The translations under genes were made by a program, and so were the position numbers. 64,000 nucleotides of DNA from Candidatus Saccharimonadota bacterium. Its GTDB lineage: Bacteria > Patescibacteriota > Saccharimonadia > Saccharimonadales > Saccharimonadaceae. Under the pieces are notes generated by a model, which saw only the letters and a list, made by a program, of their open reading frames with translations, was not told the DNA's origin and made no database searches. This document shows positions 1 to 64,000 of this stretch, piece by piece. Numbering within the stretch: position 1 is the stretch's first letter; every line of letters begins with the position of its first letter. Location of the stretch: the NCBI GenBank assembly GCA_009777625.1, contig WRLL01000002.1, positions 563 to 64,562 of the forward strand, in the 5' to 3' direction.

Positions 1-74
1 GACACAGCCTTAACCTTGTGGCTTTTGCCGTTAAAGTCGATCGTCGTGATATCGTAGTTTAGATCGTAAATCAT
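1..74 (-). CDS. 5' end of an unidentified CDS that runs off the window
   Basis: ATG at 74 lies 4 nt after the upstream stop, with AAGGA upstream. It opens MIYDLNYDITTIDFNGKSHKVKAV... and stays open to nt 1. Too short to assign. Confidence 0.3.
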   Translation of the reverse strand, partial: MIYDLNYDITTIDFNGKSHKVKAV

Positions 75-78
75 TTAC

Positions 79-1503
79 TTATAATCCTTTCACGTATTCC
101 TTCAAGGATTCCCGCCAGTCTTTCGATATAAAACCAGTTGCTTTGATTTTTTCTAAGTTAAGAGTGGAGAAATGCGGCCGCGGTGAAATCTTTACTTCGG
201 CATTTGCAAAGTATTCCTCGGTCGAAATGCCAGTCACGTCCGATCGCGATTTGCCGCATAATTCATATACTTCGGCGGCAAATTCGTTCCAGGCAGCCGA
301 AGGGCCGTCGCCAGTCGAATTGTAAATTCCATAGGGTGCATTGACGTCGACCAAATGTTTGATCGAACGCGCCAGTTCATCGGCAAAAGTAAGCCGGCCG
401 ATTTGGTCGTTGACGACTTTGGGCTGGACGCCTTTTTCCGCCAATCCTGCCATAGTTCGGACGAAGTTTTTGCCGTTGCCGATCAACCACGATGTTCGCA
501 GGATGTAAAACTTGTTGAGGACGGAAACAATTTCATCGCTGGCGGCCTTGGTTTGCGCGTAGACTCCGAGCGGTGCGTAGCCCTCATACTCGTCGTGGAC
601 TTCTTTCTTGCCGTCGAAAACGTAGTCTGATGAGACGTGGACCAGGGTGATATTGTGTTCGGCAGAGATTTTTGTTAAGTTTTTCACTGCCGCAACATTA
701 ACCGCCCAGGCCGCGTGCCGGCCTTCATCGGTTTCGGCGCCATCAACGTTGGCGTAAACTGCAGCATTCAAGATCAAATCAAATTCGCGCCAGTTGTAAT
801 TGGCGAACTGCGACCAGTCAGTGATATCAAATTCGTCACGGTCGACACAAACTGCGGCGGGGTAAAGTTTCTTCAGCTCGCTACCTAATTGGCCATTGGC
901 GCCAGTGATCATGACTTTCTTTGACTTAATCTTAATCGCGTCTTTTAGTGGTGGATGATTTTTATCTTTCTCGCTCATTTCCACCTTCGCGTCGTTCAAC
1001 GGAATCGGCCATTTTATTTTCAGGGCAGGATCGGCTGCGTTAACAAAAGAGTACTCGGCGTTTGGCGACCAATGGTCATTTACTAGATAAGTATAAACTA
1101 CATTGTCAGTAAGAGTTTGATAGCCATTTGCCACACCGCGTGGAATAAAAATTGCTTTACCCGGGTCAAGAATTGTAGTGTAAGTCTTACCGAATGTCGG
1201 CGAACCCTCGCGAATATCGACCCATGCACCGAAAATTTTTCCCGAACCAATGGTGATAAACTTATCCCACGGCTCTGCATGTAGACCACGAGTCGCACCG
1301 GTTTTATTGTTAAAAGAAAAATTGTTTTGCACCGGTTTGAAATCAGGCAAGCCTATGGCTACCATCTTCTCTCGTTGCCAGTTTTCCTTGAACCAGCCGC
1401 GATTATCGCCCAACACCGTCAGGTCGAATTCTATGATGCCGGGAATTTCTTTGACCTTTTTGGCTGTTAACTTTTTGTCGAATTCGAAATCTGCCACTTG
1501 CAC
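79..1503 (-). CDS. fused dTDP-4-dehydrorhamnose 3,5-epimerase (RmlC-like N-half) and dTDP-4-dehydrorhamnose reductase (RmlD-like C-half)
   Basis: 474-aa ORF. The N-half is an RmlC-type cupin (GDNRGWFKENW, RGLHAEPWDK, FIPRGVANGYQTL). The C-half has the Rossmann motif GANGQLG and the reductase motifs SSDYVFDG and YAQTK. Confidence 0.85.
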   Translation of the reverse strand: MQVADFEFDKKLTAKKVKEIPGIIEFDLTVLGDNRGWFKENWQREKMVAIGLPDFKPVQNNFSFNNKTGATRGLHAEPWDKFITIGSGKIFGAWVDIREGSPTFGKTYTTILDPGKAIFIPRGVANGYQTLTDNVVYTYLVNDHWSPNAEYSFVNAADPALKIKWPIPLNDAKVEMSEKDKNHPPLKDAIKIKSKKVMITGANGQLGSELKKLYPAAVCVDRDEFDITDWSQFANYNWREFDLILNAAVYANVDGAETDEGRHAAWAVNVAAVKNLTKISAEHNITLVHVSSDYVFDGKKEVHDEYEGYAPLGVYAQTKAASDEIVSVLNKFYILRTSWLIGNGKNFVRTMAGLAEKGVQPKVVNDQIGRLTFADELARSIKHLVDVNAPYGIYNSTGDGPSAAWNEFAAEVYELCGKSRSDVTGISTEEYFANAEVKISPRPHFSTLNLEKIKATGFISKDWRESLKEYVKGL

Positions 1504-1521
1504 ACCTCCTTATCTTTGAAG

Positions 1522-2064
1522 CTATTCTAACACGTTTGCTTTCATAATCATCTCTCGTAATTTTTCTAGCCCAAATCGCACATCCTCAGCATGAATCTGG
1601 TCCATGTTAATCTCGTCAATTGAAAACAGGCGAATGTCGGCAACATCGTCGGCCGGCTGTAATTGGCGATCGGTCAAGAGCCGGGAATAGAAGAAGGCGC
1701 TAAGGATGGGTTCGATCTCGCCGTCATATTCGTTGCTACAACTATAACCGCTAGTCAGATATGTCAAAGGTTCGTAGTCGCCTGGTTCCAGCCCTAGTTC
1801 TTCCTGAAGTTCACGAATCGCCGCGTCCTCGGAAGTCTCACTAATATCGACAAAACCGCCGGGCGAATCCAACATCCCAATATTTGGTTCTATGCCACGC
1901 ACTGCCAACCAAACTCGGTTGTCCGACGCCAGCAAGAAAACACCGACGGCTGGCGATGGGTTGACGTATAACGTATGGTTATTTTCACAACGGTAAGCCC
2001 GCTCAGCAATTTGCTCAAGCCCTGCACCGCATCGGCGACAGAAATTCATCTCGACAACTTTCAT
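1522..2064 (-). CDS. NUDIX hydrolase with N-terminal zinc ribbon
   Basis: A CRRCG...CENNH zinc ribbon is followed by the Nudix box GGFVDISETSEDAAIRELQEELGL. The start abuts the rfbB stop. Confidence 0.8.
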   Translation of the reverse strand: MKVVEMNFCRRCGAGLEQIAERAYRCENNHTLYVNPSPAVGVFLLASDNRVWLAVRGIEPNIGMLDSPGGFVDISETSEDAAIRELQEELGLEPGDYEPLTYLTSGYSCSNEYDGEIEPILSAFFYSRLLTDRQLQPADDVADIRLFSIDEINMDQIHAEDVRFGLEKLREMIMKANVLE

Positions 2065-3102
<1,038 letters not shown>

Positions 3103-3129
3103 TTAACACAATGTGCTAATATGGTTAAG

Positions 3130-4158
3130 ATGAAAGTCCTGATTGTGATTCTAAATTACAACGCCTGGCGCGATACAGCCGAGTGTCTGGAATCGCTGGC
3201 CAAATCGACTTACAAAAATTTCGAAGTTTATATCGTTGAAAACAGCGATCGCGATCAGAAAAAGCAGATTGTAGCATTGAAGAAGATCATTCCAGATTTC
3301 CCGAAGACCGTGACGCTTGACGTTCAGCCAATTAACACTGGCTTTACAGGTGGTGTAAATATCGGGATTTCTTATGCACTAAAGAATAATTTCGATGCGG
3401 CGGTGTTGTTGAATCCTGATGCAACAGTCGAAAAGACTTGGCTTAAGAATTTGGTGACGGCCGTAAAGAAAACTGGCGCCGACGCAGCAACCGGTTTGAT
3501 GCTGGACGAAAAAGGTGAAAAGGTTGTAAACACCGGGGATATCTATACGGGATGGGGCGTGCCAGAGCAGCGCGACGAAGGCTTGCCGGTCGAGAAGGCA
3601 TCGAAATCAGGTTGGGTATTCGGCGCGACTGGTGGCGCGACGCTTTATAAGACTGACTTCTTTCGCACTGTCGGGATGTTCGACGAAAAGTTTTTTGCCT
3701 ACAACGAAGATGTCGATATTTCGTGGCGCGGACAATTATTGGGGAAGAAGTTTTATTACGAACAATCGGCCGTAGTTTTGCACCGTGGTGGCGTCAGTTC
3801 GTCGAGCGCGTTCAAGACGCGGCAAGTTTTCGCCAACTTGCCAGTCGTCATGTGGAAAAACGTGCCACGCGAAATGTATTGGTCGGTTAATTGGCGATTT
3901 CTCTTGGCCTACATGTTGTTCTTTGGATTTAAATTGACCCGCGGTGAAGGCTGGGCGGCCCTGAAAGGAATTGGTCGATCGATACGCCTTTTGCCGCATT
4001 CTTTGCGTGAACGACGACGAATTATGCGTCAGTTTCGAGATGGATTTCCTGATAAGGCAGTGCGGCGCAAACGTCTAAATGAAATCGATAAACTAATCAA
4101 TCCTAAATTGCCTTTTAGACAGGTACAAAGGCTGAAGAAGTTTTTCCGCCTAGGTTGA
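3130..4158 (+). CDS. family 2 glycosyltransferase (rhamnosyltransferase-like)
   Basis: MKVLIVILNYN GT2 N-terminus and NPDA/DED-type motifs. The start was chosen at ATG 3130; ATG 3121 is also possible. TTGACA at 3091-3096 lies upstream. Confidence 0.8.
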   Translation: MKVLIVILNYNAWRDTAECLESLAKSTYKNFEVYIVENSDRDQKKQIVALKKIIPDFPKTVTLDVQPINTGFTGGVNIGISYALKNNFDAAVLLNPDATVEKTWLKNLVTAVKKTGADAATGLMLDEKGEKVVNTGDIYTGWGVPEQRDEGLPVEKASKSGWVFGATGGATLYKTDFFRTVGMFDEKFFAYNEDVDISWRGQLLGKKFYYEQSAVVLHRGGVSSSSAFKTRQVFANLPVVMWKNVPREMYWSVNWRFLLAYMLFFGFKLTRGEGWAALKGIGRSIRLLPHSLRERRRIMRQFRDGFPDKAVRRKRLNEIDKLINPKLPFRQVQRLKKFFRLG

Positions 4159-4178
4159 TTCGTGATAGAATGTTGGAT

Positions 4179-5177
4179 ATGAAGTTGATCACGATCATCA
4201 TCCCAGCCTGGAACGAAGAGAAATCTTTGCCGTTTTTGTTCAAACGTCTTGACAACCTGGTCAGGAACTGTCGTGGTTATGAATTTGAGTTTCTGTTTAT
4301 TAATGATGGCTCTAAAGACAAGACACTTTCGATCCTGCAGCAAGAATCCAAGAAAAATCCGCGAATTTCTTATCTGAACTTTTCGCGTAATTTTGGTAAG
4401 GAAATTGCCGTGGCCGCAGGGCTAGATCATGCCGCTGGCGATGCGGTGGTTATTATGGATGCCGATGGCCAAGAGCCGCCCGAGCTAGTTCCAGAAATGA
4501 TCAAGTGGTGGGAAAAAGGCTACGATGATGTCTACGCACGACGCAATAAAACTGACAGGGGTTTACTAAAGAAATCTACGTCCAAGCTGTACTATCGAAC
4601 TCTGCAAAAAATGTCGCGAGCACAAATTCAGATTGATACCGGTGATTTTCGTCTGTTTAGTCGCAAAGTCGTGTTGGCTCTGCGCGAGTTTCGAGAGGCA
4701 TCCAGGCAAAACAAAGCTATTTTTTCCTGGGTTGGCTTTGAAAAGAAGGAGATTACTTTCGACCAAGGCGAGCGCGCCGGCGGCGGCGACAGCAAATGGA
4801 ATTTCAACCCCCTCAGCCCTGTTAATTCGCTGTGGGATTTGGCAATTGACGGCTTTACCAGCTTTTCCACAATTCCGTTGCGGTTTGTGTCGCTGTTTGG
4901 CCTGATGACATCGCTGGCAGCTTTTATTTATATCATCGTGATTTTGATACAGGCCGCGATGGGCTTGCCGCGCACGGGCGGATTTAATACTTTGATTATC
5001 ATCGTGCTGTTCCTCGGCGGTGTGCAGATGATCGCGTTGGGCGTGATTGGTGAATACATTGGCCGGATTTTTATCGAAACCAAGCAGCGGCCTCTTTATC
5101 TGGTCGAAGAATTCCATAAGGCAAAAGTGGCCAGCAAAGGTAGTAAAAGTGAACAAAGCAAAAAACTTGACGAGTAG
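4179..5177 (+). CDS. GT2 polyprenyl-phosphate glycosyltransferase (GtrB/DPM1-like) with two C-terminal TM helices
   Basis: ITIIIPAWNEE, FINDGSKDKT and VIMDADGQ motifs plus a C-terminal hydrophobic pair. The start is uncertain (4155, 4170 or 4179). Confidence 0.8.
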   Translation: MKLITIIIPAWNEEKSLPFLFKRLDNLVRNCRGYEFEFLFINDGSKDKTLSILQQESKKNPRISYLNFSRNFGKEIAVAAGLDHAAGDAVVIMDADGQEPPELVPEMIKWWEKGYDDVYARRNKTDRGLLKKSTSKLYYRTLQKMSRAQIQIDTGDFRLFSRKVVLALREFREASRQNKAIFSWVGFEKKEITFDQGERAGGGDSKWNFNPLSPVNSLWDLAIDGFTSFSTIPLRFVSLFGLMTSLAAFIYIIVILIQAAMGLPRTGGFNTLIIIVLFLGGVQMIALGVIGEYIGRIFIETKQRPLYLVEEFHKAKVASKGSKSEQSKKLDE

Positions 5178-5601
5178 TAAAAAGTGGCGATTTGTGCTGG
5201 TCGGCATCTTTAATACGGTTTTGGATTTCGGCCTGATGAACGTCTTTCGGTTGTTTGTACCTCTGCCAATCGCAAATATTATTTCAACTGGTATTGCAAT
5301 GATGTCGAGCTTCTTCCTAAATAAAAAATGGACATTCAAGAGTACCGGCAAGAATTACGTGCGTGAGGTTACATTGTTTTTCCTGTTCACGATCATCGGG
5401 ATTTGGGTGATTCAGACTGGTTTCATTTGGTTTATCAAAGAGTTCGTGCCACACTTTGGCCTGCCTGATGTGGCTTTTGACAACATCGCAAAGATTATTG
5501 CGTCAGTGCCAAGTTTGATTTGGAACTACGTTACATATAACAAGATTGTGTTTCGCGACAAGCAGACCGCACGTAAGGAAACCGAGAGTCAAGGATTGTA
5601 A
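5149..5601 (+). CDS. GtrA-family membrane protein (lipid-linked sugar translocation)
   Basis: Four TM helices and a KKWRFVLVGIFNTVLDFGLMN GtrA-type N-terminus. GTG 5149 avoids the long overlap with the upstream gene that the 5047 ORF start would imply. Confidence 0.75.
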   Translation: MNKAKNLTSSKKWRFVLVGIFNTVLDFGLMNVFRLFVPLPIANIISTGIAMMSSFFLNKKWTFKSTGKNYVREVTLFFLFTIIGIWVIQTGFIWFIKEFVPHFGLPDVAFDNIAKIIASVPSLIWNYVTYNKIVFRDKQTARKETESQGL

Positions 5602-5602
5602 C

Positions 5603-6067
5603 TTATTCTGCGATTTTCTTCAGCACAATATGCCGGTCGCGTCCTTCGCCTTCTGATTCGCTGGAAAGTTGTGAATAGTCAGCCAGGACTTTGTGCACTA
5701 CGCGGCGTTCGGCTGGATTCATTGGTCGTAGATCCATCGACTCGCCAGTTTCAATAACCTGCTTGGCCCACTGTTCGGCCTGTTCGGCGATGCGATCGTT
5801 GTGGCGTTTTTTGTAATCGGCAACGTCGAGATTAATGCGCTGCAACTCAGCGTTTTTTTGGATCAAGGTCGAACGCACCAAAAACTGCAGGCTGCGCAAT
5901 GTGTCACCATTCCGTCCGATCAACAGATTCGACAGGTAGGTGTTCGGCACGCTTAGCTCTATAACGTCCTCGTCGGCCGTGGCGTAAACATCGACGTTGA
6001 TGCCAAAGAACGACAATATGTCCTCAACGTATTTTTTGGCGAAACTGATTGATTCTTCTCTGTCCAT
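5603..6067 (-). CDS. jag: Jag/KhpB-type RNA-binding protein (KH + R3H domains)
   Basis: KH-like LLIGRNGDTLRSLQFL and a C-terminal R3H region (ERRVVHKVL). It occupies the conserved position downstream of yidC. Confidence 0.8.
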   Translation of the reverse strand: MDREESISFAKKYVEDILSFFGINVDVYATADEDVIELSVPNTYLSNLLIGRNGDTLRSLQFLVRSTLIQKNAELQRINLDVADYKKRHNDRIAEQAEQWAKQVIETGESMDLRPMNPAERRVVHKVLADYSQLSSESEGEGRDRHIVLKKIAE

Positions 6068-6077
6068 GGAGACCTCC

Positions 6078-7067
6078 TTACTTAGCCTTTATCCGCCTGA
6101 CGACGGTCTGGCCGCCGCTGGAGGTTGGCTTTTCATTCTTGGCAGATTTTTTGTTTTGAGAAGGTTTCATAGTAACAATTTCGGCTTCGCGGGCGTTTTT
6201 CTCGCGGGCGGATTTGGTGGTTTTAGACTTCGTGGACTTTTTCGCAGGCTCGTTAGCGATTTCTTCCAACTCTTCCTCATCCTTGTTTAGTAAGTAGTGT
6301 TGTTGAATGACAGCTACAGCGCTAGTTGTGGCGTAATACAGCATAACAGCAGCCGGCAACATCATACCGATAAAGAAGGTGAATATCGGGAAGAAATAAA
6401 TCATTTTACTGGTCGTGGCCGCCATCATTTCGGTTTGGTCAACCTCTTTGCCAGTGCTGGCTTCTTTGAACATGTCGCGCAATTTTTTCTTTTCAGTTGG
6501 CTGTGGCATGATTTGCTTGCTCTGCCAGAACTGGAAGGCGGCGGCCAGGGCAGCGATGATCAGCGCCGGCGCGTAGCCATTGGCGGTCTTGGTCAGATCA
6601 ATAATGCCGAACAAGTGTGTTGTACTGTTGGCTAGTAGTTCAGGAATCCGGCCAAAGTTCTCTAGGAAAGGATAAATAAATTGGCTCGGATCGACGTGAT
6701 GCAGTTCTTGATATTTCTCGGAGAAGATCTGGATGACACGAAAAATTGCAAAGAAAATTGGCAACTGTAACAGTAATACAAGGATTGAACCAAATGGCTT
6801 GACGCCTTTTTCTTTATACAGTTCCATCATCAACTGGCTTTCGAGCATGCGATTGCCTTTGGCCTGTTTTTTAATCTTTTTTAGTTCGGGCTGGATTTTG
6901 CGCATTAACTTTGTCTGATGAAGCTGTTTCTTTACCAATGGCCAAAGCATGAATCGCACAATTATCGTTAAAATTATGATCGCAACACCAAAATCGCCGA
7001 CGAAGTTGTAAATCATCGATAGCAAGTTTAAAATTGGCTGCGTTAAAAGTCTGTCAAAAATGTTCAT
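6078..7067 (-). CDS. yidC: membrane protein insertase YidC
   Basis: 329 aa with 5 TM helices, YidC/Oxa1 core motifs and a basic C-terminal tail. Lies in the rnpA-yidC-jag synteny. Confidence 0.9.
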   Translation of the reverse strand: MNIFDRLLTQPILNLLSMIYNFVGDFGVAIIILTIIVRFMLWPLVKKQLHQTKLMRKIQPELKKIKKQAKGNRMLESQLMMELYKEKGVKPFGSILVLLLQLPIFFAIFRVIQIFSEKYQELHHVDPSQFIYPFLENFGRIPELLANSTTHLFGIIDLTKTANGYAPALIIAALAAAFQFWQSKQIMPQPTEKKKLRDMFKEASTGKEVDQTEMMAATTSKMIYFFPIFTFFIGMMLPAAVMLYYATTSAVAVIQQHYLLNKDEEELEEIANEPAKKSTKSKTTKSAREKNAREAEIVTMKPSQNKKSAKNEKPTSSGGQTVVRRIKAK

Positions 7068-7126
7068 GCTGGCTATTTTAACAGATTTACTATTGGAAGG
7101 CTAATGTTGTGTTTTGGTCAACATAT

Positions 7127-7477
7127 TTAACGACGTGATTTTAGGCTAGCTTTGTGAAGAAGTGGCAAGAGCTGGATTGTCAGTTCGTCGTGCGACGCAT
7201 CGAGAACTTCGGCAGCGTAAACACTGATAACAACGTCGATGGCTGGCGTGTCGGTTAAAAAAGGTCGCACGATTTCGTATACACGGCGGCGGATGCGGTT
7301 GCGTTTGACAGCCGATTTAAAGACTTTTTTGCTGACAACGACGGCTAAGCGTGGGTTTCGGCGACGCGGATTGGTTGTCCATTTGATTGAAAAGAATTTG
7401 CTGCGACTTTGTTGGCCACGCGAAAAAACGTATTTTAGACTGGCGTGACCGTGAAAGCGGAATTTTTGGGCAATCAT
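7127..7477 (-). CDS. rnpA: ribonuclease P protein component
   Basis: Basic ~116-aa protein (RNRIRRRVYE RNR motif). The start was set at MIAQKFRF. The ORF-track N-terminal extension runs into a repeat element. Confidence 0.85.
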   Translation of the reverse strand: MIAQKFRFHGHASLKYVFSRGQQSRSKFFSIKWTTNPRRRNPRLAVVVSKKVFKSAVKRNRIRRRVYEIVRPFLTDTPAIDVVISVYAAEVLDASHDELTIQLLPLLHKASLKSRR

Positions 7478-7490
7478 GAGAACATAATAA

Positions 7491-7581
7491 CATGTCATCC
7501 TGCATGTCATCCTGAATTTGTTTCAGGATCCAATCAATTAATAATTGTTCATTAGATTCCGAAATAAGTCTGGCAGTGACA
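7491..7581. repeat. double-hairpin palindromic element, copy A, preceded by a 12-bp tandem duplication
   Basis: CATGTCATCCTG occurs twice in tandem (7491-7514). It is followed by TCCTGAAtttgtTTCAGGA, an AT-rich spacer and a degenerate second arm ending GTGACA. Confidence 0.75.
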
Positions 7582-7596
7582 GGAAAAGTTAAGTAT

Positions 7597-7640
7597 AGAA
7601 AAAGAAAAACGCCCGTTTTGGGCGAGCTTTTCTTTTTCTC
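7597..7640 (-). terminator. rho-independent terminator after rpmH (symmetrical, could act bidirectionally)
   Basis: AGAAAAAGAAAA-cGCCCGttttGGGCgag-cTTTTCTTTTTCT: a GC hairpin flanked by complementary A and T runs. Confidence 0.7.
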
Positions 7641-7778
7641 TTAAACCGACAGTTGGCGGCGCTGTTTATTGCGACGGCGTTTCATAACGGCTCGGCCGAC
7701 TTTGGTTGACATACGAGCACGAAAACCGTGCACGCGGGCGCGACGGCGGGTCTTTGGTTGATGAGTTCTCTTTGGCAT
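7641..7778 (-). CDS. rpmH: 50S ribosomal protein L34
   Basis: Manual translation gives [45 protein letters not shown]. It is below the ORF-track size cutoff and sits in the canonical position facing dnaA. Confidence 0.95.
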
Positions 7779-7869
7779 GAGAGAAGTTTAGCACAAGATG
7801 CAGGTTTTGGCAAATTTATGTCCTGATTGAACTCTTTATATAAGTTAAGAATAAGAATCTTAGGAGAAG

Positions 7870-7997
7870 TTTTCCACAGGATATCCTCTTTAGAATAATG
7901 AAATAACAGATAATATTTACCATTTATTTATCAATTTCCTTTCAGTATACGAACTTTTACACAGCCAGAATCATAACGACCTTAAGCTTGTGGAAAA
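7870..7997. promoter_or_regulatory. DnaA boxes in the rpmH-dnaA spacer (dnaA autoregulation or left part of a bipartite origin)
   Basis: TTTTCCACA at 7870-7878, TTTTACACA at ~7954-7962 and TGTGGAAAA at 7989-7997, in AT-rich DNA. Confidence 0.55.
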
Positions 7998-9432
7998 CTC
8001 GCGACCTATGGTAAACTACTTAGCAATGAATGAGGGTAATATCAGCGAGGTGAATCTGGAGACGCAAACTGGCGTGGCTGATATCGGATTGTCCAGCAAC
8101 GCACTGTGGCAATCGGTCTTGGGCGAAGTTGAGTTGATATGCACGCCGCAGAGCTTTAGGACTTTCTGGCTGCCGACTAAGCTGATTTCCTTTAACAACG
8201 ACAAATTACTGATCGAAGTTAATAATATCTTTGCGAAAACTCAATTTGAGAAAAAATTTGCACCACTTATAAATGATATTTTAAAAAAGCATGGGTTGAC
8301 GCGACCGCAGCTGGAATTTATCACCAGCTCGACCAAACGGCGCGAACACAACGAAGATGTCATGGTAGTTGAAACATCGAAAAAATCATCTGGAAGTACG
8401 CCGGCCAAATTCGAATCACGCTTAAATTCCCGCTTTACGTTCGACAATTTCATCGTCGGCAGCTGTAATGATTTGGCCTATGCAGCGGCCGGCGCAGTTG
8501 CCGAACATCCCGGCGAGAAGTATAATCCGATCTTTATTTACGGCGGTGTGGGCCTAGGAAAAACTCATTTGATCCAGGCGATTGGCAATAAAATCACTGG
8601 TCAATGGCCAGCGAAACGCGTGCTTTATGCTTCGACTGAGGAATTTGTTAATGATTTCATTCATCATTTACGCAGCAAGACAGTTGACGAATTTACGCGA
8701 AAGTATCGTGATATCGATGCGCTGATAATCGATGATATGCAATTTATCGCGGGTAAAGAAAAGAATCAGGAGGCGTTTTTCAACACCTTTAACGCCCTAC
8801 ATCAAGCAAGTAAGCAAATCATTATCGCCGCCGATCGACCACCGGCCAACATTCCAACCTTGACCGATCGATTAAAAAGTCGCCTGCTAATGGGTATGGC
8901 GATCGATGTTAATTTGCCGGACTACGAAACACGTGTGGCAATTATCGAGTTAAAAGCCGCTCATTCGTCGGTGCAGTTGCCGCGCGAGACAGCTGAATAT
9001 TTAGCAGAGAACATTAAAACCAACGTGCGCGAGCTGGAGGGTTCATTGAATTACATCCTGGCTAACGCTGAGATGCGCGGCATCGAGCCGACGCCGGAAT
9101 TCGCCGCTGAACTGTTAGCTAATTCACGAACGGCCCGACCGAAACATATTACAGCCCGGCAAATTATTGAGAAAACCGCCCGATATTTCGAGCTGAAACC
9201 GGCCGACATTTGTTCGCCGGCTCGCGATAAATATATCGTTTTGCCGCGCCAAATCGCCATGTATTTGTTGCGGTCGGAACTGCATATGAGCTATCCAAAA
9301 ATCGCCAATGAACTAGGGCGGAAAGATCATACCACGGCGCTTCACTCAATCGAGAAAATCGACCGCGAGATTAAATTGGACATCACGATCCGCGAAAAAG
9401 TCGCTGAAATTCGGGAGGTGATTTATGCCTAA
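7990..9432 (+). CDS. dnaA: chromosomal replication initiator DnaA
   Basis: Walker A GGVGLGKTHL, AAA+ core and a C-terminal DnaA-box-binding HTH. The start is uncertain (GTG 7990, ATG 8008 or ATG 8026). Confidence 0.95.
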   Translation: MENSRPMVNYLAMNEGNISEVNLETQTGVADIGLSSNALWQSVLGEVELICTPQSFRTFWLPTKLISFNNDKLLIEVNNIFAKTQFEKKFAPLINDILKKHGLTRPQLEFITSSTKRREHNEDVMVVETSKKSSGSTPAKFESRLNSRFTFDNFIVGSCNDLAYAAAGAVAEHPGEKYNPIFIYGGVGLGKTHLIQAIGNKITGQWPAKRVLYASTEEFVNDFIHHLRSKTVDEFTRKYRDIDALIIDDMQFIAGKEKNQEAFFNTFNALHQASKQIIIAADRPPANIPTLTDRLKSRLLMGMAIDVNLPDYETRVAIIELKAAHSSVQLPRETAEYLAENIKTNVRELEGSLNYILANAEMRGIEPTPEFAAELLANSRTARPKHITARQIIEKTARYFELKPADICSPARDKYIVLPRQIAMYLLRSELHMSYPKIANELGRKDHTTALHSIEKIDREIKLDITIREKVAEIREVIYA

Positions 9433-9450
9433 TTTCGAACTAATAATTTC

Positions 9451-9708
9451 TGTGGAAAAGTTGTTGAAAAGCTATGGAAAGACTGTCGTAAAAAATGTGT
9501 TCAGCTTTCCACAGAATTTTAGTGAATTTTTCTTAAGGTCTAGGAACGCGTGGAAAAGTCAAAGTTATTCACAAATTTTCCTAGGTCTTCCACAGCCCGA
9601 ATTCACAGTCGATTCTTGCCAATTATCATCTTATAAACAAGAAAATTTCCACAATTTCCACAATGCTTATTATGATGACTATTATTTATATAATAAGAAA
9701 GGACATAA
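9451..9708. other. oriC: DnaA-box cluster plus AT-rich unwinding region between dnaA and dnaN
   Basis: Boxes at 9451-9459 (TGTGGAAAA), 9505-9513 (CTTTCCACA), 9548-9556 (CGTGGAAAA), 9565-9573 (TTATTCACA), 9586-9594 (TCTTCCACA) and 9599-9607 (GAATTCACA). ATTTCCACA occurs twice in tandem at 9645-9653 and 9654-9662. AT-rich ttattatgatgactattatttatataata follows. Confidence 0.8.
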
Positions 9709-10794
9709 ATGAAAATCATAGTTACACAAGAAAACTTGAATCGAGCCTTGAATATCGTAGGACGGATCGCAACAACACGAGCCAGCTTGCCGATCTTGGC
9801 CAATATTTTATTCAGAACCGACAATGGTCGACTAATCATTGCCGCCACCAACATGGAAGTCTCGATCACTGAAACCATCGGCGCCAAAGTCGAAAATGAC
9901 GGCGCCATAACAATTCCAGCACGTTTAATTACCGACTTCGTCAATAATTTGCCGCACAGTAACGTTAATCTGGAAACCGACGGCGGCAAAGTCAAGATCA
10001 GCGCCGGTGGTTACAAATCAACCATAAACGCGGCGCTGGCTGACGATTTTCCTGAGTTACCAGAGGTTAAGCCGGCCAATAAATTTACGATTGACGCCGA
10101 ATCCTTAAAGGAAGCCATTTCCAAAACCATAATCGTAGCCAGTAGCGACACGACTCGCCCGATCTTGACAGGTGTTTATGTTTATAGTTTGGATGGTGTT
10201 ATCTACTTTGCAGCGACCGATGGCTATCGTTTGGCTGAGAAAAAGGTCATGGACGAAAAAAGCGATATCTCTGTCATCGTACCAGCCAGTACTTTAAGTG
10301 ACGTTTTGAGAGTCCTAAATGGCGACGAAAAAGTCCGCATCGAACTGGACGACGAACAGATCAGCTTTATGATCGGCGACATCACGATCACTTCGCGCCT
10401 GATCGACGGCCGTTTTATTGACTATCGCCAGCTGATCCCGACCAAAACTGAATTTTCGGCTACGGTTGATCGAAATGAATTTATCCGCATCGTTAAAGTT
10501 GCCGAGCTGTTCGCCCGCGAATCAGCCGGCTCGATCGTCCTGAAAACCAAGCAAGCCGGCCAGGAATTAAGCGTCGAGTCGATCACTTCACAGATTGGCG
10601 AAAATAATTCAACCATCGACGCCGAAGTTAAGGGTGACGGCGTAGTGACGTTGAATTCGAAATTCCTGCTGGATGCGTTGAATGCGATTGGCGATGACAA
10701 GGTCAACCTGCATTTCTCTGGCAAGTTGGCGCCGGTGTTACTTACCGGTGAAAATGACGATTACAAGCATATTGTTATGCCTGTTAAATCTTAA
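9709..10794 (+). CDS. dnaN: DNA polymerase III beta sliding clamp
   Basis: 361 aa with full-length three-domain beta-clamp-like sequence. AAAGGA SD upstream. Lies in the dnaA-dnaN-recF synteny. Confidence 0.95.
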   Translation: MKIIVTQENLNRALNIVGRIATTRASLPILANILFRTDNGRLIIAATNMEVSITETIGAKVENDGAITIPARLITDFVNNLPHSNVNLETDGGKVKISAGGYKSTINAALADDFPELPEVKPANKFTIDAESLKEAISKTIIVASSDTTRPILTGVYVYSLDGVIYFAATDGYRLAEKKVMDEKSDISVIVPASTLSDVLRVLNGDEKVRIELDDEQISFMIGDITITSRLIDGRFIDYRQLIPTKTEFSATVDRNEFIRIVKVAELFARESAGSIVLKTKQAGQELSVESITSQIGENNSTIDAEVKGDGVVTLNSKFLLDALNAIGDDKVNLHFSGKLAPVLLTGENDDYKHIVMPVKS

Positions 10795-10812
10795 AAATGC
10801 TAAGATGGGTTT

Positions 10813-11856
10813 ATGATCTCAAACCTCCGTGTGCAAAATTTCCGCGTCCATGACGATTACGTAGTGGATTTTAATCAAGGCGTAACAGTGATAACTGGCC
10901 CGAACGGCAGCGGCAAGACTTCCCTGATCGAAGCAATTTATTTAGCACTGAGTGGCAAAAGCTGGCGGTCGAATTTCGCCGAGATTTTACAAACTGTTGG
11001 TGATAAACCAGCCGAATGGTGGCGGATTGACTTAACATTAGATGGCGGCGAAAAACGAACTGTGAAATTCTTAAACGATCAAGGAAATCTCAAGAAAAGC
11101 TTTGAAACTGGCGGTAAAATTTTCGCGCGCCTGCCTGCCAAAATGAAAAAACCAATCGTGTTGTTTGAGCCAAATGATTTACAACTCCTTTACGGCTCCC
11201 CTGCCCGGCGGCGACAATTCTTTGATCGTTTTATCACGGAATTAATTCCCGAGCATCAGACGAACTTAAACAAATTCGAACGGATTTTACGTCAGCGGAA
11301 TAACTTATTAAAAAAAGAAGCTTCGGCCGACGAATTATTCGTTTGGGACTTGCAGTTTTCTGATTTAAGTGAAAAGATTTCTCAGGCGCGTCGCGATGTC
11401 GTGAAGCAAATAAATGAGAATTTGACAGAAAAATATGCCGAAATTGCCGGTAAAAACGACGTGATTAATCTGAAATTCATGGCTGGCGGACCGTTGGATC
11501 GGCGTGAGATTATGAATGAATTAAGCAATCAAAAGTCTTACCAAGCCACACCGATCGGCGCCCAAAAAGACGACGTGAAATTCTTACTGAACAAGAAGCT
11601 GGCCAAAACCGCCGCCAGTCGCGGCGAAAATCGGACGATAATCTTTGCGATTTTGGCGCGACAGATTGAGATTTTGCGCGCTACTAACCAGGAAGTTTTC
11701 GTCATTCTAGACGATATCGACAGTGAGCTGGACGATGTACATAAGAATAATCTGTACAAGATTTCCGCTCTGAGTGAAAATAATTTGTTTGCGACCACAA
11801 TCAAGTTTAAAGGTAAAGCAGCTAATCACATTAAACTTTCGTCTTTGTCATCCTGA
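10813..11856 (+). CDS. recF: DNA replication/repair protein RecF
   Basis: N-terminal Walker A GPNGSGKTS, SMC-like signature region and C-terminal Walker B ILDDIDSELD. Confidence 0.9.
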   Translation: MISNLRVQNFRVHDDYVVDFNQGVTVITGPNGSGKTSLIEAIYLALSGKSWRSNFAEILQTVGDKPAEWWRIDLTLDGGEKRTVKFLNDQGNLKKSFETGGKIFARLPAKMKKPIVLFEPNDLQLLYGSPARRRQFFDRFITELIPEHQTNLNKFERILRQRNNLLKKEASADELFVWDLQFSDLSEKISQARRDVVKQINENLTEKYAEIAGKNDVINLKFMAGGPLDRREIMNELSNQKSYQATPIGAQKDDVKFLLNKKLAKTAASRGENRTIIFAILARQIEILRATNQEVFVILDDIDSELDDVHKNNLYKISALSENNLFATTIKFKGKAANHIKLSSLSS

Positions 11857-11910
11857 ATTTATTTCAGGATCTAATCGATTAATAATTAGATTACGGATCA
11901 AGCGGGACGC
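11845..11910. repeat. double-hairpin palindromic element, copy B (overlaps the recF stop)
   Basis: TTGTCATCCTGAAtttatTTCAGGATCTAATCGATTAATAATTAGATTACGGATCAAGCGGGACGC. The second arm is degenerate. Confidence 0.7.
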
Positions 11911-11956
11911 CCCTCATTTGATTTATCTGGTGAGTGGGTCAGGAAACGAAAGTGGT

Positions 11957-13168
11957 TCAAGCTAAATGTTTCAAAGCAACAATCGGATCCTGTCGCGCAG
12001 CCCGAGCCGCCGGCCAGAGGCCAAACAACAATCCAACAGACAGCGGCACGCCCAAACCAACTGCGAAAATCCACCAATCATAAACCAGCGGCAGCGAAAA
12101 TTGCAGCGTAATCAGATAGGCAGTCCCATAAGCCAGCGCCAAACCAGTCACGCCGCCGTACAGCGTAATCAGTAACGCCTCAATTAAGAACTGGCTCAGG
12201 ATATGGCGCCGCGTTGCCCCGACGGCCTTTCGGATGCCGATTTCGCGGATGCGTTCGGTGACGCTGACCAGCATGATGTTCATAATGCCGATGCCGCCGA
12301 CGACCAACGACACGCCGGCAAAGATCAGCGCTGCGGTCGTGATGGTGTTGAGCCAGCTGCTCAGGGCCCCAACAGCGTCGCGCCCAGCTCGCACAGAGTA
12401 TTCGTTGTGGTCGAGGTGGTTTTTATCTAAGACGCTCAAAATGCTTTTTTCTAAGGCTGGCAAATTATCGGCCGATTTAGCGCGCACAGCGATTTGCCCG
12501 ATCTGATTAACACCACCACTAAACATTAGTCCGTTCTTTAAAGAAATAAAGGCGGCTTTGTCGATATCGACACCAGCCAGCGAAATTGGTCGATCAACGC
12601 GCTTCAGGACGCCGATGACGGTGAAGTTCTGCCCCTTTACCTCGATAATTTGGCCGCTGGCGTCGGTGGTGCCAAGCAGACCGCGGGCTAATTTGTCGCC
12701 CAAAATCACCCACTGCTTGGCCGTTTCGTCGGCCTCGAACCAATTGCCTGATGCTAGCTTTAGATCGAAAATATTTGGAAAATTATCGCTGGTCGCGACA
12801 GTGGTAACATGCTGGTAATCGCCTTCTGAACCCTTGATTTGACCGCCCAGGAACATCATCGGTGCAACCGCTTCAACCTCTTTTAACCCGCTGATGCTGA
12901 CGACGTCGCGGTCGGTCAAGGACGAAATCGGTGCCGCTGTTAGCGGACTGAAAGCTTCTAGGCCGCTGGCGTCGTTACTACTGCCGCGGACGACGACGAT
13001 GTTATCAGATAATGCCGAGACTTGGTCGGTGATACTCTGGTGCAACCCTCGGCTGACGATCAAGATCAGCGAAATGATGAAAACGCCGATCATGACGCCC
13101 AGGCTGGTCAACACCGTGCGCAGGCGATGGCTTTTTAGGCTGGCGTGAGCCAGGCGGTAGCTCAGCAT
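11957..13168 (-). CDS. ABC transporter permease, MacB/FtsX family
   Basis: N-terminal TM helix, large extracytoplasmic domain and a C-terminal FtsX-type TM bundle. The start overlaps the ATPase stop (TAATG). Confidence 0.85.
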   Translation of the reverse strand: MLSYRLAHASLKSHRLRTVLTSLGVMIGVFIISLILIVSRGLHQSITDQVSALSDNIVVVRGSSNDASGLEAFSPLTAAPISSLTDRDVVSISGLKEVEAVAPMMFLGGQIKGSEGDYQHVTTVATSDNFPNIFDLKLASGNWFEADETAKQWVILGDKLARGLLGTTDASGQIIEVKGQNFTVIGVLKRVDRPISLAGVDIDKAAFISLKNGLMFSGGVNQIGQIAVRAKSADNLPALEKSILSVLDKNHLDHNEYSVRAGRDAVGALSSWLNTITTAALIFAGVSLVVGGIGIMNIMLVSVTERIREIGIRKAVGATRRHILSQFLIEALLITLYGGVTGLALAYGTAYLITLQFSLPLVYDWWIFAVGLGVPLSVGLLFGLWPAARAARQDPIVALKHLA

Positions 13169-14070
13169 TACTTCTTCTCCCCCTCTTTTTGGCGACGCAG
13201 GCGACCGTTGCGGAAACGGCGCGAACGCTGTTTTTTCCTCTGGGAAATGAAGCTGGTTGTGGCCTTATACGCGGCCGTGTCGGTCAGTTCGATGTCGCGA
13301 TCAATCTGGCCGTCCTTCATGTGGATGACGCGGCTGGCGTACGATAACAGATCAGGATTGTGCGTCACCATCAGGATCGTGTTGCCGGCGCGGTGCAGGC
13401 GCGTTAGTTCGTCCATAATGATCTCGGAATTTTTGCTGTCGAGGTTGCCGGTCGGTTCGTCTGCTAGGATTATCGACGGATTGTTGATCAAGGCTCGCGC
13501 AATGGCGACGCGCTGAGTTTGACCGCCGGATAGTTGATTCGGCAAATAATATTCGCGGTTTTGCAGATCAAAAGTCTTAAGAATTTTCGAGGCCTTTTCG
13601 AGATTATTAAATTTCAATCCTCGCTGATAAGTCAACGGCAAAGCCACATTATCCAGCACGTTCAACGTCGGAATCAGATTGAAATTCTGGAAAATAAAGC
13701 CGACTTCGCGGCCACGGATGCGAGCCTTTCGGGCGGCGGACAATTTGGCGACACTCTTGCTATTCAGGAAATATTCACCGGCCGATGGCTTGTCCAACAA
13801 ACCTAAGATGTTCAGTAAGGTAGTTTTTCCACAGCCACTTGGCCCCATGATAGCGACGAATTCGCCGCGCTGGATTTCCAGATCAATTCCGTCCAGTGCC
13901 TGAAAAACCGTGTCGCCAAAACCGAACGTCTTGACAGTGCTTCTTAAAGAAATCGTGGGCGTTGGTTCTTCGTCGATCGTTCGAGTGGCGGCGCCGGCGA
14001 AAAAAACTTGCCGATCCTTTAACAAGGCTTTTGGCAAAGCGAAGGCGGGGTCCTGCGGCGTGGTGGTCAT
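13168..14070 (-). CDS. ABC transporter ATP-binding protein (MacB/LolD-like) with basic C-terminal tail
   Basis: Walker A GPSGCGKTT, signature LSGGQTQRVAIARAL, Walker B ILADEPTGNLD. Confidence 0.9.
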   Translation of the reverse strand: MTTTPQDPAFALPKALLKDRQVFFAGAATRTIDEEPTPTISLRSTVKTFGFGDTVFQALDGIDLEIQRGEFVAIMGPSGCGKTTLLNILGLLDKPSAGEYFLNSKSVAKLSAARKARIRGREVGFIFQNFNLIPTLNVLDNVALPLTYQRGLKFNNLEKASKILKTFDLQNREYYLPNQLSGGQTQRVAIARALINNPSIILADEPTGNLDSKNSEIIMDELTRLHRAGNTILMVTHNPDLLSYASRVIHMKDGQIDRDIELTDTAAYKATTSFISQRKKQRSRRFRNGRLRRQKEGEKK

Positions 14071-14299
14071 AACTTACCAATTATTATAACCCTTTCTCAT
14101 GATTTTTGACAAGGGGTGAAAAAGTAAAAAACTTATGTTAAAACGCAGCAACGAGAGAACAAAATGAATCTTGTTCATTTTGTTTCGAGTGCTAATGTTT
14201 TTTCTGTGATAAAATGTAAACGTGGGCAGATTTTATTTTGCCCGGCGAAAAAGGAATGGGGCGGTCCAATATTCAGCACCGCCAGTTTAGGAGTAAAAA

Positions 14300-15412
14300 A
14301 TAGCCGAACACAAAGTTCCCCAAGATGTCGAAGCCGAAGACAAACTGCTTGGCCCATTTAGCTTTCGGCAGTTTGTTTATTTGATGATTGCTTTTGCGGC
14401 GGGCGCTATGGCTTTCTTTTTAGGGCAGATGGCGATTATATTAGCGTTTATTCCCTCGCCAGTTATAATTGTGTTTGCAGTTTTGGCGTTGCCTCTTCGC
14501 AAGGATCAGCCTATGGAGACTTATCTGGCGGCGTTGATAAAGTTTTACTTTTCGCCGCATGTTCGACTTTGGGATCCGGATGGTCAAGACAGTCTGATCG
14601 AGATCAGCAACCCGATTGTCGACGACGAACCGCGGATCAAGGAATTCGGCGGCGAAGAAGCAGCCCGGCGCCTGTCATTTCTGGCTGATGTGTCGGACAC
14701 GCAGGGCTGGGCAACGCGCGGTGTTGGTGCGCCGATTAACACGACAATTCTGGCCGATGATTTGGCAGCTGAAGCTTCGACAACAGTAGATATATTAGAG
14801 GGGGCCGATTCATTATCCCAGTCGATTGACAATATGTTAAGTCAGTCTAATCAGCAGGTTCGTCAGGCGGCGGTGATACGTATGCAAAATGACGCGCCTT
14901 CCCCTTCGGTGCCACAGATGGCAGTTCCGTCGACTTCTTCTACGCCGGTTGCAACCAGTGAACCAGCTGTTGTGCCAACTCCACCAGCTGCACCTGTTAC
15001 TGCTTCGCCGTACGCTAGCGTTCAAGCCATGGCCGTCTCGCAGCCAACCAGCAATATCAGTGAAGTCGACGAGGCTAGCGCCGAGGCCCTGCTGAAACAG
15101 GCTGCAGCTGGTATGCCAGTGTCGAATCAGCCATCTATGCAACAAAGGGTTATTCAACCTCTAGGCGGTGTTTTTGGATCGAGTTCTCATTCGACTCCGA
15201 CTCCATCCAGTACATCACCTGTCCCACCCAGACAGCCAGCCGTACCGGTAATACCCACGGCGATCGAACCAGAAGAGCCGACCCCACTGCCGCTCTCGCC
15301 AGTCGAAGCGGAATCTGCTACAATAGAGTCAGCCAGCGCGCCAGAGGACGAAGGAATTATCGACCTTGGCGGCGATGATGGTAATAACGAAACGACGGTT
15401 TCACTTCATTGA
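14300..15412 (+). CDS. PrgI/VirB3-like T4SS membrane protein with long Pro/Ser/Thr/Ala-rich tail
   Basis: The frame opens right after TAA 14294-14296. A conserved-looking KVPQDVEAEDKLLGPFSFRQFVYL motif precedes two TM helices. AGGAG sits 6 nt upstream of ATA 14300. The first canonical start (TTG 14381 / ATG 14384) would delete the motif. Confidence 0.65.
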   Translation: MAEHKVPQDVEAEDKLLGPFSFRQFVYLMIAFAAGAMAFFLGQMAIILAFIPSPVIIVFAVLALPLRKDQPMETYLAALIKFYFSPHVRLWDPDGQDSLIEISNPIVDDEPRIKEFGGEEAARRLSFLADVSDTQGWATRGVGAPINTTILADDLAAEASTTVDILEGADSLSQSIDNMLSQSNQQVRQAAVIRMQNDAPSPSVPQMAVPSTSSTPVATSEPAVVPTPPAAPVTASPYASVQAMAVSQPTSNISEVDEASAEALLKQAAAGMPVSNQPSMQQRVIQPLGGVFGSSSHSTPTPSSTSPVPPRQPAVPVIPTAIEPEEPTPLPLSPVEAESATIESASAPEDEGIIDLGGDDGNNETTVSLH

Positions 15413-15427
15413 ACAAGGGTGGGAAGC

Positions 15428-16249
15428 ATGCAACCAAATCAACAACCGATCAACCCAGCACCAGCCGCCATGCCGGCCCCTGCTCCTGTTGCATCAGGTG
15501 GCAAGCCAACCCCGGCCAGTCCAAAGAACCCAAACTCGACGCAAAATACATTGGTTTTCGAAGAGCTACGCGACAAAATGGTCATCATGGGCGACGGTAC
15601 ATTTCGGGCTGTGGTAGCAGCGCAATCGATCAACTTTGATCTGATGAGCGGCCGCGAGCGCGACAGTATCGAAATGTCATACCAGGACTTCTTGAACTCA
15701 TTGACCTTTCCGATTCAGATTTATATTCGGTCGCAAAGGGTTGATATCGGGCCGTACCTTGACAAGCTAGAGCAATTGCGGGTTAGTCAGGACAACATGC
15801 TGCTTGGCGTATTGATGGACGATTATATTCAATTTATCGACGCCTTGAGCCAAGAAGCCAACATTATGGACAAGAGTTTCTTTATCGTGGTCCCCTATTC
15901 AATCGGCGAAGGCAGCCAAAGGGTTGGCGACAGTACCAGCGGTAAGTTTCCTCTGACGCAATTATTTGCGCCGACCAAAAATCATCAGCATATCAAAGTA
16001 CCGGCCGATCAATACGAGCGCGCCAAGGACGAAATCCAGCGCCGCGTTAACGCTGTAATAGATGGTTTAGCGCAGGTCGGCATTCGTGCCGTGCGGCTGG
16101 ATACGCGCGAGCTGGGTGAGCTGTACTACAATATTTACAATCCTGATACAGCTCTGCGACAGCCCATAGGTGACTTTAAGCAATTCACTGGCACGGTGGT
16201 GCAAAAAGGCCAAGGCCCAGCACCGAGCCAACCTGTAGGAGGCGTTTAA
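15428..16249 (+). CDS. VirB4 N-terminal-domain-like protein (detached), with Pro-rich N-terminal extension
   Basis: FEELRDKMVIMGDGTFRAVVAAQSINFDLMSGRERDSIEMSYQDFLNSLTFPIQIY resembles, from my recollection, the first domain of Gram-positive-type VirB4 (Tn916 Orf16/TrsE class). It ends at a TAA in frame with the next gene. Confidence 0.6.
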   Translation: MQPNQQPINPAPAAMPAPAPVASGGKPTPASPKNPNSTQNTLVFEELRDKMVIMGDGTFRAVVAAQSINFDLMSGRERDSIEMSYQDFLNSLTFPIQIYIRSQRVDIGPYLDKLEQLRVSQDNMLLGVLMDDYIQFIDALSQEANIMDKSFFIVVPYSIGEGSQRVGDSTSGKFPLTQLFAPTKNHQHIKVPADQYERAKDEIQRRVNAVIDGLAQVGIRAVRLDTRELGELYYNIYNPDTALRQPIGDFKQFTGTVVQKGQGPAPSQPVGGV

Positions 16250-18073
16250 ATGGCGAGAAAGAAGAAAACCGAAGTCGATATAGCGGCCCAACAACAAGCT
16301 CGCGAGGCTGCCGAGGTCGCCGCCGAATTCCAAAAAGGCATTACTACTCTGCGCGACCTGATTGCACCAGCCAGCCTAGAATTCAAATCGGGTTATTTCA
16401 TGATGGGGACGCGTTGGTGTCGAACTCTGTATGCTTATGGTTATCCGCGGACTATTTATACCGGCTGGTTGAGCTCTATTATCAACCTTGACGAAGTGAT
16501 TGATGTCAGTATGTTCATTTATCCGGTTGATTCACAGGTTGTCATGAATAACCTGAGGAAGAAAGTCACTCAGCTAGAAGCCTCAATGTCGGTCAACGCC
16601 GAGCACGGCAAAGTTCGCGACCCAGGTCTGGAGGCAGCCTACCAAGATGCCGAAGAACTACGTGATAAATTGCAGATTGGTGCCGAGAAATTTTTCCGCT
16701 TTGGTTTGTATTTTACGCTGTACGGTGAAAGCCAGGACGAACTGGATTATGTGACGCACAAAGTCGAAACTGTTCTGGGCCAACAAATGGTCCTAACCAA
16801 GGTCGCCTCGAGCCAACAGGAGCAAGGACTGAATTCGATTGTGCCACAGTTTTCTGATCAGCTGCAAATTCGACGCAACATGGACACGGGTGCGGTTTCG
16901 ACCTCCTTCCCTTTTACCAGCGCCGATCTGACGCAGGATAATGGGATTTTGTATGGTGTTAACATGCATAACAACGGCTTAGTGATTTTTGATCGCTTTT
17001 CTCTAGAGAATGCTAATATGGCAGTCTTTGCTAAATCCGGTGCTGGTAAATCTTTCACCGTCAAGCTAGAGGCGCTGCGGTCAATGATGATGGGCGCCGA
17101 CATTTTAATTATCGACCCGGAAAACGAGTATCAGAAACTTAGCGATGCAGTTGGTGGCGCATATATCCACCTCAGTTTGAACAGTGACACGCGAATTAAC
17201 CCGTTCGATTTGCCTCAGGTGGTTGACAGTGATGACGGCGAAAGTGCCGATGCATTACGCGCCAACCTGGTGACTCTACATGGATTATTGCGCCAAATGC
17301 TGGGCACCAGCCAAGTTGCGGCTGATGGCTCGATGGTCAGTATCCTTAGCCCAGGCGAAGAAGCTGATCTGGACCAGGCGCTGATTGATACCTATGCGCG
17401 CGTGGGTATTACTTCCGATCCGCTGACGCACAATTCGCCGCCGCCGGTGATGGCTGATCTGTATGATACTTTGCTGCATATGAGCGGTAATGGGCCAGAG
17501 TTGGCGCAGCGGTTGCGGCAATATACCACTGGAACTTTTGCCGGAATCTTTTCGCAGCAATCGAATGTTGAAATCAATAATCACATGGTTGTCTTTAATA
17601 TTCGTGATTTGGAGGACGAACTGCGGCCAGTAGCGATGTATATCGTCCTTTCACATATCTGGAACAAGGTCCGCACAGACAAAAGAAAGCGCATGCTAAT
17701 CGTCGACGAGGCCTGGCAACTGATGAAATATCCGGACAGCGCGAACTTTATGTTTTCGTTGGCCAAGCGGGCGCGAAAGTATTACCTGGGTCTGACAACT
17801 GTGACCCAGGACGTCGAGGACTTCATGAATTCGCAGATGGGCCGAGCGATTGTGGCGAACTCGTCAATGCAGATTTTGTTGAAACAGTCGCCTAGCGCTA
17901 TCGACGTTCTTGGCCAAGTGTTTAAGCTAACAGAGGAAGAACTAAAACGGTTGGCCAACTTCCCGGTCGGTCAAGGGCTATTCTTTGCCGGGCAAAACCA
18001 CGTGCTGATTCAAATTATCGCGTCTCAGACTGAGCAGGATTTGATTACAACGAATCCAGCACAGACCCAGTAA
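16250..18073 (+). CDS. VirB4/TrbE/TraC-family T4SS ATPase (C-terminal two-thirds)
   Basis: LRDLIAPASLEF...YPRTIYTGWL middle-domain motifs, Walker A AKSGAGKSFTVK and Walker B MLIVDEAWQLM. GGAGG lies 7 nt upstream of the ATG. Confidence 0.85.
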   Translation: MARKKKTEVDIAAQQQAREAAEVAAEFQKGITTLRDLIAPASLEFKSGYFMMGTRWCRTLYAYGYPRTIYTGWLSSIINLDEVIDVSMFIYPVDSQVVMNNLRKKVTQLEASMSVNAEHGKVRDPGLEAAYQDAEELRDKLQIGAEKFFRFGLYFTLYGESQDELDYVTHKVETVLGQQMVLTKVASSQQEQGLNSIVPQFSDQLQIRRNMDTGAVSTSFPFTSADLTQDNGILYGVNMHNNGLVIFDRFSLENANMAVFAKSGAGKSFTVKLEALRSMMMGADILIIDPENEYQKLSDAVGGAYIHLSLNSDTRINPFDLPQVVDSDDGESADALRANLVTLHGLLRQMLGTSQVAADGSMVSILSPGEEADLDQALIDTYARVGITSDPLTHNSPPPVMADLYDTLLHMSGNGPELAQRLRQYTTGTFAGIFSQQSNVEINNHMVVFNIRDLEDELRPVAMYIVLSHIWNKVRTDKRKRMLIVDEAWQLMKYPDSANFMFSLAKRARKYYLGLTTVTQDVEDFMNSQMGRAIVANSSMQILLKQSPSAIDVLGQVFKLTEEELKRLANFPVGQGLFFAGQNHVLIQIIASQTEQDLITTNPAQTQ

Positions 18074-18115
18074 CTTTAGCTTTTCGCTTATCTCTTATTG
18101 TTGTACAATAGAGCA

Positions 18116-19045
18116 ATGATCAAATTCAATCGTTTAGTCGTGGTTTTCGCGCCCAATTCAACGCGGGCCGAAGAATATTTCAGGAAAGTCCGGCCCGAAT
18201 TAATAAAAATCGCTAGCCAGCAACAGGCCACCTTCAGAGAGATCGCGCTGGATAACCTGCCCTATTTTGCAGCACGGGATCTAATTGAACAACAGTTAAC
18301 CAGCGATGATTTATTGGTAGCGGCTGGTGGTGACGGTGCAGCGCAGGTGTCTTTTGATGCAGCGTTTCGATCATCAGATGTAACTTTTGCAGTTTTGCCG
18401 CTCGGTAATGGCAATGATTTATCACAGGCTTTGAATGGTCGAATGACTAACCCGGTTCGTATTCTAAACGGTTCGAGACATGATTTTTATCCGCTGGACG
18501 TGCGAATTAATGGCGAAAAGGCAATCGCTTTATCGTCATATTTAACGTTGGGCGCGACGGTTATTCTGACAGATTTTCTTAATCAAGAAGTGGCACGCGG
18601 TCGGCGAAAGAAATTGAAGTTTTTATCGCCGGCGGCCGGTTTGCCACTAAAAAACCTACGCGAGGTGTCGCGACAAATCAATGAACTGGATTCGCCGGCA
18701 TTTACGCGCGATGGGCTGGCGTATGATGATGACTCCTTAGGTTTTTTCTTAATCAACGCAGCGCGCGGGATCTTGCGGCCCAATAAAAACATTACTTTTT
18801 CGGATGAAGAATTCTTTTTCCACATATCGAATCAGAAGTTTGGCTCTAGCCTGTTACAGAAGATTCTGCGGGCCGGATTATGGGCGACGAAATTTCCCGG
18901 CCAAGTATCAGAGTCAGAAGAAATCACCTTTGACCAGCCAATCGATTTGGTCGTCAATCTGGCTGGCGATACAGTTGAATTAAAGGATGTTCAAAAGATC
19001 AGCGCTGAACGTAGCCGAACGGCACTGAAGGTTTTGGCAAAATAA
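18116..19045 (+). CDS. diacylglycerol/lipid kinase family protein (YegS/BmrU-like)
   Basis: DAGK catalytic-domain motifs LVAAGGDGAAQ and LPLGNGNDLSQAL. The start was set at MIKFNRLVVVF. Confidence 0.75.
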   Translation: MIKFNRLVVVFAPNSTRAEEYFRKVRPELIKIASQQQATFREIALDNLPYFAARDLIEQQLTSDDLLVAAGGDGAAQVSFDAAFRSSDVTFAVLPLGNGNDLSQALNGRMTNPVRILNGSRHDFYPLDVRINGEKAIALSSYLTLGATVILTDFLNQEVARGRRKKLKFLSPAAGLPLKNLREVSRQINELDSPAFTRDGLAYDDDSLGFFLINAARGILRPNKNITFSDEEFFFHISNQKFGSSLLQKILRAGLWATKFPGQVSESEEITFDQPIDLVVNLAGDTVELKDVQKISAERSRTALKVLAK

Positions 19046-19048
19046 CAG

Positions 19049-19075
19049 TTGTCATTCTAGGCTTGTCCCAGAATC
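19049..19075. repeat. half copy (single hairpin) of the palindromic element
   Basis: TTGTCATTCTAGGCTTGTCCCAGAATC, immediately after the kinase stop. Confidence 0.55.
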
Positions 19076-19090
19076 TAATCTATAACTTGA

Positions 19091-19281
19091 CCGAAACCCA
19101 AGCCTATAACATCACACAAACGGCTGCCAAAACGGTGGCGTAAGCCCAGCAAAATTCTTCTCAGGAAATTTGAAAACTCGGCTTCGCCTCAAACACTTCA
19201 AATTCCTTGATGAAGAATTTCACTAGCCTTACCCAGTTCTGTCAGAGTGTTTGCTTAGATGTTATAAGCTTGGGTTTCTGG
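19091..19281. repeat. ~190-bp imperfect palindrome (long hairpin) in a convergent intergenic spacer
   Basis: Outer arms CCGAAACCCAAGCCTATAACATC (19091-19113) and GATGTTATAAGCTTGGGTTTCTGG (19258-19281). Inner arms GGAAATTTGAA (19164-19174) and TTCAAATTCC (19197-19206). The middle of the stem is imperfect. Confidence 0.6.
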
Positions 19282-19295
19282 CTTGCCTAAGAGTT

Positions 19296-20345
19296 TTACG
19301 CCAATTCTTTCTTCAACTGCTCAACCAATTCAACCGGAGTCGGATTAACGCCGTTCAGGATCCCCAGGTAAATTGATGTGAAATCGGCCATTATGATGCC
19401 AGTTAGCATCTGGCCCAGCACACTGTCGCCGCGCAGCCAGACTTCGTGGGTGGCTGGCCGGCGGCCGCTGAGCAGCTTCTCTGTTAATTCGAATCTTTTG
19501 CCGATGCGTGGGTGGTCAAATTGCGAGCGCAGGTCAATGATCGCGAATGGCTTTTCGATCGGGTGCGATGCCCAACCCATAAACTCATTGTGGCTGAACT
19601 CTGGGAATTCGTCCATCCAAGAGGTGTTTTTGGCATTTTCGTTAAAACCAATCTTCCATTTATATGCTAATGGTGCAAACAGGCTTGACGCATAAACAAT
19701 CGGCGTTTTACCGGCGCACTGCAAGGCTAATTGCTTGGCGGGATTTTCGACAGTTGGTACATCGACGGCAACCGATGCGACCATGTCGCTGATTGGTCCA
19801 ACCAAATCGGCGATCTCGTCATAAGCGTTCAAAGTAATGCCGTGCTGGGCCAGGATTTTAGTTATGGCACGCAAGTGCATGATAACACCGTAACGCGGCT
19901 GACTGATCTTTGCCAGTTCGACGTATGGTAGATTGTGCTCCTGGGCGTGCTCCAATAGTTTGCCGCCACTGGCGACGATGGCGACGTGAGCGCCCTTGAT
20001 CTGGGCGTCTTCTAGTGCAGCCAGTGTTTCCTCGGTGTTGCCGCTGACGCTGAAGCAGATCACTAACGTATCGCTGTTAACATAGTTCGGCAAAGTATAG
20101 TCGCGAACTACTTCGAATGACTGAGATAGATCGTGCTGGTAATCGAGCCACTTTTTGGCTATCGATCCAGCCAAGGCCGAACCGCCCATGCCGGCCAGGA
20201 CTATCTGGCCAGGTGCGAAAACATCATCGCCGACTTGTTCCAGGACTGCTTCCCATGCGGCTTGATTGGCTGCTTCGGCGATGACACCGAGCGCGTCCTG
20301 GGGATCGCGCTGTCTAATTACGTTTAAATCTTCTAAAATTTCCAT
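19296..20345 (-). CDS. bifunctional phosphoglucose/phosphomannose isomerase (SIS-domain, archaeal-type PGI/PMI)
   Basis: 349 aa. SIS motif LAGMGGSALAG, a second SIS region CFSVSGNTEET and a C-terminal PGI/PMI-type domain. Confidence 0.8.
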   Translation of the reverse strand: MEILEDLNVIRQRDPQDALGVIAEAANQAAWEAVLEQVGDDVFAPGQIVLAGMGGSALAGSIAKKWLDYQHDLSQSFEVVRDYTLPNYVNSDTLVICFSVSGNTEETLAALEDAQIKGAHVAIVASGGKLLEHAQEHNLPYVELAKISQPRYGVIMHLRAITKILAQHGITLNAYDEIADLVGPISDMVASVAVDVPTVENPAKQLALQCAGKTPIVYASSLFAPLAYKWKIGFNENAKNTSWMDEFPEFSHNEFMGWASHPIEKPFAIIDLRSQFDHPRIGKRFELTEKLLSGRRPATHEVWLRGDSVLGQMLTGIIMADFTSIYLGILNGVNPTPVELVEQLKKELA

Positions 20346-20428
20346 GATCCTTACCCCGCTCCTTTACAACTTTAAAATGGTTATGATACAATTGTAACAG
20401 AAAATAACTTTGCGGGAAGGTGGGCAAG

Positions 20429-20947
20429 ATGGATGGTGGTAACCAAAATTCGGTCAATGATGACGAGTTAAATCAGATGATAGCGAATTTGCAGGGTGGC
20501 CAGGCTATCCCGCCGGCCGATCCCAGTGCTCCGACTCCCCCACTCCCTGCTGCACCAGCTAATGCTGCGCTACCAGCTATTGACCCAGCGGCTGCCCCAC
20601 CGCCTATGCCGGTCGCGCCACAGCCGGCTCCAGCTACGGCTGTTCCACCGGTCACGGTCCCGGTTGTCGGAGCTCCGCCAACTGCCGCCGCGCCAGCTCT
20701 GAGCTCGGGTTTGGACGATATCAAGCATGATGCGTTGAATGAGCTGCGCCCACTGGTCAACAAACTAAATCTGCCGCCCGAGGACAAATTTGACACGTTG
20801 CTATTGATCATCCGTTCGACCGATGATGCGTCGCTGTTGCCGACCGCGCATATGGCCGCAAAAAGCATTCCTGATGAAACACGCCGGGCACAGGCGCTGT
20901 TGGATGTGATTAAGGAAATTGATTTCTTTGGGCAGCAAGGTAAATAG
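20429..20947 (+). CDS. hypothetical protein with Pro/Ala-rich centre and helical C-terminal domain
   Basis: ORF with GGAAGGTGGG upstream of ATG 20429. No recognisable motifs. Confidence 0.5.
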   Translation: MDGGNQNSVNDDELNQMIANLQGGQAIPPADPSAPTPPLPAAPANAALPAIDPAAAPPPMPVAPQPAPATAVPPVTVPVVGAPPTAAAPALSSGLDDIKHDALNELRPLVNKLNLPPEDKFDTLLLIIRSTDDASLLPTAHMAAKSIPDETRRAQALLDVIKEIDFFGQQGK

Positions 20948-21045
20948 TTCGAATTGTTAACTTCCCTTCCTTAGACTGAACACAATATTTATTTTTGTTT
21001 AAGTATCACTGACTTTTTCGTGCCAGTTTTTATTTCGAGGTTGAA

Positions 21046-21080
21046 CAAAAAAAGTGCTACAACACGCAAATCATAGCACT
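21046..21080 (-). terminator. rho-independent terminator of groEL
   Basis: AGTGCTA(21053-21059)...TAGCACT(21074-21080) hairpin. On the minus strand it is followed by T7 (A-run 21046-21052 on plus). Confidence 0.75.
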
Positions 21081-21100
21081 TTCGTATTGTGACGTAAGGT

Positions 21101-22726
21101 TTACATCATTCCACCCATGCCACCCATGTCTGGCATTGGCGCGGATTTTGGTTCGGGGATTTCAGCGATCAATGCGCCCATCGTGATCGATGTCGCGGCC
21201 AGGCTAACAGCGGTGGCGACGGCTTCGTGGGTGACTTTGGCCGGGTCGACGATACCGGACTTTTTCAAATCGACCAGTTTGCCGGTGAATTTCATGACAT
21301 CGACGCCCTGGCCAGCCGCGGCGGTTTGGACCTGAGCCAGCAAGGCTTCGGCGTTCAGGCCGGCGTTTTGCATCAGCTGACGGAACGGCGCCATCAAGGC
21401 ATTACGCAAGATTTCGGCGCCAGCGTCTTTACCGGAAATCTCGGCGGCCAGGTTGACCAGAGTTGCACCGCCGCCCGGCACGATTCCGCTCGTGAGCGCG
21501 GCTTTGACGGCGGCCACGGCGTCGTCGACGCGGTATTTCTTTTCCTCGATTTCGGTTTCGGTGGTGCCGCCGACTTTGATGACAGCGACTTTGCCGCCGA
21601 GCGATGCGGCGCGCTTTTCCATCTGTTCTTTGTCGTATTCGCTGGAGGCGGCTTCGGCCTGGGCCAGGATTTGCTTGACGCGCTCATTGACGTTTCGTTT
21701 GTCGCCGGCGCCTTCGATTATCGTGGTGTTATCTTTGCCAACGATGACTTTTCTTGCCGAACCCAAAACTTCTAAACCAACATTTTCAAAAGACAGGCCT
21801 TGGTCGTCGGTGATGACGGTCGCGCCGGTCAGAATGGCGATGTCTCGCAGGACGTCTTTTCTTCTATCACCAAATGAAGGCGCTTTGACGGCGACGGTGT
21901 TAAAGACGCCTTTCAATCGGTTAAGGATCAGAACGCCCAACGCTTCGCCTTCGACTTCGTCGGCGATCAGGACGACGTCTTTCTTACCAGCGGCGGCTAG
22001 CTTTTCCAAAATCGGCAGAAATTCCTGGACAGAAGAGATTTTCTTATCTGTTATCAGGATGGCCGGTTTGTCGTAGATGGCCTCCATGCGGGTGGTGTCG
22101 GTCGCCATGTAGGCTGAAACGTAGCCGCGGTCAAACGTGAAGCCTTCGGTGACTTCAGCTTCCATGTCCAGGCCCTGACCTTCTTCGACGCTGACGACGC
22201 CGTCGCGGCCGATTTTCTCAATGACATTGGCGATCAGTTTGCCGATTTCTGAATCACCTGCCGAGATTGTTGCGACTTCGGCGACGCGATCGTTCTTGCC
22301 GGTGATCGGCTCGGCGATTTTGGTTAAGGCCTTCAGCACCTCGTCGCCGGCTTTCTCGACGCCTTTGCGCAGCTCCATCGGGTTGTGACCGGCCGCGATC
22401 AGACGGTTGGCCTCTTTCAGAATCTCGTAAGTCAGCACGGTAACAGTGGTCGTGCCGTCGCCGGCGGCCTTGTTCATTTTCTTGGCGGCCTGTTTGATCA
22501 GGTCGGCGCCGATTTTTTCGCCCAGGTTATCCTCGGTTTCGGGTAGGTCGATCGCCTCGGCCACGGTCACGCCGTCGTGCGTCACGCTGGGGCCGCCGTA
22601 ACTTTTGCCGATGACGACGTTTCTTCCTTTTGGTCCCATGGTGGTTTTGACGGCGTCGGCCAGGACTTTAGCGCCGGCCAGGATGGCGGCGCGGGCTTCG
22701 TCGTCGTAGATTACTTTTTTTGCCAT
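21101..22726 (-). CDS. groEL: chaperonin GroEL
   Basis: 541 aa with the AAGDGTTTVTVL motif and a GGMGGMM C-terminus. Confidence 0.97.
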   Translation of the reverse strand: MAKKVIYDDEARAAILAGAKVLADAVKTTMGPKGRNVVIGKSYGGPSVTHDGVTVAEAIDLPETEDNLGEKIGADLIKQAAKKMNKAAGDGTTTVTVLTYEILKEANRLIAAGHNPMELRKGVEKAGDEVLKALTKIAEPITGKNDRVAEVATISAGDSEIGKLIANVIEKIGRDGVVSVEEGQGLDMEAEVTEGFTFDRGYVSAYMATDTTRMEAIYDKPAILITDKKISSVQEFLPILEKLAAAGKKDVVLIADEVEGEALGVLILNRLKGVFNTVAVKAPSFGDRRKDVLRDIAILTGATVITDDQGLSFENVGLEVLGSARKVIVGKDNTTIIEGAGDKRNVNERVKQILAQAEAASSEYDKEQMEKRAASLGGKVAVIKVGGTTETEIEEKKYRVDDAVAAVKAALTSGIVPGGGATLVNLAAEISGKDAGAEILRNALMAPFRQLMQNAGLNAEALLAQVQTAAAGQGVDVMKFTGKLVDLKKSGIVDPAKVTHEAVATAVSLAATSITMGALIAEIPEPKSAPMPDMGGMGGMM

Positions 22727-22756
22727 TGATGATTTCCTTTCATTAATTATCTCTAC

Positions 22757-22816
22757 TTGTCATTCCGAGCTTGTCGAGGAATCTACGCAGATCCTTCGGC
22801 AAGCTCAGGATGACAG
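22757..22816. repeat. double-hairpin palindromic element, copy E, inside the groES-groEL spacer
   Basis: TTGTCATTCCGAGCTTGTCGAGGAATCTACGCAGATCCTTCGGCAAGCTCAGGATGACAG. Confidence 0.75.
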
Positions 22817-22823
22817 TTGCTAG

Positions 22824-23093
22824 CTAAGCGACTATAGCTAGTACGTCTTCTTCTTTTACAATTAGATATTCGGTGCCGTCAACTTTGACGTCGGTTGTTG
22901 AGTATTCGCGGACTATGATGCGTTCACCTACTTTTACTTCTTTGACTTGCGCGCCGGCAGCAACGACTGTCGCGATTTGCGATTTTTCTTTGGCGTTGTC
23001 GGGCAGATACAACCCTGTTGCAGTTTTGGCCGCTGCTTCCTCGCGCGTGGCGACGATACGCTCACCAAGCGGTTTTATAGGAACTTTTGTCAT
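22824..23093 (-). CDS. groES: co-chaperonin GroES
   Basis: 89 aa with a GroES-type sequence (PLGERIV...GLYLPD...). AGGAGG SD upstream. Confidence 0.95.
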   Translation of the reverse strand: MTKVPIKPLGERIVATREEAAAKTATGLYLPDNAKEKSQIATVVAAGAQVKEVKVGERIIVREYSTTDVKVDGTEYLIVKEEDVLAIVA

Positions 23094-23143
23094 GTTTCCT
23101 CCTCTTATAAATCTTGACTACGACTTCTATTTTATCACAAAAG

Positions 23144-23170
23144 CTGGCACTCGCAAGACCCGAGTGCTAA
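23144..23170. promoter_or_regulatory. CIRCE operator (HrcA-type inverted repeat) in the groES leader
   Basis: CTGGCACTC-N9-GAGTGCTAA compared with the consensus TTAGCACTC-N9-GAGTGCTAA. It lies 51 nt upstream of the groES start. Confidence 0.8.
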
Positions 23171-23362
23171 CTGATTTACTTCTACCCTAACGACACGCTA
23201 AATATAATGTAAAGCCCTTTACTTTTTGCGGCAAATATGGTATATATATACCAAGCCACGTCATGCATAGCATGTCAAGGGTGACATGCGTTTCATGATG
23301 CCGAGCGTAAGCGCTCTGGTGTATATCAACTGATGGGCTACGTTCCCAGAGGAGAGACTGCC

Positions 23363-24250
23363 ATGACAAACCTACTTACACCACCACAAGCACCAGATCA
23401 AAATCCAAGGCAACGAACAGGAAGTGTTCCAGCACAATCAACCAGCGTAGAATCCATAACAACGGGTGCTAACCCGGCAGAATCGACTGATTATGAACCA
23501 AGAACTCCTAGGAAAGGGCACCGCGGACTTTGGCTTGGCGTCACTGCTGCAGCTGCAGTAGCTTTACTAACAGCTTCAGTGGCTGTTGCTGCTACGGCTG
23601 GACGCAACAGAAGCGATAACACTGGGCAGCAGGGCGAGGAACAATTCGATCCCGACGGAGGGAGTGATCCTGATGGCGATATTCTAAATCCAGGTGGGAA
23701 TGGAGGAGCCGGAGCTTGCGAACAGGTTACTATTATAGGAGAGATTGCGCCTGGTATTGTAGAGATTGATAATGGCGGCAAGAACATAGACGGTGTTCCA
23801 CAAAGAACATATCGGGTAAACATGGACAGCGAAAGTGTCCTAGAGATCAGTCTCCCCGTAGGCTACGATTACAGAGAGAAATATAGTGGCGATGCCAGTA
23901 ATGGTTTCGGTGTCGGTAGTGATGAAGGCGTGAGTTTCCAGTATAGAGGATCCGATAGTTCAGGCAACGCCGGGGTAGTTATATATTGGGCGCGAGAAGG
24001 AGATACGGGACCATCCGGAGATGATAGTTACGATTATATGTGGGGCGTGCCAAGCAGTGTAGGAGTTGAGGGTTTAGAACAAGGTTCTGCCAGGCAGTAT
24101 ATGATGCCAGACGAAAGTTCTGTGAATATTGATACAGCATTAATGGTTGGAGGCAGGGTTGCGCATGTTGGGCTAAATTATGGGAACCCAGACGAAGAAG
24201 CTGCTGCTGCAGTTGCAATGGCCTATGGTCTAAAGCTGGTTAAATGCTAA
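23363..24250 (+). CDS. hypothetical membrane-anchored protein (single TM, Gly/Asp-rich ectodomain)
   Basis: GAGGAGAG SD before ATG 23363. TM helix LWLGVTAAAAVALLTASVAVAATA. No recognisable domain. Confidence 0.55.
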   Translation: MTNLLTPPQAPDQNPRQRTGSVPAQSTSVESITTGANPAESTDYEPRTPRKGHRGLWLGVTAAAAVALLTASVAVAATAGRNRSDNTGQQGEEQFDPDGGSDPDGDILNPGGNGGAGACEQVTIIGEIAPGIVEIDNGGKNIDGVPQRTYRVNMDSESVLEISLPVGYDYREKYSGDASNGFGVGSDEGVSFQYRGSDSSGNAGVVIYWAREGDTGPSGDDSYDYMWGVPSSVGVEGLEQGSARQYMMPDESSVNIDTALMVGGRVAHVGLNYGNPDEEAAAAVAMAYGLKLVKC

Positions 24251-24337
24251 CACCCTTTCGTGCTATTGCGTACGTCATCTAACACTAGAAGGGCATCAAC
24301 TGTTAGTATAGTGTCAGACACTAACAACCTAGCCTGG

Positions 24338-24817
24338 CTATTCGATGCCTGTAATTACAAACTCCGGCGACGGCTGCTCGGGATCGGCATTCACCGTGAC
24401 ATGGTAACGAAACATATCGTTGACGGTCACATCAAACTGGTAATGCCACGCCTGCGGCGGGTCTGCCGGATTTACTTGTCCGTTATCCAGGGTCACAGTA
24501 TAGCCGCTTTCTCCTGGGCCGCCATCGGCCATAACTTTATCTCTTAGCAGGTCTCTCAGAAGGTCGGTATTGCTACTGCCAATCACACGAGCTACTTCGT
24601 TGCGGCTGGCAAATTCGAATTCAAAGAAACCAGATGGCGTCAGGGTGACTGTCGTGGTATCGTCCTGGTCGTCCGGAACTAGTTCTATGTCGTTGTCGAT
24701 GCGTCGATTCCCTATCATCGTGCTGATTATAATGGCAACAATAATGGCGACTATGATAATAGCACCGCTGATAATTAATACTCGCCTGCGGCGTTTAGTT
24801 TGGTTATCATCCTGCAT
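24338..24817 (-). CDS. bitopic exported protein (N-terminal TM + ~115-aa ectodomain), last gene of the T4SS-like operon
   Basis: The RRRRVLIISGAIIIVAIIVAIIISTMI anchor gives a VirB8/PrgL-like size and topology. No sequence motif supports this. Confidence 0.5.
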   Translation of the reverse strand: MQDDNQTKRRRRVLIISGAIIIVAIIVAIIISTMIGNRRIDNDIELVPDDQDDTTTVTLTPSGFFEFEFASRNEVARVIGSSNTDLLRDLLRDKVMADGGPGESGYTVTLDNGQVNPADPPQAWHYQFDVTVNDMFRYHVTVNADPEQPSPEFVITGIE

Positions 24818-24849
24818 GTGTTGCTCCTTTCAGTCTATTGCTAATACTA

Positions 24850-25638
24850 TTAACAGCCACCCGAACCGCCAGAACCATCAGTGGGGCCGGGTTTGACCGA
24901 TTGATCGGCGGCCCATTCGTATGTTAAGACGGTACCAGTTCCGTTGTACATGCCCTGCTTGATTTCCAAATAATCAAAGGCTACGGGTGGAAAACCGGAT
25001 ACTCGACCAGTATAGCCGGATGGTGTGCCAACTTGCGGGTTAGACCAACCTTGTTTTGGATCGTTATTGCTATAAGTGTCAACACCTGTCCATGGCGCAG
25101 GTCCAGCCTCGATTGCAGCAGCATAGATCGATTTACCGTTGTCTGGATTAGTCACCTTGACAATGCGTGGTGCTTCTCTCATCCATGCCAGATATGCAGG
25201 GCCGCCATCTGTCGTTGCCGACTTGCCATTCCAATACCAAGCCACATAACCCCAGCGCATCGTGATGTAATAGTCGCGGTATTCCTGCCCCAATGCTGCG
25301 AAGCCCGAGAATGTTACTTTCGGGCCACTAGGATTAGATATCAGGGCGCCATTCTCGAGCACGGCTTCTTCTAACCCTGCTTTGCCAGAAGTCGCTGGTA
25401 TTGCGAATGATATATCACTGCCTGATGTCGATGTGCTGCCGGGTATGCTACTCACGAGTGATGACAAACAGGCATTATCCGAGTAGAAAAAGATGTTGTT
25501 GGTCGCGTAAAAATCGTTTAGTGTCATGCTAGGCACAGGGGCAGCGTGTGTCACGGAAACGCCCAGGAACGACAAAATCAAGGCCATGGCTGGCAGCCAC
25601 AGGCCTACCAGACGTTTTGGTGCGTGTTGGCGACTCAT
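24850..25638 (-). CDS. secreted protein, possible RlpA/DPBB-like (lytic transglycosylase-type) fold
   Basis: Signal peptide ending VTHAAP. VKVTNPDNGKSIYAAAIEAGP resembles the RlpA V.V.N..NGKS...V.DRGP strand region (weak). The start overlaps the upstream stop (ATGA). Confidence 0.5.
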   Translation of the reverse strand: MSRQHAPKRLVGLWLPAMALILSFLGVSVTHAAPVPSMTLNDFYATNNIFFYSDNACLSSLVSSIPGSTSTSGSDISFAIPATSGKAGLEEAVLENGALISNPSGPKVTFSGFAALGQEYRDYYITMRWGYVAWYWNGKSATTDGGPAYLAWMREAPRIVKVTNPDNGKSIYAAAIEAGPAPWTGVDTYSNNDPKQGWSNPQVGTPSGYTGRVSGFPPVAFDYLEIKQGMYNGTGTVLTYEWAADQSVKPGPTDGSGGSGGC

Positions 25639-26117
25639 AATTCTACCTCTGGTGGCGGCAAATTAGTACACTCAAATGCATCATAGATCAGCTGGCTAAC
25701 GTCGGGGCAAGTTATTAAAATAGTGCCATCACCCAGGACAGACCGGCTATCATTTAGCCAGTTGTCGAGCATCTGGTATGTCTGCTCGAGGCTGGGAATG
25801 TCAATAATGAAAAACGTAACATAGGTGCTCAGGTCATCGTTGTAGCTCTGTAAATAGGAACCATCACGAATGGCAGCGTCTTTTGCGTAGCGTCCTTCGG
25901 CCAACCCATTTTGCTGTAGCATCAGAGTTAAGGTCTGTTCGATAACCACGCGTCGGCTGTTTGGCAAGTTCCCGACATACTGATCGAAGTTGGTTATGAC
26001 TGACCTGGGGGTACCGTCAGAATTAGACAGCAGCGGCGTGAATGCCAGACCAATTATTACTATCACCAATGTGGTTACGACTATGATTACGCGTTTGCGC
26101 CAAGCCTTATATTCCAT
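25635..26117 (-). CDS. bitopic exported protein (N-terminal TM + ~125-aa ectodomain)
   Basis: RVIIVVTTLVIVIIGLAFTPLL anchor. GGAG SD upstream. Size and topology are VirB8-like. No motif evidence. Confidence 0.5.
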   Translation of the reverse strand: MEYKAWRKRVIIVVTTLVIVIIGLAFTPLLSNSDGTPRSVITNFDQYVGNLPNSRRVVIEQTLTLMLQQNGLAEGRYAKDAAIRDGSYLQSYNDDLSTYVTFFIIDIPSLEQTYQMLDNWLNDSRSVLGDGTILITCPDVSQLIYDAFECTNLPPPEVEL

Positions 26118-26164
26118 GGGTGCTCCTTGCCTTGTTATACTTCTGTCTAGATATCATAATCATT

Positions 26165-29100
26165 TTACCATCCAGTAGTCGACCAGTGCCACGGCTCTGC
26201 AAGACGTGGTGGTGTGTCCAGATTAATCAAGCCATATCTTGCAGCGTTGGCCGCCAGCCACTTAAACCCATCACTGTTTTTGTTGCTGCCAAAGTTGAAG
26301 TCTATAGCGCCGCCACCTTCGTGTTGGGAAGTGCCCGGAGTAGCGACCGGCGGGCTGCATCCGGGGCAGCCTCTGGATTTGTACAAGTTCGTCTGCGTTT
26401 CGTTGGAACGCCAGCCAGTGCCGTTCAGCCTAATTCCGGCTGTCGTCCAGGCGTCGTCAATCATCTGGGCAACATTGCCGGAAATAAGCGAGTTAACAGT
26501 AATAGTGGTGTTATTGACTGTACAGATCTTGAAGGTAACACCCCCACTAAGGCCTAGAGACGGTATGCTAAATTCCCGGTTGTTATAGGATTCTATAAAT
26601 TCTGTTGTCCCTGTAGCGCAAGGTATACTAGAATAATCCATGCCTGGGGTCAGGGTCCAGCCCCTACCGTGCTGGGTAACATTATCCGGGGTGGCAATGG
26701 TTAGAGACGAACCTGCGCTGCCGTCATCGTTTGGCTCCTCGTCCATCGAATCAAGGATGCGTTTGTAGATTAGATAGTTGTAAAACACGACGTTCTCGGA
26801 GACACCATTGATAGCGGCGACTTGATCGGTGCTGGCAACCAGTTGACCACGGCTATCCAGTGTTTCATGCGCCATGGCGATAGTTGGGCCGGCACTACCT
26901 GAGGCAAAGTCGGTGTCCTGCATACACCTGACACCATCGCCGACGTCTGCTTGGCCCTCCAGGGACTCGGTGCCTATCGGGACTCCGCGGTCAACACACT
27001 TTTCGATAAATTCAGAGAAAACAGTGCCGGCGACCGGATCACCCTCGGCGTCAATGAGATTATTGTCTTCCATGTATGCTACTGTTTGCCCTAAATCAGT
27101 CGTCGTTGTCAGACCATAGGTCGGTATACCCAAGTAGTCACAGCCAACACCGGCGGCTTCGTAGTCTAAATCGGCGCACTTAAAGTAGTCAGAAGAGATT
27201 TCTTCGGCGGAAGCTCTGGGGCCGGCTAACGCGCCACGAAAAGCTGTGCCGATCAGCCCGTACGTCTTGGCAAAGAACGCTGGGATACTGTTAGTTGCTC
27301 CATCCATATGGACTGACATATTGCCAGCAAACGATCCAAGTGGTGTGTAAGGATTCCTTACGTCGTACCAATTGGCACCGATGCGCTCTTCTGCGGCATA
27401 GGCCAGCGCGAGCCCGCGAGTCTGATTGGCTTGGTTAACGGCTTGCTGCGGACTGAGTGGCGCACAGCCGCCTGCCTGACAGGCTTCCTTAAACATGCTG
27501 CTTGCCCCGACCGCCCAAGCGTCGCCAGCCTGCTCGCCTAGTGTATCATCATCGATCACTACACCAGCTGCTATGTCTGTCAGCACACCGGGCAGTATGG
27601 CCACGATGGCCTCGAAACCAAGATTGCCAACTATATTTGTCCAGAAACGTTTGTTTTTGAGTAGTCCTTTGTTGAACATCTGTCTGAATTGTTGCTTGAT
27701 AGCTGCCTTTACGGCCTGCTGAAAGGCTATTTGGCCGCTTTTTAGGACGGCATTACCAGTGCCGGCTGTAAAGATGCCTACTACGACATTTATAGTTATA
27801 CCGATTGCAGCATCGGCAATTTGGAAGGCTATACTGCGGACCTTCTTGCAATCCGATGCGAGATTGTGCTCACCTATTTTACTGGCACCTTGGTTGATGC
27901 CAGCCAACATAGCGCCCCATATACTACCCCCCAGTGACCCCATAAAGTTCATCATCGACTCGCTGGGTGGCATGCGGTCGCCAAACAATACATATTTCAT
28001 GCCGACGCCATCAGTTGCGGCGCCCTGCACGATGTCGCCCTTTTTGATGTCGGCCAATATGGTACCATCCGTGTCTTTGATCACCTCGTCAGAGGCTGCT
28101 CTGAGTACCGTGGTCAACGTATTACCCAGGAATTCGCCCTGGGCTGGCGTGGCCTTACCAAGTCGCATAGCATCAGCTGCGCTCATAAACGCCATGGCGT
28201 AGCGGATCAACTGGATATTACGCACCATTTTTATACCGACACCGACTGCACGAACTGCATTATACAGACCGCAAACATAATTTAGGGTGCCGCCAGTGAC
28301 GTTCACGAATCCAGCTATTTTCTGGAGGTTGCTTTCGGACATGCCGCTGACTGCCGCTGTGACGGCGCGTTTGCCAGACGATGCGGCTTCTTCGGCACCG
28401 CTGGCAATGGCAGAGGTAGACCGGTTCATTTCTTCGACTTGCGCAGTCAGGCTGGCTCTATCATCCCAAGATTTCGTAATCGGCTTGCCATCATCACCTA
28501 ACACGGGCCTGTCGTTTTGGTCGACAATCTGCTGTGTACCGTTTTGGTTATCCGGATCCACTGGTGCAACCCTAAAGCTACTCTGCCCGGGTGCAACGCC
28601 ATCATTGACAGCTGACCTCAGCTTACTCTTCATTTCCTCTGCGTCGCCAGTTTCAGGCAAAGGTGGCCTTTTGCTGGCCTTAGCCTTGGCTACCACGCGG
28701 CTGAATGTGCGGTCGGTAAAACCGGCAAATTTGGGGTCGTAGCCGGCTTTGCGGAATGCCTTGCTGACTGCTGGGTCTGTTGCCATTGCTTTCTGAATAG
28801 TGGTTGCATCGTATACCATTACACCATTGAGCGGTTTGACGTTGTCTGGTAGCTGTATAGAGTGCACTGACTGACGGCCGCTGCCTGGGCTAATCGGGTG
28901 GCCCCCACTATCGAAGAGCTTGAACCCAGCTTTGTCTAGTCGTTTAACCATGCGCGCAGGCATTTTCTTGAATTTACAGGTCGCGCTGACTGCTGTGCAA
29001 ACTTGGCCGGACAGACTCTGACGCCAAACATGCCCTGAATTATTTTTCATAGGCCACCACTGGACGTTCATTATACCACCGCTCATCGCACCTGTTAGCC

Positions 29101-29491
29101 AGGGCAGCAGCGTTGCTGGTCCACTAAACATCAGTAGTGCGCCAGCAATGCCAAAACCTCCGGCACTGCCAAAGAGTATCTTTTTGGCATGTTTTTTCAT
29201 AAATGTCTTGGCCTTGTCGCCTCTGCCACCACCTTCTTTGCTGCCTTTTTTATCACCACTATAGTCCCAGGGATTGGATGGTGCATCCTGGCGCTCGGCG
29301 TCGGAAACGTTGGATGAATCGGTCGGTGAATTGCCGGCGGCTTGTTCGGCGGCACCCAGTTGGGACCCGATCGAATGGTCAGCGGGGTTGTCATAACCAG
29401 CGGTGGGATTTGAATAGTCAATCTCTGGTTGCTGGGTACGCCCAAGATCTTCTAGAAGCTGGGCGGTATACTCTTTCTTCTTAGCGGCCAT
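26165..29491 (-). CDS. 1108-aa membrane-associated protein with C-terminal M15 (VanY/D,D-carboxypeptidase-type) zinc peptidoglycan peptidase domain
   Basis: The C-terminus carries GWRSNETQTNLY, SQHEGGGAIDF (SxHxxGxAxD) and EPWHWS (ExWH), the VanY/M15B metal-ligand pattern. There is an N-terminal hydrophobic segment (ILFGSAGGFGIAGALLMFSG) and further hydrophobic stretches mid-protein. GGAGG SD upstream. Confidence 0.8.
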   Translation of the reverse strand: MAAKKKEYTAQLLEDLGRTQQPEIDYSNPTAGYDNPADHSIGSQLGAAEQAAGNSPTDSSNVSDAERQDAPSNPWDYSGDKKGSKEGGGRGDKAKTFMKKHAKKILFGSAGGFGIAGALLMFSGPATLLPWLTGAMSGGIMNVQWWPMKNNSGHVWRQSLSGQVCTAVSATCKFKKMPARMVKRLDKAGFKLFDSGGHPISPGSGRQSVHSIQLPDNVKPLNGVMVYDATTIQKAMATDPAVSKAFRKAGYDPKFAGFTDRTFSRVVAKAKASKRPPLPETGDAEEMKSKLRSAVNDGVAPGQSSFRVAPVDPDNQNGTQQIVDQNDRPVLGDDGKPITKSWDDRASLTAQVEEMNRSTSAIASGAEEAASSGKRAVTAAVSGMSESNLQKIAGFVNVTGGTLNYVCGLYNAVRAVGVGIKMVRNIQLIRYAMAFMSAADAMRLGKATPAQGEFLGNTLTTVLRAASDEVIKDTDGTILADIKKGDIVQGAATDGVGMKYVLFGDRMPPSESMMNFMGSLGGSIWGAMLAGINQGASKIGEHNLASDCKKVRSIAFQIADAAIGITINVVVGIFTAGTGNAVLKSGQIAFQQAVKAAIKQQFRQMFNKGLLKNKRFWTNIVGNLGFEAIVAILPGVLTDIAAGVVIDDDTLGEQAGDAWAVGASSMFKEACQAGGCAPLSPQQAVNQANQTRGLALAYAAEERIGANWYDVRNPYTPLGSFAGNMSVHMDGATNSIPAFFAKTYGLIGTAFRGALAGPRASAEEISSDYFKCADLDYEAAGVGCDYLGIPTYGLTTTTDLGQTVAYMEDNNLIDAEGDPVAGTVFSEFIEKCVDRGVPIGTESLEGQADVGDGVRCMQDTDFASGSAGPTIAMAHETLDSRGQLVASTDQVAAINGVSENVVFYNYLIYKRILDSMDEEPNDDGSAGSSLTIATPDNVTQHGRGWTLTPGMDYSSIPCATGTTEFIESYNNREFSIPSLGLSGGVTFKICTVNNTTITVNSLISGNVAQMIDDAWTTAGIRLNGTGWRSNETQTNLYKSRGCPGCSPPVATPGTSQHEGGGAIDFNFGSNKNSDGFKWLAANAARYGLINLDTPPRLAEPWHWSTTGW

Positions 29492-29518
29492 GGTTTACCT
29501 CCACGGTATCTTTAATCA

Positions 29519-32209
29519 TCACCCCCCACCTCCCCCAGGAGCCGGTGGCGCCGGCGGTGCAGGTGGTGGCGCTCCTCCACCCCAACCCCTCAGCGCAGCT
29601 CGTTGACCTTCGTCAAGAGAGAGATTGCGGTTGTCTAGAATGCGTTGTGCGGTGTCTGCCTTCCACTGTGCACCTGTGACGCCGTCTCCCATGTCTGCAT
29701 CGTCCCTTATTGACGTCCCCGCCTGTACTAGCGCTGCGGCATTCTGGGTAGCTATCTCGCTATCGCCCAGGGTGGCCCATACGCCACCGCGGCCTGCTGC
29801 ATCTGTAGCGCCAATGTCTTGTTCTGCGAGTGTCGCGTTGGGGTCTCTAGCCCATGCAGCCACTGAAGCATAGCCACCTTTCACTGCACCATAGTGTTTG
29901 GTCTGGATATCCGACCTTAGATCTGTCGCCACAGCATTCCATCCTCCGGTTCCTTCGACATCTCTCAATGTGTCATGCAATGCCATCACGCCACGTTTAC
30001 CACGGGCCACCATCTGGTTCTGGACTGCCCGGGCTCTGTCGACATTGCCGGTCGCTACAGCCTCTCTCATCTGACGTTCCAAACTCACTATTGGGTCAAT
30101 ATTTGTTCCTCGCTCATGCCCCTTCCCGCTCATGTCCATTTCCAGTTGGCTGGCAACGAGGGCTTCCTGAGCCTTAACAGCTTCAGTCGATCGCTCAAGT
30201 GCCAGTTCATAGCCCTTAGCTTCGCGAGCCTGTCCCGTCTTACCTAGCCTTGCATTTGCTGCCCGGGTGGCTCGTGCCCGCCAACTGTTAGACTGCTCAC
30301 CGCTTTTGTTCAGGCCAGCCCGACGGAAAGCCTGGGTCCTCTGGGCGTTGGCCTGATGTCTTTTCCACATTTGCCCGCCCAATGAACGTTCATGTTCTTC
30401 TTTGGCTTTCGACTTGGTTCGTCCAAATTGGCTGCTCATGCGTCCAGCTGCGAAACCACCGACCATAGCGCCGACCTTGCCAAGGCTATTGAGTGAACCC
30501 TTCAGGATCCATGGTACGGCGAATAGAGGTAGAATTTGGGCGGCTGAGCCAGCCAGCATCAAGGCAAAACCGGTCACATCTATGGTGCCACTACCCTTTG
30601 ACATTAGATCGTTGCCCTGCGCTATAAGGATCTGGCCACCCAGTATTGATGCGCCGTAGATTAGGCCAATGATCGGATAGACCAGCAGGAGCGACGAGAA
30701 GACCTTCCACCACTTCTTGAACAGTGATTGGGTATTAGGCAGTATGGCCATGGCGAAGGCTATTGGTGCGATGACTACCAGCAACACAACAGCCAGCTGG
30801 CGAACAATCAGGATGAGGAGTGTCATTAGCAGTACGAGCAAGACGGCCAGTATGAGCGGGATGAATATACTCAGGCTGGAGAACAGTGCTATACCACCAG
30901 CGATCAGAGCGCCGGATATAATTAGGCCGGTGATGCTGGCAAAGCCACCGCCCGTGGTTGTATTAGGGCCGTCAGGCACCTCGATTGCCGGTACATTGTA
31001 GGCTAAATCGGTGAAGAAGGCTTTCATGCTTGAGCCAAGCAAGTTGCTAATGTCTACTGCTACGGCACAGATCCACCATGACAGGTTTAACAGGATGGCA
31101 AAGATAATTAGTCTAGGCAGGATTTGCTTGACGCTGTAATTACTAAGAGCGCCAAAGCCATTGCCGGTGGCTGTAGAATAGATAATAACAAGGAACAGTA
31201 TGACCAGGAGAATGTTAGCGATCGGTAGAATAGCTGCATAGGCCCCATAGGCTGGGCTGCTGGTGTCAAACATTGTGGGCTGAACCTGCAGGAAGCCTTC
31301 GAGCAGGCTGAACGTGTGGTCGGCTACTTCACCGAGGAAGTCTAGGATTGGGCAGAGGAGCCAGCCTATGCCGGTTATGGCGCAGTCAGAGAGAGAGTTA
31401 ACATCTGCTGGTCTACAGAAAGGAAAGCCATCAGAATCGGCTTCCCACGTGCCGTCGTCAGCCTCGCACGCCGCCCGGCGTTCGGATTCAGGTATACAGC
31501 GGTTCTCAGTATTTATCCACTCACCGCCAGCATTAACACAATTTACCTGATTGGATGTTTCTAAAGTCGTGGTGTCAACTTGCTGTAGGGCCGCACCGAT
31601 GCTGGCGATGCTTGGCGGGTTATCCGTTACGATGTTTTTACCATTTATGCAGCTTTCCATTAACGCTGGACCTGATTTGCCTCTGGTTTCGTCTGCACAT
31701 GTTACGTATGCATTAATGACTCTTGATCGACAGTTTGCGTAGTCCTGTTGCATGCTGGGGCTGCCGCTGCCACCACCATATCTGGAACAATATAAACTGA
31801 TAAGAGGTTGTAGCGCAACGGCTAATTCCGGATCGTATTGTCGTTCGGCCGCCTGTAGTCCCAGAGCGCAGCTTGCCGGGGCATTATCCACAATGCTGCC
31901 AACGAAGCACGAATCGAACGTACTTCCATTGCTGGCGCTTTGATAACCCTTAATGCAATTATCTAGCCATACGTCTTCCTTGTTCTGGAAGGTAAAGCTT
32001 TTTTTTACTTGCTCGCCCGAGAGGAAATCCTTTACTTCCCATTCTACATTACGCGGGAAATTGCTTGAATTGTTCCGAAAGTTGTTACACCAATCGCTAG
32101 CCGCATCAGCATAAGCCGACTGGACGTTAGAAATCATTGGCGCAAATATAGAGACCACCAATCCCAAAATCGCTGGAAATATGAGGGCCCTCTTCCACCA
32201 CTTTTTCAT
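29519..32209 (-). CDS. VirB6/TrbL-like polytopic T4SS membrane protein with Cys-rich N-terminal ectodomain and long charged C-terminal tail
   Basis: Signal/anchor MKKWWKRALIFPAILGLVVSIFAP, then a ~290-aa ectodomain with ~20 Cys, then ~7-8 TM helices, then a ~300-aa Arg/Ala/Gly-rich tail ending PPPAPPAPPAPGGGGG. The start was set at ATG 32209. Confidence 0.65.
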   Translation of the reverse strand: MKKWWKRALIFPAILGLVVSIFAPMISNVQSAYADAASDWCNNFRNNSSNFPRNVEWEVKDFLSGEQVKKSFTFQNKEDVWLDNCIKGYQSASNGSTFDSCFVGSIVDNAPASCALGLQAAERQYDPELAVALQPLISLYCSRYGGGSGSPSMQQDYANCRSRVINAYVTCADETRGKSGPALMESCINGKNIVTDNPPSIASIGAALQQVDTTTLETSNQVNCVNAGGEWINTENRCIPESERRAACEADDGTWEADSDGFPFCRPADVNSLSDCAITGIGWLLCPILDFLGEVADHTFSLLEGFLQVQPTMFDTSSPAYGAYAAILPIANILLVILFLVIIYSTATGNGFGALSNYSVKQILPRLIIFAILLNLSWWICAVAVDISNLLGSSMKAFFTDLAYNVPAIEVPDGPNTTTGGGFASITGLIISGALIAGGIALFSSLSIFIPLILAVLLVLLMTLLILIVRQLAVVLLVVIAPIAFAMAILPNTQSLFKKWWKVFSSLLLVYPIIGLIYGASILGGQILIAQGNDLMSKGSGTIDVTGFALMLAGSAAQILPLFAVPWILKGSLNSLGKVGAMVGGFAAGRMSSQFGRTKSKAKEEHERSLGGQMWKRHQANAQRTQAFRRAGLNKSGEQSNSWRARATRAANARLGKTGQAREAKGYELALERSTEAVKAQEALVASQLEMDMSGKGHERGTNIDPIVSLERQMREAVATGNVDRARAVQNQMVARGKRGVMALHDTLRDVEGTGGWNAVATDLRSDIQTKHYGAVKGGYASVAAWARDPNATLAEQDIGATDAAGRGGVWATLGDSEIATQNAAALVQAGTSIRDDADMGDGVTGAQWKADTAQRILDNRNLSLDEGQRAALRGWGGGAPPPAPPAPPAPGGGGG

Positions 32210-32216
32210 ATATATA

Positions 32217-32245
32217 ATCATAAACGAAATTGCGTTTGAATGCAA
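32217..32245 (-). promoter_or_regulatory. leaderless promoter of the VirB6-like operon (TTGCAT-N17-TATGAT-N7-ATG)
   Basis: On the minus strand, -35 TTGCAT is at 32245-32240 and -10 TATGAT at 32222-32217, with the ATG at 32209. Near-identical to the module at 55737-55765. Confidence 0.6.
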
Positions 32246-32275
32246 CTACTGTCACGGTACAAGAATGATGCGATA

Positions 32276-32284
32276 TGCTACAAT
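32276..32284 (+). promoter_or_regulatory. extended -10 promoter, leaderless (HIT gene)
   Basis: TGcTACAAT at 32276-32284, followed by 6 nt and ATG 32291. No SD. Confidence 0.55.
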
Positions 32285-32290
32285 GTCTAT

Positions 32291-32683
32291 ATGAACGACA
32301 GTATTTTCACCAAAATCATTCGTGGCGAGATTCCGTCACAAAAAATCTACGAGGACGACAAGACCTTTGCTTTTCTGGATATTCGACCAAAACAACCTGG
32401 CCATACGCTGGTCATACCGAAGGCCCAGATCGGCAAAGTTTATGACCTGGACGACACCAACTACCGTGCGCTGTGGGCGTCGGTGCAAAAGGTTGCCCTT
32501 CATATGGAAAAGGTTTTAGGCCGGCGCGTTGCTACTATGATAATCGGCGTTGACATACCAGATCACGCTCACGTTAATCTGATACCATTCGATGGCAGTA
32601 AGGATCTAGATCTGCTGAAAGAACCCGAGGAAGCCAGCGAAGAAGAACTGACAGCGATGGCTGATAGGCTGCGAATATCGTAA
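32291..32683 (+). CDS. HIT-family (histidine triad) nucleotide hydrolase
   Basis: MNDSIFTKIIRGEIPS N-terminus and the HAHVNLIP histidine triad. Confidence 0.9.
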   Translation: MNDSIFTKIIRGEIPSQKIYEDDKTFAFLDIRPKQPGHTLVIPKAQIGKVYDLDDTNYRALWASVQKVALHMEKVLGRRVATMIIGVDIPDHAHVNLIPFDGSKDLDLLKEPEEASEEELTAMADRLRIS

Positions 32684-32703
32684 TTGATCCTTCTGACACA
32701 TAC

Positions 32704-32732
32704 TTGACATAAGCGCAAACCTATGCTAGACT
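32704..32732 (+). promoter_or_regulatory. sigma70-type promoter TTGACA-N17-(TGc)TAGACT
   Basis: TTGACA at 32704-32709 and TAGACT at 32727-32732, with ATG 32743 ten nt downstream. Confidence 0.55.
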
Positions 32733-32742
32733 GATTGCAATT

Positions 32743-33051
32743 ATGTCAAAAAAATATCATAAAAGCAAAACCCTCCCTTCCGCCCATCATAAGATTCTGT
32801 CGACGTTACTTGGCTTGGGCGTAGTCATTGCAACAACGCAGGGGGCGCCCTTTTGTGAACAGAACAAGAGCATCACATCAATTGATTTTACTGCTAAAGT
32901 CATTAAAGATTTGCACACCCACACTGATGCTGGCTTTGCAAAAGACCGCGTGCTGCTGGACCCGCGCAGTCTGCGCAGCGTGCGTTCCGAGGACGACAAG
33001 CTAGCCGAGCTGGATCTGTCGCGCGACGGTTGGAGCGTTTACCGGGTCTGA
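32743..33051 (+). CDS. small hypothetical protein with one hydrophobic segment
   Basis: 102-aa ORF directly behind a good promoter. No homology recognised. Confidence 0.4.
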   Translation: MSKKYHKSKTLPSAHHKILSTLLGLGVVIATTQGAPFCEQNKSITSIDFTAKVIKDLHTHTDAGFAKDRVLLDPRSLRSVRSEDDKLAELDLSRDGWSVYRV

Positions 33052-33114
33052 TTTGCAATTTGATATATAGATGATAAACTTATCCTAATTTAACCTGAAT
33101 GCAAGGAGGGATAA

Positions 33115-34335
33115 GTGAATCGCAAGAAACCGGTTACTAATAAGAAGTCAGCCAAGGCGGTGGCTTCTAAAACTGCCAAAAAACCACGCAAGAAATTAAT
33201 CATAATGCTGTCCAGTATCGGCGGATTTATCATGGTCGTAGCAGCAGCTTTCTTGATTTGGTGGTTTGCTTATTATAATAATGACAAGGCGATTTTGTCG
33301 GGCGCGTTTCATAACCTTTTGACTAGCCAAGAAGGCTCGGCTGATATGAAAATGACTTTCAAGCCCAACGACACTTCTGCTAGCGTCGAGGGATTTTCAT
33401 TCGAAGGCCTATCAATGGAAATGAATATGGTTGGGATTGGCCAGGACGCACAAGCTGATCTGTCTTTGACGCTAGATGTTAATGGGGTCGGTCTGAAACT
33501 AAAGGGCCAGATGTATTTCGAAATGGCTACCTCGACCTATTATTACAGGGTCGATGGCGTGTCGACATTGATTAAGGAAATCGGTAAGAATCCGGCACTG
33601 CTTGGCTCCAGTGATTATTTGAAAGCCATGACACCAGAAGAAATCGCCGACGATGCCCGAATTCAACAAATAGTTGAAGAGGTCGGATCCAAAATTGACG
33701 GCAAGTGGCTCAAATTGAGCGCGATCGATCTGATTGATCAATTCGCACCGCAGCAGATGTCGGGCGAAACCTTCACGTCATATATGAAGTGCATGACAGA
33801 CACGACTAACAAACTGGTGGACAACAAAGCAATGCGCGACAATCTGCTGTACGAAATCACTGACTCGGGCATGCTGACCGCTACGCGCGTTGGCAAAGAC
33901 GCCGATGGTTTGAAGTACGAGCTGACAGCCAACACTGCCAAATCAGGGACTTTTGTCACCAAACTAATGTCAACTGATCTAATGAAAGAAGCCCAATCAT
34001 GCATCACTGATTTCATGGAGACAATCGGTGAGGAAGCCGAGGACCTGGAAACCGAAAGCGAAGCAATCACCGATGGATTAATGGGATCGGATATGTCGCT
34101 CGAAGACGCCGACGTCAAAATTTACTTCTGGGTAGATCGTGGCAGCCGGCAAGCTCAGCGCCTAGAGGCGTTAATTAACATTCCTGGTAATGCGGGCGGT
34201 AATTTCAATTTTGTTATGACCTATGATTATGCCAAGCCTAATAAGTCGATTGCTGCGCCAACTGATAATATAGTTAATTTTATTGACTTGATGAACGATC
34301 TGCAACAGAGTGGATTGATACCAGAGATAAAGTAG
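33115..34335 (+). CDS. membrane-anchored surface protein, paralog A
   Basis: Basic N-terminus, a TM helix, and then shared blocks with the next gene (WWFAYYNNDKAILSGAFHNLLT, KYELTA, VKIYFWVDRGSRQAQRLE). GGAGGG SD before GTG 33115. Confidence 0.7.
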   Translation: MNRKKPVTNKKSAKAVASKTAKKPRKKLIIMLSSIGGFIMVVAAAFLIWWFAYYNNDKAILSGAFHNLLTSQEGSADMKMTFKPNDTSASVEGFSFEGLSMEMNMVGIGQDAQADLSLTLDVNGVGLKLKGQMYFEMATSTYYYRVDGVSTLIKEIGKNPALLGSSDYLKAMTPEEIADDARIQQIVEEVGSKIDGKWLKLSAIDLIDQFAPQQMSGETFTSYMKCMTDTTNKLVDNKAMRDNLLYEITDSGMLTATRVGKDADGLKYELTANTAKSGTFVTKLMSTDLMKEAQSCITDFMETIGEEAEDLETESEAITDGLMGSDMSLEDADVKIYFWVDRGSRQAQRLEALINIPGNAGGNFNFVMTYDYAKPNKSIAAPTDNIVNFIDLMNDLQQSGLIPEIK

Positions 34336-34430
34336 TCGAATGACATCGGGTTTGTCCGGCTTAAGCTTTGCTATTGCTTTTTAACAATCGAAAATGTTAC
34401 ACTTGTCGCTACAAATTATAAGGAGGGACA

Positions 34431-35741
34431 ATGGACGAGAATCCTAAGCAAGCGCCTGTTGATTCAGGGCAAAATCAGCCAGTGACGCCTACGGCGCCGA
34501 GCGCGCCAGAGACGCCGGCAGTACCGGCTTTGTCGGCCGAGCCAGAAACTCAAATGTTCAAATCGGCCAAAAAATCGCGCAAAAAGATGGCGATAATTCT
34601 GTCGATTGTCGGTGTTATCATAGCAGCCGCAGCGGCGGGCGCAGTTTGGTGGTTTGCCTTCTACAACAACGACAAAATGATTTTGAAGGGTGCGTTCGAT
34701 AACCTTCTTACACAACAAAGCGGTACGATCAACATGAACCTGAATGTTGACCCGGGCGAAGCAGCCGGAATGGGCGAGATTTCTGTCAAAGCCAAAGTTG
34801 CTTCGGACGATCAGGGCAACACCAACGCTGATTTTTCGTTCAGCATGGGCGGCGATGCAATGAAGCTTAGCGGTGCGACGTACTTTGCGTCGAATGGTGA
34901 TATTTATGTCAAGGTTGGCGGTCTAGAGCCGCTGGTTAACGTGGCATTGGCGGCGATGGGTGCCGAAGAGGCTGTGGGCGTAGGAGCTGTTCAGCAGCAA
35001 GCTGCGATTGATGCCATCTTTACCCCAATAATTGAAAAAGTTGATGACAAGTGGATCAAAATTAGTGCAGACGATGTCAAATCAGTGGCCGGAGATGTGG
35101 ACACGGCAGCAATTCAAAAGTGTGTGACAGGTGTAACCACTAAGCTAAACGACAACGCTGATTTGCGCAAAAACCTGCTGGAGGCCATGCAGAGCGAAGA
35201 TGTTCTGACCGCCAAGCGCGTTGGCACGGATGCTGACGGCGTGAAATACGAATTGACTATCGACGGCACCAACGCTAACCAGTTTGGCAAGAATTTGGCG
35301 AATACAGACATAGTCAAGCAGACTATGGACTGCCTCAAGAACGCTATGCCGGAAGGAACGCTCGACAACTTTGAGGCCGGGGCCGAAACCGAAGGTAGCA
35401 ATGCTGGAACAGAGGCAAACGATGCCTTGGCTGAGGCCAACGTCAAAATCTACTTCTGGGTAGATCGTGGCAGCCGTGAGGCCCGTAGAATGGAAGTCAC
35501 TGCTCAACCAGTCGACGTAGACGGCGTAAAAAGTGGCAGTGTCAAGTTCTCGATGACCAGCGACAGCAGCAAACCTGACATGCCTGCTGCGCCAACTAAC
35601 GCAACAAGCTTTCAAGATCTGATGAACGATCTGCAGAGCGTTATCATGATGCTGATGATGCAACAGATGAGCGGATTGCAGACAGATGACCTAAGCGCGC
35701 TAGATGGTCTAGAGGAGTTTGAAGGCGCCTTTGGATTCTAG
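34431..35741 (+). CDS. membrane-anchored surface protein, paralog B
   Basis: Same architecture as paralog A (WWFAFYNNDKMILKGAFDNLLT, KYELTI, VKIYFWVDRGSREARRME). AAGGAGGG SD upstream. Confidence 0.7.
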   Translation: MDENPKQAPVDSGQNQPVTPTAPSAPETPAVPALSAEPETQMFKSAKKSRKKMAIILSIVGVIIAAAAAGAVWWFAFYNNDKMILKGAFDNLLTQQSGTINMNLNVDPGEAAGMGEISVKAKVASDDQGNTNADFSFSMGGDAMKLSGATYFASNGDIYVKVGGLEPLVNVALAAMGAEEAVGVGAVQQQAAIDAIFTPIIEKVDDKWIKISADDVKSVAGDVDTAAIQKCVTGVTTKLNDNADLRKNLLEAMQSEDVLTAKRVGTDADGVKYELTIDGTNANQFGKNLANTDIVKQTMDCLKNAMPEGTLDNFEAGAETEGSNAGTEANDALAEANVKIYFWVDRGSREARRMEVTAQPVDVDGVKSGSVKFSMTSDSSKPDMPAAPTNATSFQDLMNDLQSVIMMLMMQQMSGLQTDDLSALDGLEEFEGAFGF

Positions 35742-35750
35742 TTATTCGAT

Positions 35751-35786
35751 AAAAAAGCGCGCTGCGATTTCACAGCGCGCTTTTTG
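35751..35786. terminator. bidirectional rho-independent terminator
   Basis: AAAAA-AGCGCGCTG-cgatttca-CAGCGCGCT-TTTT, between convergent genes. Confidence 0.8.
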
Positions 35787-35808
35787 GTTGGTTCGGTCTT
35801 TACTATTT

Positions 35809-38388
35809 TTATTTTGTGCTTATCACATTGAGCTCAGTAACCAGTCGCGTCTCTAGCTCTTTCTTCTCTTCTAATTGGGTGCGAGATTCTTCAACCAAGC
35901 TAGCCGGCGCTTTAGCGGTGTAGTTCTTATTGGATAATCGTTGTTCAAGCTTGGTAATTTCAGCGCGCGTATCGGCCAGCCGCCGTTCAAGCTTAATCTG
36001 GTGATCATAAACCAGCTCAGCGCTCAGATCCAACCAAGCTTCGCGGCCAGCGGTCGCGACACGTAACCCCCTGACCTGATCGACCTTAGTGATAGATCCT
36101 AGGTTGGCTAATGATTTGATCAAGTCGGTTTGGTCGGCGATCAGTGTGTCGTCTCTGTAAATCAGGTCGTATTTTTTGCTGGCTGGCAGTTCGGTAACGA
36201 CGTAGCGAATTTCGCTGACCAGACCGCGGATTTGATCAAACTCAGCGGCCTTTTCCTTGTCAAAGGGTTGAGGATCGGGCCAGGGTTGTGAAATCAACAA
36301 CGAATCATCCTCGTGGGTTATAGTCCAGATGGCTTCGGTGACAAAGGGCGCAAAAGGATGGGCCAGGCGCAGGCAAAGGCCCAGGACGTGGTTGAGGAAT
36401 TCTGGCCGCGCAGAAAGTTTCCCATGCCCAGCCGCTGCTTTACTGGCTTCGACGAACCAGTCCGCCACATCGTCCCATATGAAGTGGTAGATTGTTTCGA
36501 CCGCCTCGGCAAAGCGATAATTGGCGATGTGGTCATCTAGTCTGATTCGGGCCTGGTCAAGGCGTTGCAACACCCAATGCTCTGTCGGTGTCTGAGGGTT
36601 GACTTCTAGTAAAGTTTTAACGCTCTGCCCTTCTTCACCGGCAACATTTTCAATAAACCGCGCGATATTCCACAATTTGTTACAGAAATTGCGTCCAGCA
36701 ATAACAGAGGCCGTTGAAAAGGCTTGAGCCTGACCAGCCGAGCGATTCATGACGATACCAATCCTTAGCGCGTCACTGCCGAATTCGCCGATGACCTCCA
36801 TCGGGTTGATGACGTTGCCTTTGGATTTGGACATCTTTTGACCGCGTTCATCAAGGATTAGACCATGGAAGAAGACGTCATCAAACGGAATTTTATCGGT
36901 GCAATACAGGCCGAGCATTATCATGCGTGCCACCCATGGTCTCAGCAGGTCGGTACCAGTTTCCATAACCGAGTTCGGATAAAAGCGACTCAGATCGCCA
37001 CTTTGCAGATAATCTGTCGTGATAAACGGCCACTGGCCAGATGAAAACCATGTATCGAAAGTGTCATCATCACGTTTATATTTCTTTCCGTCGACCGTGA
37101 TTTTCTCTTGATCGACCTGTGTGTCGAAAATCCAGTCGTCGGGATCGTTTTCATTCTGGAACGCCGGGATTGGAATGCCCCACGGGATTTGTCGGCTGAT
37201 ATTCCAATCTTTCAGTTCGTCGAAATAGCGTGCCAGCTCCTTACCTTTTTGGGTGGGTATGAATTTGATATCGCCCTGCTCTATTGCTTGTTTGGCGCGC
37301 ACAGCGAGTGGCTTGACGCTCAGGAACCACTGTTTCATCGGCAGTGGTTCGATCACAGTGTCACATTTGTAACAGTGGCCGATGCGTGTTTTATAGCCTT
37401 TGTCGACCTTAACCAACAGGTCTTTTTCTTCCAGGGCCTTGACGACGGCTTTTCGCGCATCCATCACGGTCATACCAGCAAAGCGACCGGTCGCTTCGGT
37501 CATGCGTCCTTCCCTGTCAATAACAACTTTCATCGGCAGGTTGTGCCGCTGCGCTACCTCCCAGTCGTCGAAACTGTGAGCTGGTGTGATTTTAACAACA
37601 CCGGTTCCAAAGTTCGGATCAACCATTTCGTCGGCAACGACCTGGACCTCGAATGGGCCGTTGACGCCTTCGACGGTGACGGTTTGACTGACGTATTTTT
37701 CATAGCGTTTGTCGCCTGGATGGACGGCCACGGCGGTGTCGCCAAATTTGGTTTCAGGACGCGTCGTGGCCAGTTCGAACGGCCCGTACTTCATGTAATA
37801 GAGCGGCGTTTTTTCTTCCCTATACTCCACCTCAATATCTGCAAAGGATGTTTGATGTTTGGTGCAGTAGTTGACTAGGCGCTCGCCCCTGTAAATCAAT
37901 TTGTCGTCCCAGAGCTTTTTAAATGTGTCGTAAACGATATTGACAACCTTCTTGTCTAATGTAAAGACTAGGCGCGACCAATCACAGCTAGCACCGAGAG
38001 CACGCAGCTGCAATTCCATGCTACCCCTGTTTTGCTCGACGAAGTTCCAAGTCATTTTATACAATTGTTCACGTGAAAAGTCAAATCGGGATTTTCCTTC
38101 TTTTTCCAATGCTTTTTCGAAAACTACCCAAGTCTCAAAGCCGGCATGATCAGCCCCTGGAATCCAGATCGTATCCCTGCCCTGCATGCGGTGATAACGT
38201 ATCAAAATGTCTTCAATCGGAATCATATAGGCGTGACCGACGTGCAGGTTGCCGTTGGCGTTAGGCGGCGGCATGACGATCGAATAAGGTTCGCCCTGCC
38301 CTGTTGATGCAAAGGCGCCGCTGGTCTCCCAGAGGGCGTAAATCTGTGGTTCGTAGCTACTGGGTTCGTAGGCTTTGGGTAACTTCAT
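35809..38388 (-). CDS. valS: valyl-tRNA synthetase
   Basis: 859 aa. HIGH-type PNANGNLHVGHAY, KMSKSKGN and a C-terminal coiled coil. Confidence 0.97.
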   Translation of the reverse strand: MKLPKAYEPSSYEPQIYALWETSGAFASTGQGEPYSIVMPPPNANGNLHVGHAYMIPIEDILIRYHRMQGRDTIWIPGADHAGFETWVVFEKALEKEGKSRFDFSREQLYKMTWNFVEQNRGSMELQLRALGASCDWSRLVFTLDKKVVNIVYDTFKKLWDDKLIYRGERLVNYCTKHQTSFADIEVEYREEKTPLYYMKYGPFELATTRPETKFGDTAVAVHPGDKRYEKYVSQTVTVEGVNGPFEVQVVADEMVDPNFGTGVVKITPAHSFDDWEVAQRHNLPMKVVIDREGRMTEATGRFAGMTVMDARKAVVKALEEKDLLVKVDKGYKTRIGHCYKCDTVIEPLPMKQWFLSVKPLAVRAKQAIEQGDIKFIPTQKGKELARYFDELKDWNISRQIPWGIPIPAFQNENDPDDWIFDTQVDQEKITVDGKKYKRDDDTFDTWFSSGQWPFITTDYLQSGDLSRFYPNSVMETGTDLLRPWVARMIMLGLYCTDKIPFDDVFFHGLILDERGQKMSKSKGNVINPMEVIGEFGSDALRIGIVMNRSAGQAQAFSTASVIAGRNFCNKLWNIARFIENVAGEEGQSVKTLLEVNPQTPTEHWVLQRLDQARIRLDDHIANYRFAEAVETIYHFIWDDVADWFVEASKAAAGHGKLSARPEFLNHVLGLCLRLAHPFAPFVTEAIWTITHEDDSLLISQPWPDPQPFDKEKAAEFDQIRGLVSEIRYVVTELPASKKYDLIYRDDTLIADQTDLIKSLANLGSITKVDQVRGLRVATAGREAWLDLSAELVYDHQIKLERRLADTRAEITKLEQRLSNKNYTAKAPASLVEESRTQLEEKKELETRLVTELNVISTK

Positions 38389-38553
38389 GTTAGACCTCTA
38401 GGCTTTATTCGGCCTCTGTTAACTTGACATTTCACGTGAAGAATCTTATCAATCTTAAAACACGCATAACGGTTTTACTGCTCACAATATCTGATTTTAC
38501 ATAAGTATTGTAGCACCTTTTGGGCGCGGAGCAAAGTAAAAGATAAGAAGCTA

Positions 38554-38582
38554 TTGACAGGGGGGGGGTTCTGTTATATGAT
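38554..38582 (+). promoter_or_regulatory. promoter TTGACA-N17-TATGAT whose spacer begins with a G9 homopolymer
   Basis: TTGACA at 38554-38559, G9 at 38560-38568 and TATGAT at 38577-38582. Confidence 0.55.
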
Positions 38583-38683
38583 CACGGCACGATCAGTGAG
38601 AGACGAGTCTGTCTTGAACCTGATCCGCCCATGTCGCACAATCAACCTTGTGCGATACCATCCATCAACCATGGGAGGTCATC

Positions 38684-38881
38684 GTGGTAGAGAGCGTGCT
38701 GAGCGTGCTAATCGGCTTGCTTTTTGTAGCAGGGGTGCTGATAGTAGCGATGTCATGGAACGACGACTCGCCAAAGGGCAAGCGTCGTACCAACCGCGGC
38801 ATTCTGTTGCTACTCAGCGCAGCGGCGTTGTCGGCGTGTACCGCGATCTACGTCGGAGTAGTCTACGGATGGGTGAAGTGA
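38684..38881 (+). CDS. 65-aa two-TM membrane peptide (hypothetical)
   Basis: GGGAGG lies 5 nt upstream of GTG 38684. Product VVESVLSVLIGLLFVAGVLIVAMSW...ILLLLSAAALSACTAIYVGVVYGWVK. A long hairpin plus T6 (38889-38968) follows. Confidence 0.4.
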   Translation: MVESVLSVLIGLLFVAGVLIVAMSWNDDSPKGKRRTNRGILLLLSAAALSACTAIYVGVVYGWVK

Positions 38882-38957
38882 CAACTAGCCCGTCCCGAGT
38901 TGAGCTCGCAACGATGGTCGCGATTTATCCGCGATAATTGCGCTCCTCGGGGCGGGC

Positions 38958-39938
38958 TCAACTCTTTTTTGACTTAAACATTTTTAGCGCGTATCGCATT
39001 TGCTGACCGGTTAACTTCAGCATCAGGCGATAGAGCAGGTAGCGAACTTTTTTCAGGGGTAACTCCCATGTGCCAAGGCGATTGATGCGCTGACCACCAA
39101 AGGATTGTTTAAATTGGGTGAAGCCTTGCCAGGCCCTGTAGCGCGGGTCGGTCGAGCCTTCCGGCGCGACACCGAACCAGTCGAAATTCTTGCAGCCCTG
39201 TTCATGGGCAAAGAGCAGGGCATACAGACCCAAGCCTGTCGCCGGTGAAATCTTACGAAACTCTGTCAGACTAGCGGCATGGGCGTAGCTCATTGTCTCG
39301 CCATCGGTGTAGAAAATAATTGCAGCGATCTTTTGATTGTCCAGTTCGGCGAGAAGCAAACCGGCGTCCTTGGAGGGGAAAAGCGTCGCAGCAATCTCGC
39401 GGAAATACAGATCATCGTGGGCGCGCAGACCGGTCCGTGCACGGACTTCATGAATCATGTCCAGGAAAAATTTGATGTCATGCGGATCGTAACTAACAGA
39501 GTAGGTGACACCGGCGGCGTCACACTTGCGGGCATAGCGGCGGGCAGATTGGCTGAGTTGGGCGCGGATCTGGTCGGGTTCGACACTGACATCGTTAATC
39601 AGCGTGCTGGGCGGTTCAACAAAACGATCGCTGGGTCGCAGATTCAGTTTGCGTAGATCGTCCTCTGTTGCCTTTGGGGTAATCGGTTCGACGCGTACGA
39701 AATCGAGTTTGCGCGCTTTGGCTTCTTTCCTTAAATCATTTAACGCATCTGATAATTTATCAACTGAAATAGCGGTCGGGCCATAGGGGCAATACAAGCG
39801 GTTGCTAAACTGGCCGCGTTCGACTATAGCCAGATACGACCAGTCATCGCCGGATTTCTCGATGACTTCGCGGTGGATGGAGCGTTGGAATTTGGCCCAA
39901 ACGGGGGACTGCAGAAAACTCACTTGTAACTTTGTCAT
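38958..39938 (-). CDS. FemAB-family peptidoglycan interpeptide-bridge aminoacyltransferase
   Basis: 326 aa with an FLQSPVWAKFQ N-terminus and an overall FemX/FemAB-like two-GNAT-domain layout (recognised by eye). Confidence 0.75.
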   Translation of the reverse strand: MTKLQVSFLQSPVWAKFQRSIHREVIEKSGDDWSYLAIVERGQFSNRLYCPYGPTAISVDKLSDALNDLRKEAKARKLDFVRVEPITPKATEDDLRKLNLRPSDRFVEPPSTLINDVSVEPDQIRAQLSQSARRYARKCDAAGVTYSVSYDPHDIKFFLDMIHEVRARTGLRAHDDLYFREIAATLFPSKDAGLLLAELDNQKIAAIIFYTDGETMSYAHAASLTEFRKISPATGLGLYALLFAHEQGCKNFDWFGVAPEGSTDPRYRAWQGFTQFKQSFGGQRINRLGTWELPLKKVRYLLYRLMLKLTGQQMRYALKMFKSKKS

Positions 39939-39955
39939 TACTCTAGTATATCATG

Positions 39956-39964
39956 TGCTAGAAT
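39956..39964 (+). promoter_or_regulatory. extended -10 promoter, leaderless (mtnN)
   Basis: TGcTAGAAT at 39956-39964, followed by 6 nt and ATG 39971. Confidence 0.55.
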
Positions 39965-39970
39965 TGGAAT

Positions 39971-40657
39971 ATGGAAGAATTTCGTAATCAAAAAGTTCTG
40001 GGCATCGTTGTCGCCCTATCAGAGGAATTCAACGCCGTTATGGCGACCCTAGACCAGCCAAAAAAAGTTGAGCACCTGGGCCGAACATTCTATTGTCAGG
40101 ATAATATTTGCGTCACAACCAGCGGCGTCGGCCAGATTGATGCGGCTTCGGCTACAGAGGCGCTACTATGGCTCGTGCGGCAACACGGCGGAGAAGTTCA
40201 GCAGATTCTAAACGTCGGCGTGGTCGGTGCCCTGAAAAAAAATTTGAAAGTCGGCCAGACGCTGCTGGTGGAAAAAGTCGTCCACTACGATTTTGACCTG
40301 AGCGCAGATGAAAATTATGAGGTGGGGCAGTATCTGGACGGACGGATATTCTTCCCGACCGATACTAAACTGAGGGATAATTTGGGTGGGGAAATCCAGT
40401 TGGCGACGTTAGCAAGCGGCGACAAATTCCTAGCTGATCCTGAAAAAATCAATCAGATCGTCGAGCAATTCAACGCCGACATCTGTGATATGGAGGGCGC
40501 CGCAGTAGTACGTGTGGCCGACAGATACAATATTCCAGTAGTCATGGTTAAAACCGTCAGCGACAGTGGCGACTGCGCGGAATTTGATGAGAATCTTCTG
40601 TCGGCGGCGGATAATTTGAAGCAAATTTTGAAAGAAATTATTAAAGAGTCCCGTTGA
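39971..40657 (+). CDS. mtnN: 5'-methylthioadenosine/S-adenosylhomocysteine nucleosidase
   Basis: PNP_UDP_1-type sequence: GIVVALSEEF, SGVGQIDAA, DMEGAAV. Confidence 0.8.
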   Translation: MEEFRNQKVLGIVVALSEEFNAVMATLDQPKKVEHLGRTFYCQDNICVTTSGVGQIDAASATEALLWLVRQHGGEVQQILNVGVVGALKKNLKVGQTLLVEKVVHYDFDLSADENYEVGQYLDGRIFFPTDTKLRDNLGGEIQLATLASGDKFLADPEKINQIVEQFNADICDMEGAAVVRVADRYNIPVVMVKTVSDSGDCAEFDENLLSAADNLKQILKEIIKESR

Positions 40658-41735
40658 GATTCCACGCCGTTTTCGTCATTGAGATAGACGGCAAAACATC
40701 GACGTCGCGCGGATCTGTTGCTGGAACGTTTCGCGCCACGAAGTAGCCCAAGGACGCGATCATTGCGGCGTTGTCGGTGCAGAGACTCCTCGGCGGATAC
40801 TCGATTGGGATTGGCAGTTTATCTCTAAGCTGACGACGCAGTTCTTGATCTGCTGCTACGCCACCGGCGATGACTACGGATTTGGGCTGGAATTCTTGAA
40901 AGGCCCTAGCAACTTTCTCGACCAACGTCTCAATAGCGACATTTGCAAAACTGGCGGCGAAATCATTGCGCTGCTGGGTCGTCAGAAGCTCTGCAAGCTG
41001 CCCGGATGGAAAAGTGTGGTCTTCTCCGATTTCTGACTGAACGGTGCGCAGAACGGCTGTCTTGAGCCCAGAAAAGGAAAAATCATAAGGATTTTGCATC
41101 TTGGCTTTGGGCAAGGGGTATTTATGTGGATCACCATGCTCGGCGGTTCGCGCAATCGACGGCCCGCCGGGGTAGGGCAGACCTAGGATTTTGGCAACTT
41201 TGTCGTAGGCCTCACCGACTGCGTCATCGGCAGTTTGACCGATCAACTGGTAGTCACCGTGATCGCGAAATAGCACGATTTGCGAATGGCCGCCACTGAC
41301 AATTAGGGCCAACATCGGGAATTCGGGCTGGGTTTTCCTTAAGCCATCCAAATTTAATTCCGGCGCGGCGTCAGTGATAAAGTTTGCATAAACATGCGCC
41401 TCAACGTGATGAATTGGATAAAAAGGTTTCTTCTTCATCAGTGCCAAAGTTCGGCCCGCCAACGAGCCGATCAACAGCGAGCCGATCAGTCCGGGCATGG
41501 TAGTGCAGGCGATGGCGTCGATTTCGTCCCAGCCGCCAGCGTCCGCTACGGCCTTATCTATCACTGGCAGAATCATTTCAATATGCGACCGTGCTGCTAC
41601 CTCTGGTACGACGCCGCCGAAGACGGTGTGAATGTCGATTTGCGAATTGACGACGTTCGACAGCAAACGAAAACCGTCTTCGACTACAGCAGCAGCTGTT
41701 TCGTCACAAGAGCTCTCGATTCCAAGAATTTTCAT
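40641..41735 (-). CDS. tsaD: tRNA N6-adenosine threonylcarbamoyltransferase
   Basis: MKILGIESSCDETAAAVV, the HHVEAH metal site and full-length Kae1/TsaD-like sequence. Confidence 0.93.
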   Translation of the reverse strand: MKILGIESSCDETAAAVVEDGFRLLSNVVNSQIDIHTVFGGVVPEVAARSHIEMILPVIDKAVADAGGWDEIDAIACTTMPGLIGSLLIGSLAGRTLALMKKKPFYPIHHVEAHVYANFITDAAPELNLDGLRKTQPEFPMLALIVSGGHSQIVLFRDHGDYQLIGQTADDAVGEAYDKVAKILGLPYPGGPSIARTAEHGDPHKYPLPKAKMQNPYDFSFSGLKTAVLRTVQSEIGEDHTFPSGQLAELLTTQQRNDFAASFANVAIETLVEKVARAFQEFQPKSVVIAGGVAADQELRRQLRDKLPIPIEYPPRSLCTDNAAMIASLGYFVARNVPATDPRDVDVLPSISMTKTAWNLNGTL

Positions 41736-41776
41736 CGCCCTATTCTAACAGATTTCGCGAAAAAATGTTATACACA

Positions 41777-41805
41777 TTGACATATATCTAAAAGGGTTAT
41801 ATAAT
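41777..41805 (+). promoter_or_regulatory. consensus promoter TTGACA-N17-TATAAT, leaderless
   Basis: TTGACA at 41777-41782 and TATAAT at 41800-41805, followed by 6 nt and ATG 41812. Confidence 0.65.
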
Positions 41806-41811
41806 TACAAG

Positions 41812-42561
41812 ATGTCTGAAATCTCTGCTACCCCCCCCCTTATTGAGAAAATCGAACCGGAAATTATCCCAAAGCCTGTCATGTTTGGTTTGTCCGACGA
41901 AGGCGAGCGCGACGAATTAATATCAGTAGTTGTAGACGGCGAAGTCAAACGCGTAAATCTTTGTTACCCATTAGATGATGATGTAATCTCTTTCCCAGAA
42001 CTAGTCAGGCAGACGCTAGAAACAGCAGCCGCTTTTTTAGAAAGAGACATTGTGGTGTCGATGTGTGGTATTAATACTGTCAAAAAAATGAAGGACATTA
42101 AACGCATCGGAGGTAAGGATCTTCGGCGGAGTATCGCGCATTTTAATGGCGCCAGACACCATTACCCTGAAGTCGCAGCATGGTGCGCCGTGCATGGGTA
42201 TCCTTATATTCCTAGCGCCAATACTTCTAGCGAAATTGAACAATTCGAAGATTCTGGATATGATATAGTTAAGGCAATTCCATGGTTAGGCCCAGATGGG
42301 CTACACGAATATGTTAGGGAGTATGACGGCTTGTTGCATTTTAACGCGGCGGGCGGAATTCAACCGGTGGATATGGACGAAGAGACCAACACGCCCTTGG
42401 AAGTTAACCCAGATTTTGTTGCTACTGCGGGGTTAGAGCAGGTACGCTTTATCAGCGCCACTCACCCCATCAAGGTCCTAAATAGAGAAGGCGAAACCGA
42501 TCCCCTTGGGAGACTGGAAGAATATTTCAGGCTCATAAGAGATTTTCGGTCGGCAGCATAG
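41812..42561 (+). CDS. hypothetical cytoplasmic protein carrying a C9 tract in codons 7-10
   Basis: 249-aa ORF behind a consensus promoter. C9 tract at 41831-41839. No domain recognised. Confidence 0.65.
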   Translation: MSEISATPPLIEKIEPEIIPKPVMFGLSDEGERDELISVVVDGEVKRVNLCYPLDDDVISFPELVRQTLETAAAFLERDIVVSMCGINTVKKMKDIKRIGGKDLRRSIAHFNGARHHYPEVAAWCAVHGYPYIPSANTSSEIEQFEDSGYDIVKAIPWLGPDGLHEYVREYDGLLHFNAAGGIQPVDMDEETNTPLEVNPDFVATAGLEQVRFISATHPIKVLNREGETDPLGRLEEYFRLIRDFRSAA

Positions 42562-42604
42562 AGCAAAAAAGTTTCACGAAGATTAGAGAGCCCTGCGTGT
42601 TTTC

Positions 42605-43921
42605 ATGAAAGATGCTAAAATGTCTACCACGATGAAAAAAACTTTGACGAGAATCTACAATTTCGCGACGCGACCGTATCACGGGATGATGGCCTTTCGG
42701 GCGGCAAACAAATACGACTACCCGGCCAGCGGTATGACGGTGATCGGCGTTACCGGCACGAACGGCAAAACAACGACTTGTTTCATGATTTACAACATGT
42801 TGCGAAACGCCGGCAAGTCGGTCGCTATGATGACCACTGTCGCCACAGCAATTAACGACGAAATCACGCCGCAGCGGGCTCACACAACAACGCCGGATAC
42901 ACGGATCCTGAATAAGAAAATCGCTGAATTTCGCGACGCCGATGTCAAATTCCTGGTGCTAGAAGTAACCAGCCACGCTCTGTCGCAACATCGGATCTTT
43001 GGCGTGCCGATTGACATCGCGGTACTGACCAACGTGACGCACGACCACCTTGATTACCACGGTACTTTTTCAAACTATGTCAACGCTAAGCGACGATTGT
43101 TCCAGCTGGCAGCTAACCAGTCCAAGCGCGACGGCCGCGGCGTCGGCGTGATCAATGCAGACGATCCTGTGGCGAAGTATTTCGCCAGCGACGTGCCGAA
43201 GCCTTTGACATATGGCGTAGAAAAGGGCGATCTGCGGGCGCGGCAAGTCAAACTGCGATCCCAGGGCGTAGAATATTTTGTCAAGAAGGGCCGTCAGACT
43301 TTGCATATAAAAACGCGTTTGCCGGGGCAGTTCAACGTCTACAATTCTCTGGCGGCGGTTGGCGTTGGGCTAACGCTGGACTTAACACAAAAAGAAATCG
43401 AAGAAGGAATTTATGGGCTGACCAGCGTTGAGGGTCGCATGAACCAGATCGCCGAGGGTCAGAATTTCGATGTGATAATTGACTTTGCACATACGCCGGA
43501 TTCTTTCCAGAAGCTGTTGCCGGATCTGAAGAAAATGACCAAAGGTCGACTGATCGTACTGTTCGGCGCAGCTGGTAAACGCGACGTAAGTAAAAGATCC
43601 GTCATGGGTCGACTGGCTGGCGAGAACACTGATGTTGTAATAATTACGGAAGAAGATCCGCGCGGCCCGGTGCGACCGATTTCTGAACAGATTGCGGCTG
43701 GTGCCAAGGAGGCCGGTAAAACTCTGGACAAAGACCTGTTTCTAATTGATGATCGTGAAAAGGCGATAGAGTTTGCGCTCAAGATGGCCAAGAAAGGTGA
43801 TACAGTGGTTTTGCTGGGCAAGGGTCATGAAAAAACAATGGAGCGCGCCAAATCTGACGACCCGTGGGACGAGACAGAAATCACCCGCAAGTTTCTGAAA
43901 AAACTTAAACTGTCATCCTGA
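42605..43921 (+). CDS. murE: Mur ligase, MurE-like (UDP-MurNAc-L-Ala-D-Glu: diamino acid ligase), short N-terminus
   Basis: P-loop GVTGTNGKTTT, DFAHTPDS and GAAGKRDVSKR...ITEEDPR motifs. The last codons and the stop lie in a repeat element. Confidence 0.8.
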   Translation: MKDAKMSTTMKKTLTRIYNFATRPYHGMMAFRAANKYDYPASGMTVIGVTGTNGKTTTCFMIYNMLRNAGKSVAMMTTVATAINDEITPQRAHTTTPDTRILNKKIAEFRDADVKFLVLEVTSHALSQHRIFGVPIDIAVLTNVTHDHLDYHGTFSNYVNAKRRLFQLAANQSKRDGRGVGVINADDPVAKYFASDVPKPLTYGVEKGDLRARQVKLRSQGVEYFVKKGRQTLHIKTRLPGQFNVYNSLAAVGVGLTLDLTQKEIEEGIYGLTSVEGRMNQIAEGQNFDVIIDFAHTPDSFQKLLPDLKKMTKGRLIVLFGAAGKRDVSKRSVMGRLAGENTDVVIITEEDPRGPVRPISEQIAAGAKEAGKTLDKDLFLIDDREKAIEFALKMAKKGDTVVLLGKGHEKTMERAKSDDPWDETEITRKFLKKLKLSS

Positions 43922-43990
43922 AACAAGTTTTCGGGATCTTCAGTATCCATTTGATCGATTAGATTCCGGATCAAGTCCGGAATGACAAAG
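43910..43990. repeat. double-hairpin palindromic element, copy C
   Basis: CTGTCATCCTGAAacaagttTTCGGGATC...GATTAGATTCCGGAtcaagTCCGGAATGACAAAG. Confidence 0.8.
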
Positions 43991-44035
43991 TTTAGTTTCT
44001 TTGTTAAAATATGTCCAACTAACCAAGGAGGACCA

Positions 44036-45793
44036 ATGAGCAGCAGAGCGGGAGAATTGCCTCAGGAAACAGATCTGATCAACATCAAAGAAGTTCTGAC
44101 AGCGTATTACGACATCGTGCCAGACGTTGAAGATCCGGCGCAAAAAGTCGCCTTTGGCACCAGCGGCCACCGCGGCAAATCCACGTCGGGCAGTTTCAAC
44201 GAGGCCCATCTCGTGGCAATTGCAGCAGCGCTGATCGAGTACCGGCAATCACGCGGCCTGAATGGGCCGATTTTTGTCGGCATCGATACGCACCTGTTGT
44301 CACTGCCGGCCTTTCGCACAACATTGGAAGTTTTCGCCGGGGCAGGGGTGGAATACTTTGTCGACAATCACATTACCGAAGAACTTCTTGAACAAGCCGA
44401 AGCCGGCCAAGCCCCGCAAGGTTGCGCTATGTGGACGCCAACGCCAGCCATTTCGCGAGCCATCATTTCTTACAATCAAAAGAATGACCCCAAGAATTTC
44501 GAAAAGGTGGCTAAAGGCGAACAGGCTGACTTGACTAAACTGGCCGACGGTATTGTCATCACACCCAGCCACAACCCGCCGACCGATGGCGGCTTTAAAT
44601 ACAATCCCGAGCACGGCGGCGCAGCTGACACCGACGCCACCAATATGATTCAGGCTCGGGCCAACGAAATCCTCGAAACCGGCATTTGGAAAGAGGTCGT
44701 TCGGGCCGATTTCGCAACAGCATTAGAACAGGCCAAACGCTACGATTTTCGCAAAGAATATGTAAAAGATCTGAAAAACGTTGTTGATATGACAGCAATC
44801 GCCAAGAAAGGCGTGCGAATTGCCGCCGACAGTTTAGGCGGGGCGGCAATCGACTATTGGCCAGAAATTGCACGAGTCTATAATCTGAACTTAACAGAGA
44901 TCAACGACAAGGTCGACCCGCGCTTTCCGTTCCTGACTCTAGACCACGACGAAAAAATCCGCATGGATTGCTCGTCGAAATTCGCCATGAACGGCACGGT
45001 CGAGCGGGCCAATTTGTCGGCCAATTTCGACATCGTCACCGGCAACGACGGCGACGCCGACCGGCACGGCATCGTGTCGCGCGCCGACGACGCGGACGAA
45101 TTCGCGCTGATGAATCCGAATTATTATTTGGCGGTGGCAGTTTACTATTTGTGGCAGAATCGGCCGGATTGGTTCGCTGGCGGACGCGCACCGAAAGTCG
45201 GCAAAACCTTAGTCAGTTCACGCATGATCGATTACGTTGCAAAGGACGTCGGCGCCGATCTGGTCGAAATGCCGGTCGGCATGAAATGGTTCGTCGGAGG
45301 ATTATTAGACGGATCATTCGGCTTTGGCGGAGAAGAATCGGCCGGCGCAAGTTTCTTAAACTTTGACGGGGAAGTTTGGACGACCGACAAGGACGGCATT
45401 ACTTTGGCGCTGTTGGCCGCGGAAATCTTGGCGCGCACCGGCAAATCGCCAGCGGAAATTTATGTTGAACTGACCGAAAAGTTTGGCGAAAGCTTTTATG
45501 AAAGACTCGACGTGCCGGCGACCTTGGCCGAAAAAGCCCAGCTGAAAGATCTGAACGCCGAAAACGTCAAGGCGAAATCTTTAGCTGGAGAAAAAATCAC
45601 CAAAATCGAAACGACCGCCAGCGGTTTCCCAATCGGCGGCCTAAAGGTCAACACCCAAAACGCCTGGTTCGCCGCGCGACCCAGCGGCACAGAAAATATC
45701 TACAAAATTTACGCCGAAAGTTTCATCAGTCGCGAACACCTGCGCGAACTGCAAAGCTCGGCCAAAGAATTGGTCGCCAGCGTTCTGCAGTAA
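44036..45793 (+). CDS. pgm: phosphoglucomutase (alpha-D-glucose-phosphate specific)
   Basis: AAGGAGG SD before ATG 44036. Phosphoserine loop GTSGHRG and Mg site GNDGDADRHG. The ORF-track start at 43982 lies inside the repeat. Confidence 0.9.
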   Translation: MSSRAGELPQETDLINIKEVLTAYYDIVPDVEDPAQKVAFGTSGHRGKSTSGSFNEAHLVAIAAALIEYRQSRGLNGPIFVGIDTHLLSLPAFRTTLEVFAGAGVEYFVDNHITEELLEQAEAGQAPQGCAMWTPTPAISRAIISYNQKNDPKNFEKVAKGEQADLTKLADGIVITPSHNPPTDGGFKYNPEHGGAADTDATNMIQARANEILETGIWKEVVRADFATALEQAKRYDFRKEYVKDLKNVVDMTAIAKKGVRIAADSLGGAAIDYWPEIARVYNLNLTEINDKVDPRFPFLTLDHDEKIRMDCSSKFAMNGTVERANLSANFDIVTGNDGDADRHGIVSRADDADEFALMNPNYYLAVAVYYLWQNRPDWFAGGRAPKVGKTLVSSRMIDYVAKDVGADLVEMPVGMKWFVGGLLDGSFGFGGEESAGASFLNFDGEVWTTDKDGITLALLAAEILARTGKSPAEIYVELTEKFGESFYERLDVPATLAEKAQLKDLNAENVKAKSLAGEKITKIETTASGFPIGGLKVNTQNAWFAARPSGTENIYKIYAESFISREHLRELQSSAKELVASVLQ

Positions 45794-45800
45794 TATGCGA

Positions 45801-45872
45801 TTGTCATTCCGGACTTGATCCGGAATCCAATCGATTATTCATTAGATCCTGAAACAAGTTCAGGATGACAAG
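45801..45872. repeat. double-hairpin palindromic element, copy D (inverted relative to copy C)
   Basis: TTGTCATTCCGGActtgaTCCGGAATCCAATCGATTATTCATTAGATCCTGAAacaagTTCAGGATGACAAG. Confidence 0.8.
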
Positions 45873-45896
45873 TGGTGTGGTAAAATGTTCCCATAC

Positions 45897-45988
45897 GGAG
45901 AGGTGTCCGAGTGGTTGAAGGAGCACGCTTGGAAAGCGTGTAAGCGGGGTGACTCGTTTCGAGGGTTCGAATCCCTTCCTCTCCGCCA
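45897..45988 (+). tRNA. tRNA-Ser (anticodon GGA), CCA encoded
   Basis: Manual cloverleaf. Acceptor GGAGAGG/CCTCTCC; anticodon arm CACGC-TTGGAAA-GCGTG; long variable arm; T-loop TTCGAAT. Confidence 0.9.
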
Positions 45989-46052
45989 GGAAGAAAAGAA
46001 AAATGTCGGCCCGCGAGGTTGACATTTTTGTTTCTTGCAAAGTCATTGGCCA

Positions 46053-46061
46053 TGTTACAAT
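46053..46061 (+). promoter_or_regulatory. extended -10 promoter, leaderless (carboxypeptidase gene)
   Basis: TGtTACAAT at 46053-46061, followed by 7 nt and ATG 46069. No SD. Confidence 0.5.
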
Positions 46062-46068
46062 ATTCATA

Positions 46069-47247
46069 ATGAAAAAATGGTGGATTATCCTTGCAATGTT
46101 ACTGGTGCCATTGGCCAGCGGCTATTACGCTTGGCAGGCTATGGCGCGACAGCACCACTTTGATGCACCTACTATCAAAGTAGCAGCAGGTAAGACCGGG
46201 CCGTTGACTTTGGCGTGGCCCGTGCAAGGCAGGGCGGCGGTTGGTTTGGCTGACGAAGGAAAGTGTCGCGTTAATGGCGACAACGGAGCTTTTGCGACGG
46301 CCAGCATTGCAAAGGTCATCACCGCGCTGGTCGTGCTTGACAAGCATCCGCTGCAGCCCGGTGAAAATGGCCCTACCATTACAATGACAGATGACGATGT
46401 AGCGAGGCTAATCGCAACCCAAGCTATGGGCGGCAGCTATGCGCCAATCGCCGCTGGCCAAACATTGACCGAGCGCCAAATGATTGAGGCTGTCATGCTG
46501 GCCAGTTCCAACAATCTGGCCGACAGTTTGGCGATTTGGGCGTTTGGCTCGCTGGAAGACTACCAGGCGACTGCCCAGCAATGGGTACTAAAGAATAATT
46601 TGCTCGATACGACGATTGGCGATGATGCTAGCGGCCTTGATCCCAGCACGCGAGCTTCTTCTTTGGATCTATGCCAGTTGATGATGGTTGCCCTGAAGAA
46701 TCCAGTTTTGACGGAAATTATGGGTGCCAGCGAAGTTGCTTTTCCGATTGCTGGCAGTCTACAAAACACTAACCGATTACTGGGGCAGCAGGGCGTTTTC
46801 GCTGGCAAGACTGGTTACACATCAGAGGCCGGTGCCGGCGTGATTTTCGCAACACACATTGAAATTGACGGCCAAAGGCAAACTGTAGTGCTGGCGACTT
46901 TAGGCCAGGAGAATTATGATGTGGCTTTTGCGGCGGCCGAAGAACTGCTGAACAGCCTTGAAAAAAATCTGGTGGCGCATAATTTGGCCCGATCCGGTCA
47001 GGCGGTTGGTGGACTAACCAGTCCGTGGGGCGGCAAGACTGATCTGCTCGCCGCCGATGATTTGACAGTTACTACGTGGATTGATCAAATGCCGGATTTC
47101 AAGACGAAAACTTACAAGAACCTAAGCTCGCTGCAGGCTGGGCAAAGGGCTGGCACAATCAGCGTCGATGGAAAATCTGTCGAGATCGTGGCCGCTAATG
47201 ACGTGCCGGGCCCGAGTTTCTTCTGGCGATTGTTGCATGGTTTCTAA
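46069..47247 (+). CDS. D-alanyl-D-alanine carboxypeptidase (PBP5/6-type, peptidase S11)
   Basis: Signal/anchor MKKWWIILAMLLVPLASG. SxxK (SIAK), SxN (SSN) and KTG (KTGYT) motifs. The ORF-track extension to 45949 overlaps the tRNA. Confidence 0.85.
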   Translation: MKKWWIILAMLLVPLASGYYAWQAMARQHHFDAPTIKVAAGKTGPLTLAWPVQGRAAVGLADEGKCRVNGDNGAFATASIAKVITALVVLDKHPLQPGENGPTITMTDDDVARLIATQAMGGSYAPIAAGQTLTERQMIEAVMLASSNNLADSLAIWAFGSLEDYQATAQQWVLKNNLLDTTIGDDASGLDPSTRASSLDLCQLMMVALKNPVLTEIMGASEVAFPIAGSLQNTNRLLGQQGVFAGKTGYTSEAGAGVIFATHIEIDGQRQTVVLATLGQENYDVAFAAAEELLNSLEKNLVAHNLARSGQAVGGLTSPWGGKTDLLAADDLTVTTWIDQMPDFKTKTYKNLSSLQAGQRAGTISVDGKSVEIVAANDVPGPSFFWRLLHGF

Positions 47248-47281
47248 TGCTTTTCCAACAACCTGTCCTTGTTGAAAACGA

Positions 47282-47310
47282 TTGACCACCTTGGCATCCT
47301 TTGTTAAAAT
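47282..47310 (+). promoter_or_regulatory. promoter TTGACC-N17-(TGt)TAAAAT
   Basis: TTGACC at 47282-47287 and TAAAAT at 47305-47310. A leadered transcript follows, with AAGGAGGG SD before GTG 47343. Confidence 0.55.
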
Positions 47311-47342
47311 ATAAACGTAAATGTAATCTAAGGAGGGTTGCA

Positions 47343-48419
47343 GTGAGGAAGAAAATATTAACTTTTGTTATGGCGCTGGCGATGGTGTTCGCTGTCGCAG
47401 CACCGGTCGGGGCGGCTCAGTCAGCCAGCACTGTCCAGTGGAAGGGCCAAAGCGATAAAGACGTCGCCGTTAACGTCGGCGTTGCACAAAACGACACACG
47501 CAAAAACGCTTCGGGCGCAAAAATCACATCGAACGCCCATAGTGCAGACTTCCCAGGGATTTACTTTATCTGGGATTCCAAACAAAAGGACAACGGCTAT
47601 CTAAAGGTTGACGCGGCAGTTTTCGACAAATACGAGAGCTTCGTATTGACTTCAAAAGAAGCGAACACATATTGGGACTTCGCCATTTCGGTGCAGGATG
47701 GTCAACAGATGACGGCTGACGGCGCCTACGTGTTCTTTATCCCACGGGCCCAAAACAACAAGAACATCAACATGGTGTTCATCGGTGAATATAAAGAAAA
47801 AGTTGTCGAGTCAGTTCCTGTGAACCTGGGTTTCATTGGTTGCTATGAGTTCGAAGGAAAAGCACTGACCACGTCTTTCTACTGGCAGAACCTTGCTAAG
47901 CCAGGCGACAAAATTGACTGGGCAGCAGTTGACGCAGCATACCAAAAATGGGTCGACGATGGTGGCTTGGCGCCCAGCCGCGTAACCTGGCAGACCAGTG
48001 GTGGATCTTCTTTCACTTTTGACGACTATGCAAATATTGGTTACGGTGACTTTACCGCGGGCCAGATAGAGTCCTACTATGGTGCGTACTATGTTGATCC
48101 GGGATGTGGTGTGGTTGCTTCGTATGACCGCTACCAAGCCTACGTTGAGATCTGGAACGACCTGTGGACAGACAAGGTTTCAGGCGTGACAGCTGAGCAG
48201 AAGGCGCTGCTGTCGGCTTCTGGTGGTCTTGATCACTATTATGCTCTTTTGGCTCATTACGGCGCAACGTCCTTGCCGAACTACTATCACTTTGATGCTT
48301 CTATGAAAGCAGTCTATGATCAGTGGGCTGATGCGCTAGAGCCGGGCTTGAAGTCCGTCTGTGGCGAATTAGGTATTGACTTGGACGCATACGTGAGGAA
48401 TCACGAGTCAAACAAATAA
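47343..48419 (+). CDS. secreted hypothetical protein
   Basis: Signal peptide KKILTFVMALAMVFAVAAPVGAAQSA. No domain recognised. Confidence 0.6.
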   Translation: MRKKILTFVMALAMVFAVAAPVGAAQSASTVQWKGQSDKDVAVNVGVAQNDTRKNASGAKITSNAHSADFPGIYFIWDSKQKDNGYLKVDAAVFDKYESFVLTSKEANTYWDFAISVQDGQQMTADGAYVFFIPRAQNNKNINMVFIGEYKEKVVESVPVNLGFIGCYEFEGKALTTSFYWQNLAKPGDKIDWAAVDAAYQKWVDDGGLAPSRVTWQTSGGSSFTFDDYANIGYGDFTAGQIESYYGAYYVDPGCGVVASYDRYQAYVEIWNDLWTDKVSGVTAEQKALLSASGGLDHYYALLAHYGATSLPNYYHFDASMKAVYDQWADALEPGLKSVCGELGIDLDAYVRNHESNK

Positions 48420-48430
48420 CATGTAATCCC

Positions 48431-48462
48431 AAAAGAGGTCGCCTGAATCGGTGACCTCTTTT
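48431..48462. terminator. bidirectional rho-independent terminator
   Basis: AAAAGAGGTCGCC-tgaatc-GGTGACCTCTTTT, between convergent genes. Confidence 0.8.
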
Positions 48463-48490
48463 ATTTTAAATCGATAATTTTGCCCCACTA

Positions 48491-49261
48491 CTATTTTTTG
48501 CCAATATAAAAGGCGTATCCATAATACTGGTTGTATTTCGTATACAGCTCTACTTCGCGTTTTTCGTCCTTCATATATGCCTCGACAGTTTTGCTCCCAG
48601 GATATTTTTCCGGAAGCGTTTTCTCTGCTTTTTCTCGTGGGACAAAATAATTGTTCGTCCAACATTCCTTTGGCAATTTGAATGTAGCGATAGGAGTAAA
48701 ACCAGCTTTTCGCATTATCGAGATATTTTTCTCAATCGTATTTAGTTCGCAGTCCGCATCAGTCCAAAACTTTTCAATTTCTTTAGGATGCTCATCAGTA
48801 AACCATGATGCACAGCTAACGACGATATAGCCATTCTTTTTTAGGAAACCATGCCAATATTTCAACCCTTTTTCCGAGCCGAAATTATCTATCACTCCCT
48901 CCGACCAGATTAGATCAAATTCTTCTTTCTTAAACGGAAGTTCATATATCGAGCCAACTAAACCTTGTACTCTTTTCTCCAAACCTAATTTCTTTGCGTT
49001 CTCATTGAAGATATCTATGAATTCAGGAATTTGGTCGATACCAAAAATATTTCCGGCAATATTTTGGGCAAGGACCATGGTCTGTCCGCCAGTTCCGCAG
49101 CCCAAATCTAATACTCGGGAGTTTTTATTCAAGCCATTTACAAGGCTCAATGCCTTGATGGTCGTCTCGGGGCTTCCAGGCCCCTGACGCTCGAGCCCCA
49201 CGTGGGTTTCGATAATTAGATCGAGAACTGTTGGTTCATTCATCTTTCGTATCATTTTCAA
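48491..49261 (-). CDS. class I SAM-dependent methyltransferase
   Basis: Motif I VLDLGCGTGGQT and a Rossmann-fold MTase layout. Confidence 0.85.
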   Translation of the reverse strand: MKMIRKMNEPTVLDLIIETHVGLERQGPGSPETTIKALSLVNGLNKNSRVLDLGCGTGGQTMVLAQNIAGNIFGIDQIPEFIDIFNENAKKLGLEKRVQGLVGSIYELPFKKEEFDLIWSEGVIDNFGSEKGLKYWHGFLKKNGYIVVSCASWFTDEHPKEIEKFWTDADCELNTIEKNISIMRKAGFTPIATFKLPKECWTNNYFVPREKAEKTLPEKYPGSKTVEAYMKDEKREVELYTKYNQYYGYAFYIGKK

Positions 49262-49381
49262 TTTATACCTAGCGGAAGAGAGAGGATGGTTCGTCCCGAA
49301 CGCTACGCCCGAACCTTGGGCTCGAATCCTAGTTTCTTTTCAAGAAACAAATTCTTGACATGAATGTCAAAAATTTCTTCC

Positions 49382-49473
49382 TGGCGGAAGAGAGAGGATT
49401 CGAACCTCCGAGACGGCTCACACCGCCTACGCGATTTCGAGTCGCGCGCCTTCAACCACTCGGCCACTCTTCC
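49382..49473 (-). tRNA. tRNA-Ser (anticodon CGA), CCA encoded
   Basis: Manual cloverleaf. Acceptor GGAAGAG; anticodon arm CGCGA-CTCGAAA-TCGCG; long variable arm; T-loop TTCGAAT. Confidence 0.9.
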
Positions 49474-49496
49474 TTAGAAATATTTTAACACATTAT

Positions 49497-50189
49497 TTAA
49501 ATCTTGAGACGGCGGATCAGACTGTCCAGGATGTCGTTCTTGACGTCTTCCATTGGCAGACGGGCGCCGAGTTCGTCGATAATTTTTTCGCCTTGCTCTT
49601 CGTTAATGAACATTGATACATTAATTCCAAAACGTCTGATCGGCGTTAGTACCAGTTGCCACATCGCACCGACCTGGCGCACACCAAAGGCACGAAATTC
49701 ACTAAATGGATGCAGCTGGCCATTAATCGTTAGGCCAGCATCTGTTAACAGGTAGTTTACCTCGCGGGCTGGCTGGCGTGTGACAACGATCAGGGCAACC
49801 ATCATCACGATTACTAGTATCTCTGTTGTGATGCTAGTTGACAACGAAAAGATTTCGAAGAAAGTTAGTGTTGCTAGCAACGCCGTAATTGCTACAACGA
49901 TTGAAATGATGCCGATATACCAGCCTTTGCTGCGGTGGTGTTCGATGCTATCGCTGGCGGTCCAGCTAATTTCGACAGGTGCGATCTCGGGCTCGTTGAT
50001 TTCTTCATCTGTCGATTCCTGTTCTGGACTTTGTTCGTTTTGCGTTTCGTCCGGGGTTTCTGGCTGAGTCTCAACTTGTTCGTTAGTATCAGATACTTCT
50101 GCAGTTGGTTGATCAGCTGACTGATCAGTGGCCGCCGGTTGATTTTCGTCTGGCTGCCATTGGAAATCCTTGCCACCATCATTATCCAT
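49497..50189 (-). CDS. hypothetical membrane protein (acidic N-terminus, two TM helices, C-terminal soluble domain)
   Basis: 230-aa ORF. Leaderless-type promoter TGaTATAAT (minus strand, 50204-50196) lies 6 nt upstream of ATG 50189. Confidence 0.6.
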   Translation of the reverse strand: MDNDGGKDFQWQPDENQPAATDQSADQPTAEVSDTNEQVETQPETPDETQNEQSPEQESTDEEINEPEIAPVEISWTASDSIEHHRSKGWYIGIISIVVAITALLATLTFFEIFSLSTSITTEILVIVMMVALIVVTRQPAREVNYLLTDAGLTINGQLHPFSEFRAFGVRQVGAMWQLVLTPIRRFGINVSMFINEEQGEKIIDELGARLPMEDVKNDILDSLIRRLKI

Positions 50190-50283
50190 AAGCTCATTAT
50201 ATCACAATCGTTTTTTCGAAAAAAGCCCAAATTGTTAAAACTGCACAAATCTTTGACGATTCGTTTTCAGTAAAATAGAAAAC

Positions 50284-50315
50284 GACCGGACTAGTGAGTG
50301 CCCGGTCGCTTTTTC
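50284..50315. terminator. hairpin terminator downstream of tRNA-Ser(UGA)
   Basis: GACCGGactagtgagtgCCCGGTC flanked by A and T runs. Confidence 0.55.
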
Positions 50316-50405
50316 TGGCGGAAGGTGAGGGATTCGAACCCTCGGTACGGTTACCCGCACACCGGTTTTCAAGACCGGCACCTTAAGCCGCTCGGTCAAC
50401 CTTCC
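50316..50405 (-). tRNA. tRNA-Ser (anticodon TGA), CCA encoded
   Basis: Manual cloverleaf. Acceptor GGAAGGT; anticodon arm CCGGT-CTTGAAA-ACCGG; long variable arm. Confidence 0.9.
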
Positions 50406-50447
50406 ATGTTTCATTATATCAGACAATATGATAAAATTCTTGAGTAC

Positions 50448-50540
50448 GGAGGAGTACCCAAGTGGCTGAAGGGGACGGTTTGCTAAATCGTTAGGTCGGC
50501 GAAAGTTGGCGCGGGAGTTCGAATCTCCCCTCCTCCGCCA
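50448..50540 (+). tRNA. tRNA-Ser (anticodon GCT), CCA encoded
   Basis: Manual cloverleaf. Acceptor GGAGGAG/CTCCTCC; anticodon arm ACGGT-TTGCTAA-ATCGT; long variable arm. Confidence 0.9.
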
Positions 50541-50566
50541 GGCAATTATTAACAGGGGGGGGTGCT

Positions 50567-51028
50567 ATGCCAAGAGTTACAGACATAATGGTGCTAGAGA
50601 GGGGCGAGCAGCCAACTCTGACGATCCGGACCCGGACGCCGGTCCAGAATATGCCGACGGTGATTGGTGAGATTTATGGCAAAATAACTTCTTATCTGAA
50701 AGAAGCGGGGAAGTTGATGTCGGACGTGCCTTTTGTGGCCTACTACAACATGGACATGCAGGATCTGGACGTTGAAATTGGTTTCCCAGTGGCCGAAGCT
50801 TTACCTGGCAACGATGAAGTCAAAGCCAGCTCGATCCCGGCCGGGAAATATGTCGCCGCCATGCATCGCGGTCCTTACACGGAAATGGAGCCGACTTACA
50901 AAGAAATGATGGAGTGGATGAAGAATAACCAGCTCGAAGCGACAGGGACGGCCTACGAAGTTTATTATAACGGACCGGAATTTCCGCCGGAAGAAGCCTT
51001 GACGATGGTGTTGATGCCGGTTAAATAA
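50567..51028 (+). CDS. GyrI-like small-molecule-binding domain protein
   Basis: 153 aa with an internally duplicated beta-alpha-beta-beta layout typical of GyrI/AraC effector-binding domains (recognised by eye). Confidence 0.7.
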   Translation: MPRVTDIMVLERGEQPTLTIRTRTPVQNMPTVIGEIYGKITSYLKEAGKLMSDVPFVAYYNMDMQDLDVEIGFPVAEALPGNDEVKASSIPAGKYVAAMHRGPYTEMEPTYKEMMEWMKNNQLEATGTAYEVYYNGPEFPPEEALTMVLMPVK

Positions 51029-51052
51029 TTATCTAAGTAAGAAAGGGAATTT

Positions 51053-51484
51053 ATGAAACTTGAACTATTTCTAAACTTTGATGGCAACTGCCGTGAAGCC
51101 GTCGAATTCTACGCAAAAGTTTTTAAATCGAGCGTTAACAATCTGATGACTTACGCCGAAGCGCCGCCTGATCCGAACTATCCTTTGAAGGAGGAAGACA
51201 AGGATCGCATCATGTACGCCGGGGTGCCGGTCGGCGACATGACCGTGATGTTCATGGACATGCCGTCGGGCACGCCGGTAGTCAGCGGTAACAATATCAG
51301 CCCGACGGTCAGCACGGCCGACAAAGCAGAAATCCAGCGTTTGTTCGACGAGCTAAAAGAGGGTGGCGAAGTACATATGGAACCGCAAAAAGCTTTCTTT
51401 AGCGAACTATATGCCATGGTCAAGGACAAATATGGTGTCATCTGGCAGATTCTACATTATGTGCCAAGGAAAGACGGCCAGTAG
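51053..51484 (+). CDS. VOC/glyoxalase-superfamily protein (PhnB-like)
   Basis: MKLELFLNFDGNCREAVEFYAKVF N-terminus typical of PhnB-like VOC proteins. Confidence 0.75.
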   Translation: MKLELFLNFDGNCREAVEFYAKVFKSSVNNLMTYAEAPPDPNYPLKEEDKDRIMYAGVPVGDMTVMFMDMPSGTPVVSGNNISPTVSTADKAEIQRLFDELKEGGEVHMEPQKAFFSELYAMVKDKYGVIWQILHYVPRKDGQ

Positions 51485-52180
51485 TTACTTCTTCGGCTGA
51501 ACTGCCACAACGGCACCAATAATATTTCTCGCACCAGAATCTTTCAGAAGTCTAGCCGCAGCTGTCATTGTTGCACCAGTTGTCCAGATATCGTCCAGTA
51601 GCAGAATAGCATTTGGAATTTTAGCGCGTGGATTTATGGCGAAAACTTGTTCGGCCGCCGCAATTCGCGCTTTGCTGCCCAACTTGTGTTGTACGGTATT
51701 TGTCTGCCGCAACAATAATCGAGGCATGCATTTTAAGCCGCGCTGCTTGCTCAATTCTTTAGCCACCAATTTCATATGGTCGAAACCACGCTGACGAACA
51801 TGCGATGAAATTGTTGGAATCGGCACAATTACAGTATCAATCGGCAGAGTAGGCAAGCGTTTGTCCAATAACCGCGCGACTATTTTTGCTGCTGCTCGCT
51901 CACTGTTGTATTTATAGTCGCCAACCAGACGACGCAAGTTTTTTTGCCGCCAACCGACTGCCCAAACTTGCTTGAAGCTGCTGCTCCGGCAACAGCCAGA
52001 ACACATATTTGCCCCTTTTGTCATTTGGCCACATTTTACGCACCAGATGAAGCCATTGTCCAAAATGTCAATTATACAACGATCACACAGTAGCGCACCA
52101 CTGGCATTGCAACCCTTGCAAATATGGGGTGAAACTACACCCAAAAACTTATCAGTCCACCCATTCATTGTAATTTCCAC
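51485..52180 (-). CDS. comF: ComF-family phosphoribosyltransferase-domain protein (competence protein ComFC-like)
   Basis: N-terminal Cys4 zinc finger (CKGC...CDRC, CVKC...CSGC) and PRTase motif LLLDDIWTTGATM. The start is GTG 52180 or ATG 52168. Confidence 0.8.
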   Translation of the reverse strand: MEITMNGWTDKFLGVVSPHICKGCNASGALLCDRCIIDILDNGFIWCVKCGQMTKGANMCSGCCRSSSFKQVWAVGWRQKNLRRLVGDYKYNSERAAAKIVARLLDKRLPTLPIDTVIVPIPTISSHVRQRGFDHMKLVAKELSKQRGLKCMPRLLLRQTNTVQHKLGSKARIAAAEQVFAINPRAKIPNAILLLDDIWTTGATMTAAARLLKDSGARNIIGAVVAVQPKK

Positions 52181-52269
52181 ATCAAACTTATGCCAAAACT
52201 TGCATAAATAGTAACTTTACGCTACAATTATCGCATAAACACCCGAATTAAGCGAGATGGAGGGAAAAA

Positions 52270-52755
52270 ATGGCGAGGCAAAATGACGACGATTTGTTGC
52301 TGGATGACGAGCTGGCAGCAGCCTTTTTAACTGAAGAAGAACCGATTGAGGCAGCTGAGACAGTAGTACAGCAGACAACAACGACAACAACCACGACTAC
52401 TTCGAGTAACGAAGATGACTATGACTCGGTGCCGGGGCAACTGGCGGTCGATGTCTATGAAACACCAGATAGACTGGTCGTTAAGGCTCGCACGCCTGGT
52501 GTCAACAAGAATGATCTAGACGTGTCGATTTCTGATGGCGTACTGACGATCAGCGGAACATTGAGCAGTGGTGACGACACCGAAGCGACACAGTGGCACG
52601 TCCAAGAATGCTACTGGGGCGAGTTCAGCCGAACCTTGGTATTACCAGTTGCGGTCAAAGAAGACGAGGTTGATGCTGTTCTAAAGGACGGCGTATTGAC
52701 AGTTTCGTTCAATAAGGTCAAACAAGAGCAAGCCCGCAAGATTCAGATCCAATAG
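52270..52755 (+). CDS. Hsp20/alpha-crystallin small heat-shock protein
   Basis: Alpha-crystallin domain (AVDVYETPDRLVVKARTPGVNKNDLDVSISDGVLTISG) preceded by a poly-Thr linker. GGAGGG SD upstream. Confidence 0.9.
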   Translation: MARQNDDDLLLDDELAAAFLTEEEPIEAAETVVQQTTTTTTTTTSSNEDDYDSVPGQLAVDVYETPDRLVVKARTPGVNKNDLDVSISDGVLTISGTLSSGDDTEATQWHVQECYWGEFSRTLVLPVAVKEDEVDAVLKDGVLTVSFNKVKQEQARKIQIQ

Positions 52756-52776
52756 AGAAGAAGTAATCAAAGAGAA

Positions 52777-52806
52777 TACCCCGCTAGTGATAGCGAGGTA
52801 TTTTTC
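52777..52806 (+). terminator. rho-independent terminator of the Hsp20 gene
   Basis: TACCCCGCTA-gtga-TAGCGAGGTA followed by TTTTT. Confidence 0.7.
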
Positions 52807-52819
52807 TATTAAGAGTTTC

Positions 52820-53230
52820 CTAAACCGAAGTACCGCCGCCGGCGCCTGTACCAACAACACTGACAACCCAGCTCACGATCGCATAGCCCAGGATTGCGAC
52901 AACCAAACCGATTATAGCGTACAGGATGGTATTCTTTGCATCCTTGACCTTTTCTTGGTTACCGCCAGAGATAACATAGCGAATACCACCCCAAATCAGC
53001 ATGAAAATCGCCAGAATTCCAACGACGAACAGCATCAGATTAATGGCGCGCGGGATCAATGCTTGTGGCCCATCAAACAGCTCGGTCGGTTGGCCTTCGC
53101 CACGATAAGAACCGCTAAAAACATCCAATATCGACAAAGCAGAAGCCGGCAAGGTCGACATCAGCGTCACACCAACAAACAGCGTGGCAACTGAGATGAC
53201 CTTGCTTAACTTCTTAAATAATTGTCGCAT
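52820..53230 (-). CDS. VirB2/TrbC-like T4SS pilin paralog 7
   Basis: Signal peptide, then TM1, the WGGIRYVISGGNQEKVKDAKNTILYAIIGL loop and TM2. No Cys in the ectodomain. Confidence 0.75.
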   Translation of the reverse strand: MRQLFKKLSKVISVATLFVGVTLMSTLPASALSILDVFSGSYRGEGQPTELFDGPQALIPRAINLMLFVVGILAIFMLIWGGIRYVISGGNQEKVKDAKNTILYAIIGLVVAILGYAIVSWVVSVVGTGAGGGTSV

Positions 53231-53244
53231 AGAGCTACCTTTGA

Positions 53245-53661
53245 CTAACCGCCGAGTACTCCAAATACCCAGTTAACCAGTGCGTAGGCGATGATTGCTA
53301 TGATTAGGCCAACCACGGAGTACAGAATAGTATTCTTGGCGTTCTTGACCTCGTCTTCTTTACCGCGTGACAAGACATAGCGGATACCACCCCAGATGAT
53401 CATGATGACAGACAGGATACCAACGATAAACAGCATAATGTTGATAACGGTGGTCACAATGCCATTATTACCAAACAGCGAGCCGGTTTGCATGCCTTCG
53501 CCGACTGCACAGTCTTCGTTAATTGCGCCCGCCAAACCTTGCGTCTCGTCGCATGGATCACCCGGCGCCGCATGGACCGCTGGTGCGAACAATCCGAACC
53601 CCAGCACCAAAGCTGGCACTAAAAGCAATGTTGTGCTGATTTTCTTTATCATGCTTTTCAT
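53245..53661 (-). CDS. VirB2/TrbC-like T4SS pilin paralog 6
   Basis: Signal peptide ending VHAAP, a 2-Cys variable segment and the WGGIRYVLSRGKEDEVKNAKNTILYSVVGL core. Confidence 0.78.
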   Translation of the reverse strand: MKSMIKKISTTLLLVPALVLGFGLFAPAVHAAPGDPCDETQGLAGAINEDCAVGEGMQTGSLFGNNGIVTTVINIMLFIVGILSVIMIIWGGIRYVLSRGKEDEVKNAKNTILYSVVGLIIAIIAYALVNWVFGVLGG

Positions 53662-53736
53662 TTAGCCTCCCTCTATCAAATTACTAATTCTTTAACATTT
53701 TACTAAACTTGGAGTTTCATTGCAAATCGATTATGT

Positions 53737-54171
53737 TTAAGATCCCAGCAGACTAAACACCCATTGGACGATTGCGAAGGCCAGAATTGCCACGATCAGA
53801 CCAACGATCGCATAAATAATAGTGTTTTTTGCATTCTTAACTTTTTCAGGATCGCCGCGTGACAGGACGTAACTGATGCCGCCCCAGATGATCATGATGA
53901 CAGACAGGATACCGATGATGAAGAGCATAATATTGATGACCTGCTGGATAGTGCTGTTAAGGTCGCGGGCGCCGCTGGCTCGCACGCATTTTCCGCCGAC
54001 CCATTCTGATCCGGTCTCGGATTGGCAGGCGCTACAGGCTGCAATATTTGCAGCACCAGACAGTTTGTTACAATCAGCTGGGGCTGCGTACGCCGGTGCG
54101 GGCGCAAGGAATGTTGCGCCAACGCCCAATACTGCGACCATGGCAACAATTATATTTGTTAGTTTCCTCAT
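53737..54171 (-). CDS. VirB2/TrbC-like T4SS pilin paralog 5
   Basis: Signal peptide ending AYAAP, a 4-Cys variable segment and the WGGISYVLSRGDPEKVKNAKNTIIYAIVGL core. Confidence 0.78.
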   Translation of the reverse strand: MRKLTNIIVAMVAVLGVGATFLAPAPAYAAPADCNKLSGAANIAACSACQSETGSEWVGGKCVRASGARDLNSTIQQVINIMLFIIGILSVIMIIWGGISYVLSRGDPEKVKNAKNTIIYAIVGLIVAILAFAIVQWVFSLLGS

Positions 54172-54187
54172 AGGTGACTCCTTTCTT

Positions 54188-54586
54188 TTATAACCTACTT
54201 AAAACGAAATTGACAATTGCAAAGGCTGACACAGCGATAACCAGACCGACGATCGAATAGATCAGCATGTTACGGGCTTTTGTGACGGCATCTGGGCTGC
54301 CGCGGCCGGTTACGAAGCGAATACCGCTGATGGTGATCATGATGACGGCGATGATACCAGCTACAAAGATTAGGACATTGATGATATTTCTAAAAGTATT
54401 ATTTAAGGCTGTGTCGGCATTGGGGTCTTTCAGATCGGCGCAAACGGAGGAGTTCGGATTGGCCTTGCATAATTCCTGTATATTCTTTTCCGTAGAGGTA
54501 TCGGGTGCGGCAGATGCTGGCATTGCAAAGACCAAACTACCGGACAGGCCTGCGATCATGACTAAACTTAAGAAGATCTTCTTCAT
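54188..54586 (-). CDS. VirB2/TrbC-like T4SS pilin paralog 4
   Basis: Signal peptide ending ASAAP, a 2-Cys segment and the SGIRFVTGRGSPDAVTKARNMLIYSIVGL core. Confidence 0.75.
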   Translation of the reverse strand: MKKIFLSLVMIAGLSGSLVFAMPASAAPDTSTEKNIQELCKANPNSSVCADLKDPNADTALNNTFRNIINVLIFVAGIIAVIMITISGIRFVTGRGSPDAVTKARNMLIYSIVGLVIAVSAFAIVNFVLSRL

Positions 54587-54589
54587 CGG

Positions 54590-54862
54590 CTAAACCCTTC
54601 CAAACACAAAGTTAGTAATCGCAAAGGCTGCTACAACTACAACTAGCCCAATTACAGCGTAGAGAATGGTCTGCATGGCTTTCTGAGCCTTAGCCGGATC
54701 ACCGTTAGCTGTCAGATAACGGTAGCCAGCCATGATTATGAAAATTACCGCCACCATACCTAGAATAAAGTATGCGAGATTCAAAATGTTAGTCATCAGC
54801 CGGTCGCCGGAAACTTTCGGAACGTTGACATCTATTGCTGCGAGTAATCCAAGTACTTTCAT
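54590..54862 (-). CDS. VirB2/TrbC-like T4SS pilin paralog 3 (short, minimal N-terminus)
   Basis: 90 aa with the AGYRYLTANGDPAKAQKAMQTILYAVIGL core. The start overlaps the upstream stop (ATGA). Confidence 0.7.
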   Translation of the reverse strand: MKVLGLLAAIDVNVPKVSGDRLMTNILNLAYFILGMVAVIFIIMAGYRYLTANGDPAKAQKAMQTILYAVIGLVVVVAAFAITNFVFGRV

Positions 54863-55326
54863 GCGCCCAACCTCCCGACAATAAAGCTAACAATAATGGC
54901 CGATATCATAGCAATGACCGCGCCGATGACGGCCTTCAAAATTGTGTCTTGGGCCTTTTTGGTTTCTTCGGGTTCGCCTTGGGATGTAACGTATCTAAAG
55001 CCGCCATAGATAACATAGCCTACTGCCAAAATGCCGACGATACGCAAGGCGATGTCAACAATGTTCAGAACGACAGTAAAGATAATGACGTTTACCTGGA
55101 GCTCGCAATTGCCATCTTTGCCTCCTTTGCCTGGGACATTGCCCAGGCCTCGGTACCAAGTTGGGAAACCAAAAAAGTTGGCGTCAGAGTCAGCGGCGCC
55201 GGGGATCACTTCGCCTGTGCAGGGAGCATTTCTAGCTACAGCGCTGACCGCCGTTGGCATAGCAATCATCAGACCAGTTGCGCTAAATGCAACTATGGAT
55301 AAACTTATTATAAATTTCTTTATCAT
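54859..55326 (-). CDS. VirB2/TrbC-like T4SS pilin paralog 2
   Basis: AGGAGG SD before ATG 55326. Signal peptide MIKKFIISLSIVAFSATGLMIAMPTAVSA, a 2-Cys segment and the GGFRYVTSQGEPEETKKAQDTILKAVIG core. The ORF-track extension to 55521 overlaps paralog 1. Confidence 0.75.
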   Translation of the reverse strand: MIKKFIISLSIVAFSATGLMIAMPTAVSAVARNAPCTGEVIPGAADSDANFFGFPTWYRGLGNVPGKGGKDGNCELQVNVIIFTVVLNIVDIALRIVGILAVGYVIYGGFRYVTSQGEPEETKKAQDTILKAVIGAVIAMISAIIVSFIVGRLGA

Positions 55327-55730
55327 GAAAGGATGCCTCCTGGCACCAGGAAATTCAATGCTGCCCACATAATGAAGTATAGGACCAACCCGATAACAGA
55401 ATTCCTGATAGTGTCCAGACCTTTTTTCGATTGTTCGGGGTTTCCGCCACTGGTGGTGTAGAGGATCGCTCCATAAATTATGCCACCCAGCACAGCGATT
55501 GATACACCAATAGCCATCCAATTGACGATAGTGATAAGTAACGGTGTAATCTGTTCTGGGTTGCCTGAATCACAGCCCCAGTCAAAGAAAGTGTCCACAC
55601 CGCAGTTACGGTTTCCGGTCGCAGCCGAGACGCCTTTTGCGGTCAACAACGCTGCGGCAGTCACAGACAACGGCCCGCCAAATCCAAACACCCTTGATGG
55701 CAAAGAAAGCTTCAAGTGTCGTTTTAGCAT
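55323..55730 (-). CDS. VirB2/TrbC-like T4SS pilin paralog 1 (most divergent)
   Basis: Signal-like N-terminus, a 2-Cys segment (NCGVDTFFDWGC) and the two-TM core ILYTTSGGNPEQSKKGLDTIRNSVIGL. Confidence 0.65.
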   Translation of the reverse strand: MLKRHLKLSLPSRVFGFGGPLSVTAAALLTAKGVSAATGNRNCGVDTFFDWGCDSGNPEQITPLLITIVNWMAIGVSIAVLGGIIYGAILYTTSGGNPEQSKKGLDTIRNSVIGLVLYFIMWAALNFLVPGGILS

Positions 55731-55736
55731 GACTTT

Positions 55737-55765
55737 ATCATAAACGAAATGACGGGCAAATGCAA
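55737..55765 (-). promoter_or_regulatory. leaderless promoter of the pilin array (TTGCAT-N17-TATGAT-N6-ATG)
   Basis: On the minus strand, -35 TTGCAT is at 55765-55760 and -10 TATGAT at 55742-55737, with the ATG at 55730. Shares ATTTCGTTTATGAT and AGTTGCAT with 32217-32247. Confidence 0.6.
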
Positions 55766-55777
55766 CTGTTTATTGTG

Positions 55778-57406
55778 TTAATCAGACAAGCTCAAGTTGC
55801 GTTGCCGCCAAGTCACAATCCCAATAATTGCCAAGGCCAACGCAATCGACGCGATAATAAATAGCGGCAGCATCTTCACGGCTTCCGCTGGTACTGGGGC
55901 AGTGTAGTGCAGCGGCGAAAAGTTGTTCAGCCATTGAGGCAAATTCACCAAGCCGCCGATCCACGACACGAACGCCACAAAGCCGAAATAAACCCAAGTT
56001 ACCAAACCAGCGGCGCGTGGCAACAACCCGAACAGGCAAACATAGCCAGCGGAAAATACCGCAACAACAGGGAAGTAGCTTAACGCCGCTAAAATGTATT
56101 CAGAAATCTTGACACTCTCGCCACCGAGATTTGTCGCCAGCCCCAACGTAAACCCAGCCGCAATCAACATCACCAAAACCCCCGCCAACACCACGAAGAA
56201 ATGCCTCAGTAACCAGCCAATCCGCGGCAATTTCGTCGCCAACAAATTCTCCAAATATCCGGCCGATTCCTCGCCGCGCAATTTGCCCGAAGCCTGAACC
56301 GCGTAGGCCATCGTCATCAAAATTATGATCATAAGCATCGCCGACAGGAACACCGGAATCTGCGCGCCGGTGCCGCCCATGGCGCTGATGACCTGCGCGA
56401 GCTGCGGCGAGCTATCGTAGACGTGGCTCATCTGGGACACCAACGCGCCACAGATCGCCGCCATGGCCAGCACGCCGACCAGCCAACCGAGAAAAATGTT
56501 CTTTTGTAAGTACCAGGTCAAGCCTAATGCCGTTCGACGAAATACCGAAGCTCGCGCACGACCTCTTCTGGACGGCAACAATCCAGCGCCAACGTCGCGA
56601 TGATTCAACATGACAAAGGCGATAGGGATCAAGACAACGGCGCAAAGAATCGGAATTAACAGCGGCCACCATTCAGGATAAGTCAGCGAGCGCGTCGCCT
56701 GAATCCAGCCAAATGGCGACAGGTAAGAAATCCAATGCGGCTGTACTAAACCGCTGGCATCGGCCTGTCCCAAGAAATCGCCAATACCCCTTAACAAAAA
56801 AGTTACGCCGATCAAGCCCGCCAAAATCCCGTTGGCCGACCGCGCGCTCTCGACCAACTGCGCCACGACCAACGCGATCGCCGCCCAAGTGAACCCGAGC
56901 AGCGCCATGCCGGAGCTGTACAACAGTACCTGCGAGTTCGACCATAACGCGCCGCCGTCGGATAGCGCAATCATGCCAACCGCGATTATGGCTCCCAAAA
57001 CCAAGTTCGCGAAAAACGCCACAATCATGACCGCGACAGAGCTGGCACCGCGATGCACTCTGGCGCTCATGATCAATTCCTGCGCGCCGATTTCCTCGTT
57101 CTGCCGCGTGTGCCGCACGACCAACAGCGTGTTCATGAAAACGACCGCCAGCCCCCACCACAGAACCGTCTCGATCGTGAACAGCGCGCCAAACGTCGGC
57201 GCGTCCATCATACCTGTTAATAACAATCCCGCCGGGTTTAATTTGAACGTTTCATATAAGGTTTGCAGCGATTCCGGCGTGCCGTAAGTATTCTTCAGCA
57301 GAGGAATCATCCAGAGCAGGAACAGCGAAATACCGAGAATCCAGATTGGCAGTTTGACGCGGTCGCGCCGCAGGATTAATTTTATAAGTTGCCAGGTGCC
57401 AGTCAT
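55778..57406 (-). CDS. ABC-2-type exporter permease (about 12 TM helices)
   Basis: 542-aa highly hydrophobic ORF. Last gene of an ABC ATPase / Zn-ribbon / SDR / permease operon with overlapping stops and starts. Confidence 0.7.
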   Translation of the reverse strand: MTGTWQLIKLILRRDRVKLPIWILGISLFLLWMIPLLKNTYGTPESLQTLYETFKLNPAGLLLTGMMDAPTFGALFTIETVLWWGLAVVFMNTLLVVRHTRQNEEIGAQELIMSARVHRGASSVAVMIVAFFANLVLGAIIAVGMIALSDGGALWSNSQVLLYSSGMALLGFTWAAIALVVAQLVESARSANGILAGLIGVTFLLRGIGDFLGQADASGLVQPHWISYLSPFGWIQATRSLTYPEWWPLLIPILCAVVLIPIAFVMLNHRDVGAGLLPSRRGRARASVFRRTALGLTWYLQKNIFLGWLVGVLAMAAICGALVSQMSHVYDSSPQLAQVISAMGGTGAQIPVFLSAMLMIIILMTMAYAVQASGKLRGEESAGYLENLLATKLPRIGWLLRHFFVVLAGVLVMLIAAGFTLGLATNLGGESVKISEYILAALSYFPVVAVFSAGYVCLFGLLPRAAGLVTWVYFGFVAFVSWIGGLVNLPQWLNNFSPLHYTAPVPAEAVKMLPLFIIASIALALAIIGIVTWRQRNLSLSD

Positions 57407-58068
57407 TGCTCCTCCTTTATCTCATATTTCCGATTGACAACAATCTCAGAAATTTCAACTGTTCGCGGAGTTTTCAGAACTTCATAAAGCATTTTCGCGA
57501 CATCAGCAACCGGTGCCCAATTTTCTGGGTCAGCAATTTGCTTATCAATTTTCTCTGCCATTCGCGACAAGAAACCGCCCGGCACAAAACTAATCGCCCG
57601 TGCTCGTGAACCTTTCAATCGCTCTGATAAGCCAAGCGTAAAACCACGAAGCCCCCATTTGCTACTACTGTAAATTGGCTGCCGAATGTCGCCGCGTGTC
57701 GCGGAAGTAGAAATTATATTCACGAATTCACCGCCTTCTACGCGAATTTTATCAAACAGAAGATTTTCCAATAAAATTGGACCCATCGTATTTGTCAAAA
57801 ATACTCGCGAGATTTCCGCAAAATTATTTTCGGTTTCGCGAGCCATAACTCCCGCACAATTCACCAGCGAAATCTCACCGTCGGTTTTCGCGATTTCATT
57901 TGCGGCTTCGCGAATTGAATCTTCATTAGTTAAATCCAGTTTTAGAAAATCAACTTCGTAATCTGGTTTCGTTCGCGATAACCCAACAACTTTTTCGCCA
58001 TCTTCTAGTAAAAGTTTCGCGAGCTCACAGCCGAGTCTGTCGCTTGCGCCAGTGATAAAGTAAATCAT
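57403..58068 (-). CDS. short-chain dehydrogenase/reductase (SDR)
   Basis: TGxxxxxG (ITGASDRLG) and YxxxK (YSSSK) motifs. Confidence 0.85.
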   Translation of the reverse strand: MIYFITGASDRLGCELAKLLLEDGEKVVGLSRTKPDYEVDFLKLDLTNEDSIREAANEIAKTDGEISLVNCAGVMARETENNFAEISRVFLTNTMGPILLENLLFDKIRVEGGEFVNIISTSATRGDIRQPIYSSSKWGLRGFTLGLSERLKGSRARAISFVPGGFLSRMAEKIDKQIADPENWAPVADVAKMLYEVLKTPRTVEISEIVVNRKYEIKEEQ

Positions 58069-58349
58069 TTTTCCGACCCTTGCTTATTCCACCGCTTCAT
58101 TTTCTTCAGCTGCATCGGATACATTTTCTTAATCATAAATTTCATCGGCTTGCTCATCTCGGCATTTTCATCAATACCTTGCAGCCCGATTTTCAGCATT
58201 TCTTCCATCGTGATATCCGGGTTGGTGAACTGGCCGTTCGCGAAACAAAAATGACAATATTCTTGGTTTTTCGAACCGTCCGCGTTAGTGCCGAAATCCT
58301 CCGGCTTTTCCAGCGGCATGGCGCAACTTTGACAAAAAACCTTGCTCAT
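58065..58349 (-). CDS. zinc-ribbon domain protein
   Basis: [13 protein letters not shown]...YCHFCF four-Cys ribbon. ATG 58349 overlaps the upstream stop (ATGA). The ORF-track extension to 58472 was rejected. Confidence 0.6.
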
Positions 58350-59077
58350 TTTTCCTCCTCCTCGTATTTGCTCAGGAACAGCTGATCCAAATTCTCGTGC
58401 TCGCGTTTCAGCTCGGCCAGGGTGTAAACGGCGACGGTTTTGCCTTCCTTGATGATGGTGACGCGGTCGCACAGCGTTTCGGCCTCTGACAGAATGTGCG
58501 AGGACAGCAGGACGGTTTTGCCGTGTTTTTTCAGCGCGAAGATTTCGTCCTGGAAAACTTTGCCCATCAGCGGGTCGAGACCTGACGTTGGTTCGTCCAA
58601 AATGTAGAGCGGGACATCTGATGCCAAGGCTGCGACCAGGGCGACTTTCTGGCGATTCCCTTTGGAATAAGTTCGGAATTTCTTGCGCGGGTCGAGTTGG
58701 AATTTAGCTAGTAATTCTTTGCGCCTGTGTTCGCTTAAACCGCCACGTAAATTGCCAAGCAAATCAATAATTTCACCGCCGGTCAGATTCGGCCAAAAAT
58801 TCACATCGCCTGGAACATAGGCCAACTTTTCGTGAAGTTTGACAGCGTCTTTCCACGGATCCTGGCCGAATAACGTAACGTCGCCAGAATTTTTCTTAAG
58901 CAGTCCTAGGAGAACCCGAATCGTGGTCGATTTTCCAGCCCCGTTCGGCCCGAGGAAACCATGAATTTCACCTTTCTGAACGCCCATGTTGAAGCCGTCC
59001 AACGCCTTGACCGCGCCGAAATGTTTGACAAGTTTGTTTATTTCGATCACCAGATTAATGTTGTCATTCTGTGGCAT
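58346..59077 (-). CDS. ABC transporter ATP-binding protein
   Basis: Walker [10 protein letters not shown], an ABC signature region and Walker [13 protein letters not shown]. Confidence 0.9.
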
Positions 59078-59139
59078 ATTCCTCCTTTGATCATTGTGAA
59101 AATTATAACGGTAATGGCTATTAAAATCAAGAATGAAAG

Positions 59140-59148
59140 TGGTAAAAT
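59140..59148 (+). promoter_or_regulatory. extended -10 promoter, leaderless (PAP2 gene)
   Basis: TGgTAAAAT at 59140-59148, followed by 6 nt and ATG 59155. Confidence 0.55.
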
Positions 59149-59154
59149 GGCTAT

Positions 59155-59790
59155 ATGGAAAACCGCCGAACTAAAATTTCTGCACTAATTGTCGTTGGTT
59201 TATCGGCGGTTGTCTTTATGGTTTTAGCGATTTTGGTCAAATTGGGCAAGTTCGATACATTGAATTACGAAGTATATGAGGCGATTGCGACGCTGATCAA
59301 TTCGACGCTGACGAGCGTGATGATCCTAGTCAGCTTTTTGGGTGAATGGTATGTTTGGTTGACTTCAGCGGTTATTTTGACGTTGATCGCTAAAACGCGG
59401 GCCAATTTCGGGTTGCCGACACTACTTGCAACTGGCGCAGCAAGCGCCGGGGCAGTTCTTTTGAAAAAGATTTTTATGATTCCACGGCCACATATCAATT
59501 GGTTGATCCAAGAGGTCGGCTACGGTTTTCCCAGCGGGCATGCCATGATCAGCACGGCGTTTGTGGCGGTGGCGGTTTACTTTTTCTGGCAGTCGCGTGT
59601 GCGAAAATTATGGAAGATTCTTTTGGTTATCATCGGTGTGTTGTGGCTACTGGCGATCGGCTTTTCGCGGATTTATCTTGGTGTGCATACTTTATCGGAT
59701 GTAATGGCGGGCTTTGCGGCTGGCCTGGGCGTGGCGACTGCGACAGTTTATCTCAAAATGATTTTTCAGGTAGTGATCCGGCGCCGGTAA
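59155..59790 (+). CDS. PAP2-family phosphatase (undecaprenyl-diphosphatase-like)
   Basis: KxxxxxxRP (KKIFMIPRP), PSGH and [12 protein letters not shown] motifs, with about 6 TM helices. Confidence 0.85.
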
Positions 59791-59796
59791 AATTCG

Positions 59797-59805
59797 TGTT
59801 ATAAT
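59797..59805 (+). promoter_or_regulatory. extended -10 promoter of the tRNA-like/tRNA-Pro transcript
   Basis: TGtTATAAT at 59797-59805, about 9 nt before the tRNA-like element. Confidence 0.5.
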
Positions 59806-59813
59806 CTTAAATA

Positions 59814-59884
59814 TCTGGGTGCGGCGCAGTTGGTTACGGCGCCAGTCAACTGGGTGCGGTGCTCCGCACCATCAGTCACGCAGA
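59814..59884 (+). other. tRNA-like element: copy of the tRNA-Pro acceptor/D-arm 5' part fused to a long hairpin
   Basis: CTGGGTGCGGCGCAGTTGGTTACGGCGCC parallels the tRNA-Pro 5' part CTGGGTGTGGCGCAGTTGGTAGCGCGCC. Then comes ACTG-GGTGCGG-tgct-CCGCACC-at-CAGT. The 3' CACGCAGA pairs with the 5' TCTGGGTG (7 of 8 bp). No anticodon or T arm. Confidence 0.35.
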
Positions 59885-59901
59885 TTGTCAGATTCGGATG
59901 G

Positions 59902-59977
59902 CTGGGTGTGGCGCAGTTGGTAGCGCGCCGCGCTGGGGGTGCGGAGGTCGCAGGTTCAAGTCCTGTCACCCAGACCA
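59902..59977 (+). tRNA. tRNA-Pro (anticodon GGG), CCA encoded
   Basis: Manual cloverleaf. Acceptor CTGGGTG/CACCCAG; D arm GCGC-AGTTGGTA-GCGC; anticodon arm CCGCG-CTGGGGG-TGCGG; T arm GCAGG-TTCAAGT-CCTGT. Confidence 0.88.
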
Positions 59978-60124
59978 CATTTAAGCACTTGCGTTATGCA
60001 ATATGTATATGGTAAACTTACCGGGTAGGTATTGTAAGTGGGGAGGTGCGAGGTGAAGAGATTATTATATTATGTGCTTGGCAAGAAGAGGCAAGTGAAC
60101 CAAAAGAAGTCTAGCGGGGGCACA

Positions 60125-61231
60125 ATGCATATCAAAGCCGCTAGGCGTTTGTCAACTGGCCTAATGTCAATTGCTGTGGCAGTAGGAGCATTTGTGGCTG
60201 CGTTGCCACTGTTGACGGCCAATGCCGCGGCACCAACAGTTTTGAGCGTAACACCGAGCGGCACGGGCGCTGCCCTGAGCGGTAACGTGGTGATTACCTT
60301 TAGCGAGGCGATCGACACAGGGGTTACGGGAACAGTACAGCTGAACGCTCTGACACCTTTGTCTGGCGGGTCATGGGACGCGACCGACACGGTCTACACG
60401 ATTCCTTACAGTGGGTTGTCATACAGCACAGCATACACGGTAAACATTTCCGGGTTCGAAGACGTGGCGACGAACACCACCATGACGGCCGATAGCAGCA
60501 ACAGCTTTACGACAATGGCGGCACCGACGCCGGTGATTACGATTAATACTCAGCCGACGCCAACTACCACTGTGACAGAGGGAAGTATAACGGGTAGCCT
60601 GTCAGTGGCGGCCAGCGTAACCGAGAGCGCGACGTTGTCTTACCAATGGTACGAGAATGGCTCGGCCAGCAATGTCGGTGGTACGGCAATCCCGACAGAG
60701 ACCGGCGCCAGCTTTACGATTCCGACGACTTTGACCTCGGCGGGATCACCGTATTACTATTATGTCGTGGTTAGTGCGACTGGCGGAGCGACCTCAGTGC
60801 CGTCCGACCCGGCGACGGTTAATGTCGATGCTGTGCCGACATACTTAGTAACAGTTGATAGCGCCGGCACCGGCGCTACTGGTAGCGGTAGTTTTGCGGC
60901 GGGCGATGTGGTTAGCATCGACGCTGGAACACCACCGGCGGGCAAACAGTTCAAGGAATGGACTTCATCAGTGCCGGTGGTATTTGCTGACGCGACTAGC
61001 CCGACAACAACCTTCGTTATGCCGGCGGGCGGTGTTACTATCACAGCGGTGTTCGAAGACGTTGCGACGACACCTCCGGTTGGCGGTGGCGGGATTGGTG
61101 CACCTAGTGCCGGAATCTTTTCTTCGGCTGCTGGGCGAGCGACGGTAATATCAATTGCCGGGGCTTTGATGGCTGTTGGTTCAGTGGCATTCTTGGGAAG
61201 AAAGAAGATCAGTCAACTTTTCAAGCGATAG
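60125..61231 (+). CDS. cell-surface protein: signal peptide, SbsA/Big-type Ig-like domain, Listeria/Bacteroides-type repeat, C-terminal TM anchor
   Basis: Signal peptide ending LTANAAAP. An Ig-like block follows (VLSVTPSG...VVITFSEAID), then a YQWY block and a KQFKEWTS...VMPAGGVTITAVF repeat. The C-terminus is hydrophobic and ends in RKK. Confidence 0.65.
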   Translation: MHIKAARRLSTGLMSIAVAVGAFVAALPLLTANAAAPTVLSVTPSGTGAALSGNVVITFSEAIDTGVTGTVQLNALTPLSGGSWDATDTVYTIPYSGLSYSTAYTVNISGFEDVATNTTMTADSSNSFTTMAAPTPVITINTQPTPTTTVTEGSITGSLSVAASVTESATLSYQWYENGSASNVGGTAIPTETGASFTIPTTLTSAGSPYYYYVVVSATGGATSVPSDPATVNVDAVPTYLVTVDSAGTGATGSGSFAAGDVVSIDAGTPPAGKQFKEWTSSVPVVFADATSPTTTFVMPAGGVTITAVFEDVATTPPVGGGGIGAPSAGIFSSAAGRATVISIAGALMAVGSVAFLGRKKISQLFKR

Positions 61232-61246
61232 ATAATCTTGAAAAAG

Positions 61247-61278
61247 GAAAGAGCGGGCGAGAGCCCCTCTTTCTCTTG
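61247..61278 (+). terminator. probable rho-independent terminator
   Basis: GAAAGAGCGGGC-gaga-GCCCCTCTTTC followed by TCTT. Confidence 0.5.
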
Positions 61279-61378
61279 TGTTGTAACAATTCTACGAATT
61301 GATGTAGCATTTCGGCGTATCGTAAGCCGTGCAGAAGTAAGATTTGACAGACTCGTTCTCGTTGAAATCAACTAAGCC

Positions 61379-61407
61379 TTGAATTATTTTGCTATTACTT
61401 TTAGTAT
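61379..61407 (+). promoter_or_regulatory. promoter TTGAAT-N17-TAGTAT, leaderless (trehalase)
   Basis: TTGAAT at 61379-61384 and TAGTAT at 61402-61407, followed by 7 nt and ATG 61415. Confidence 0.5.
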
Positions 61408-61414
61408 ATAAGCT

Positions 61415-62932
61415 ATGCGACGAGCGATTGTTTCTAAGTTATTGCCTGATCCAAAAAGCCCCGAAGAATTACTGGGCGAACTATTCGCGCACGTCCAGAA
61501 AGCGCGGATTTTTCCCGACGGTAAAACCTTCGCCGACATGGTGCCGTCGCGTGAGGCGCTGGCAATCAGGGACGAATATGATCTGGGCAAGGATGATCCA
61601 GACTTTGACCTGACAGAATTTGTGGCGCGGCATTTTTACGAATTCCAAACCGATGGATCAGCCGATTACCAGACTAATCCGAATGACACGATGGCAGAGC
61701 ACATCACGGAACTGTGGGATGTTTTGACACGCAAGGCCAACAAGGATTATGGCTCGCTGATCGCTCTGCCCAAATCGTATATTGTACCGGGCGGACGCTT
61801 TCAGGAGCAGTTTTATTGGGACAGTTACTTTGTCATGCTGGGCCTAGCGGCTGACGGCCGCTGGGACATGATCGAAAATATGATCGGCAATTTTGCCTAC
61901 ATGATAAAGCGGCTGGGATATATTCCGACGGCTAATCGGACGTACTTTTTGTCACGCAGCCAGCCGCCGTTCTTTGTTCATATGGTGCGGCTACTGGCCA
62001 ATCACTCGGGCGACAAAATCTGGTTGAAGTATCTACCGGCGCTGCTGACCGAGTATCGTTTCTGGGTTAAGGGTTACCGGCGCCTAGATAAAGAAGTTTC
62101 GGCGGTGAACCGTGTAGTGCGAATGCCGGGCAGCGAAGTTCTGGCGCGTTATTACGATCAAAGGAAGGCGCCGCGGCCGGAATCTTTTCGCGAAGATGTT
62201 GTAACCAATGCTGAAACTGAGCGGGAGATCTACCTGCATCTGCGTGCCGCCGCCGAGAGCGGCTGGGATTTCAGTTCGCGCTGGTTGGATGATCCGGACG
62301 ATCTAGCGACGATTCGAACAGCTGACATCGTAGCGGTAGATTTGAATTGCTTGTTGTACGATCTGGAAATTGCAATTGCTGAAACGTACGGCCTTTTGAA
62401 ATCCTTACCCCTGCAAAAGAAATTCCAGAAAAAGGCCGACAAACGCCGCGCGGCGATTGATCGGTACTTTTGGCATCATGATGACGGTTTCTACTACGAT
62501 TACGATTTTGATCGCGGCCAGCAAACAGGGCGGGCGACGTTGGCGGCGGTATTTCCATTGTGGTCGGGTGTGGCCAGCGATGAACAAGCGCGTCGTGTAG
62601 CTGAAAGGTTAGAACAGGATTTCTTGGTCAAAGGTGGGCTGCTGACAACCTTGGTCGATTCGGGTCAGCAGTGGGACGCGCCAAATGGCTGGGCGCCGTT
62701 GATTTGGGTGGCCGTCCAGGGCTTAAGAAATTACGGCTACAACGATCTGGCCGAAGAAATCAGAAAACGTTGGTTGGCCATTAACGAGAAAGTTTATCGT
62801 GCCACTGGCAAAATGGTTGAAAAATACAATGTTCGCGATTCGGACAGTCTGGGCGGCGGCGGGGAATATCCGCTGCAGGACGGTTTTGGTTGGACTAATG
62901 GTGTAGCGCGGGCTTTCTTGGCGGAAGAATAA
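61415..62932 (+). CDS. treA: alpha,alpha-trehalase (GH37)
   Basis: GH37 signatures PGGRFQEQFYWDSYF and QWDAPNGWAPL. Confidence 0.9.
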   Translation: MRRAIVSKLLPDPKSPEELLGELFAHVQKARIFPDGKTFADMVPSREALAIRDEYDLGKDDPDFDLTEFVARHFYEFQTDGSADYQTNPNDTMAEHITELWDVLTRKANKDYGSLIALPKSYIVPGGRFQEQFYWDSYFVMLGLAADGRWDMIENMIGNFAYMIKRLGYIPTANRTYFLSRSQPPFFVHMVRLLANHSGDKIWLKYLPALLTEYRFWVKGYRRLDKEVSAVNRVVRMPGSEVLARYYDQRKAPRPESFREDVVTNAETEREIYLHLRAAAESGWDFSSRWLDDPDDLATIRTADIVAVDLNCLLYDLEIAIAETYGLLKSLPLQKKFQKKADKRRAAIDRYFWHHDDGFYYDYDFDRGQQTGRATLAAVFPLWSGVASDEQARRVAERLEQDFLVKGGLLTTLVDSGQQWDAPNGWAPLIWVAVQGLRNYGYNDLAEEIRKRWLAINEKVYRATGKMVEKYNVRDSDSLGGGGEYPLQDGFGWTNGVARAFLAEE

Positions 62933-62987
62933 ATTTGCCAAACGGATTTTTTTGGTGTACAATTATTACACATGAGAGGAGAGTCTT

Positions 62988-64000
62988 ATGGAAAGTAAAA
63001 ATGTCAAGGAAAATTCGCCGACTTTTGATGATGGCGAAGAGGAATCGGTCGAAAGGGGTTCTGCTATAGGTGATAGCGCCCAGGGCATTTGTTTCGACAA
63101 CGACAAATTTCTAGAACTACAAAGCGCCAAAATCGACGAACGGATTAAAATGTTCGGGGAAAAACTATATTTGGAATTCGGCGGCAAGATTCTCGATGAT
63201 ACGCCAGCATCCAGGGTCTTTCCGGGTTATCGGCCGGGCATCAAAGTCGAAATGCTACAAAAGTTAAAAGATAAAACAGAGATTATTTTCTGTATCAACG
63301 CTGATCATATCGAAAGAAGAAAAATGCGGGCTGATAACAACACCAGTTACGAGGCTGAGCTGCTGCGATTAGTCGAAAAATTCGCGGCCCTAGGCATACC
63401 GACAACGGCGGTTGTTATAACGCTTTACACTGGCCAAGTGGCGGCTAAGAAGTTCAAGAATCAGCTGGAACACCGCCGTCTAAAAGTTTATATTCATACT
63501 TTAACCAAAGGTTATCCGACTGATGTTGACACCATTGTTAGTGAAGAGGGCTATGGCGCACAAGCCTTTATCGAGACAACCAAACCACTGGTTGTGGTGG
63601 CGGCGCCGGGGCCAAATAGCGGGAAATTGGCGACTTGTTTGTCGCAGCTATATCATGAGCGCCAACGTGGTGTGCAGGCTGGTTACGCCAAGTTCGAAAC
63701 TTTTCCGGTTTGGGACTTGCCGCTGAAACACCCGGCGAATATGGCTTACGAATCGATGACGGCCGATCTCGATGATGTCAACATGATCGATGATTTCCAT
63801 CTGGAGAGGTACGGTGAAATGGCAGTCAATTACAATCGTGATTTGGTGGTCTTTCCGGTATTGAAAAATATTTTACATCGAATTATCGGGCGAGATGTTT
63901 ACTTTTCGCCGACCGATATGGGCGTCAATATGATTGGCCAGTGTATCACAAACGACGAATGCGTACGCCGTGCGGCTAAGGCTGAAATCATCCGGCGTTA
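62988..64000 (+). CDS. DUF1846 (UPF0371)-family protein, 3'-truncated by the window end
   Basis: Not in the ORF track because it is open at the window end. AGAGGAGAG SD before ATG 62988. The translation FDNDKFLELQSAKIDERIKMFGEKLYLEFGGKILDD...VVAAPGPNSGKLATCLSQLYHE matches my recollection of this family. Confidence 0.75.
   Translation, partial: MESKNVKENSPTFDDGEEESVERGSAIGDSAQGICFDNDKFLELQSAKIDERIKMFGEKLYLEFGGKILDDTPASRVFPGYRPGIKVEMLQKLKDKTEIIFCINADHIERRKMRADNNTSYEAELLRLVEKFAALGIPTTAVVITLYTGQVAAKKFKNQLEHRRLKVYIHTLTKGYPTDVDTIVSEEGYGAQAFIETTKPLVVVAAPGPNSGKLATCLSQLYHERQRGVQAGYAKFETFPVWDLPLKHPANMAYESMTADLDDVNMIDDFHLERYGEMAVNYNRDLVVFPVLKNILHRIIGRDVYFSPTDMGVNMIGQCITNDECVRRAAKAEIIRR

Follow-up and report, generated by a model that had tools for sequence, protein, structure and literature searches.

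The DNA analysed here (64 kb, referred to as the window) makes up nearly the whole of a 64.7-kb contig of a Saccharibacteria genome. Positions 14300–18073 of its forward strand are filled exactly by three co-directional genes: a prgI/virB3-like gene, a trsD-like gene and virB4 (Table 1). All three reading frames are intact, the GC content of the trio is in keeping with that of its surroundings, and the prgI–trsD–virB4 order is kept in every one of the 75 related Saccharibacteria loci with enough flanking sequence. The site near dnaA is likewise fixed across related loci; dnaA, dnaN and recF lie immediately upstream of the trio, which matches the placement described in PMC12102498.

Table 1. 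[quoted passage not shown]
Feature	Position	Strand	Evidence or remark
dnaA	7990–9432		upstream of the trio
dnaN	9709–10794		upstream of the trio
recF	10813–11856		immediately upstream of the trio
prgI/virB3-like gene, 370 aa	14300–15412	+	Pfam PrgI, conservation, hydropathy, AF2 model
trsD-like gene, 273 aa	15428–16249	+	N-terminal VirB4 profile matches, Foldseek, conserved position
virB4 ATPase gene, 607 aa	16250–18073	+	NF045971, P-loop_TraG, 4ag5, Walker motifs
Single-TM protein, 160 aa	25635–26117	-	homologue downstream of virB4 in loci L017 and L025
Protein with C-terminal VanY (M15) peptidase domain, 1108 aa	26165–29491	-	Pfam VanY, E 3.5e-9
Extended VirB6-like polytopic membrane protein, 908 aa	29519–32245	-	gene neighbourhood in relatives, TM profile
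Array of seven VirB2-like T4SS pilin genes	52820–55730	-	Pfam T4SS_pilin PF18895
Pilin gene	52820–53230	-	
Pilin gene	53245–53661	-	
Pilin gene	53737–54171	-	
Pilin gene	54188–54586	-	
Pilin gene	54590–54862	-	
Pilin gene	about 54859–55290	-	
Pilin gene	55323–55730	-	

The product of the first gene belongs to the PrgI family. Translated from a non-canonical ATA at position 14300, 6 nt after an AGGAG, it matches Pfam PrgI (PF12666) over profile positions 1–90 of 91 with 51.1 bits (E 2e-13; gathering score 27), and from the first canonical start (TTG at 14381) the score falls to about 15 bits (15.3). ATG stands at the homologous start position in 67 of 71 loci; ATA is shared with two related loci (L001 and L002) and ATC is found in a third (L003), so that gene callers systematically truncate PrgI in those lineages and the Pfam label is then lost. 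Hydropathy places a two-helix transmembrane hairpin at about residues 23–68, the AF2 model has helices at 22–44 and 47–63 (pLDDT 86–96), and such a hairpin encoded next to virB4 is what characterises the family; prgI stands two positions ahead of virB4 wherever a related locus extends far enough upstream. The juxtamembrane region is conserved up to about residue 165 and is followed by a variable tail of about 200 residues rich in Pro, Ser, Ala and Gln, with low-complexity Pro/Ser/Ala-rich composition at about residues 200–360. The tail ends in a conserved C-terminal [VI][ED][IV]xLH motif, represented by TVSLH in the window protein. The Pro-rich low-complexity extensions that an earlier, sequence-only reading of this DNA had pointed out are real, both here and at the N-terminus of the second gene product, whose disordered residues 1–40 contain 27% Pro.

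The third gene encodes a VirB4 ATPase, which scores 370.3 bits on the CD1110 family model NF045971 (MPF-FATA; curated cut-off 325 bits) over profile positions 181–732 of 752. It also matches Pfam P-loop_TraG (95.9 bits), AAA_10 and DUF87, residues 225–600 correspond to the VirB4 C-terminal domain structure 4ag5 (E 6e-45), and both Walker motifs, A (AKSGAGKS) and B (MLIVDE), are preserved. The best curated families for this gene are of MPF-FATA types. The sequence-only reading had taken the locus for the PrgI/VirB3 and VirB4 core of a Gram-positive-type T4SS and had named a failing VirB4 profile match as one of the results that would speak against it; the match held, and both families score above their cut-offs. 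Among the 120 best database matches listed and the 80 genome loci retained, VirB4 identity is 76–100% (76–97% across many genera; 76–87% across genera in the related loci that carry the trio), and the named matches among those listed belong to Saccharibacteria, with the exception of a few bins that bear the label Nomurabacteria or Sphaerimonospora. The protein lacks the first ~180 profile positions and is not a full-length single-chain VirB4.

Approximately these ~180 positions are covered by the product of the second gene, which, beyond its Pro-rich N-terminus, appears to share its fold, by remote homology, with the opening part of the VirB4 N-terminal domain. Its match to the NCBIfam TrsD/TraD model NF041427 (21.1 bits, E 2e-4) stays far below the curated cut-off of 200 bits and indicates remote homology only, not membership at the NCBI threshold; the TrsD model is matched by 52 of 53 homologues of the gene, with a best E of 7.5e-8. 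Weak but collinear matches place it on positions 99–233 of 894 of VirB4_plasma (NF045975) and 4–74 of 752 of NF045971, and the precomputed annotation is PF26593, TraC-like. In a Foldseek search with its AF2 model, of moderate confidence (pLDDT 65), TrwK/VirB4 chains account for each of the top 14 PDB matches (E 5e-3, probability 1.0, TM-score only 0.33). A small VirB4-N-like protein encoded between a virB3-like gene and virB4, in a conserved position, is the arrangement by which TrsD/TraD is recognised, and the second gene shows it.

One could regard this protein as an independent accessory VirB4-N paralogue, for example an assembly factor or a substrate adaptor, serving a self-sufficient 607-aa VirB4. 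TrsD has no assigned function even in pGO1, the homology between the second gene and VirB4 is remote, VirB4 itself keeps about 225 residues ahead of its P-loop domain, and fused forms are rare (one among the top 150 representatives). We nevertheless consider this unlikely. The products of the second and third genes match consecutive, non-overlapping parts of three full-length VirB4 models, namely Pfam TraC_F_IV, NF045971 (4–74 followed by 181–732) and NF045975 (99–233 followed by 292–893), and the natural single-chain protein P0463 (898 aa) contains both pieces in the same order, the trsD-like product aligning with its residues 7–238. The two genes are, moreover, invariably adjacent and translationally coupled: in the window the virB4 ATG directly follows the trsD TAA stop and is preceded by GGAGG, and 51 of 75 related loci have the overlapping form TAATG. 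The proposal of a two-piece VirB4 stands as a fair reading, with the upstream piece being the TrsD of the literature, a remote VirB4-N homologue.

The statement that the trio is flanked only by housekeeping genes reflects a lineage-specific rearrangement, and the trio is not isolated; the remaining T4SS genes are present 6–38 kb away in the same window and directly adjoin the trio in relatives. The 908-aa VirB6-like protein belongs to the same system: in at least 10 related loci a co-directional homologue immediately precedes prgI. Its N-terminal TM or signal segment is followed by a Cys-rich outer domain, by some six TM segments between residues 331 and 581 and by a long hydrophilic C-terminus, and it weakly matches TIGR03782 TraJ (E 0.013). 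Homologues of the 1108-aa VanY protein directly follow virB4 in at least 12 related loci, and this protein is the cell-wall hydrolase associated with the T4SS. The 160-aa protein, with an N-terminal TM segment and no family match in the Pfam scan, is probably a T4SS accessory protein. Six of the seven genes of the pilin array match PF18895 (E 1e-9 to 6e-15) and the seventh, encoding 90 aa, is pilin-like by eye from its sequence; pilin homologues adjoin the trio in seven related loci (L004, L005, L007, L008, L062, L066 and L072). The T4SS genes of the window form three pieces (14.3–18.1, about 25.6–32.2 and 52.8–55.7 kb), separated by a lipid kinase gene, pgi, groEL/ES and other genes, with the pilin array ~35 kb from virB4, and three further loci (L003, L006 and L010) share this dispersed arrangement. 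Because such dispersal occurs, a search that takes in only a set number of genes around virB4 (±20 in PMC12102498) could miss components.

The plausible ORFs of 120 aa or more were covered either by Pfam scans or by Pfam annotation precomputed for these genes on an identical contig. No VirD4, relaxase, integrase or plasmid gene came up among the scanned ORFs of the 64-kb window, a search of the window found no repeats flanking the trio, and the nearest tRNA gene is 28 kb away. The absences reported in the sequence-only reading are in this way borne out, and the combination of a relaxase, a coupling protein (T4CP) and integrase or replication genes with boundaries that marks a conjugative element does not occur within the window. 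That the trio might be a decaying remnant or a part of an ordinary ICE or plasmid, with a relaxase, coupling protein and integrase located beyond the window, is suggested by the best curated VirB4 family being that of a conjugative transposon (CD1110 of C. difficile CTn2) and by the distance between VirD4-like genes and virB4 in most Patescibacteria genomes (PMC12102498); a VirD4-like gene could indeed sit elsewhere in this genome. The lack of any such gene, of a flanking direct repeat and of an adjacent tRNA in the window, however, together with the unchanged GC content, the intact frames, the conservation of VirB4 across many genera and the fixed place near dnaA, makes this explanation highly improbable. 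It is further weakened by the finding of only 109 relaxases in 3,035 Patescibacteria genomes and by the situation in S. epibionticum, where the VirD4-like gene is non-essential and the trio is essential.

A different possibility is that the module is a motor for DNA uptake (competence), as in ComB or Ced machines, and not for a secretion or pilus system. ComB of H. pylori provides a precedent, PMC12102498 favours the view that DNA or other macromolecules are imported, and weak NCBIfam matches to the archaeal DNA-import ATPases CedB (E 3e-14) and CedD (8e-6) were obtained. These matches are, however, confined to the shared P-loop region and are far below the cut-offs. Competence of S. epibionticum needs comEC, the deletion of which abolishes transformation and leaves viability unaffected, whereas the T4SS is essential, and we regard a competence motor as improbable here.

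The closest known systems are the T4SSs of Southlakia epibionticum ML1 (SEML1_0006–0019) and Nanosynbacter lyticus TM7x, which have the same PrgI/TrsD-like/VirB4 trio (300/293/612 aa in ML1, 370/273/607 aa in the window), a VanY-type peptidase, a VirB6-like protein, a VirB2-like pilin array and a chromosomal site beside dnaA/dnaN with no relaxase or coupling protein nearby. The window differs from them by the ATA instead of ATG start of prgI and by seven pilin genes rather than six, and its three pieces contrast with the single contiguous cluster of ML1 and most relatives. SEML1_0007–0011 are required for epibiotic growth according to Tn-seq, and SEML1_0008 (612 aa, TraC KO), SEML1_0009 (293 aa) and SEML1_0010 (PrgI) are essential at later time points; these three have the same order and similar sizes as our trio, and their orthology is deduced from order, size and annotation. 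The VanY protein resembles SEML1_0007 in size and position. By size and position only, the counterpart of the VirB6-like protein is not SEML1_0013, annotated as TrbL/VirB6, but SEML1_0011, a hypothetical protein with the Foldseek annotation 'type IV secretion system protein'.

More distant likenesses concern plasmid and transposon systems. The order of VirB3-like, small VirB4-N-like and VirB4 ATPase genes is that of TrsC-TrsD-TrsE (pGO1/pSK41) and TraC-TraD-TraE (pIP501) (PMC12102498 for pGO1 and pIP501), but these MPF-FATA conjugative plasmids of Staphylococcus and Enterococcus transfer DNA with a relaxase and a T4CP, which the window lacks, have no VirB2-like pilins, and encode short canonical proteins without the PrgI-like tail of about 280 aa. 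The full Pfam PrgI match recalls PrgI-PrgJ of pCF10, and the VirB4 score above the family cut-off recalls the CD1110-type protein of C. difficile CTn2, although the VirB4 proteins of pCF10 and CTn2 are single chains of about 750–800 aa. As a structural reference, R388 TrwM/VirB3-TrwK/VirB4 (cryo-EM 7o41, 8rtb) is matched by the TrsD-like model, through TrwK chains only, and by the P-loop region of VirB4 (TrwK residues 593–736); R388, however, represents the diderm type, which includes an outer-membrane core complex, its VirB4 is a single chain, and sequence identity is about 10%.

Taken together, the trio is very probably the inner-membrane motor module of the conserved chromosomal Saccharibacteria T4SS, of the Patescibacteria clade derived from the monoderm MPF-FATA class. 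Two features of this clade (PMC12102498) were found in the window, namely placement near dnaA/dnaN with no relaxase near virB4 and the presence of TrsD, PrgI/VirB3, VirB6-like and VirB2-like pilin genes; at clade level that paper already reports complete genomes without relaxase or oriT and a VirB4 tree that agrees with the species tree, both of which speak against an ordinary conjugative element. The observation is genuine but already known, since this T4SS, carried by all Saccharibacteria, has been described and a cultured relative cannot grow on its host without its counterpart. The chromosomal system, the TrsD/VirB4 pairing, the dnaA-proximal site, the lack of a relaxase and the Tn-seq result that SEML1_0008–0010 are essential have all been published (McLean 2020; Wang 2023; Quiñonero-Coronel 2025). 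The inference of a chromosomal, non-conjugative T4SS-derived machine suited to an epibiotic lifestyle, made from the window in the sequence-only reading, agrees with the conclusion in print for Saccharibacteria and Patescibacteria (PMC7427843, PMC10633639, PMC12102498). A published architecture is confirmed in one more lineage, and the small additions of the present analysis are the ATA/ATC start of prgI, the C-terminal [VI][ED][IV]xLH motif of PrgI and the splitting of the cluster in the lineage of the window.

By homology with other T4SSs, PrgI/VirB3 would span the membrane as a two-helix hairpin, leaving both termini and thus the tail on the cytoplasmic side, and would anchor the ATPase to the membrane. 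TrsD would be a stand-alone chain that makes up for the missing first part of the N-terminal domain in the 607-aa VirB4, and translational coupling may keep the two at a fixed ratio. Together they would constitute a VirB4-type ATPase, presumably an oligomer as elsewhere, which with the VirB6-like channel protein and the wall hydrolase may power assembly of the channel and also of a putative pilus of VirB2-like pilins. Such a machine would not serve conjugation and would mediate an essential exchange with the host bacterium, for which the sequence-only reading had suggested effector delivery or macromolecule uptake as possible roles. It is also conceivable, if rather doubtful, that the PrgI/VirB3 tail with its nearly invariant acidic [VI][ED][IV]xLH-COOH end is a tethered docking arm and a new way of wiring the inner-membrane complex of a T4SS; such an arm might bring TrsD/VirB4 or substrates to the channel, and it could take over part of the job of VirB8 tails or of the missing coupling protein.

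The role of this T4SS was called 'completely unknown' in a 2024 perspective (PMC11665869). The window adds no new kind of system, and its practical yield is one of annotation, in that prgI is truncated by gene callers and the cluster may be dispersed, for a saccharibacterial secretion system that matters biologically.

The window is a segment, replication-origin genes included, of a Saccharibacteria (TM7, Patescibacteria) chromosome, on which the genes prgI, trsD and virB4 very probably encode the motor of a type IV secretion system (T4SS), with regard to both identity and architecture. Two ENA metagenome contigs share the gene order and encode an identical VirB4 protein; among named organisms, the nearest are Candidatus Saccharibacteria, Nanoperiomorbaceae and Nanosynbacter MAGs and isolates. 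The order of the trio is the same in all 75 related loci with enough upstream sequence, and the GC content of its region is unremarkable.

Positions of the T4SS genes and of the preceding genes in the window
Feature	Position	Strand	Size	Remarks
rnpA, yidC, dnaA, dnaN, recF	dnaA 7990-9432			Precede the trio; a divergent MacB-type ABC exporter comes next
Trio prgI-trsD-virB4	14300-18073	+		Three co-directional genes that fill the span exactly
Gene 1, prgI	14300-15412	+		Start ATA at 14300, AGGAG 6 nt before it (site 14289-14302)
Gene 2, trsD	15428-16249	+	273 aa	Matches the VirB4 front end absent from gene 3
Gene 3, virB4	16250-18073	+	607 aa	VirB4 ATPase
VanY-domain protein	26165-29491	-	1108 aa	Homologue directly downstream of virB4 in relatives
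Polytopic VirB6-like protein	29519-32245	-	908 aa	Homologue directly upstream of prgI in relatives
VirB2-like pilin array	52820-55730		Seven genes	Pilin genes adjoin the cluster in relatives

Gene 3 scores 370 bits (cut-off 325) on the NCBIfam model of the CD1110 VirB4 family (NF045971), matches the Pfam families P-loop_TraG, AAA_10 and DUF87 as well as the crystal structure of a VirB4 C-terminal domain (4ag5, E 6e-45), and has intact Walker A (AKSGAGKS) and Walker B (MLIVDE) motifs. It covers only positions 181-732 of the 752 positions of NF045971, and gene 2 matches positions 4-74 of the same model. On the VirB4_plasma model (NF045975) gene 2 occupies positions 99-233 and gene 3 begins at 292, on Pfam TraC_F_IV the two lie at 123-177 and 277-350, respectively, and gene 2 also matches the TrsD/TraD family (E 2e-4). 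The gene-2 profile scores are each weak, yet they are collinear and reproducible, TrsD being matched by 52 of 53 gene-2 homologues and VirB4_plasma by 51 of them (best E about 5e-8). A PDB sequence search with gene 2 gave nothing up to E 10; the top 14 Foldseek PDB matches of its AF2 model (pLDDT 65) were, every one, R388 TrwK/VirB4 chains, the best at E 5e-3 and probability 1.0 with a TM-score of only 0.33. Searching 1.8 billion representative proteins with a gene-2 profile yielded 2,883 clusters, nearly all of them stand-alone proteins of 200-450 aa. One of the clusters is the single-chain protein P0463 (898 aa), whose residues 7-238 align to gene 2 and residues 323-888 to gene 3 (49% identity); it is either a naturally fused protein or two genes merged in the gene call. 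The collinear profile matches, the structural matches to TrwK and the order of the parts in P0463 thus make the 'two-piece VirB4' of the sequence-only reading a fair description, the published name of the upstream piece being TrsD.

The TAA of gene 2 directly abuts the ATG of gene 3, with GGAGG 6 nt upstream, and in 51 of the 75 related loci the trsD stop and the virB4 start overlap as TAATG, so that the split is old and conserved, and the two genes are translationally coupled. A frameshift or assembly error behind it is ruled out by the conserved junction. All three genes in the window share one reading frame, with the TAA alone between genes 2 and 3, as might be expected under stop-codon read-through or an ancestral three-way fusion. 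Both were rejected, however, because the frame of gene 1 relative to gene 2 varies across the 75 loci (51/12/12, and most of the 51 loci in the largest class come from near-identical Nanosynbacter genomes). Genes 2 and 3 are in different frames wherever the TAATG overlap, the usual case among these loci, is found, and each of them has a Shine-Dalgarno sequence and a start of its own. The single frame shared by the three genes in the window is a coincidence.

The first canonical in-frame start of gene 1 is TTG 14381, at which the conserved N-terminus of the family (KVPQDVEAEDKLLGPFSFRQ) would be lost. Translation from ATA 14300 gives a match to the whole Pfam PrgI profile (PF12666) of 51 bits (E 2e-13), and translation from TTG 14381 one of 15 bits, the gathering score being 27. 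Of 71 related loci, 67 have ATG as the homologous start codon; the window and its two near-identical contigs (L001 and L002) have ATA, locus L003 has ATC and locus L072 has GTG. In the public gene calls for the lineage of the window, prgI begins farther downstream (342 and 329 aa) and lacks the PF12666 label, which is present on all ATG-starting homologues. Initiation at ATA or ATC, and the mis-annotation that follows from it, are minor new points. Within the 20 nt that precede the prgI ATG, many relatives (loci L018-L058 and other Nanosynbacter-type loci) carry a TATAAT-like box, e.g., gatataatataagcagtATG, directly 5' of the ATG and no Shine-Dalgarno sequence, which suggests a leaderless prgI mRNA. 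In the window lineage, by contrast, a Shine-Dalgarno sequence is followed by the non-AUG start, and this difference is another minor new point.

A scan of the 229 nt 5' of gene 1 gave no consensus plus-strand promoter, no terminator was found that separates virB4 from the lipid kinase gene after it, and an Rfam scan of the whole window returned tRNAs only. The lipid kinase gene and pgi converge on an intergenic region (19046-19295) whose predicted fold is a single hairpin of about 190 nt (MFE -83.4 kcal/mol; z = -6.4 relative to shuffles). This region matches nothing in Rfam, has no second copy in the window and is kept only in the two near-identical contigs; a bidirectional terminator, a MITE-like insert and an ncRNA are all conceivable.

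In the PrgI protein, a hydrophobic hairpin of two helices spans roughly residues 23-68, and conservation extends to about residue 165, beyond which come a variable, disordered Pro/Ser/Ala/Gln-rich linker of about 200 aa and an acidic, nearly invariant C-terminus. The latter ends in [VI][ED][IV]xLH-COOH in almost all Saccharibacterial PrgI-like proteins of our alignment A2 (window 15389-15409 for the last residues of gene 1). This end looks like a short docking motif; no mention of it was found in the available excerpts of the literature on this T4SS, and it is a further minor new point. The tail may well be cytoplasmic, because the basic residues R67 and K68 follow the second helix and because the VirB3-VirB4 fusions that exist in other systems (PMC12102498) require a cytoplasmic VirB3 C-terminus. 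Foldseek with the gene-1 model, whose pTM is 0.26 owing to the disordered tail, gave only noise (E > 3). The VirB6-like protein also has a Pro-rich low-complexity C-terminus (APPPAPPAPPAPGGGGG, 29519-29580), a 175-aa ORF between pgi and groEL (20420-20947) is largely Pro/Ala-rich, and tails of the Pro-rich low-complexity kind seem general in the envelope proteins of this genome.

The absence of VirD4, relaxase, integrase and plasmid domains, claimed initially, was borne out for the plausible ORFs of at least 120 aa in the window. No convincing direct or inverted repeats that could be element boundaries were found at about 13-20.5 kb, and no tRNA near the trio; elsewhere, four tRNA-Ser genes (anticodons GGA, CGA, TGA and GCT) lie within less than 5 kb (45897-50540). 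A DAGK-type lipid kinase gene, pgi and groEL/ES follow virB4, but the window also contains other T4SS genes. Since the VirB6-like, VanY and pilin genes are all there, the trio is not a lone fragment. As the comparison of the window with loci L004-L082 shows, the usual contiguous order in relatives is pilins, VirB6-like gene, prgI, trsD, virB4 and VanY hydrolase gene, whereas in the window lineage the cluster is split into three blocks (the two others at 25635-32245 and 52820-55730), a state common to L003, L006 and L010. Between the blocks lie the lipid kinase gene, pgi, groEL/ES and other genes; this dispersal is likewise a minor new point. One pilin paralogue (54590-54862, minus strand) has just 90 aa, without the N-terminal signal/leader segment present in the other six. 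Two tandem paralogues on the plus strand (33115-34335 and 34431-35741; 406 and 436 aa), each with an N-terminal TM segment, have motifs in common, e.g., WWFAYYNNDK and KIYFWVDRGSR, and neither has a family match.

The trio was real and correctly read, and it is ordinary for the phylum. McLean et al. 2020 (PMC7427843) describe, for TM7x and throughout the Saccharibacteria, the VirB4, VirB6 and PrgI region and an array of small secreted proteins, and Wang et al. 2023 (PMC10633639) annotate SEML1_0006-0019 of Southlakia epibionticum as a T4SS that is similar to Gram-positive conjugative systems, has pilins and lacks coupling proteins and relaxases. By Tn-seq, SEML1_0007 (1113 aa), 0008 (612 aa, TraC KO), 0009 (293 aa, hypothetical) and 0010 (PrgI family), which correspond to genes of the window by order, size and annotation only, were essential at later time points (PMC10633639). 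In their survey of 3,035 genomes, Quiñonero-Coronel et al. 2025 (PMC12102498) report VirB4 in 2,417, the majority belonging to a single Patescibacteria clade within MPF-FATA, with TrsD, a remote homologue of the VirB4 N-terminus, as the most abundant associated component, PrgI/VirB3, VirB6 and VirB2 arrays widespread, relaxases almost absent, and T4SS genes frequently close to dnaA/dnaN. A 2025 T4SS review makes the same points. The whole finding, including the speculation on effector delivery or uptake, is thus already published, and our minor new points leave the classification unchanged. A 2024 perspective calls the role of the system 'completely unknown' (PMC11665869). We found no resolved function of the Saccharibacterial T4SS in the literature.

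In other T4SSs (A. tumefaciens, R388), pilin extraction and pilus biogenesis are driven by VirB4 and not by VirD4. In the mechanism that we propose, a composite TrsD and VirB4 ATPase would be anchored at the membrane by PrgI and, together with the VirB6-like protein and the VanY-type hydrolase, would give rise to a wall-spanning channel and a VirB2-type pilus, and the resulting exchange with the host cell would be essential and non-conjugative.

Follow-up and report, generated by a model that had tools for sequence, protein, structure and literature searches.

Five tightly packed minus-strand genes (g1 to g5) at positions 24338-32245 of a 64,000-nucleotide stretch of DNA from a Candidatus Saccharimonadota bacterium (contig WRLL01000002.1; the window) raise the question of which cellular machine their products belong to. 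We consider it likely that they form the membrane-channel and cell-wall-penetration part of a chromosomal, conjugation-derived (MPF-FATA-like) T4SS of a Saccharibacterium (class Saccharimonadia).

Organization of the gene cluster

The ORF coordinates (Table 1) agree exactly with a first-pass annotation of five packed genes encoding products of 896, 1108, 160, 262, and 159 aa, separated from g1 to g5 by 27 nt, 47 nt, a 4-nt ATGA overlap between the stop of g3 and the start of g4, and 32 nt. Each has homologues in other genomes, which shows that these are genuine genes, not ORFs that arose by chance, and their spacing suggests an operon. Shine-Dalgarno motifs (GGAGG or AAGGAG) are present upstream of g2, g3, and g5; none is visible before g1, whose ATG (also the start called by NCBI) lies only 30 nt from the ATG of a divergent HIT gene. 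A TTGCAT-18-TATGAT site read in this interval was not flagged by a consensus promoter scan, and it is plausible that g1 is the leaderless first gene of the operon. Crude hydropathy predicts a signal or anchor segment and five TM segments for g1, three TM segments for g2, one N-terminal TM segment each for g3 and g5, and a signal peptide for g4.

Table 1. Features of the five-gene cluster and of the separated T4SS modules in the window
Feature	Position	Strand	Details
g1 ORF	29519-32245	-	908 aa from TTG; 896 aa from ATG at 32209
g2 ORF	26165-29491	-	1108 aa
VanY/M15B zinc peptidase domain of g2	26180-26485	-	residues 1003-1104; Pfam VanY
g3 ORF	25635-26117	-	160 aa
g4 ORF	24850-25638	-	262 aa
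RlpA-like double-psi beta-barrel (DPBB) core of g4	24874-25416	-	residues ~75-255; AF2 and Foldseek
g5 ORF	24338-24817	-	159 aa
Putative operon promoter	32210-32246	-	TTGCAT-18-TATGAT-7-ATG, read from sequence
ATPase module, same T4SS	14381-18073	+	PrgI-like (VirB3), TraC-like/TrsD-like, VirB4
VirB4	16250-18073	+	607 aa
Seven VirB2-like T4SS pilin genes	52820-55730	-	PF18895 T4SS_pilin, 1.9e-15 to 4.4e-9, all seven

The predicted channel protein and giant hydrolase

The g1 product combines a signal peptide, a Cys-containing extracellular domain of ~300 aa, five TM segments in a VirB6-like topology, and a hydrophilic C-terminal domain of ~330 aa ending in a Pro/Gly tail. Regarding its family, Pfam TrbL was matched by 27 of 50 g1 homologues in our own scan (best 3.9e-9), in which g1 itself had no Pfam match; many homologues carry PF04610, and the NCBI protein FWG95_00580, identical to g1, has a precomputed match to PF19590 (TrbL_3). 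Comparison with PrgH, the VirB6-like protein of pCF10, by hhalign gave no match. The earlier description of this protein as VirB6/TrbL-like is borne out through its homologues, and its assignment as a predicted extended VirB6/TrbL-family polytopic membrane protein is supported. It would act as the polytopic subunit of the cytoplasmic-membrane translocon, with the N terminus outside and the C terminus inside. In some genomes (L002/3, L006), VirB6-like paralogues also stand apart from T4SS genes.

The N-terminal ~925 aa of g2 are conserved, include ~3 TM segments, and gave no match to anything known. That the protein ends in a VanY/M15 peptidase, as first proposed, is confirmed by a Pfam VanY score of 37 bits (gathering cutoff 25; E 3.5e-9) and by the intact SxHxxGxAxD and EPWHW motifs in alignment with VanY-type carboxypeptidases (5hnm, 6a6a). 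The SxHxxGxAxD and ExxH motifs, which bind zinc and form the catalytic site, are common to g2 and the VanY/LdcB M15B D,D- or L,D-carboxypeptidases (PDB 5hnm, 6a6a, 5zhf), whereas in g2 the domain is the last ~100 residues of a multi-TM protein. The giant protein of L011 is 28% identical to g2 over 953 aa, and homologous giants carry M23 (L008), CHAP (L011, L013, L009), or VanY (L004) at the VanY position. We assign g2 as a predicted giant cell-wall hydrolase, anchored in the membrane, that takes the place held in pCF10 by the VirB1-like PrgK; its M15B domain would cut peptidoglycan stem peptides, letting the machine and a VirB2-like pilus through the wall.

The small exported proteins

In most of the 57 homologues of g4 that were found, the N-terminal domain shared with g4 is followed by a linker with Cys and then by a peptidoglycan hydrolase domain that varies (M23 in 23, C39_2 in 10, VanY in 5, NlpC/P60 in 3, Amidase_2 in 2, and CHAP in 1). 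The g4 core had no Pfam match, including to DPBB_1, while the AF2 model from the 57-sequence alignment has a block of pLDDT 96-98 over residues ~81-250. A Foldseek search of the PDB with this model returned DPBB folds only, including PA4485 (4avr, prob 1.0), kiwellins, p97-N, loosenin, and cerato-platanin, and a search of BFVD returned phage RlpA and RlpA-like DPBB proteins (best 3.2e-5), so that the possible RlpA/DPBB-like region noted earlier is now a confident fold assignment. The core shares its fold with RlpA-type DPBB proteins (RlpA lytic transglycosylase, PA4485, and expansin/kiwellin-like proteins; Foldseek probabilities 0.9-1.0), and g4, like RlpA, is exported into the cell-wall compartment, but the matches are only 8-20% identical in sequence, and TM-scores are lowered by the size of the g4 domain, which at ~180 aa is roughly double that of the minimal barrel. 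The g4 family also differs from the RlpA type in that its DPBB is fused to interchangeable domains of the peptidase or amidase type and is encoded within T4SS clusters. The protein itself ends at the conserved linker Cys and has no second catalytic domain, unlike most homologues, the closest one among them. We read g4 as a secreted short form of this DPBB and swappable hydrolase family, putatively binding or cleaving glycan strands.

The g3 product consists of an N-terminal TM segment and an extracellular domain of ~130 aa with two conserved Cys, and homologues follow the giant gene in the same way in L009 (32% identity), L011/L014 (34%), L012, and L013. Its profile matched neither PrgL nor PDB sequences, and the AF2 model, with a single sequence as input, has a pLDDT of 41. 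The earlier reading of g3 as VirB8-like is therefore not established by these searches; it would fit the PrgL/VirB8 slot of pCF10, as a structural subunit, in position and bitopic topology only.

Regarding g5, a bitopic protein with a beta-rich C-terminal domain and weak similarity to Ig-like repeats, a search gave only six matches among 1.8 billion representatives. In all three relatives with known context (P0146, P0149, P0147) the gene overlaps the 3' end of a C39_2-like g4-family gene, and M23- and LAS-type genes of that family are followed by unrelated proteins. The g5 family is rare, fast-evolving, and located directly downstream of g4-type genes. A VirB8-like role, suggested for g5 as well, is likewise not established; its context points to a membrane-anchored partner of the g4-type hydrolase more than to a counterpart of VirB8.

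Synteny with separated T4SS modules

The distances given earlier, ~6 kb to VirB4 on the opposite strand and ~20 kb to the pilins, were measured as 6.3 and 20.6 kb. VirB4 matches Pfam P-loop_TraG (2.6e-27), AAA_10, and DUF87, the PrgI match of its module is weak, and VirB4 is 76-97% identical to that of L004, L007, L008, and L009, where the gene either neighbours homologues of the giant and of g4 or shares the split arrangement. Contiguous clusters in L004/5, L007, and L008 comprise pilins, one or two VirB6 genes, PrgI, TraC-like, VirB4, the giant hydrolase, a small bitopic protein, and the second hydrolase, and adjoin recF-dnaN-dnaA; split layouts resembling that of the window were found in L009, L011/14, L012, and L013. 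The g1 homologues adjoin pilin, PrgI, and VirB4 genes in other Saccharimonadia, with the pilin array abutting the VirB6 gene in L004, L011, L012, and L013, and the g2, g3, and g4 homologues also adjoin VirB4/PrgI/TraC-like genes and pilin arrays. This synteny is the main support for the earlier proposal that the operon belongs to a T4SS. Judged from gene order, the distance from VirB4 and the pilins is probably a lineage-specific rearrangement and not a separate system, an ancestral contiguous cluster having been broken up, and the operon would work with both distant modules; the products may assemble into one complex passing a presumed cargo. Among the window ORFs scanned, neither a relaxase nor a coupling protein was found.

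We regard it as very improbable that the genes are instead a general wall-remodelling or division (autolysin) locus that includes an unrelated polytopic protein and lies near T4SS genes by chance. The window elsewhere encodes FemAB, a Mur ligase, and an S11 carboxypeptidase, M15, M23, CHAP, and RlpA-like domains are frequent in housekeeping autolysins, and the operon and virB4 are not adjacent in this genome. However, in L004, L007, and L008 virB4 is immediately followed, in the same orientation, by homologues of g2 and g4 (in T4SS clusters the latter come behind the giant gene), pilin arrays abut g1 homologues, the pCF10 prgH-L gene order is reproduced, and a g4 domain fused to NlpC/P60 adjoins a VirD4-type coupling protein in a Nakamurella contig (69% GC; an actinobacterium).

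Unequal divergence of the cluster

A close relative with the same split layout has a VirB4 96.5% identical and a GroEL 88% identical to those of the window, yet g3 is only 32% identical, g5 and the C-terminal 626 aa of the giant can no longer be recognised, and the two genomes carry different enzyme domains (VanY against CHAP in the giant; none against a LAS-type domain in the g4 type). In Gram-positive conjugation, multi-domain hydrolases (PrgK, TraG, TcpG, CwlT) act on the wall of the donor itself, and no immunity protein is required.

This divergence, and the swapping of C-terminal domains on a conserved N-terminal scaffold in both the g2 and g4 families, would also suit hydrolases that are not only own-wall assembly factors but polymorphic effectors against the wall of an actinobacterial host or of competitors, a reading we hold to be unlikely. 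The constant N-terminal region, 925 aa in the giant and the DPBB in g4, would then serve T4SS delivery or docking, the swappable domain would suit the target peptidoglycan, and the short genes that follow, g5 and its equivalents, would encode cognate inhibitors or immunity proteins, as the association of g5 homologues with C39_2-type genes suggests; bacteria-killing T4SSs with hydrolase effector/immunity pairs are reported from Xanthomonas and Stenotrophomonas. Against this stand the donor-wall hydrolases named above, the several TM segments that hold g2 in the membrane, so that it is not obviously secreted, the three related cases behind the g5/C39_2 link, which may reflect shared ancestry, and the lack of any toxin-like domain in the g4 of the window.

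Comparison with known systems

Regarding novelty, the first-pass annotation found no close match to characterised proteins, which overstated the case: the g1-g5 system belongs to an already published kind of T4SS, with some detail new. A T4SS with an M15B protein, SEML1_0007 (1113 aa, Hedgehog/DD-peptidase at 951-1105), Tn-seq-essential in Southlakia epibionticum, has been described, the cluster SEML1_0006-0019 being essential for epibiotic growth (Wang et al. 2023, PMC10633639), and T4SSs surveyed across Patescibacteria derive from monoderm conjugation systems and are located near dnaA (Quinonero-Coronel et al. 2025, PMC12102498).

The match to the Ca. Southlakia epibionticum ML1 cluster (SEML1_0004-0019), of the same phylum, is one of architecture, made from descriptions and not from sequence alignment. 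In that cluster and the Patescibacteria T4SS clade, as here, there are VirB6/TrbL-like proteins of ~1000 aa, a ~1110-aa protein ending in M15B, a second wall hydrolase followed by small exported or bitopic proteins, PrgI, TraC/TrsD-like, VirB4, and a VirB2-like pilin array, near dnaA-dnaN-recF and with no relaxase seen. In contrast to ML1, the system lies in three pieces in the window, the second hydrolase is short, with the DPBB alone, where ML1 has SEML1_0006 (annotated with two lysozyme-like domains and a cysteine proteinase), nothing annotated in ML1 corresponds to g3 or g5, and at least one VirB6 paralogue (g1) was identified.

Descent from monoderm conjugation machinery (PMC12102498), the fragmented cluster, and a g4 without the C-terminal domain of its closest homologue could also point to an integrated conjugative element in the course of decay, not a working chromosomal system, with the truncated g4 as one sign of it. 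We judge this highly unlikely: every ORF is long and intact, the relative with the 96.5% identical VirB4 keeps the same split layout, short g4 forms stopping at the same domain boundary occur independently (P0103, P0106), the GC content of the operon matches its surroundings, no integrase or relaxase was found among the window ORFs scanned, and S. epibionticum cannot do without the orthologous system (PMC10633639).

The functional T4SS favoured here can also be set beside the Prg/Pcf system of pCF10 (Enterococcus faecalis), in which PrgH is VirB6-like, PrgI VirB3, PrgJ VirB4, PrgK (871 aa) VirB1-like, and PrgL VirB8-like. No sequence or profile similarity was detected between g1, g2, and g3 and PrgH, PrgK, and PrgL; PrgH has 266 aa against the 896 aa of g1 with its large extra domains, PrgK carries LytM, SLT, and CHAP where g2 has M15B and no recognisable glycosidase domain, and pCF10 encodes a relaxase and a VirD4 coupling protein but lacks pilins. 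The order prgH-prgI-prgJ-prgK-prgL is nevertheless collinear with the contiguous Saccharimonadia clusters, VirB6, VirB3, VirB4, a large TM-anchored multi-domain wall hydrolase, and a small bitopic protein being common to both, and both systems reside in a monoderm envelope.

Gene organization of the module

ORF calling recovered the five minus-strand genes described in the first-pass annotation (g1 to g5, encoding 896, 1108, 160, 262 and 159 aa). The spacings agree with those given there: 27 nt between g1 and g2, 47 nt between g2 and g3, an ATGA overlap of 4 nt between g3 and g4, and 32 nt between g4 and g5. VirB4 lies 6.3 kb and the pilin array 20.6 kb from the module, which agrees with the approximate distances in that annotation. 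Hydropathy analysis gives g1 a signal/anchor and five transmembrane (TM) segments, g2 three TM segments, g3 and g5 one N-terminal TM segment each, and g4 a signal peptide. The database entry of g1 is FWG95_00580, on a 64.7-kb contig of 'Candidatus Saccharibacteria bacterium'. The window covers the replication origin region, with genes for YidC, DnaA, DnaN and RecF, and downstream of VirB4 the order is DAGK, PGI, GroEL/ES, a 305-aa membrane protein, the g1-g5 module, HIT, two paralogues of 406 and 436 aa, and ValS.

Regarding translation and transcription signals, GGAGG or AAGGAG motifs are present upstream of g2, g3 and g5, and no Shine-Dalgarno sequence was seen for the first gene, g1, which encodes 896 aa from the ATG at 32209 or 908 aa if an upstream TTG is used. 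The lack of this motif, the position of the ATG of the divergent HIT-family gene only 30 nt from the g1 ATG (intergenic region 32210-32240), and a TTGCAT-18-TATGAT element on the minus strand ending 7 nt upstream of the g1 ATG make a leaderless first cistron plausible, and the arrangement suggests overlapping divergent promoters with leaders that are very short or absent. The consensus promoter scan did not flag the putative g1 site, and counts in the promoter and terminator consensus scans were not above shuffled expectation. On the plus strand, a perfect TATAAT lies 22 nt ahead of the HIT gene ATG.

Table. Coordinates of the module and of other features in the window
Feature	Position	Strand	Remarks
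dnaA	7990-9432		
MacB-type ABC transporter pair (FtsX/MacB_PCD permease + ATPase)	11957-14070	-	between recF and the PrgI/VirB4 module
PrgI-like, TraC/TrsD-like and VirB4 genes	14381-18073	+	after the MacB-type pair
305-aa bitopic protein	23333-24250	+	disordered N terminus; extracellular domain of ~170 aa; convergent with g5
g1-g5 module	24338-32245	-	
Two tandem paralogous membrane-anchored proteins, 406 and 436 aa	33115-35741	+	just past the HIT gene
Four tRNA-Ser genes (anticodons GGA, CGA, TGA, GCT)	45897-50540	both	clustered within 4.7 kb
Seven VirB2-like pilin genes (PF18895)	52820-55730	-	Hsp20 and ComF-like gene adjoin
Surface protein with Big_5 and InlB B-repeat domains	60038-61231		adjoins trehalase gene
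Full-length trehalase	61415-62932	+	Pfam 7e-140

Comparative synteny and origin of the split layout

Comparison with homologous loci on contigs elsewhere (L002 to L020) revealed a recurring Saccharimonadia cluster, in which a divergent pilin array is followed by one or two VirB6-like genes, PrgI, a TraC-like gene (PF26593), VirB4, a very long protein of the g2 family (the giant, 880-1060 aa), a small protein, a second hydrolase and one or two proteins without assignment. This contiguous cluster adjoins recF-dnaN-dnaA in L007 and L008, and the gene order is the same in L004/5. Homologues of g1 adjoin PrgI, TraC-like and VirB4 genes and pilin arrays in L004/5, L007, L011, L012 and L013, and the giant gene begins about 20 nt or less from the virB4 stop in L004, L007 and L008, overlapping it in two of these. 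L011/14 and L013 lack a VirB4 between VirB6 and the giant, and the giant is followed there by a g3-like gene and a hydrolase; L012 is less clear. The close relative L009 shares the layout of the window, in the order giant, g3 homologue, g4 homologue, small gene, GroES/EL, PGI, DAGK and an inverted VirB4/TraC-like/PrgI block. The contiguous Saccharimonadia order is collinear with that of the Enterococcus faecalis plasmid pCF10, namely prgH (VirB6), prgI (VirB3), prgJ (VirB4), prgK (encoding an 871-aa TM-anchored hydrolase) and prgL (VirB8-like). Because of the contiguous clusters, the split layouts and the collinearity with pCF10, the window module corresponds, judged from gene order, to two parts of an ancestral type IV secretion system (T4SS) operon, the VirB6 end and the portion beyond VirB4, which would have been fused after the PrgI/TraC-like/VirB4 block moved and inverted.

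In L007 and L008 the T4SS cluster adjoins recF directly or with one gene between, whereas the window has the MacB pair at this place. Three tandem VirB6/TrbL_3 paralogues (863, 929 and ~1065 aa) are present in another Saccharimonadia genome (L002/L003, 10001-18626), where other T4SS genes are absent within 10 kb, and L006 has a solitary VirB6-like gene amid housekeeping genes. A locus search of genome contigs with the single g1 sequence as query returned one locus.

The VirB6/TrbL-like protein g1

The suggestion that g1 is VirB6-like agrees with its topology and with the T4SS gene neighbours of its homologues; the Pfam scan of g1 itself gave no match at E<=1. The family comprises 87 homologues, and 27 of the 50 clear homologues scanned (E to g1 down to 1e-112) match PF04610 (TrbL/VirB6; best 3.9e-9); a precomputed match to PF19590 (TrbL_3) exists for P0001, the database protein identical to g1. 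Membership of g1 in the VirB6/TrbL family would be transitive via these homologues, not direct. A crude Kyte-Doolittle analysis places the signal/anchor at 8-26 and TM segments at approximately 325-343, 367-385, 450-468, 507-525 and 545-563 in the numbering of the 896-aa form; the loop that separates TM2 from TM3 is 64 aa long. The predicted topology is that of VirB6, with the N terminus outside, five TM segments, a loop after TM2 and the C terminus inside, the orientation following from the signal peptide. As it has an N-terminal extension of ~300 aa and a C-terminal extension of ~330 aa, g1 is a putative 'extended' VirB6. The family profile had no match among PDB sequences, hhalign found no similarity to PrgH, and tblastn of g1 against 72,556 plasmids returned no match.

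The giant wall hydrolase g2

The last ~100 residues of g2 form a VanY/M15B domain (Pfam VanY, 37.0 bits against a cutoff of 25) with an intact site: the SxHxxGxAxD (HEGGGAID) and EPWHW motifs align to 5hnm and 6a6a, and the zinc ligands H-x6-D and ExxH of M15B (VanY) are present. The VirB1-like role proposed for g2 agrees with this intact hydrolase site and with the T4SS operon position of its homologues, but a VirB1-homologous SLT/GH domain was not found: profile scans, Pfam and PHROGs among them, gave no SLT, lysozyme or glucosaminidase match in g2, and hhalign of the family against PrgK gave a probability of 0.4%. A glycan-directed function may instead reside in g4, as an analogue and not a homologue of VirB1.

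The N-terminal ~925 residues of g2 are conserved among the giants (g2 and the L011 protein are 28% identical over 953 aa) and have no match in Pfam, PDB sequences or PHROGs. The enzyme domain is swappable, being VanY in the window and L004, M23 in L008 and CHAP in L011, L013 and L009, and none was detected in the L007 giant. The VanY domain was the sole match when profiles of the g1, g2, g3 and g5 families were compared with PDB sequences, and the PHROGs scan matched C-terminal peptidase domains only. The same architecture as in g2 is found in SEML1_0007 of Ca. Southlakia epibionticum ML1, a protein of 1113 aa with a DD-peptidase fold at 951-1105, which is essential in Tn-seq (PMC10633639).

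The double-psi beta-barrel protein g4

A domain of ~180 aa is strongly conserved among the 57 homologues of g4, and P81, G85, E90, M127, R128, V162, G179, P180, G211 and G215 are invariant in it. In most homologues it is followed by a Cys-containing linker and a variable second hydrolase (M23 in 23, C39_2 in 10, VanY in five, NlpC/P60 in three, Amidase_2 in two and CHAP in one). The window protein stops right at the linker Cys; other, independent short forms stop near the same boundary. No Pfam, NCBIfam or PHROG entry, including DPBB_1/RlpA, matched the N-terminal domain in g4 or any of the 57 homologues. An AlphaFold2 model built from the 57-sequence alignment has a block of pLDDT 96-98 over residues ~81-250, for which Foldseek retrieved from the PDB only double-psi beta-barrel (DPBB) proteins (PA4485, kiwellins, the p97 N domain, loosenin and cerato-platanin) and from the viral library BFVD RlpA and RlpA-like phage proteins (best 3.2e-5). 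The top matches had probabilities of 0.9-1.0 and E of 3e-5 to 1e-2, with modest TM-scores of 0.25-0.63. The tentative RlpA/DPBB idea put forward for the 262-aa protein is thus supported at the level of the fold, as a predicted RlpA-like DPBB core.

A g4-type DPBB domain fused to NlpC/P60 was also found in Nakamurella silvestris (L020, QXCQ01000061.1, 6001-9223), on a contig that is genuinely actinobacterial (69% GC). Since this gene sits directly upstream of one for a VirD4-type coupling protein, the domain is, on genomic context, T4SS-associated outside Patescibacteria too, and the locus looks like an actinobacterial conjugative T4SS cluster having the hydrolase module in common with Saccharibacteria. 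An EccE-like membrane protein and SSB are encoded close by. The literature searched contained no paper connecting DPBB domains with T4SS.

The small bitopic proteins g3 and g5

The TM segments of g3 and g5 lie at 10-28 and 13-31, each followed by ~130 aa, so that both have the bitopic layout of VirB8-like proteins (N-terminal TM segment and an extracytoplasmic domain of about 120-180 aa), and comparison of the two proteins indicated that they are not paralogues. A word-based homology search with g3 found only g3 itself; homologues were recovered from syntenic loci and one metagenome scan, those in L009, L011/14, L012 and L013 being 32-36% identical with two Cys in common. In the window g3 sits immediately behind the giant gene, as its homologues do in L009, L011/14 and L013. 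The g3 stop codon overlaps the beginning of the hydrolase gene that follows; small genes at that position in L004 and L008 show this overlap too, and their products have no detectable kinship to g3. The VirB8-like assignment of g3 finds agreement in its bitopic topology and gene position, both matching PrgL of pCF10 (prgL follows prgK), but not in sequence: hhalign against PrgL aligned the TM segment alone (probability 0.7%), and the family profile had no significant PDB match. VirB8-like proteins of Gram-positive bacteria are not known to resemble one another in sequence, so that the negative profile comparison carries little weight. The single-sequence AlphaFold2 model of g3 (pLDDT 41) was unusable for a comparison with the NTF2-like fold of VirB8-like soluble domains.

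Regarding g5, only six matches were obtained among 1.8 billion representative proteins, and a weak similarity to Ig-like repeats hints at a beta-sandwich. Genomic context is known for three small homologues, and each of them overlaps a g4-family gene at the latter's 3' end; the C-terminal domain encoded by these g4-family genes is C39_2-like. Genes of the g4 family that are of M23 or LAS type have unrelated proteins next downstream.

Unequal divergence and possible roles of the module

Between the window and L009, VirB4 is 96.5% identical and the TraC-like protein 83%, and the housekeeping proteins range from GroES (91%) and GroEL (88%) to PGI (83%) and DAGK (75%). The g4 core is 78% identical, with a LAS-type C-terminal domain in L009 that is absent in the window; g3 is 32% identical, g5 and its positional counterpart have only the TM segment in common, and the last 626 residues of the L009 giant, with CHAP in place of VanY, are not recognisable against g2. 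Nevertheless, 925 residues of g2 can be aligned with the giant of L011, which is more distant than L009, and the comparison indicates replacement or mosaicism of the wall-facing genes, not fast drift alone.

On the best-supported reading, which is probable, the operon contributes to the T4SS a VirB6-type subunit of the translocon, an anchored wall hydrolase resembling PrgK, and accessory proteins of the wall compartment. The accessory proteins would help the VirB4-powered machine and its VirB2-like pilus to span the epibiont wall; enzymatic specificity, complex formation and the cargo of the T4SS are what we infer. The exchange of catalytic domains and the pairing of g5-like genes with C39_2-type g4 genes bear on a different reading, in which the swappable domains are aimed at the host wall and the small downstream proteins are cognate inhibitors, which we consider rather unlikely. 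Its fuller form, a little less likely still, is that the two hydrolase families are a polymorphic, T4SS-docked wall arsenal, with a conserved scaffold (the 925-aa N-terminal part of the giant or the DPBB domain) and exchangeable peptidoglycan-cleaving domains matched to host wall chemistry, which would help to set host range; fast-evolving g5-like proteins would be cognate inhibitors, and g5 here an orphan after deletion of a C39-like partner domain. A plain autolysin locus and a decaying ICE are both very improbable readings. Sortase-pilus and Tad readings were discarded because the pilins are of the VirB2 type (PF18895) and no sortase or Tad family match was found among the ORFs scanned.

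Few machines have been shown to be indispensable to the epibiotic lifestyle of Patescibacteria, and this T4SS is one of them. The Saccharibacteria system has been described, is essential in S. epibionticum (PMC10633639), and resembles Gram-positive conjugation systems yet has pilins (PMC10633639; PMC12102498); its cluster has no recognisable relaxase or coupling protein (PMC10633639; PMC12102498). As T4SS have also been surveyed across Patescibacteria, including their position near dnaA (PMC12102498), the window system is not a new kind, and the picture of what this T4SS is stays unchanged. The new details are the split architecture, by which the wall-facing half is genetically separable from the genes for the ATPase and the pilins; an RlpA-like DPBB domain without annotation in one hydrolase, apparently not described before as T4SS-associated and also present in an actinobacterial conjugative T4SS cluster; the exchange of catalytic domains in both hydrolase families; the g4-g5 pairing; and wall-facing genes that diverge or are replaced far faster than VirB4. 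They provide concrete candidates for host-specificity determinants and for biochemical study.

Other genes of the window

The 305-aa protein has no family match and is missing at the same position in L009. The 406- and 436-aa paralogues share 38% identity over 390 aa, and no family is assigned to either. Trehalose is plentiful in actinobacterial hosts, and the trehalase may be related to feeding on the host.

What the first reader, a model, noticed from the sequence alone, without database searches (positions are those of the whole stretch)
32210..32250. The VirB6-hydrolase operon and the pilin array share a nearly identical leaderless promoter module
The two gene-strand sequences are AGTTGCATtcaaacgcaATTTCGTTTATGATtatatatATG (32247-32207) and AGTTGCATttgcccgtcATTTCGTTTATGATaaagtcATG (55767-55728). 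They share an identical 8-mer containing the -35 (TTGCAT), an exact 17-nt spacer length and an identical 14-mer ATTTCGTTTATGAT spanning the -10. The ATG lies 6-7 nt after the -10. I noticed no other copy of the 14-mer while reading the window, but I could not search it exhaustively. Two loci 23 kb apart with the same promoter strongly suggest co-regulation as one functional system. The conserved ATTTCGTT block may be a regulator site. The VirB4 module has only a weak resemblance (TTGTTCATTTTGTTTCGAG at ~14172).
Basis: seen in the sequence. Interest (0 to 1): 0.65.

Follow-up and report, generated by a model that had tools for sequence, protein, structure and literature searches.

The report
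Shared leaderless promoter for secretion-system genes
Two gene clusters that together build the type IV secretion-like machine of an uncultured Saccharibacterium carry near-identical copies of one promoter placed right against the start codon. The same promoter signature marks these genes in distant relatives, which gives a first testable handle on how the machine is switched on.

Summary
AGTTGCATT-N8-ATTTCGTTTATGAT occurs only at 32217-32247(-) and 55737-55767(-), 7 and 6 nt before the ATGs of a VirB6/TrbL-like five-gene operon and a seven-gene VirB2-like pilin array.

It is a sigma-70-type promoter: TTGCAT, 17 nt, TATGAT. It sits so that transcription should start at the ATG. Leaderless starts are common here: 18 of 58 gene starts have a -10 box 5-8 nt upstream and no Shine-Dalgarno site, and 28 have a Shine-Dalgarno site only.

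The module is not the generic promoter of this genome, since most other leaderless promoters use a TGn extended -10. It is not chance either. A relative (L092) whose VirB6 is only about 34% identical keeps GTTGCATTC and the whole 14-mer at its VirB6 start, while the 8-nt distal spacer and the discriminator differ.

TTGCATT-N8-ATTT[AC] occurs 31 times in 966 kb of related loci, always at T4SS-locus promoters; shuffles give 0-2.

In about 45 related loci the pilin array and the VirB6 operon are adjacent and divergent. This genome split them, and the gene order fits one 23.5-kb inversion.

Not shown: the transcription start sites, co-expression, or what reads the ATTTCGTT block. The source genome could not be scanned genome-wide.

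The parts
32217..32247 (-). Promoter module copy 1: AG, -35 TTGCAT (32245-32240), T, an 8-nt variable distal spacer, conserved block ATTTCGTT (32230-32223) and -10 TATGAT (32222-32217). A 7-nt discriminator (32216-32210) separates it from the ATG at 32209-32207.
   Evidence: The same module sits at the orthologous VirB6 start in L092.
55737..55767 (-). Promoter module copy 2: AG, -35 TTGCAT (55765-55760), T, an 8-nt variable distal spacer, ATTTCGTT (55750-55743) and -10 TATGAT (55742-55737). A 6-nt discriminator (55736-55731) separates it from the ATG at 55730-55728. The module begins 10 nt after the stop codon of the upstream permease-like gene.
29519..32209 (-). First gene of operon 1: an 896-aa VirB6/TrbL-like polytopic membrane protein with signal peptide MKKWWKRALIFPAILGLVVSIFAP. 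It has no Shine-Dalgarno site, so the start is predicted to be leaderless.
   Evidence: homologues carry PF04610 TrbL and PF19590 TrbL_3; 11 of 18 aligned homologues hit TrbL. The protein itself is below Pfam thresholds.
26165..29491 (-). Second gene of operon 1: a 1108-aa protein with a C-terminal VanY-type D-Ala-D-Ala carboxypeptidase domain, the putative cell-wall hydrolase. Its start is Shine-Dalgarno-led.
   Evidence: PF02557, E = 3.5e-9.
24338..26117 (-). Genes 3-5 of operon 1: 160, 262 and 159 aa, membrane or secreted, with no Pfam family. Each has a Shine-Dalgarno site or overlaps the previous gene.
52820..55730 (-). Operon 2: seven tandem VirB2-like pilin genes (55730-55323, 55326-54859, 54862-54590, 54586-54188, 54171-53737, 53661-53245, 53230-52820). 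The first is predicted to be leaderless. Genes 2 and 3 overlap the preceding stop (ATGA), and the rest are Shine-Dalgarno-led.
   Evidence: five of the seven scanned against Pfam: PF18895 T4SS_pilin, E = 4e-9 to 6e-12; all seven carry PF18895 in independent gene calls with the same starts.
32279..32293 (+). Divergent neighbour of copy 1: the HIT-family gene has its own leaderless promoter, TGcTACAAT, then 6 nt, then ATG at 32291. The 81-bp intergenic region therefore holds two back-to-back leaderless promoters.

Best explanation
Each site is a housekeeping-type (sigma-70 family) promoter. RNA polymerase would bind -35 TTGCAT and -10 TATGAT, 17 nt apart, and start at or within a base of the A of the ATG that lies 6-7 nt downstream. 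The first gene of each operon would then be translated from a leaderless mRNA. Downstream genes use Shine-Dalgarno sites or ATGA overlaps. The two promoters are copies of one conserved T4SS-locus promoter type, TTGCATT-N8-ATTT[C/A]-N3-TATGAT. Its upstream block and its -20 to -13 block (ATTTCGTT here) are held constant by selection, while the 8-nt distal spacer and the discriminator drift. In relatives the pilin array and the VirB6 operon are transcribed divergently from one short intergenic region. In this genome an inversion of about 23.5 kb separated them, and each half carries the same module, so both halves of the apparatus should be transcribed with the same strength and the same control. 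Shown: the sequences, their conservation, their restriction to T4SS loci in the sampled relatives, the synteny, and the two classes of gene start (Shine-Dalgarno-led and leaderless). That block replaces the TGn extended -10 motif used by most other leaderless promoters of this genome. It could be read by RNA polymerase itself or by a dedicated factor.
For: Promoter geometry and absence of a Shine-Dalgarno site. Two exclusive classes of gene start in the window, 28 Shine-Dalgarno only, 18 with a -10 box 5-8 nt upstream only, 0 with both, against a 6.5% background for any ATG. Of those 18, 12 have TGn where the two T4SS promoters have GTT. The pair is an outlier among the window's promoters (26 of 36 against 14.3 +/- 3.0). 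No simulated window reproduces the 23-position identity. L092 VirB6 promoter is GTTGCATTccgcgaccATTTCGTTTATGATaataatATG, with 34% protein identity over 486 aligned columns. TTGCATT-N8-ATTT[AC] gives 31 hits (19 unique sequences) in 966 kb, all followed by a -10 box at T4SS-locus promoters in five lineages; shuffles give 0-2. With one mismatch allowed, 41 hits against 1-4 in shuffles. Module-like promoter (TTGCGTT-N8-AATTAGTTTATGAT, 6 nt, ATG) on the pilin side in L003/L006, where the 6-nt discriminator differs at 4 positions and the 30 nt upstream at only 1. Adjacent divergent arrangement in relatives. The gene order pilins, HSP20, PRTase, PGM, Mur ligase, TsaD is shared by L092 and the window. 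The block keeps its nucleotides although its reading frame relative to the ATG differs between copies (7-nt against 6-nt discriminator), so it is not coding.
Against: No transcription start site or expression data exist for this organism. The -35 hexamer matches TTGACA at only 3 of 6 positions. The rest of the source genome could not be searched, because the genome is not in the species-representative collection, so further copies upstream of unrelated genes cannot be excluded. An identical set of 23 fixed bases occurs in an unrelated Oscillospiraceae contig about 100 nt upstream of a response-regulator-like ORF, so the sequence can arise as an ordinary promoter-like site. In L092, L096 and L097 the pilin array uses a different promoter (TTGCA[AC], 17 nt, TAAAAT or TAGAAT), so the shared module is not a general rule of the system. 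In TM7x the T4SS machinery genes did not change expression in a consistent direction (bioRxiv 10.1101/2022.03.25.485537).
Confidence: 0.7

Rival explanations
1. The conserved blocks (TTGCATT and the ATTT[C/A] block about one helical turn downstream) are the binding site of a dedicated transcription factor that overlaps the -35 and spacer. One candidate is a response-regulator-type activator that binds direct repeats; another is a repressor. The factor would tie T4SS expression to host contact. RNA polymerase alone would not explain the constraint.
For: The block is invariant between the window and L092 while adjacent non-coding bases differ. The motif is absent from the other 16 leaderless promoters of the window and from non-T4SS promoters in 966 kb of related loci. 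CATT or AATT recurs at an 11-nt offset, (G)CATT ... (C/A)ATT. The module lacks the TGn element that most promoters here use, as expected for a factor-dependent promoter.
Against: No regulator gene was found in or beside the T4SS loci. No conserved dyad exists: TTGC-N8-GCAA is present only in copy 1 and in some oral-clade variants. Only ATTT is kept across all lineages, and in the oral clade its last T overlaps a TRTG-type -16 motif that RNA polymerase itself can read.
Confidence: 0.3
2. The near-identity within this genome is only a historical copy. One promoter was duplicated or patched onto the other around the time the cluster was split, and the identity says nothing about shared regulation beyond both being promoters.
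For: Relatives have the exact or near module on only one side: the VirB6 side in L092, the pilin side in L003/L006. The pilin promoters of L092 and L097 resemble each other and differ from the window's pilin promoter. The locus has clearly been rearranged.
Against: All 6 differences between the two copies fall in one 8-nt stretch, and 23 of 23 other positions are identical. If 6 changes fell at random among 31 positions, the chance that all land in a given 8-nt stretch is about 4e-5 (my calculation), so the pattern points to selection on blocks and not to uniform decay of a copy. Similarity ends exactly at the promoter edges. The same blocks are preserved in L092 across deep divergence.
Confidence: 0.2
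3. Chance resemblance between two unrelated AT-rich promoter-like sequences.
For: Identical 14-mers are common by chance in 64 kb, about 53 pairs in simulations. The full 23-base pattern also occurs once in an unrelated Firmicute.
Against: The 23-position identity appeared in 0 of 40 simulated windows. Both copies sit at the same distance from the start codons of two operons that are neighbours in relatives. The orthologous site in L092 is identical.
Confidence: 0.02
4. The block is transcribed. It would be part of a 5' UTR element or of an N-terminal extension, for example from the in-frame TTG at 32245 or the ATG at 32221, and it would act at the RNA or protein level.
For: the ORF listing gives an in-frame TTG start at 32245 for the VirB6-like ORF. 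Read-through from the upstream permease-like gene could include copy 2.
Against: The reading frame of the block relative to the ATG differs between copies. No Shine-Dalgarno site lies between the block and the ATG. Independent gene calls start the pilin at the same ATG. The predicted minimum-free-energy folds of the two sites share no common hairpin over the block. No Rfam family matches.
Confidence: 0.03

Closest known systems
Promoters of leaderless mRNAs, as modelled for Actinobacteria and Deinococcus (a -10 box about 6-7 nt before the start codon; GeneMarkS-2, Lomsadze et al. 2018). This comparison rests on my own knowledge; the paper is only listed among the references of PMC7441243.
   Same: A -10 hexamer lies 6-7 nt before an ATG with no Shine-Dalgarno site. 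The layout is used by a large minority of genes in the genome (18 of 58 in the window).
   Different: The organism is a Saccharibacterium (Patescibacteria). My literature searches found no description of leaderless transcription for this group. The two T4SS promoters also carry a -35 element and a conserved spacer block in place of the TGn motif of the other leaderless promoters.
The Patescibacteria T4SS with VirB2-like pilin arrays (Quinonero-Coronel et al. 2025, PMC12102498). It was found essential in Ca. Southlakia epibionticum ML1 by Tn-seq, as cited there and in PMC11665869.
   Same: The gene set matches: VirB4 ATPase, PrgI/VirB3-like, TraC-like, VirB6/TrbL-like, a cell-wall hydrolase, and an array of 7 divergent PF18895 pilins.
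   Different: Term searches of those papers found no occurrence of 'promoter' or 'operon' (PMC12102498) or of 'promoter', 'sigma' or 'transcription factor' (PMC11665869).
The Agrobacterium vir regulon, where a common cis element (the vir box) upstream of several vir operons, including virB, is bound by VirG. This comparison rests on my own knowledge and was not tested here.
   Same: Separate operons of one T4SS carry a common short DNA element at or near the -35 region, which gives coordinated expression.
   Different: No VirA/VirG-like two-component genes were seen near the loci. There is no dyad like the vir box. Here the element lies within a leaderless promoter, and it is unknown whether a factor is needed.
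Extended -10 (TGn) and Gram-positive '-16 TRTG' promoters. This comparison rests on my own knowledge.
   Same: Sequence just upstream of the -10 hexamer contributes to promoter recognition. The oral-clade version of the module (ATTTATGTTATGAT) contains a TRTG-type motif.
   Different: The window and L092 copies have CGTT at -16 to -13, which is neither TGn nor TRTG. Twelve of the other 16 leaderless promoters in the window do have TGn.

Membership tests
Sigma-70-type (housekeeping) bacterial promoter | A -10 hexamer close to TATAAT | tested here: met
   TATGAT matches 5 of 6 positions at both sites.
Sigma-70-type (housekeeping) bacterial promoter | A -35 hexamer close to TTGACA, 17 +/- 1 nt upstream of the -10 | tested here: inconclusive
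   The spacing is exactly 17 nt. TTGCAT matches the consensus at only 3 of 6 positions (TTG). Other promoters in the window use TTGACA. The variant TTGCAT(T) is conserved at T4SS promoters in five lineages.
Sigma-70-type (housekeeping) bacterial promoter | A mapped transcription start about 7 nt downstream of the -10 | not testable with these tools
   No RNA data were available.
Leaderless mRNA gene | No Shine-Dalgarno sequence, and a promoter -10 placed so that +1 falls on the start codon | tested here: met
   The spacers between the -10 and the ATG are 7 nt (tatatat) and 6 nt (aaagtc). No GGAG, GAGG, AGGA or AAGG lies upstream.
Leaderless mRNA gene | An AUG start codon at the very 5' end of the transcript | not testable with these tools
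   The start codon is ATG at both sites and opens a signal peptide in each. The 5' end of the RNA is unknown.
Extended -10 promoter | TG at -15/-14 | tested here: not met
   Both copies and L092 have GTT at -15 to -13. Twelve of the 18 leaderless-type starts in the window have TGn.
ECF-sigma promoter | A -35 with an AAC core and a -10 with a CGT core, 16-17 nt apart | tested here: not met
   A CGT is present in ATTTCGTT, but the sequence 16-17 nt upstream of it (GTTGCA) has no AAC motif. The CGT is not kept in the oral clade, L016 or L003.
Palindromic operator of a dimeric repressor | Conserved dyad symmetry | tested here: not met
   TTGC-N8-GCAA is present in copy 1 and in some oral-clade variants, but not in copy 2, L092, L003 or L016.
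Patescibacteria MPF-FATA-like T4SS locus | VirB4 ATPase with PrgI/VirB3-like and TraC-like partners | tested here: met
   Gene 16250-18073 matches PF19044, PF12846 and PF01935. The upstream ORF aligns with PrgI-family proteins of L094 and L095.
Patescibacteria MPF-FATA-like T4SS locus | VirB6/TrbL-family polytopic membrane protein | tested here: inconclusive
   The 896-aa protein itself gave no Pfam family at E <= 0.01. The collection's precomputed table lists PF19590 for it. Homologues at E = 1e-119 to 1e-83 carry PF04610 TrbL, and 11 of 18 aligned homologues hit TrbL.
Patescibacteria MPF-FATA-like T4SS locus | A tandem array of VirB2-like pilins (PF18895) | tested here: met
   There are seven genes. 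Five were scanned here, with E = 4e-9 to 6e-12, and all seven carry PF18895 in independent gene calls.

The most novel reading that the evidence does not exclude
TTGCATT-N8-ATTT[C/A] is the recognition site of a still unidentified factor dedicated to the Saccharibacterial T4SS. The factor could be a transcription factor or a specialised RNA-polymerase contact, and it would switch the pilin array and the VirB6/hydrolase operon on together, for example on host attachment. This would be the first cis-regulatory code described for the host-interaction machinery of Patescibacteria. In this genome, selection would have kept or installed the site on both halves after the cluster was split.
Probability: 0.25. 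Interest if true: 0.65.

Novelty: new member of a known kind. Interest (0 to 1): 0.42.

Why it matters
The T4SS and its pilin array are conserved across Saccharibacteria. They are reported to be essential for epibiotic growth (PMC12102498, PMC11665869). The mechanisms that govern the switch between free and host-attached states are described as completely unknown (PMC11665869). A short, conserved promoter signature specific to T4SS loci provides three practical things. It is a concrete bait for pull-down of a regulator. It is a motif for scanning complete genomes to define a regulon. It is a natural, compact, leaderless promoter cassette for genetic tools in the few tractable strains. The results also indicate that leaderless initiation is common in this lineage, which matters for gene calling in CPR genomes.

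Tried and rejected
(1) Genome-wide count. The strict 23-base pattern was scanned against 185,579 species-representative genomes. The source genome is not there. The single hit (L002) is an Oscillospiraceae contig with unrelated genes. This used the only genome-contig scan.

(2) The exact VirB6 protein is not on record as a called gene. L001 is 100% identical to the window and carries no information.

(3) Close-range footprinting on VirB6. No homologue above 49% identity exists in the protein collection. L008 is truncated and preceded by unrelated coding sequence. L009 has a different context. L090 is a lone pilin gene.

(4) HSP20 as a third member. Its promoter in the window is TTGCAT-17-TACAAT, but L003 and L006 have TTGTAG there, so the match is incidental.

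(5) The VirB4 module. It shows no real similarity and has its own extended -10 promoter.

(6) Palindromic operator, ECF-type promoter, N-terminal extension and RNA element readings were all rejected. See the membership tests and rival explanations.

(7) TTTCGTT as a general motif. Its 16 copies in the window are mostly inside genes, and one (54203-54209) encodes the NFVL motif at a pilin C-terminus.

(8) Rfam gives nothing but tRNAs.

(9) Literature. No paper on leaderless transcription, start sites or promoters in Saccharibacteria or Patescibacteria was found.

Full report
**Observation.** Both sequences are present exactly as reported.
- Site 1, gene strand: acagtAGTTGCATTcaaacgcaATTTCGTTTATGATtatatatATG, window 32247-32207.
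- Site 2, gene strand: taaacAGTTGCATTtgcccgtcATTTCGTTTATGATaaagtcATG, window 55767-55728.
- The shared blocks are a 9-mer and a 14-mer separated by 8 variable bases. Similarity stops at the edges of this 31-bp module.
- The 14-mer has no third copy in the window, even with 2 mismatches.
- An identical 14-mer alone is weak evidence. First-order Markov simulations of the window give about 53 identical 14-mer pairs.
- The 23-position identity never occurred in 40 simulations. The only other such pairs in the real window are true repeats.

**What lies downstream.**
- Site 2 precedes seven tandem VirB2-like pilin genes. Five were scanned against Pfam and hit PF18895, and all seven carry PF18895 in independent gene calls. 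The genes are tightly packed, with ATGA overlaps or Shine-Dalgarno sites.
- Site 1 precedes an 896-aa polytopic membrane protein. Its homologues carry TrbL/VirB6 domains, but the protein itself is below Pfam thresholds.
- Next comes a 1108-aa protein with a C-terminal VanY-type peptidase domain, then three small membrane or secreted proteins.
- A VirB4 module lies at about 14.3-18.1 kb and has a different promoter.
- This gene set is the Patescibacteria T4SS described in PMC12102498. A term search of that paper found no occurrence of 'promoter' or 'operon'.

**Is it a promoter, and is the start leaderless?**
- The layout is TTGCAT, 17 nt, TATGAT, then 6-7 nt, then ATG, with no Shine-Dalgarno site.
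- The window's gene starts fall into two exclusive classes. Of 58 starts, 28 have a Shine-Dalgarno site only and 18 have a TAnnnT box 5-8 nt upstream only. None has both. The background for any ATG is 6.5%. A few of those starts were chosen with the -10 box in view, so the count of 18 is slightly generous.
- Both ATGs open convincing signal peptides. Independent gene calls place the pilin start at the same ATG.
- Leaderless initiation therefore looks like a general habit of this genome. My searches found no paper that describes it for Saccharibacteria.

**Is it just the generic promoter?** No.
- Twelve of the 18 leaderless-type starts have a TGn extended -10 and mostly no clear -35. The two T4SS promoters have GTT there, plus a -35 and the ATTTCGTT block.
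- Aligned on the -10 box, the pair shares 26 of 36 positions. All other pairs average 14.3 +/- 3.0, with a maximum of 20.

**Relatives.** The source genome has no close relative in the collections; the best VirB6 identity is 49%. I examined loci from the look-up of encoding contigs (L003-L009, L090-L097) and 80 metagenome loci (L010-L089).
- **Synteny.** In about 45 loci the pilin array lies upstream of the VirB6 operon and is transcribed divergently from it, often across a 50-140 bp intergenic region. HSP20 sits at the far end of the array, as in the window. The two window loci are therefore halves of one conserved unit.
- **The closest informative relative is L092.** Its first pilin is 61% identical. 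It has the same seven-pilin array and the same gene order HSP20, PRTase, PGM, Mur ligase, TsaD. Its VirB6 is divergent from the pilins.
  - Its VirB6 promoter reads GTTGCATTccgcgaccATTTCGTTTATGATaataatATG.
  - The 9-mer GTTGCATTC and the whole 14-mer equal window copy 1. The distal spacer and the discriminator differ.
  - The protein is only 34% identical over 486 aligned columns.
  - This is a clear footprint of selection on two blocks.
- **The block is not coding.** Its frame relative to the ATG differs between copies, because the discriminator is 7 nt in one and 6 nt in the others.
- **The core motif is restricted to T4SS loci.** TTGCATT-N8-ATTT[AC] occurs 31 times (19 unique sequences) in 966 kb of loci plus window. 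Every hit is followed by a -10 box at a T4SS-locus promoter. The hits come from the window (twice), L092, L010, L016 and the large oral clade. In the oral clade the promoter drives a lipoprotein gene followed by two VirB6 paralogues. Shuffles give 0-2 hits. With one mismatch allowed there are 41 hits against 1-4 in shuffles, which adds L034.
- **The side that carries the module varies.** It is on the VirB6 side in L092, L010, L016, L095 (TTGCATT only) and the oral clade. It is on the pilin side in L003/L006 (cGTTGCGTT-tatggata-AATTAGTTTATGAT, 6 nt, ATG). The pilin promoters of L092, L097 and L096 are TTGCA[AC], 17 nt, TAAAAT or TAGAAT, 6 nt, ATG, and lack the ATTT block. Only the window genome has the full module on both sides.

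**How the split arose (inference).** Relative to L092, the window's gene order is what a single inversion of the segment from the pilin array to the HIT gene (about 23.5 kb) would produce. One breakpoint would lie between the two back-to-back promoters.
- After such an inversion VirB6 becomes divergent from HIT and the pilin promoter abuts the permease-like gene, as observed.
- If both arms of the ancestral divergent region already carried the module, the inversion converts an inverted pair into the direct pair seen now.
- Alternatively, the pilin side acquired the module later.
- I could not tell these apart. The L092 contig beyond 10 kb could not be read because the look-ups were exhausted.

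**Mechanism and its rivals.** The best-supported reading is two copies of one conserved leaderless sigma-70-type promoter, which would give both halves of the apparatus the same transcriptional input (confidence 0.7).
- What reads the -20 to -13 block is open.
- A dedicated factor is plausible, at about 0.3. The block is invariant, restricted to T4SS loci and replaces TGn. CATT or AATT recurs at an 11-nt offset.
- Against a dedicated factor: no regulator gene is nearby and no dyad is conserved. Across all lineages only ATTT is kept, and in the oral clade it merges with a TRTG-type -16 motif that RNA polymerase can read.
- A purely historical copy is unlikely as the whole story, at about 0.2. 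All six differences between the copies fall in one 8-nt stretch, and the same blocks persist in L092.
- Chance and the RNA or coding readings are effectively excluded.

**Limits.**
- There are no RNA data.
- The genome-wide count could not be done. The scan of species-representative genomes showed that the source genome is absent.
- That scan returned one identical match in an unrelated Oscillospiraceae contig. I treat this as a chance promoter-like sequence. It shows the pattern alone is not diagnostic outside this phylogenetic context.
- In TM7x, T4SS genes driven by different promoters change expression in different directions. This fits the presence of several promoter classes in the locus, here class A (TTGCATT...) and a second conserved class, TTGACTTTTT...AAAATGnTAnnAT, at a VirB6 paralogue.

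**Verdict.** It is a new, conserved promoter signature of a known kind, restricted to T4SS loci in the relatives sampled. It is of moderate interest in general and higher for CPR biology, where regulation is unexplored.

Noticed in passing
window 14290-14302 (+): The PrgI/VirB3-like gene ahead of VirB4 has no ATG, GTG or TTG before its conserved N-terminus. Where L094 has ATG GCC GAA CAC AAA (MAEHKVPQDVEA...), the window has ATA GCC GAA CAC AAA, preceded by GGAG at 6 nt. This suggests an AUA start codon, a start-codon mutation or a sequencing error. In L094 the same gene is leaderless (TACAAT, 6 nt, ATG).
   Followed up: partly
window 38560-38568, 41831-41839, 50555-50562: Three long homopolymer tracts sit at expression-critical places. 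G9 lies inside the 17-nt spacer of a consensus TTGACA/TATGAT promoter. C9 lies in codons 7-10 of the leaderless gene at 41812. G8 lies directly before the ATG at 50567. They could be phase-variable contingency sites or places prone to assembly error.
   Followed up: no
L028 3876-3920 and the same place in about 30 oral-clade loci (for example L021, L042, L054, L069): CTTGCAT is followed by a perfect 15-bp inverted repeat, CATAAACACCTTCAT-N10-ATGAAGGTGTTTATG, that spans the called start of VirB6 paralogue 1. L042, L054 and L069 carry a compensatory change (AAGCACC / GGTGCTT). It could be an RNA hairpin or a palindromic operator.
   Followed up: no
L015 about 1690-1730, L021 about 6370-6411, L034, L053, L072, L076, L088 (upstream of the MWD/MEWLIS-type VirB6 paralogue): A second conserved T4SS promoter class, TTGACTTTTT-N-AAA(A/G)TGnTAnnAT, lies about 9 nt before the ATG. 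It is kept across several Saccharibacteria clades and is distinct from the TTGCATT class.
   Followed up: partly
window 39939-39970; also 41736-41811 and 32210-32290: Pairs of divergent, apparently leaderless genes lie only 32, 76 and 81 bp apart, so the two promoters are back to back or interleaved. At 39938/39971 both -10 boxes fit into 32 bp.
   Followed up: no
window 52229-52245; L003 5866-5880; L006 5936-5950: The HSP20 gene beside the pilin array has a leader whose first bases after the -10 box are conserved (TAT..CATAAAC) in three genomes, although the -35 differs. It may be a heat-shock operator or an RNA element.
   Followed up: no
window 11845-11875 (+) and 45841-45871 (-): A 31-nt hairpin repeat, TTGTCATCCTGAA-loop-TTTCAGGATCTAAT, occurs at the 3' ends of two unrelated genes. 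The two copies differ only in the loop. It is terminator-like or a small dispersed repeat.
   Followed up: no
L002 136-166 (-), Oscillospiraceae MAG contig CAZVVH010000093.1: The same 23 specified bases (AGTTGCATT-N8-ATTTCGTTTATGAT) occur about 100 nt upstream of a response-regulator-like ORF, among ordinary metabolic and transport genes of an unrelated Firmicute.
   Followed up: partly
L096 1-9060 compared with window 14300-23100: The block VirB4 module, DAGK, PGI, 172-aa gene, GroEL, GroES is syntenic between L096 and the window. In L096 the pilin array follows groES directly, whereas the window has a 305-aa ORF and the tail of the VirB6 operon there. The T4SS parts have been reshuffled repeatedly. 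A CIRCE-like inverted repeat precedes groES in L096 (7900-7930).
   Followed up: no
window 54200-54211 (-): AATTTCGTTTTA, which resembles the promoter block, is the coding sequence for the NFVL motif at the C-terminus of pilin 4. Similar C-terminal motifs recur in the other pilins. This is probably coincidental.
   Followed up: no
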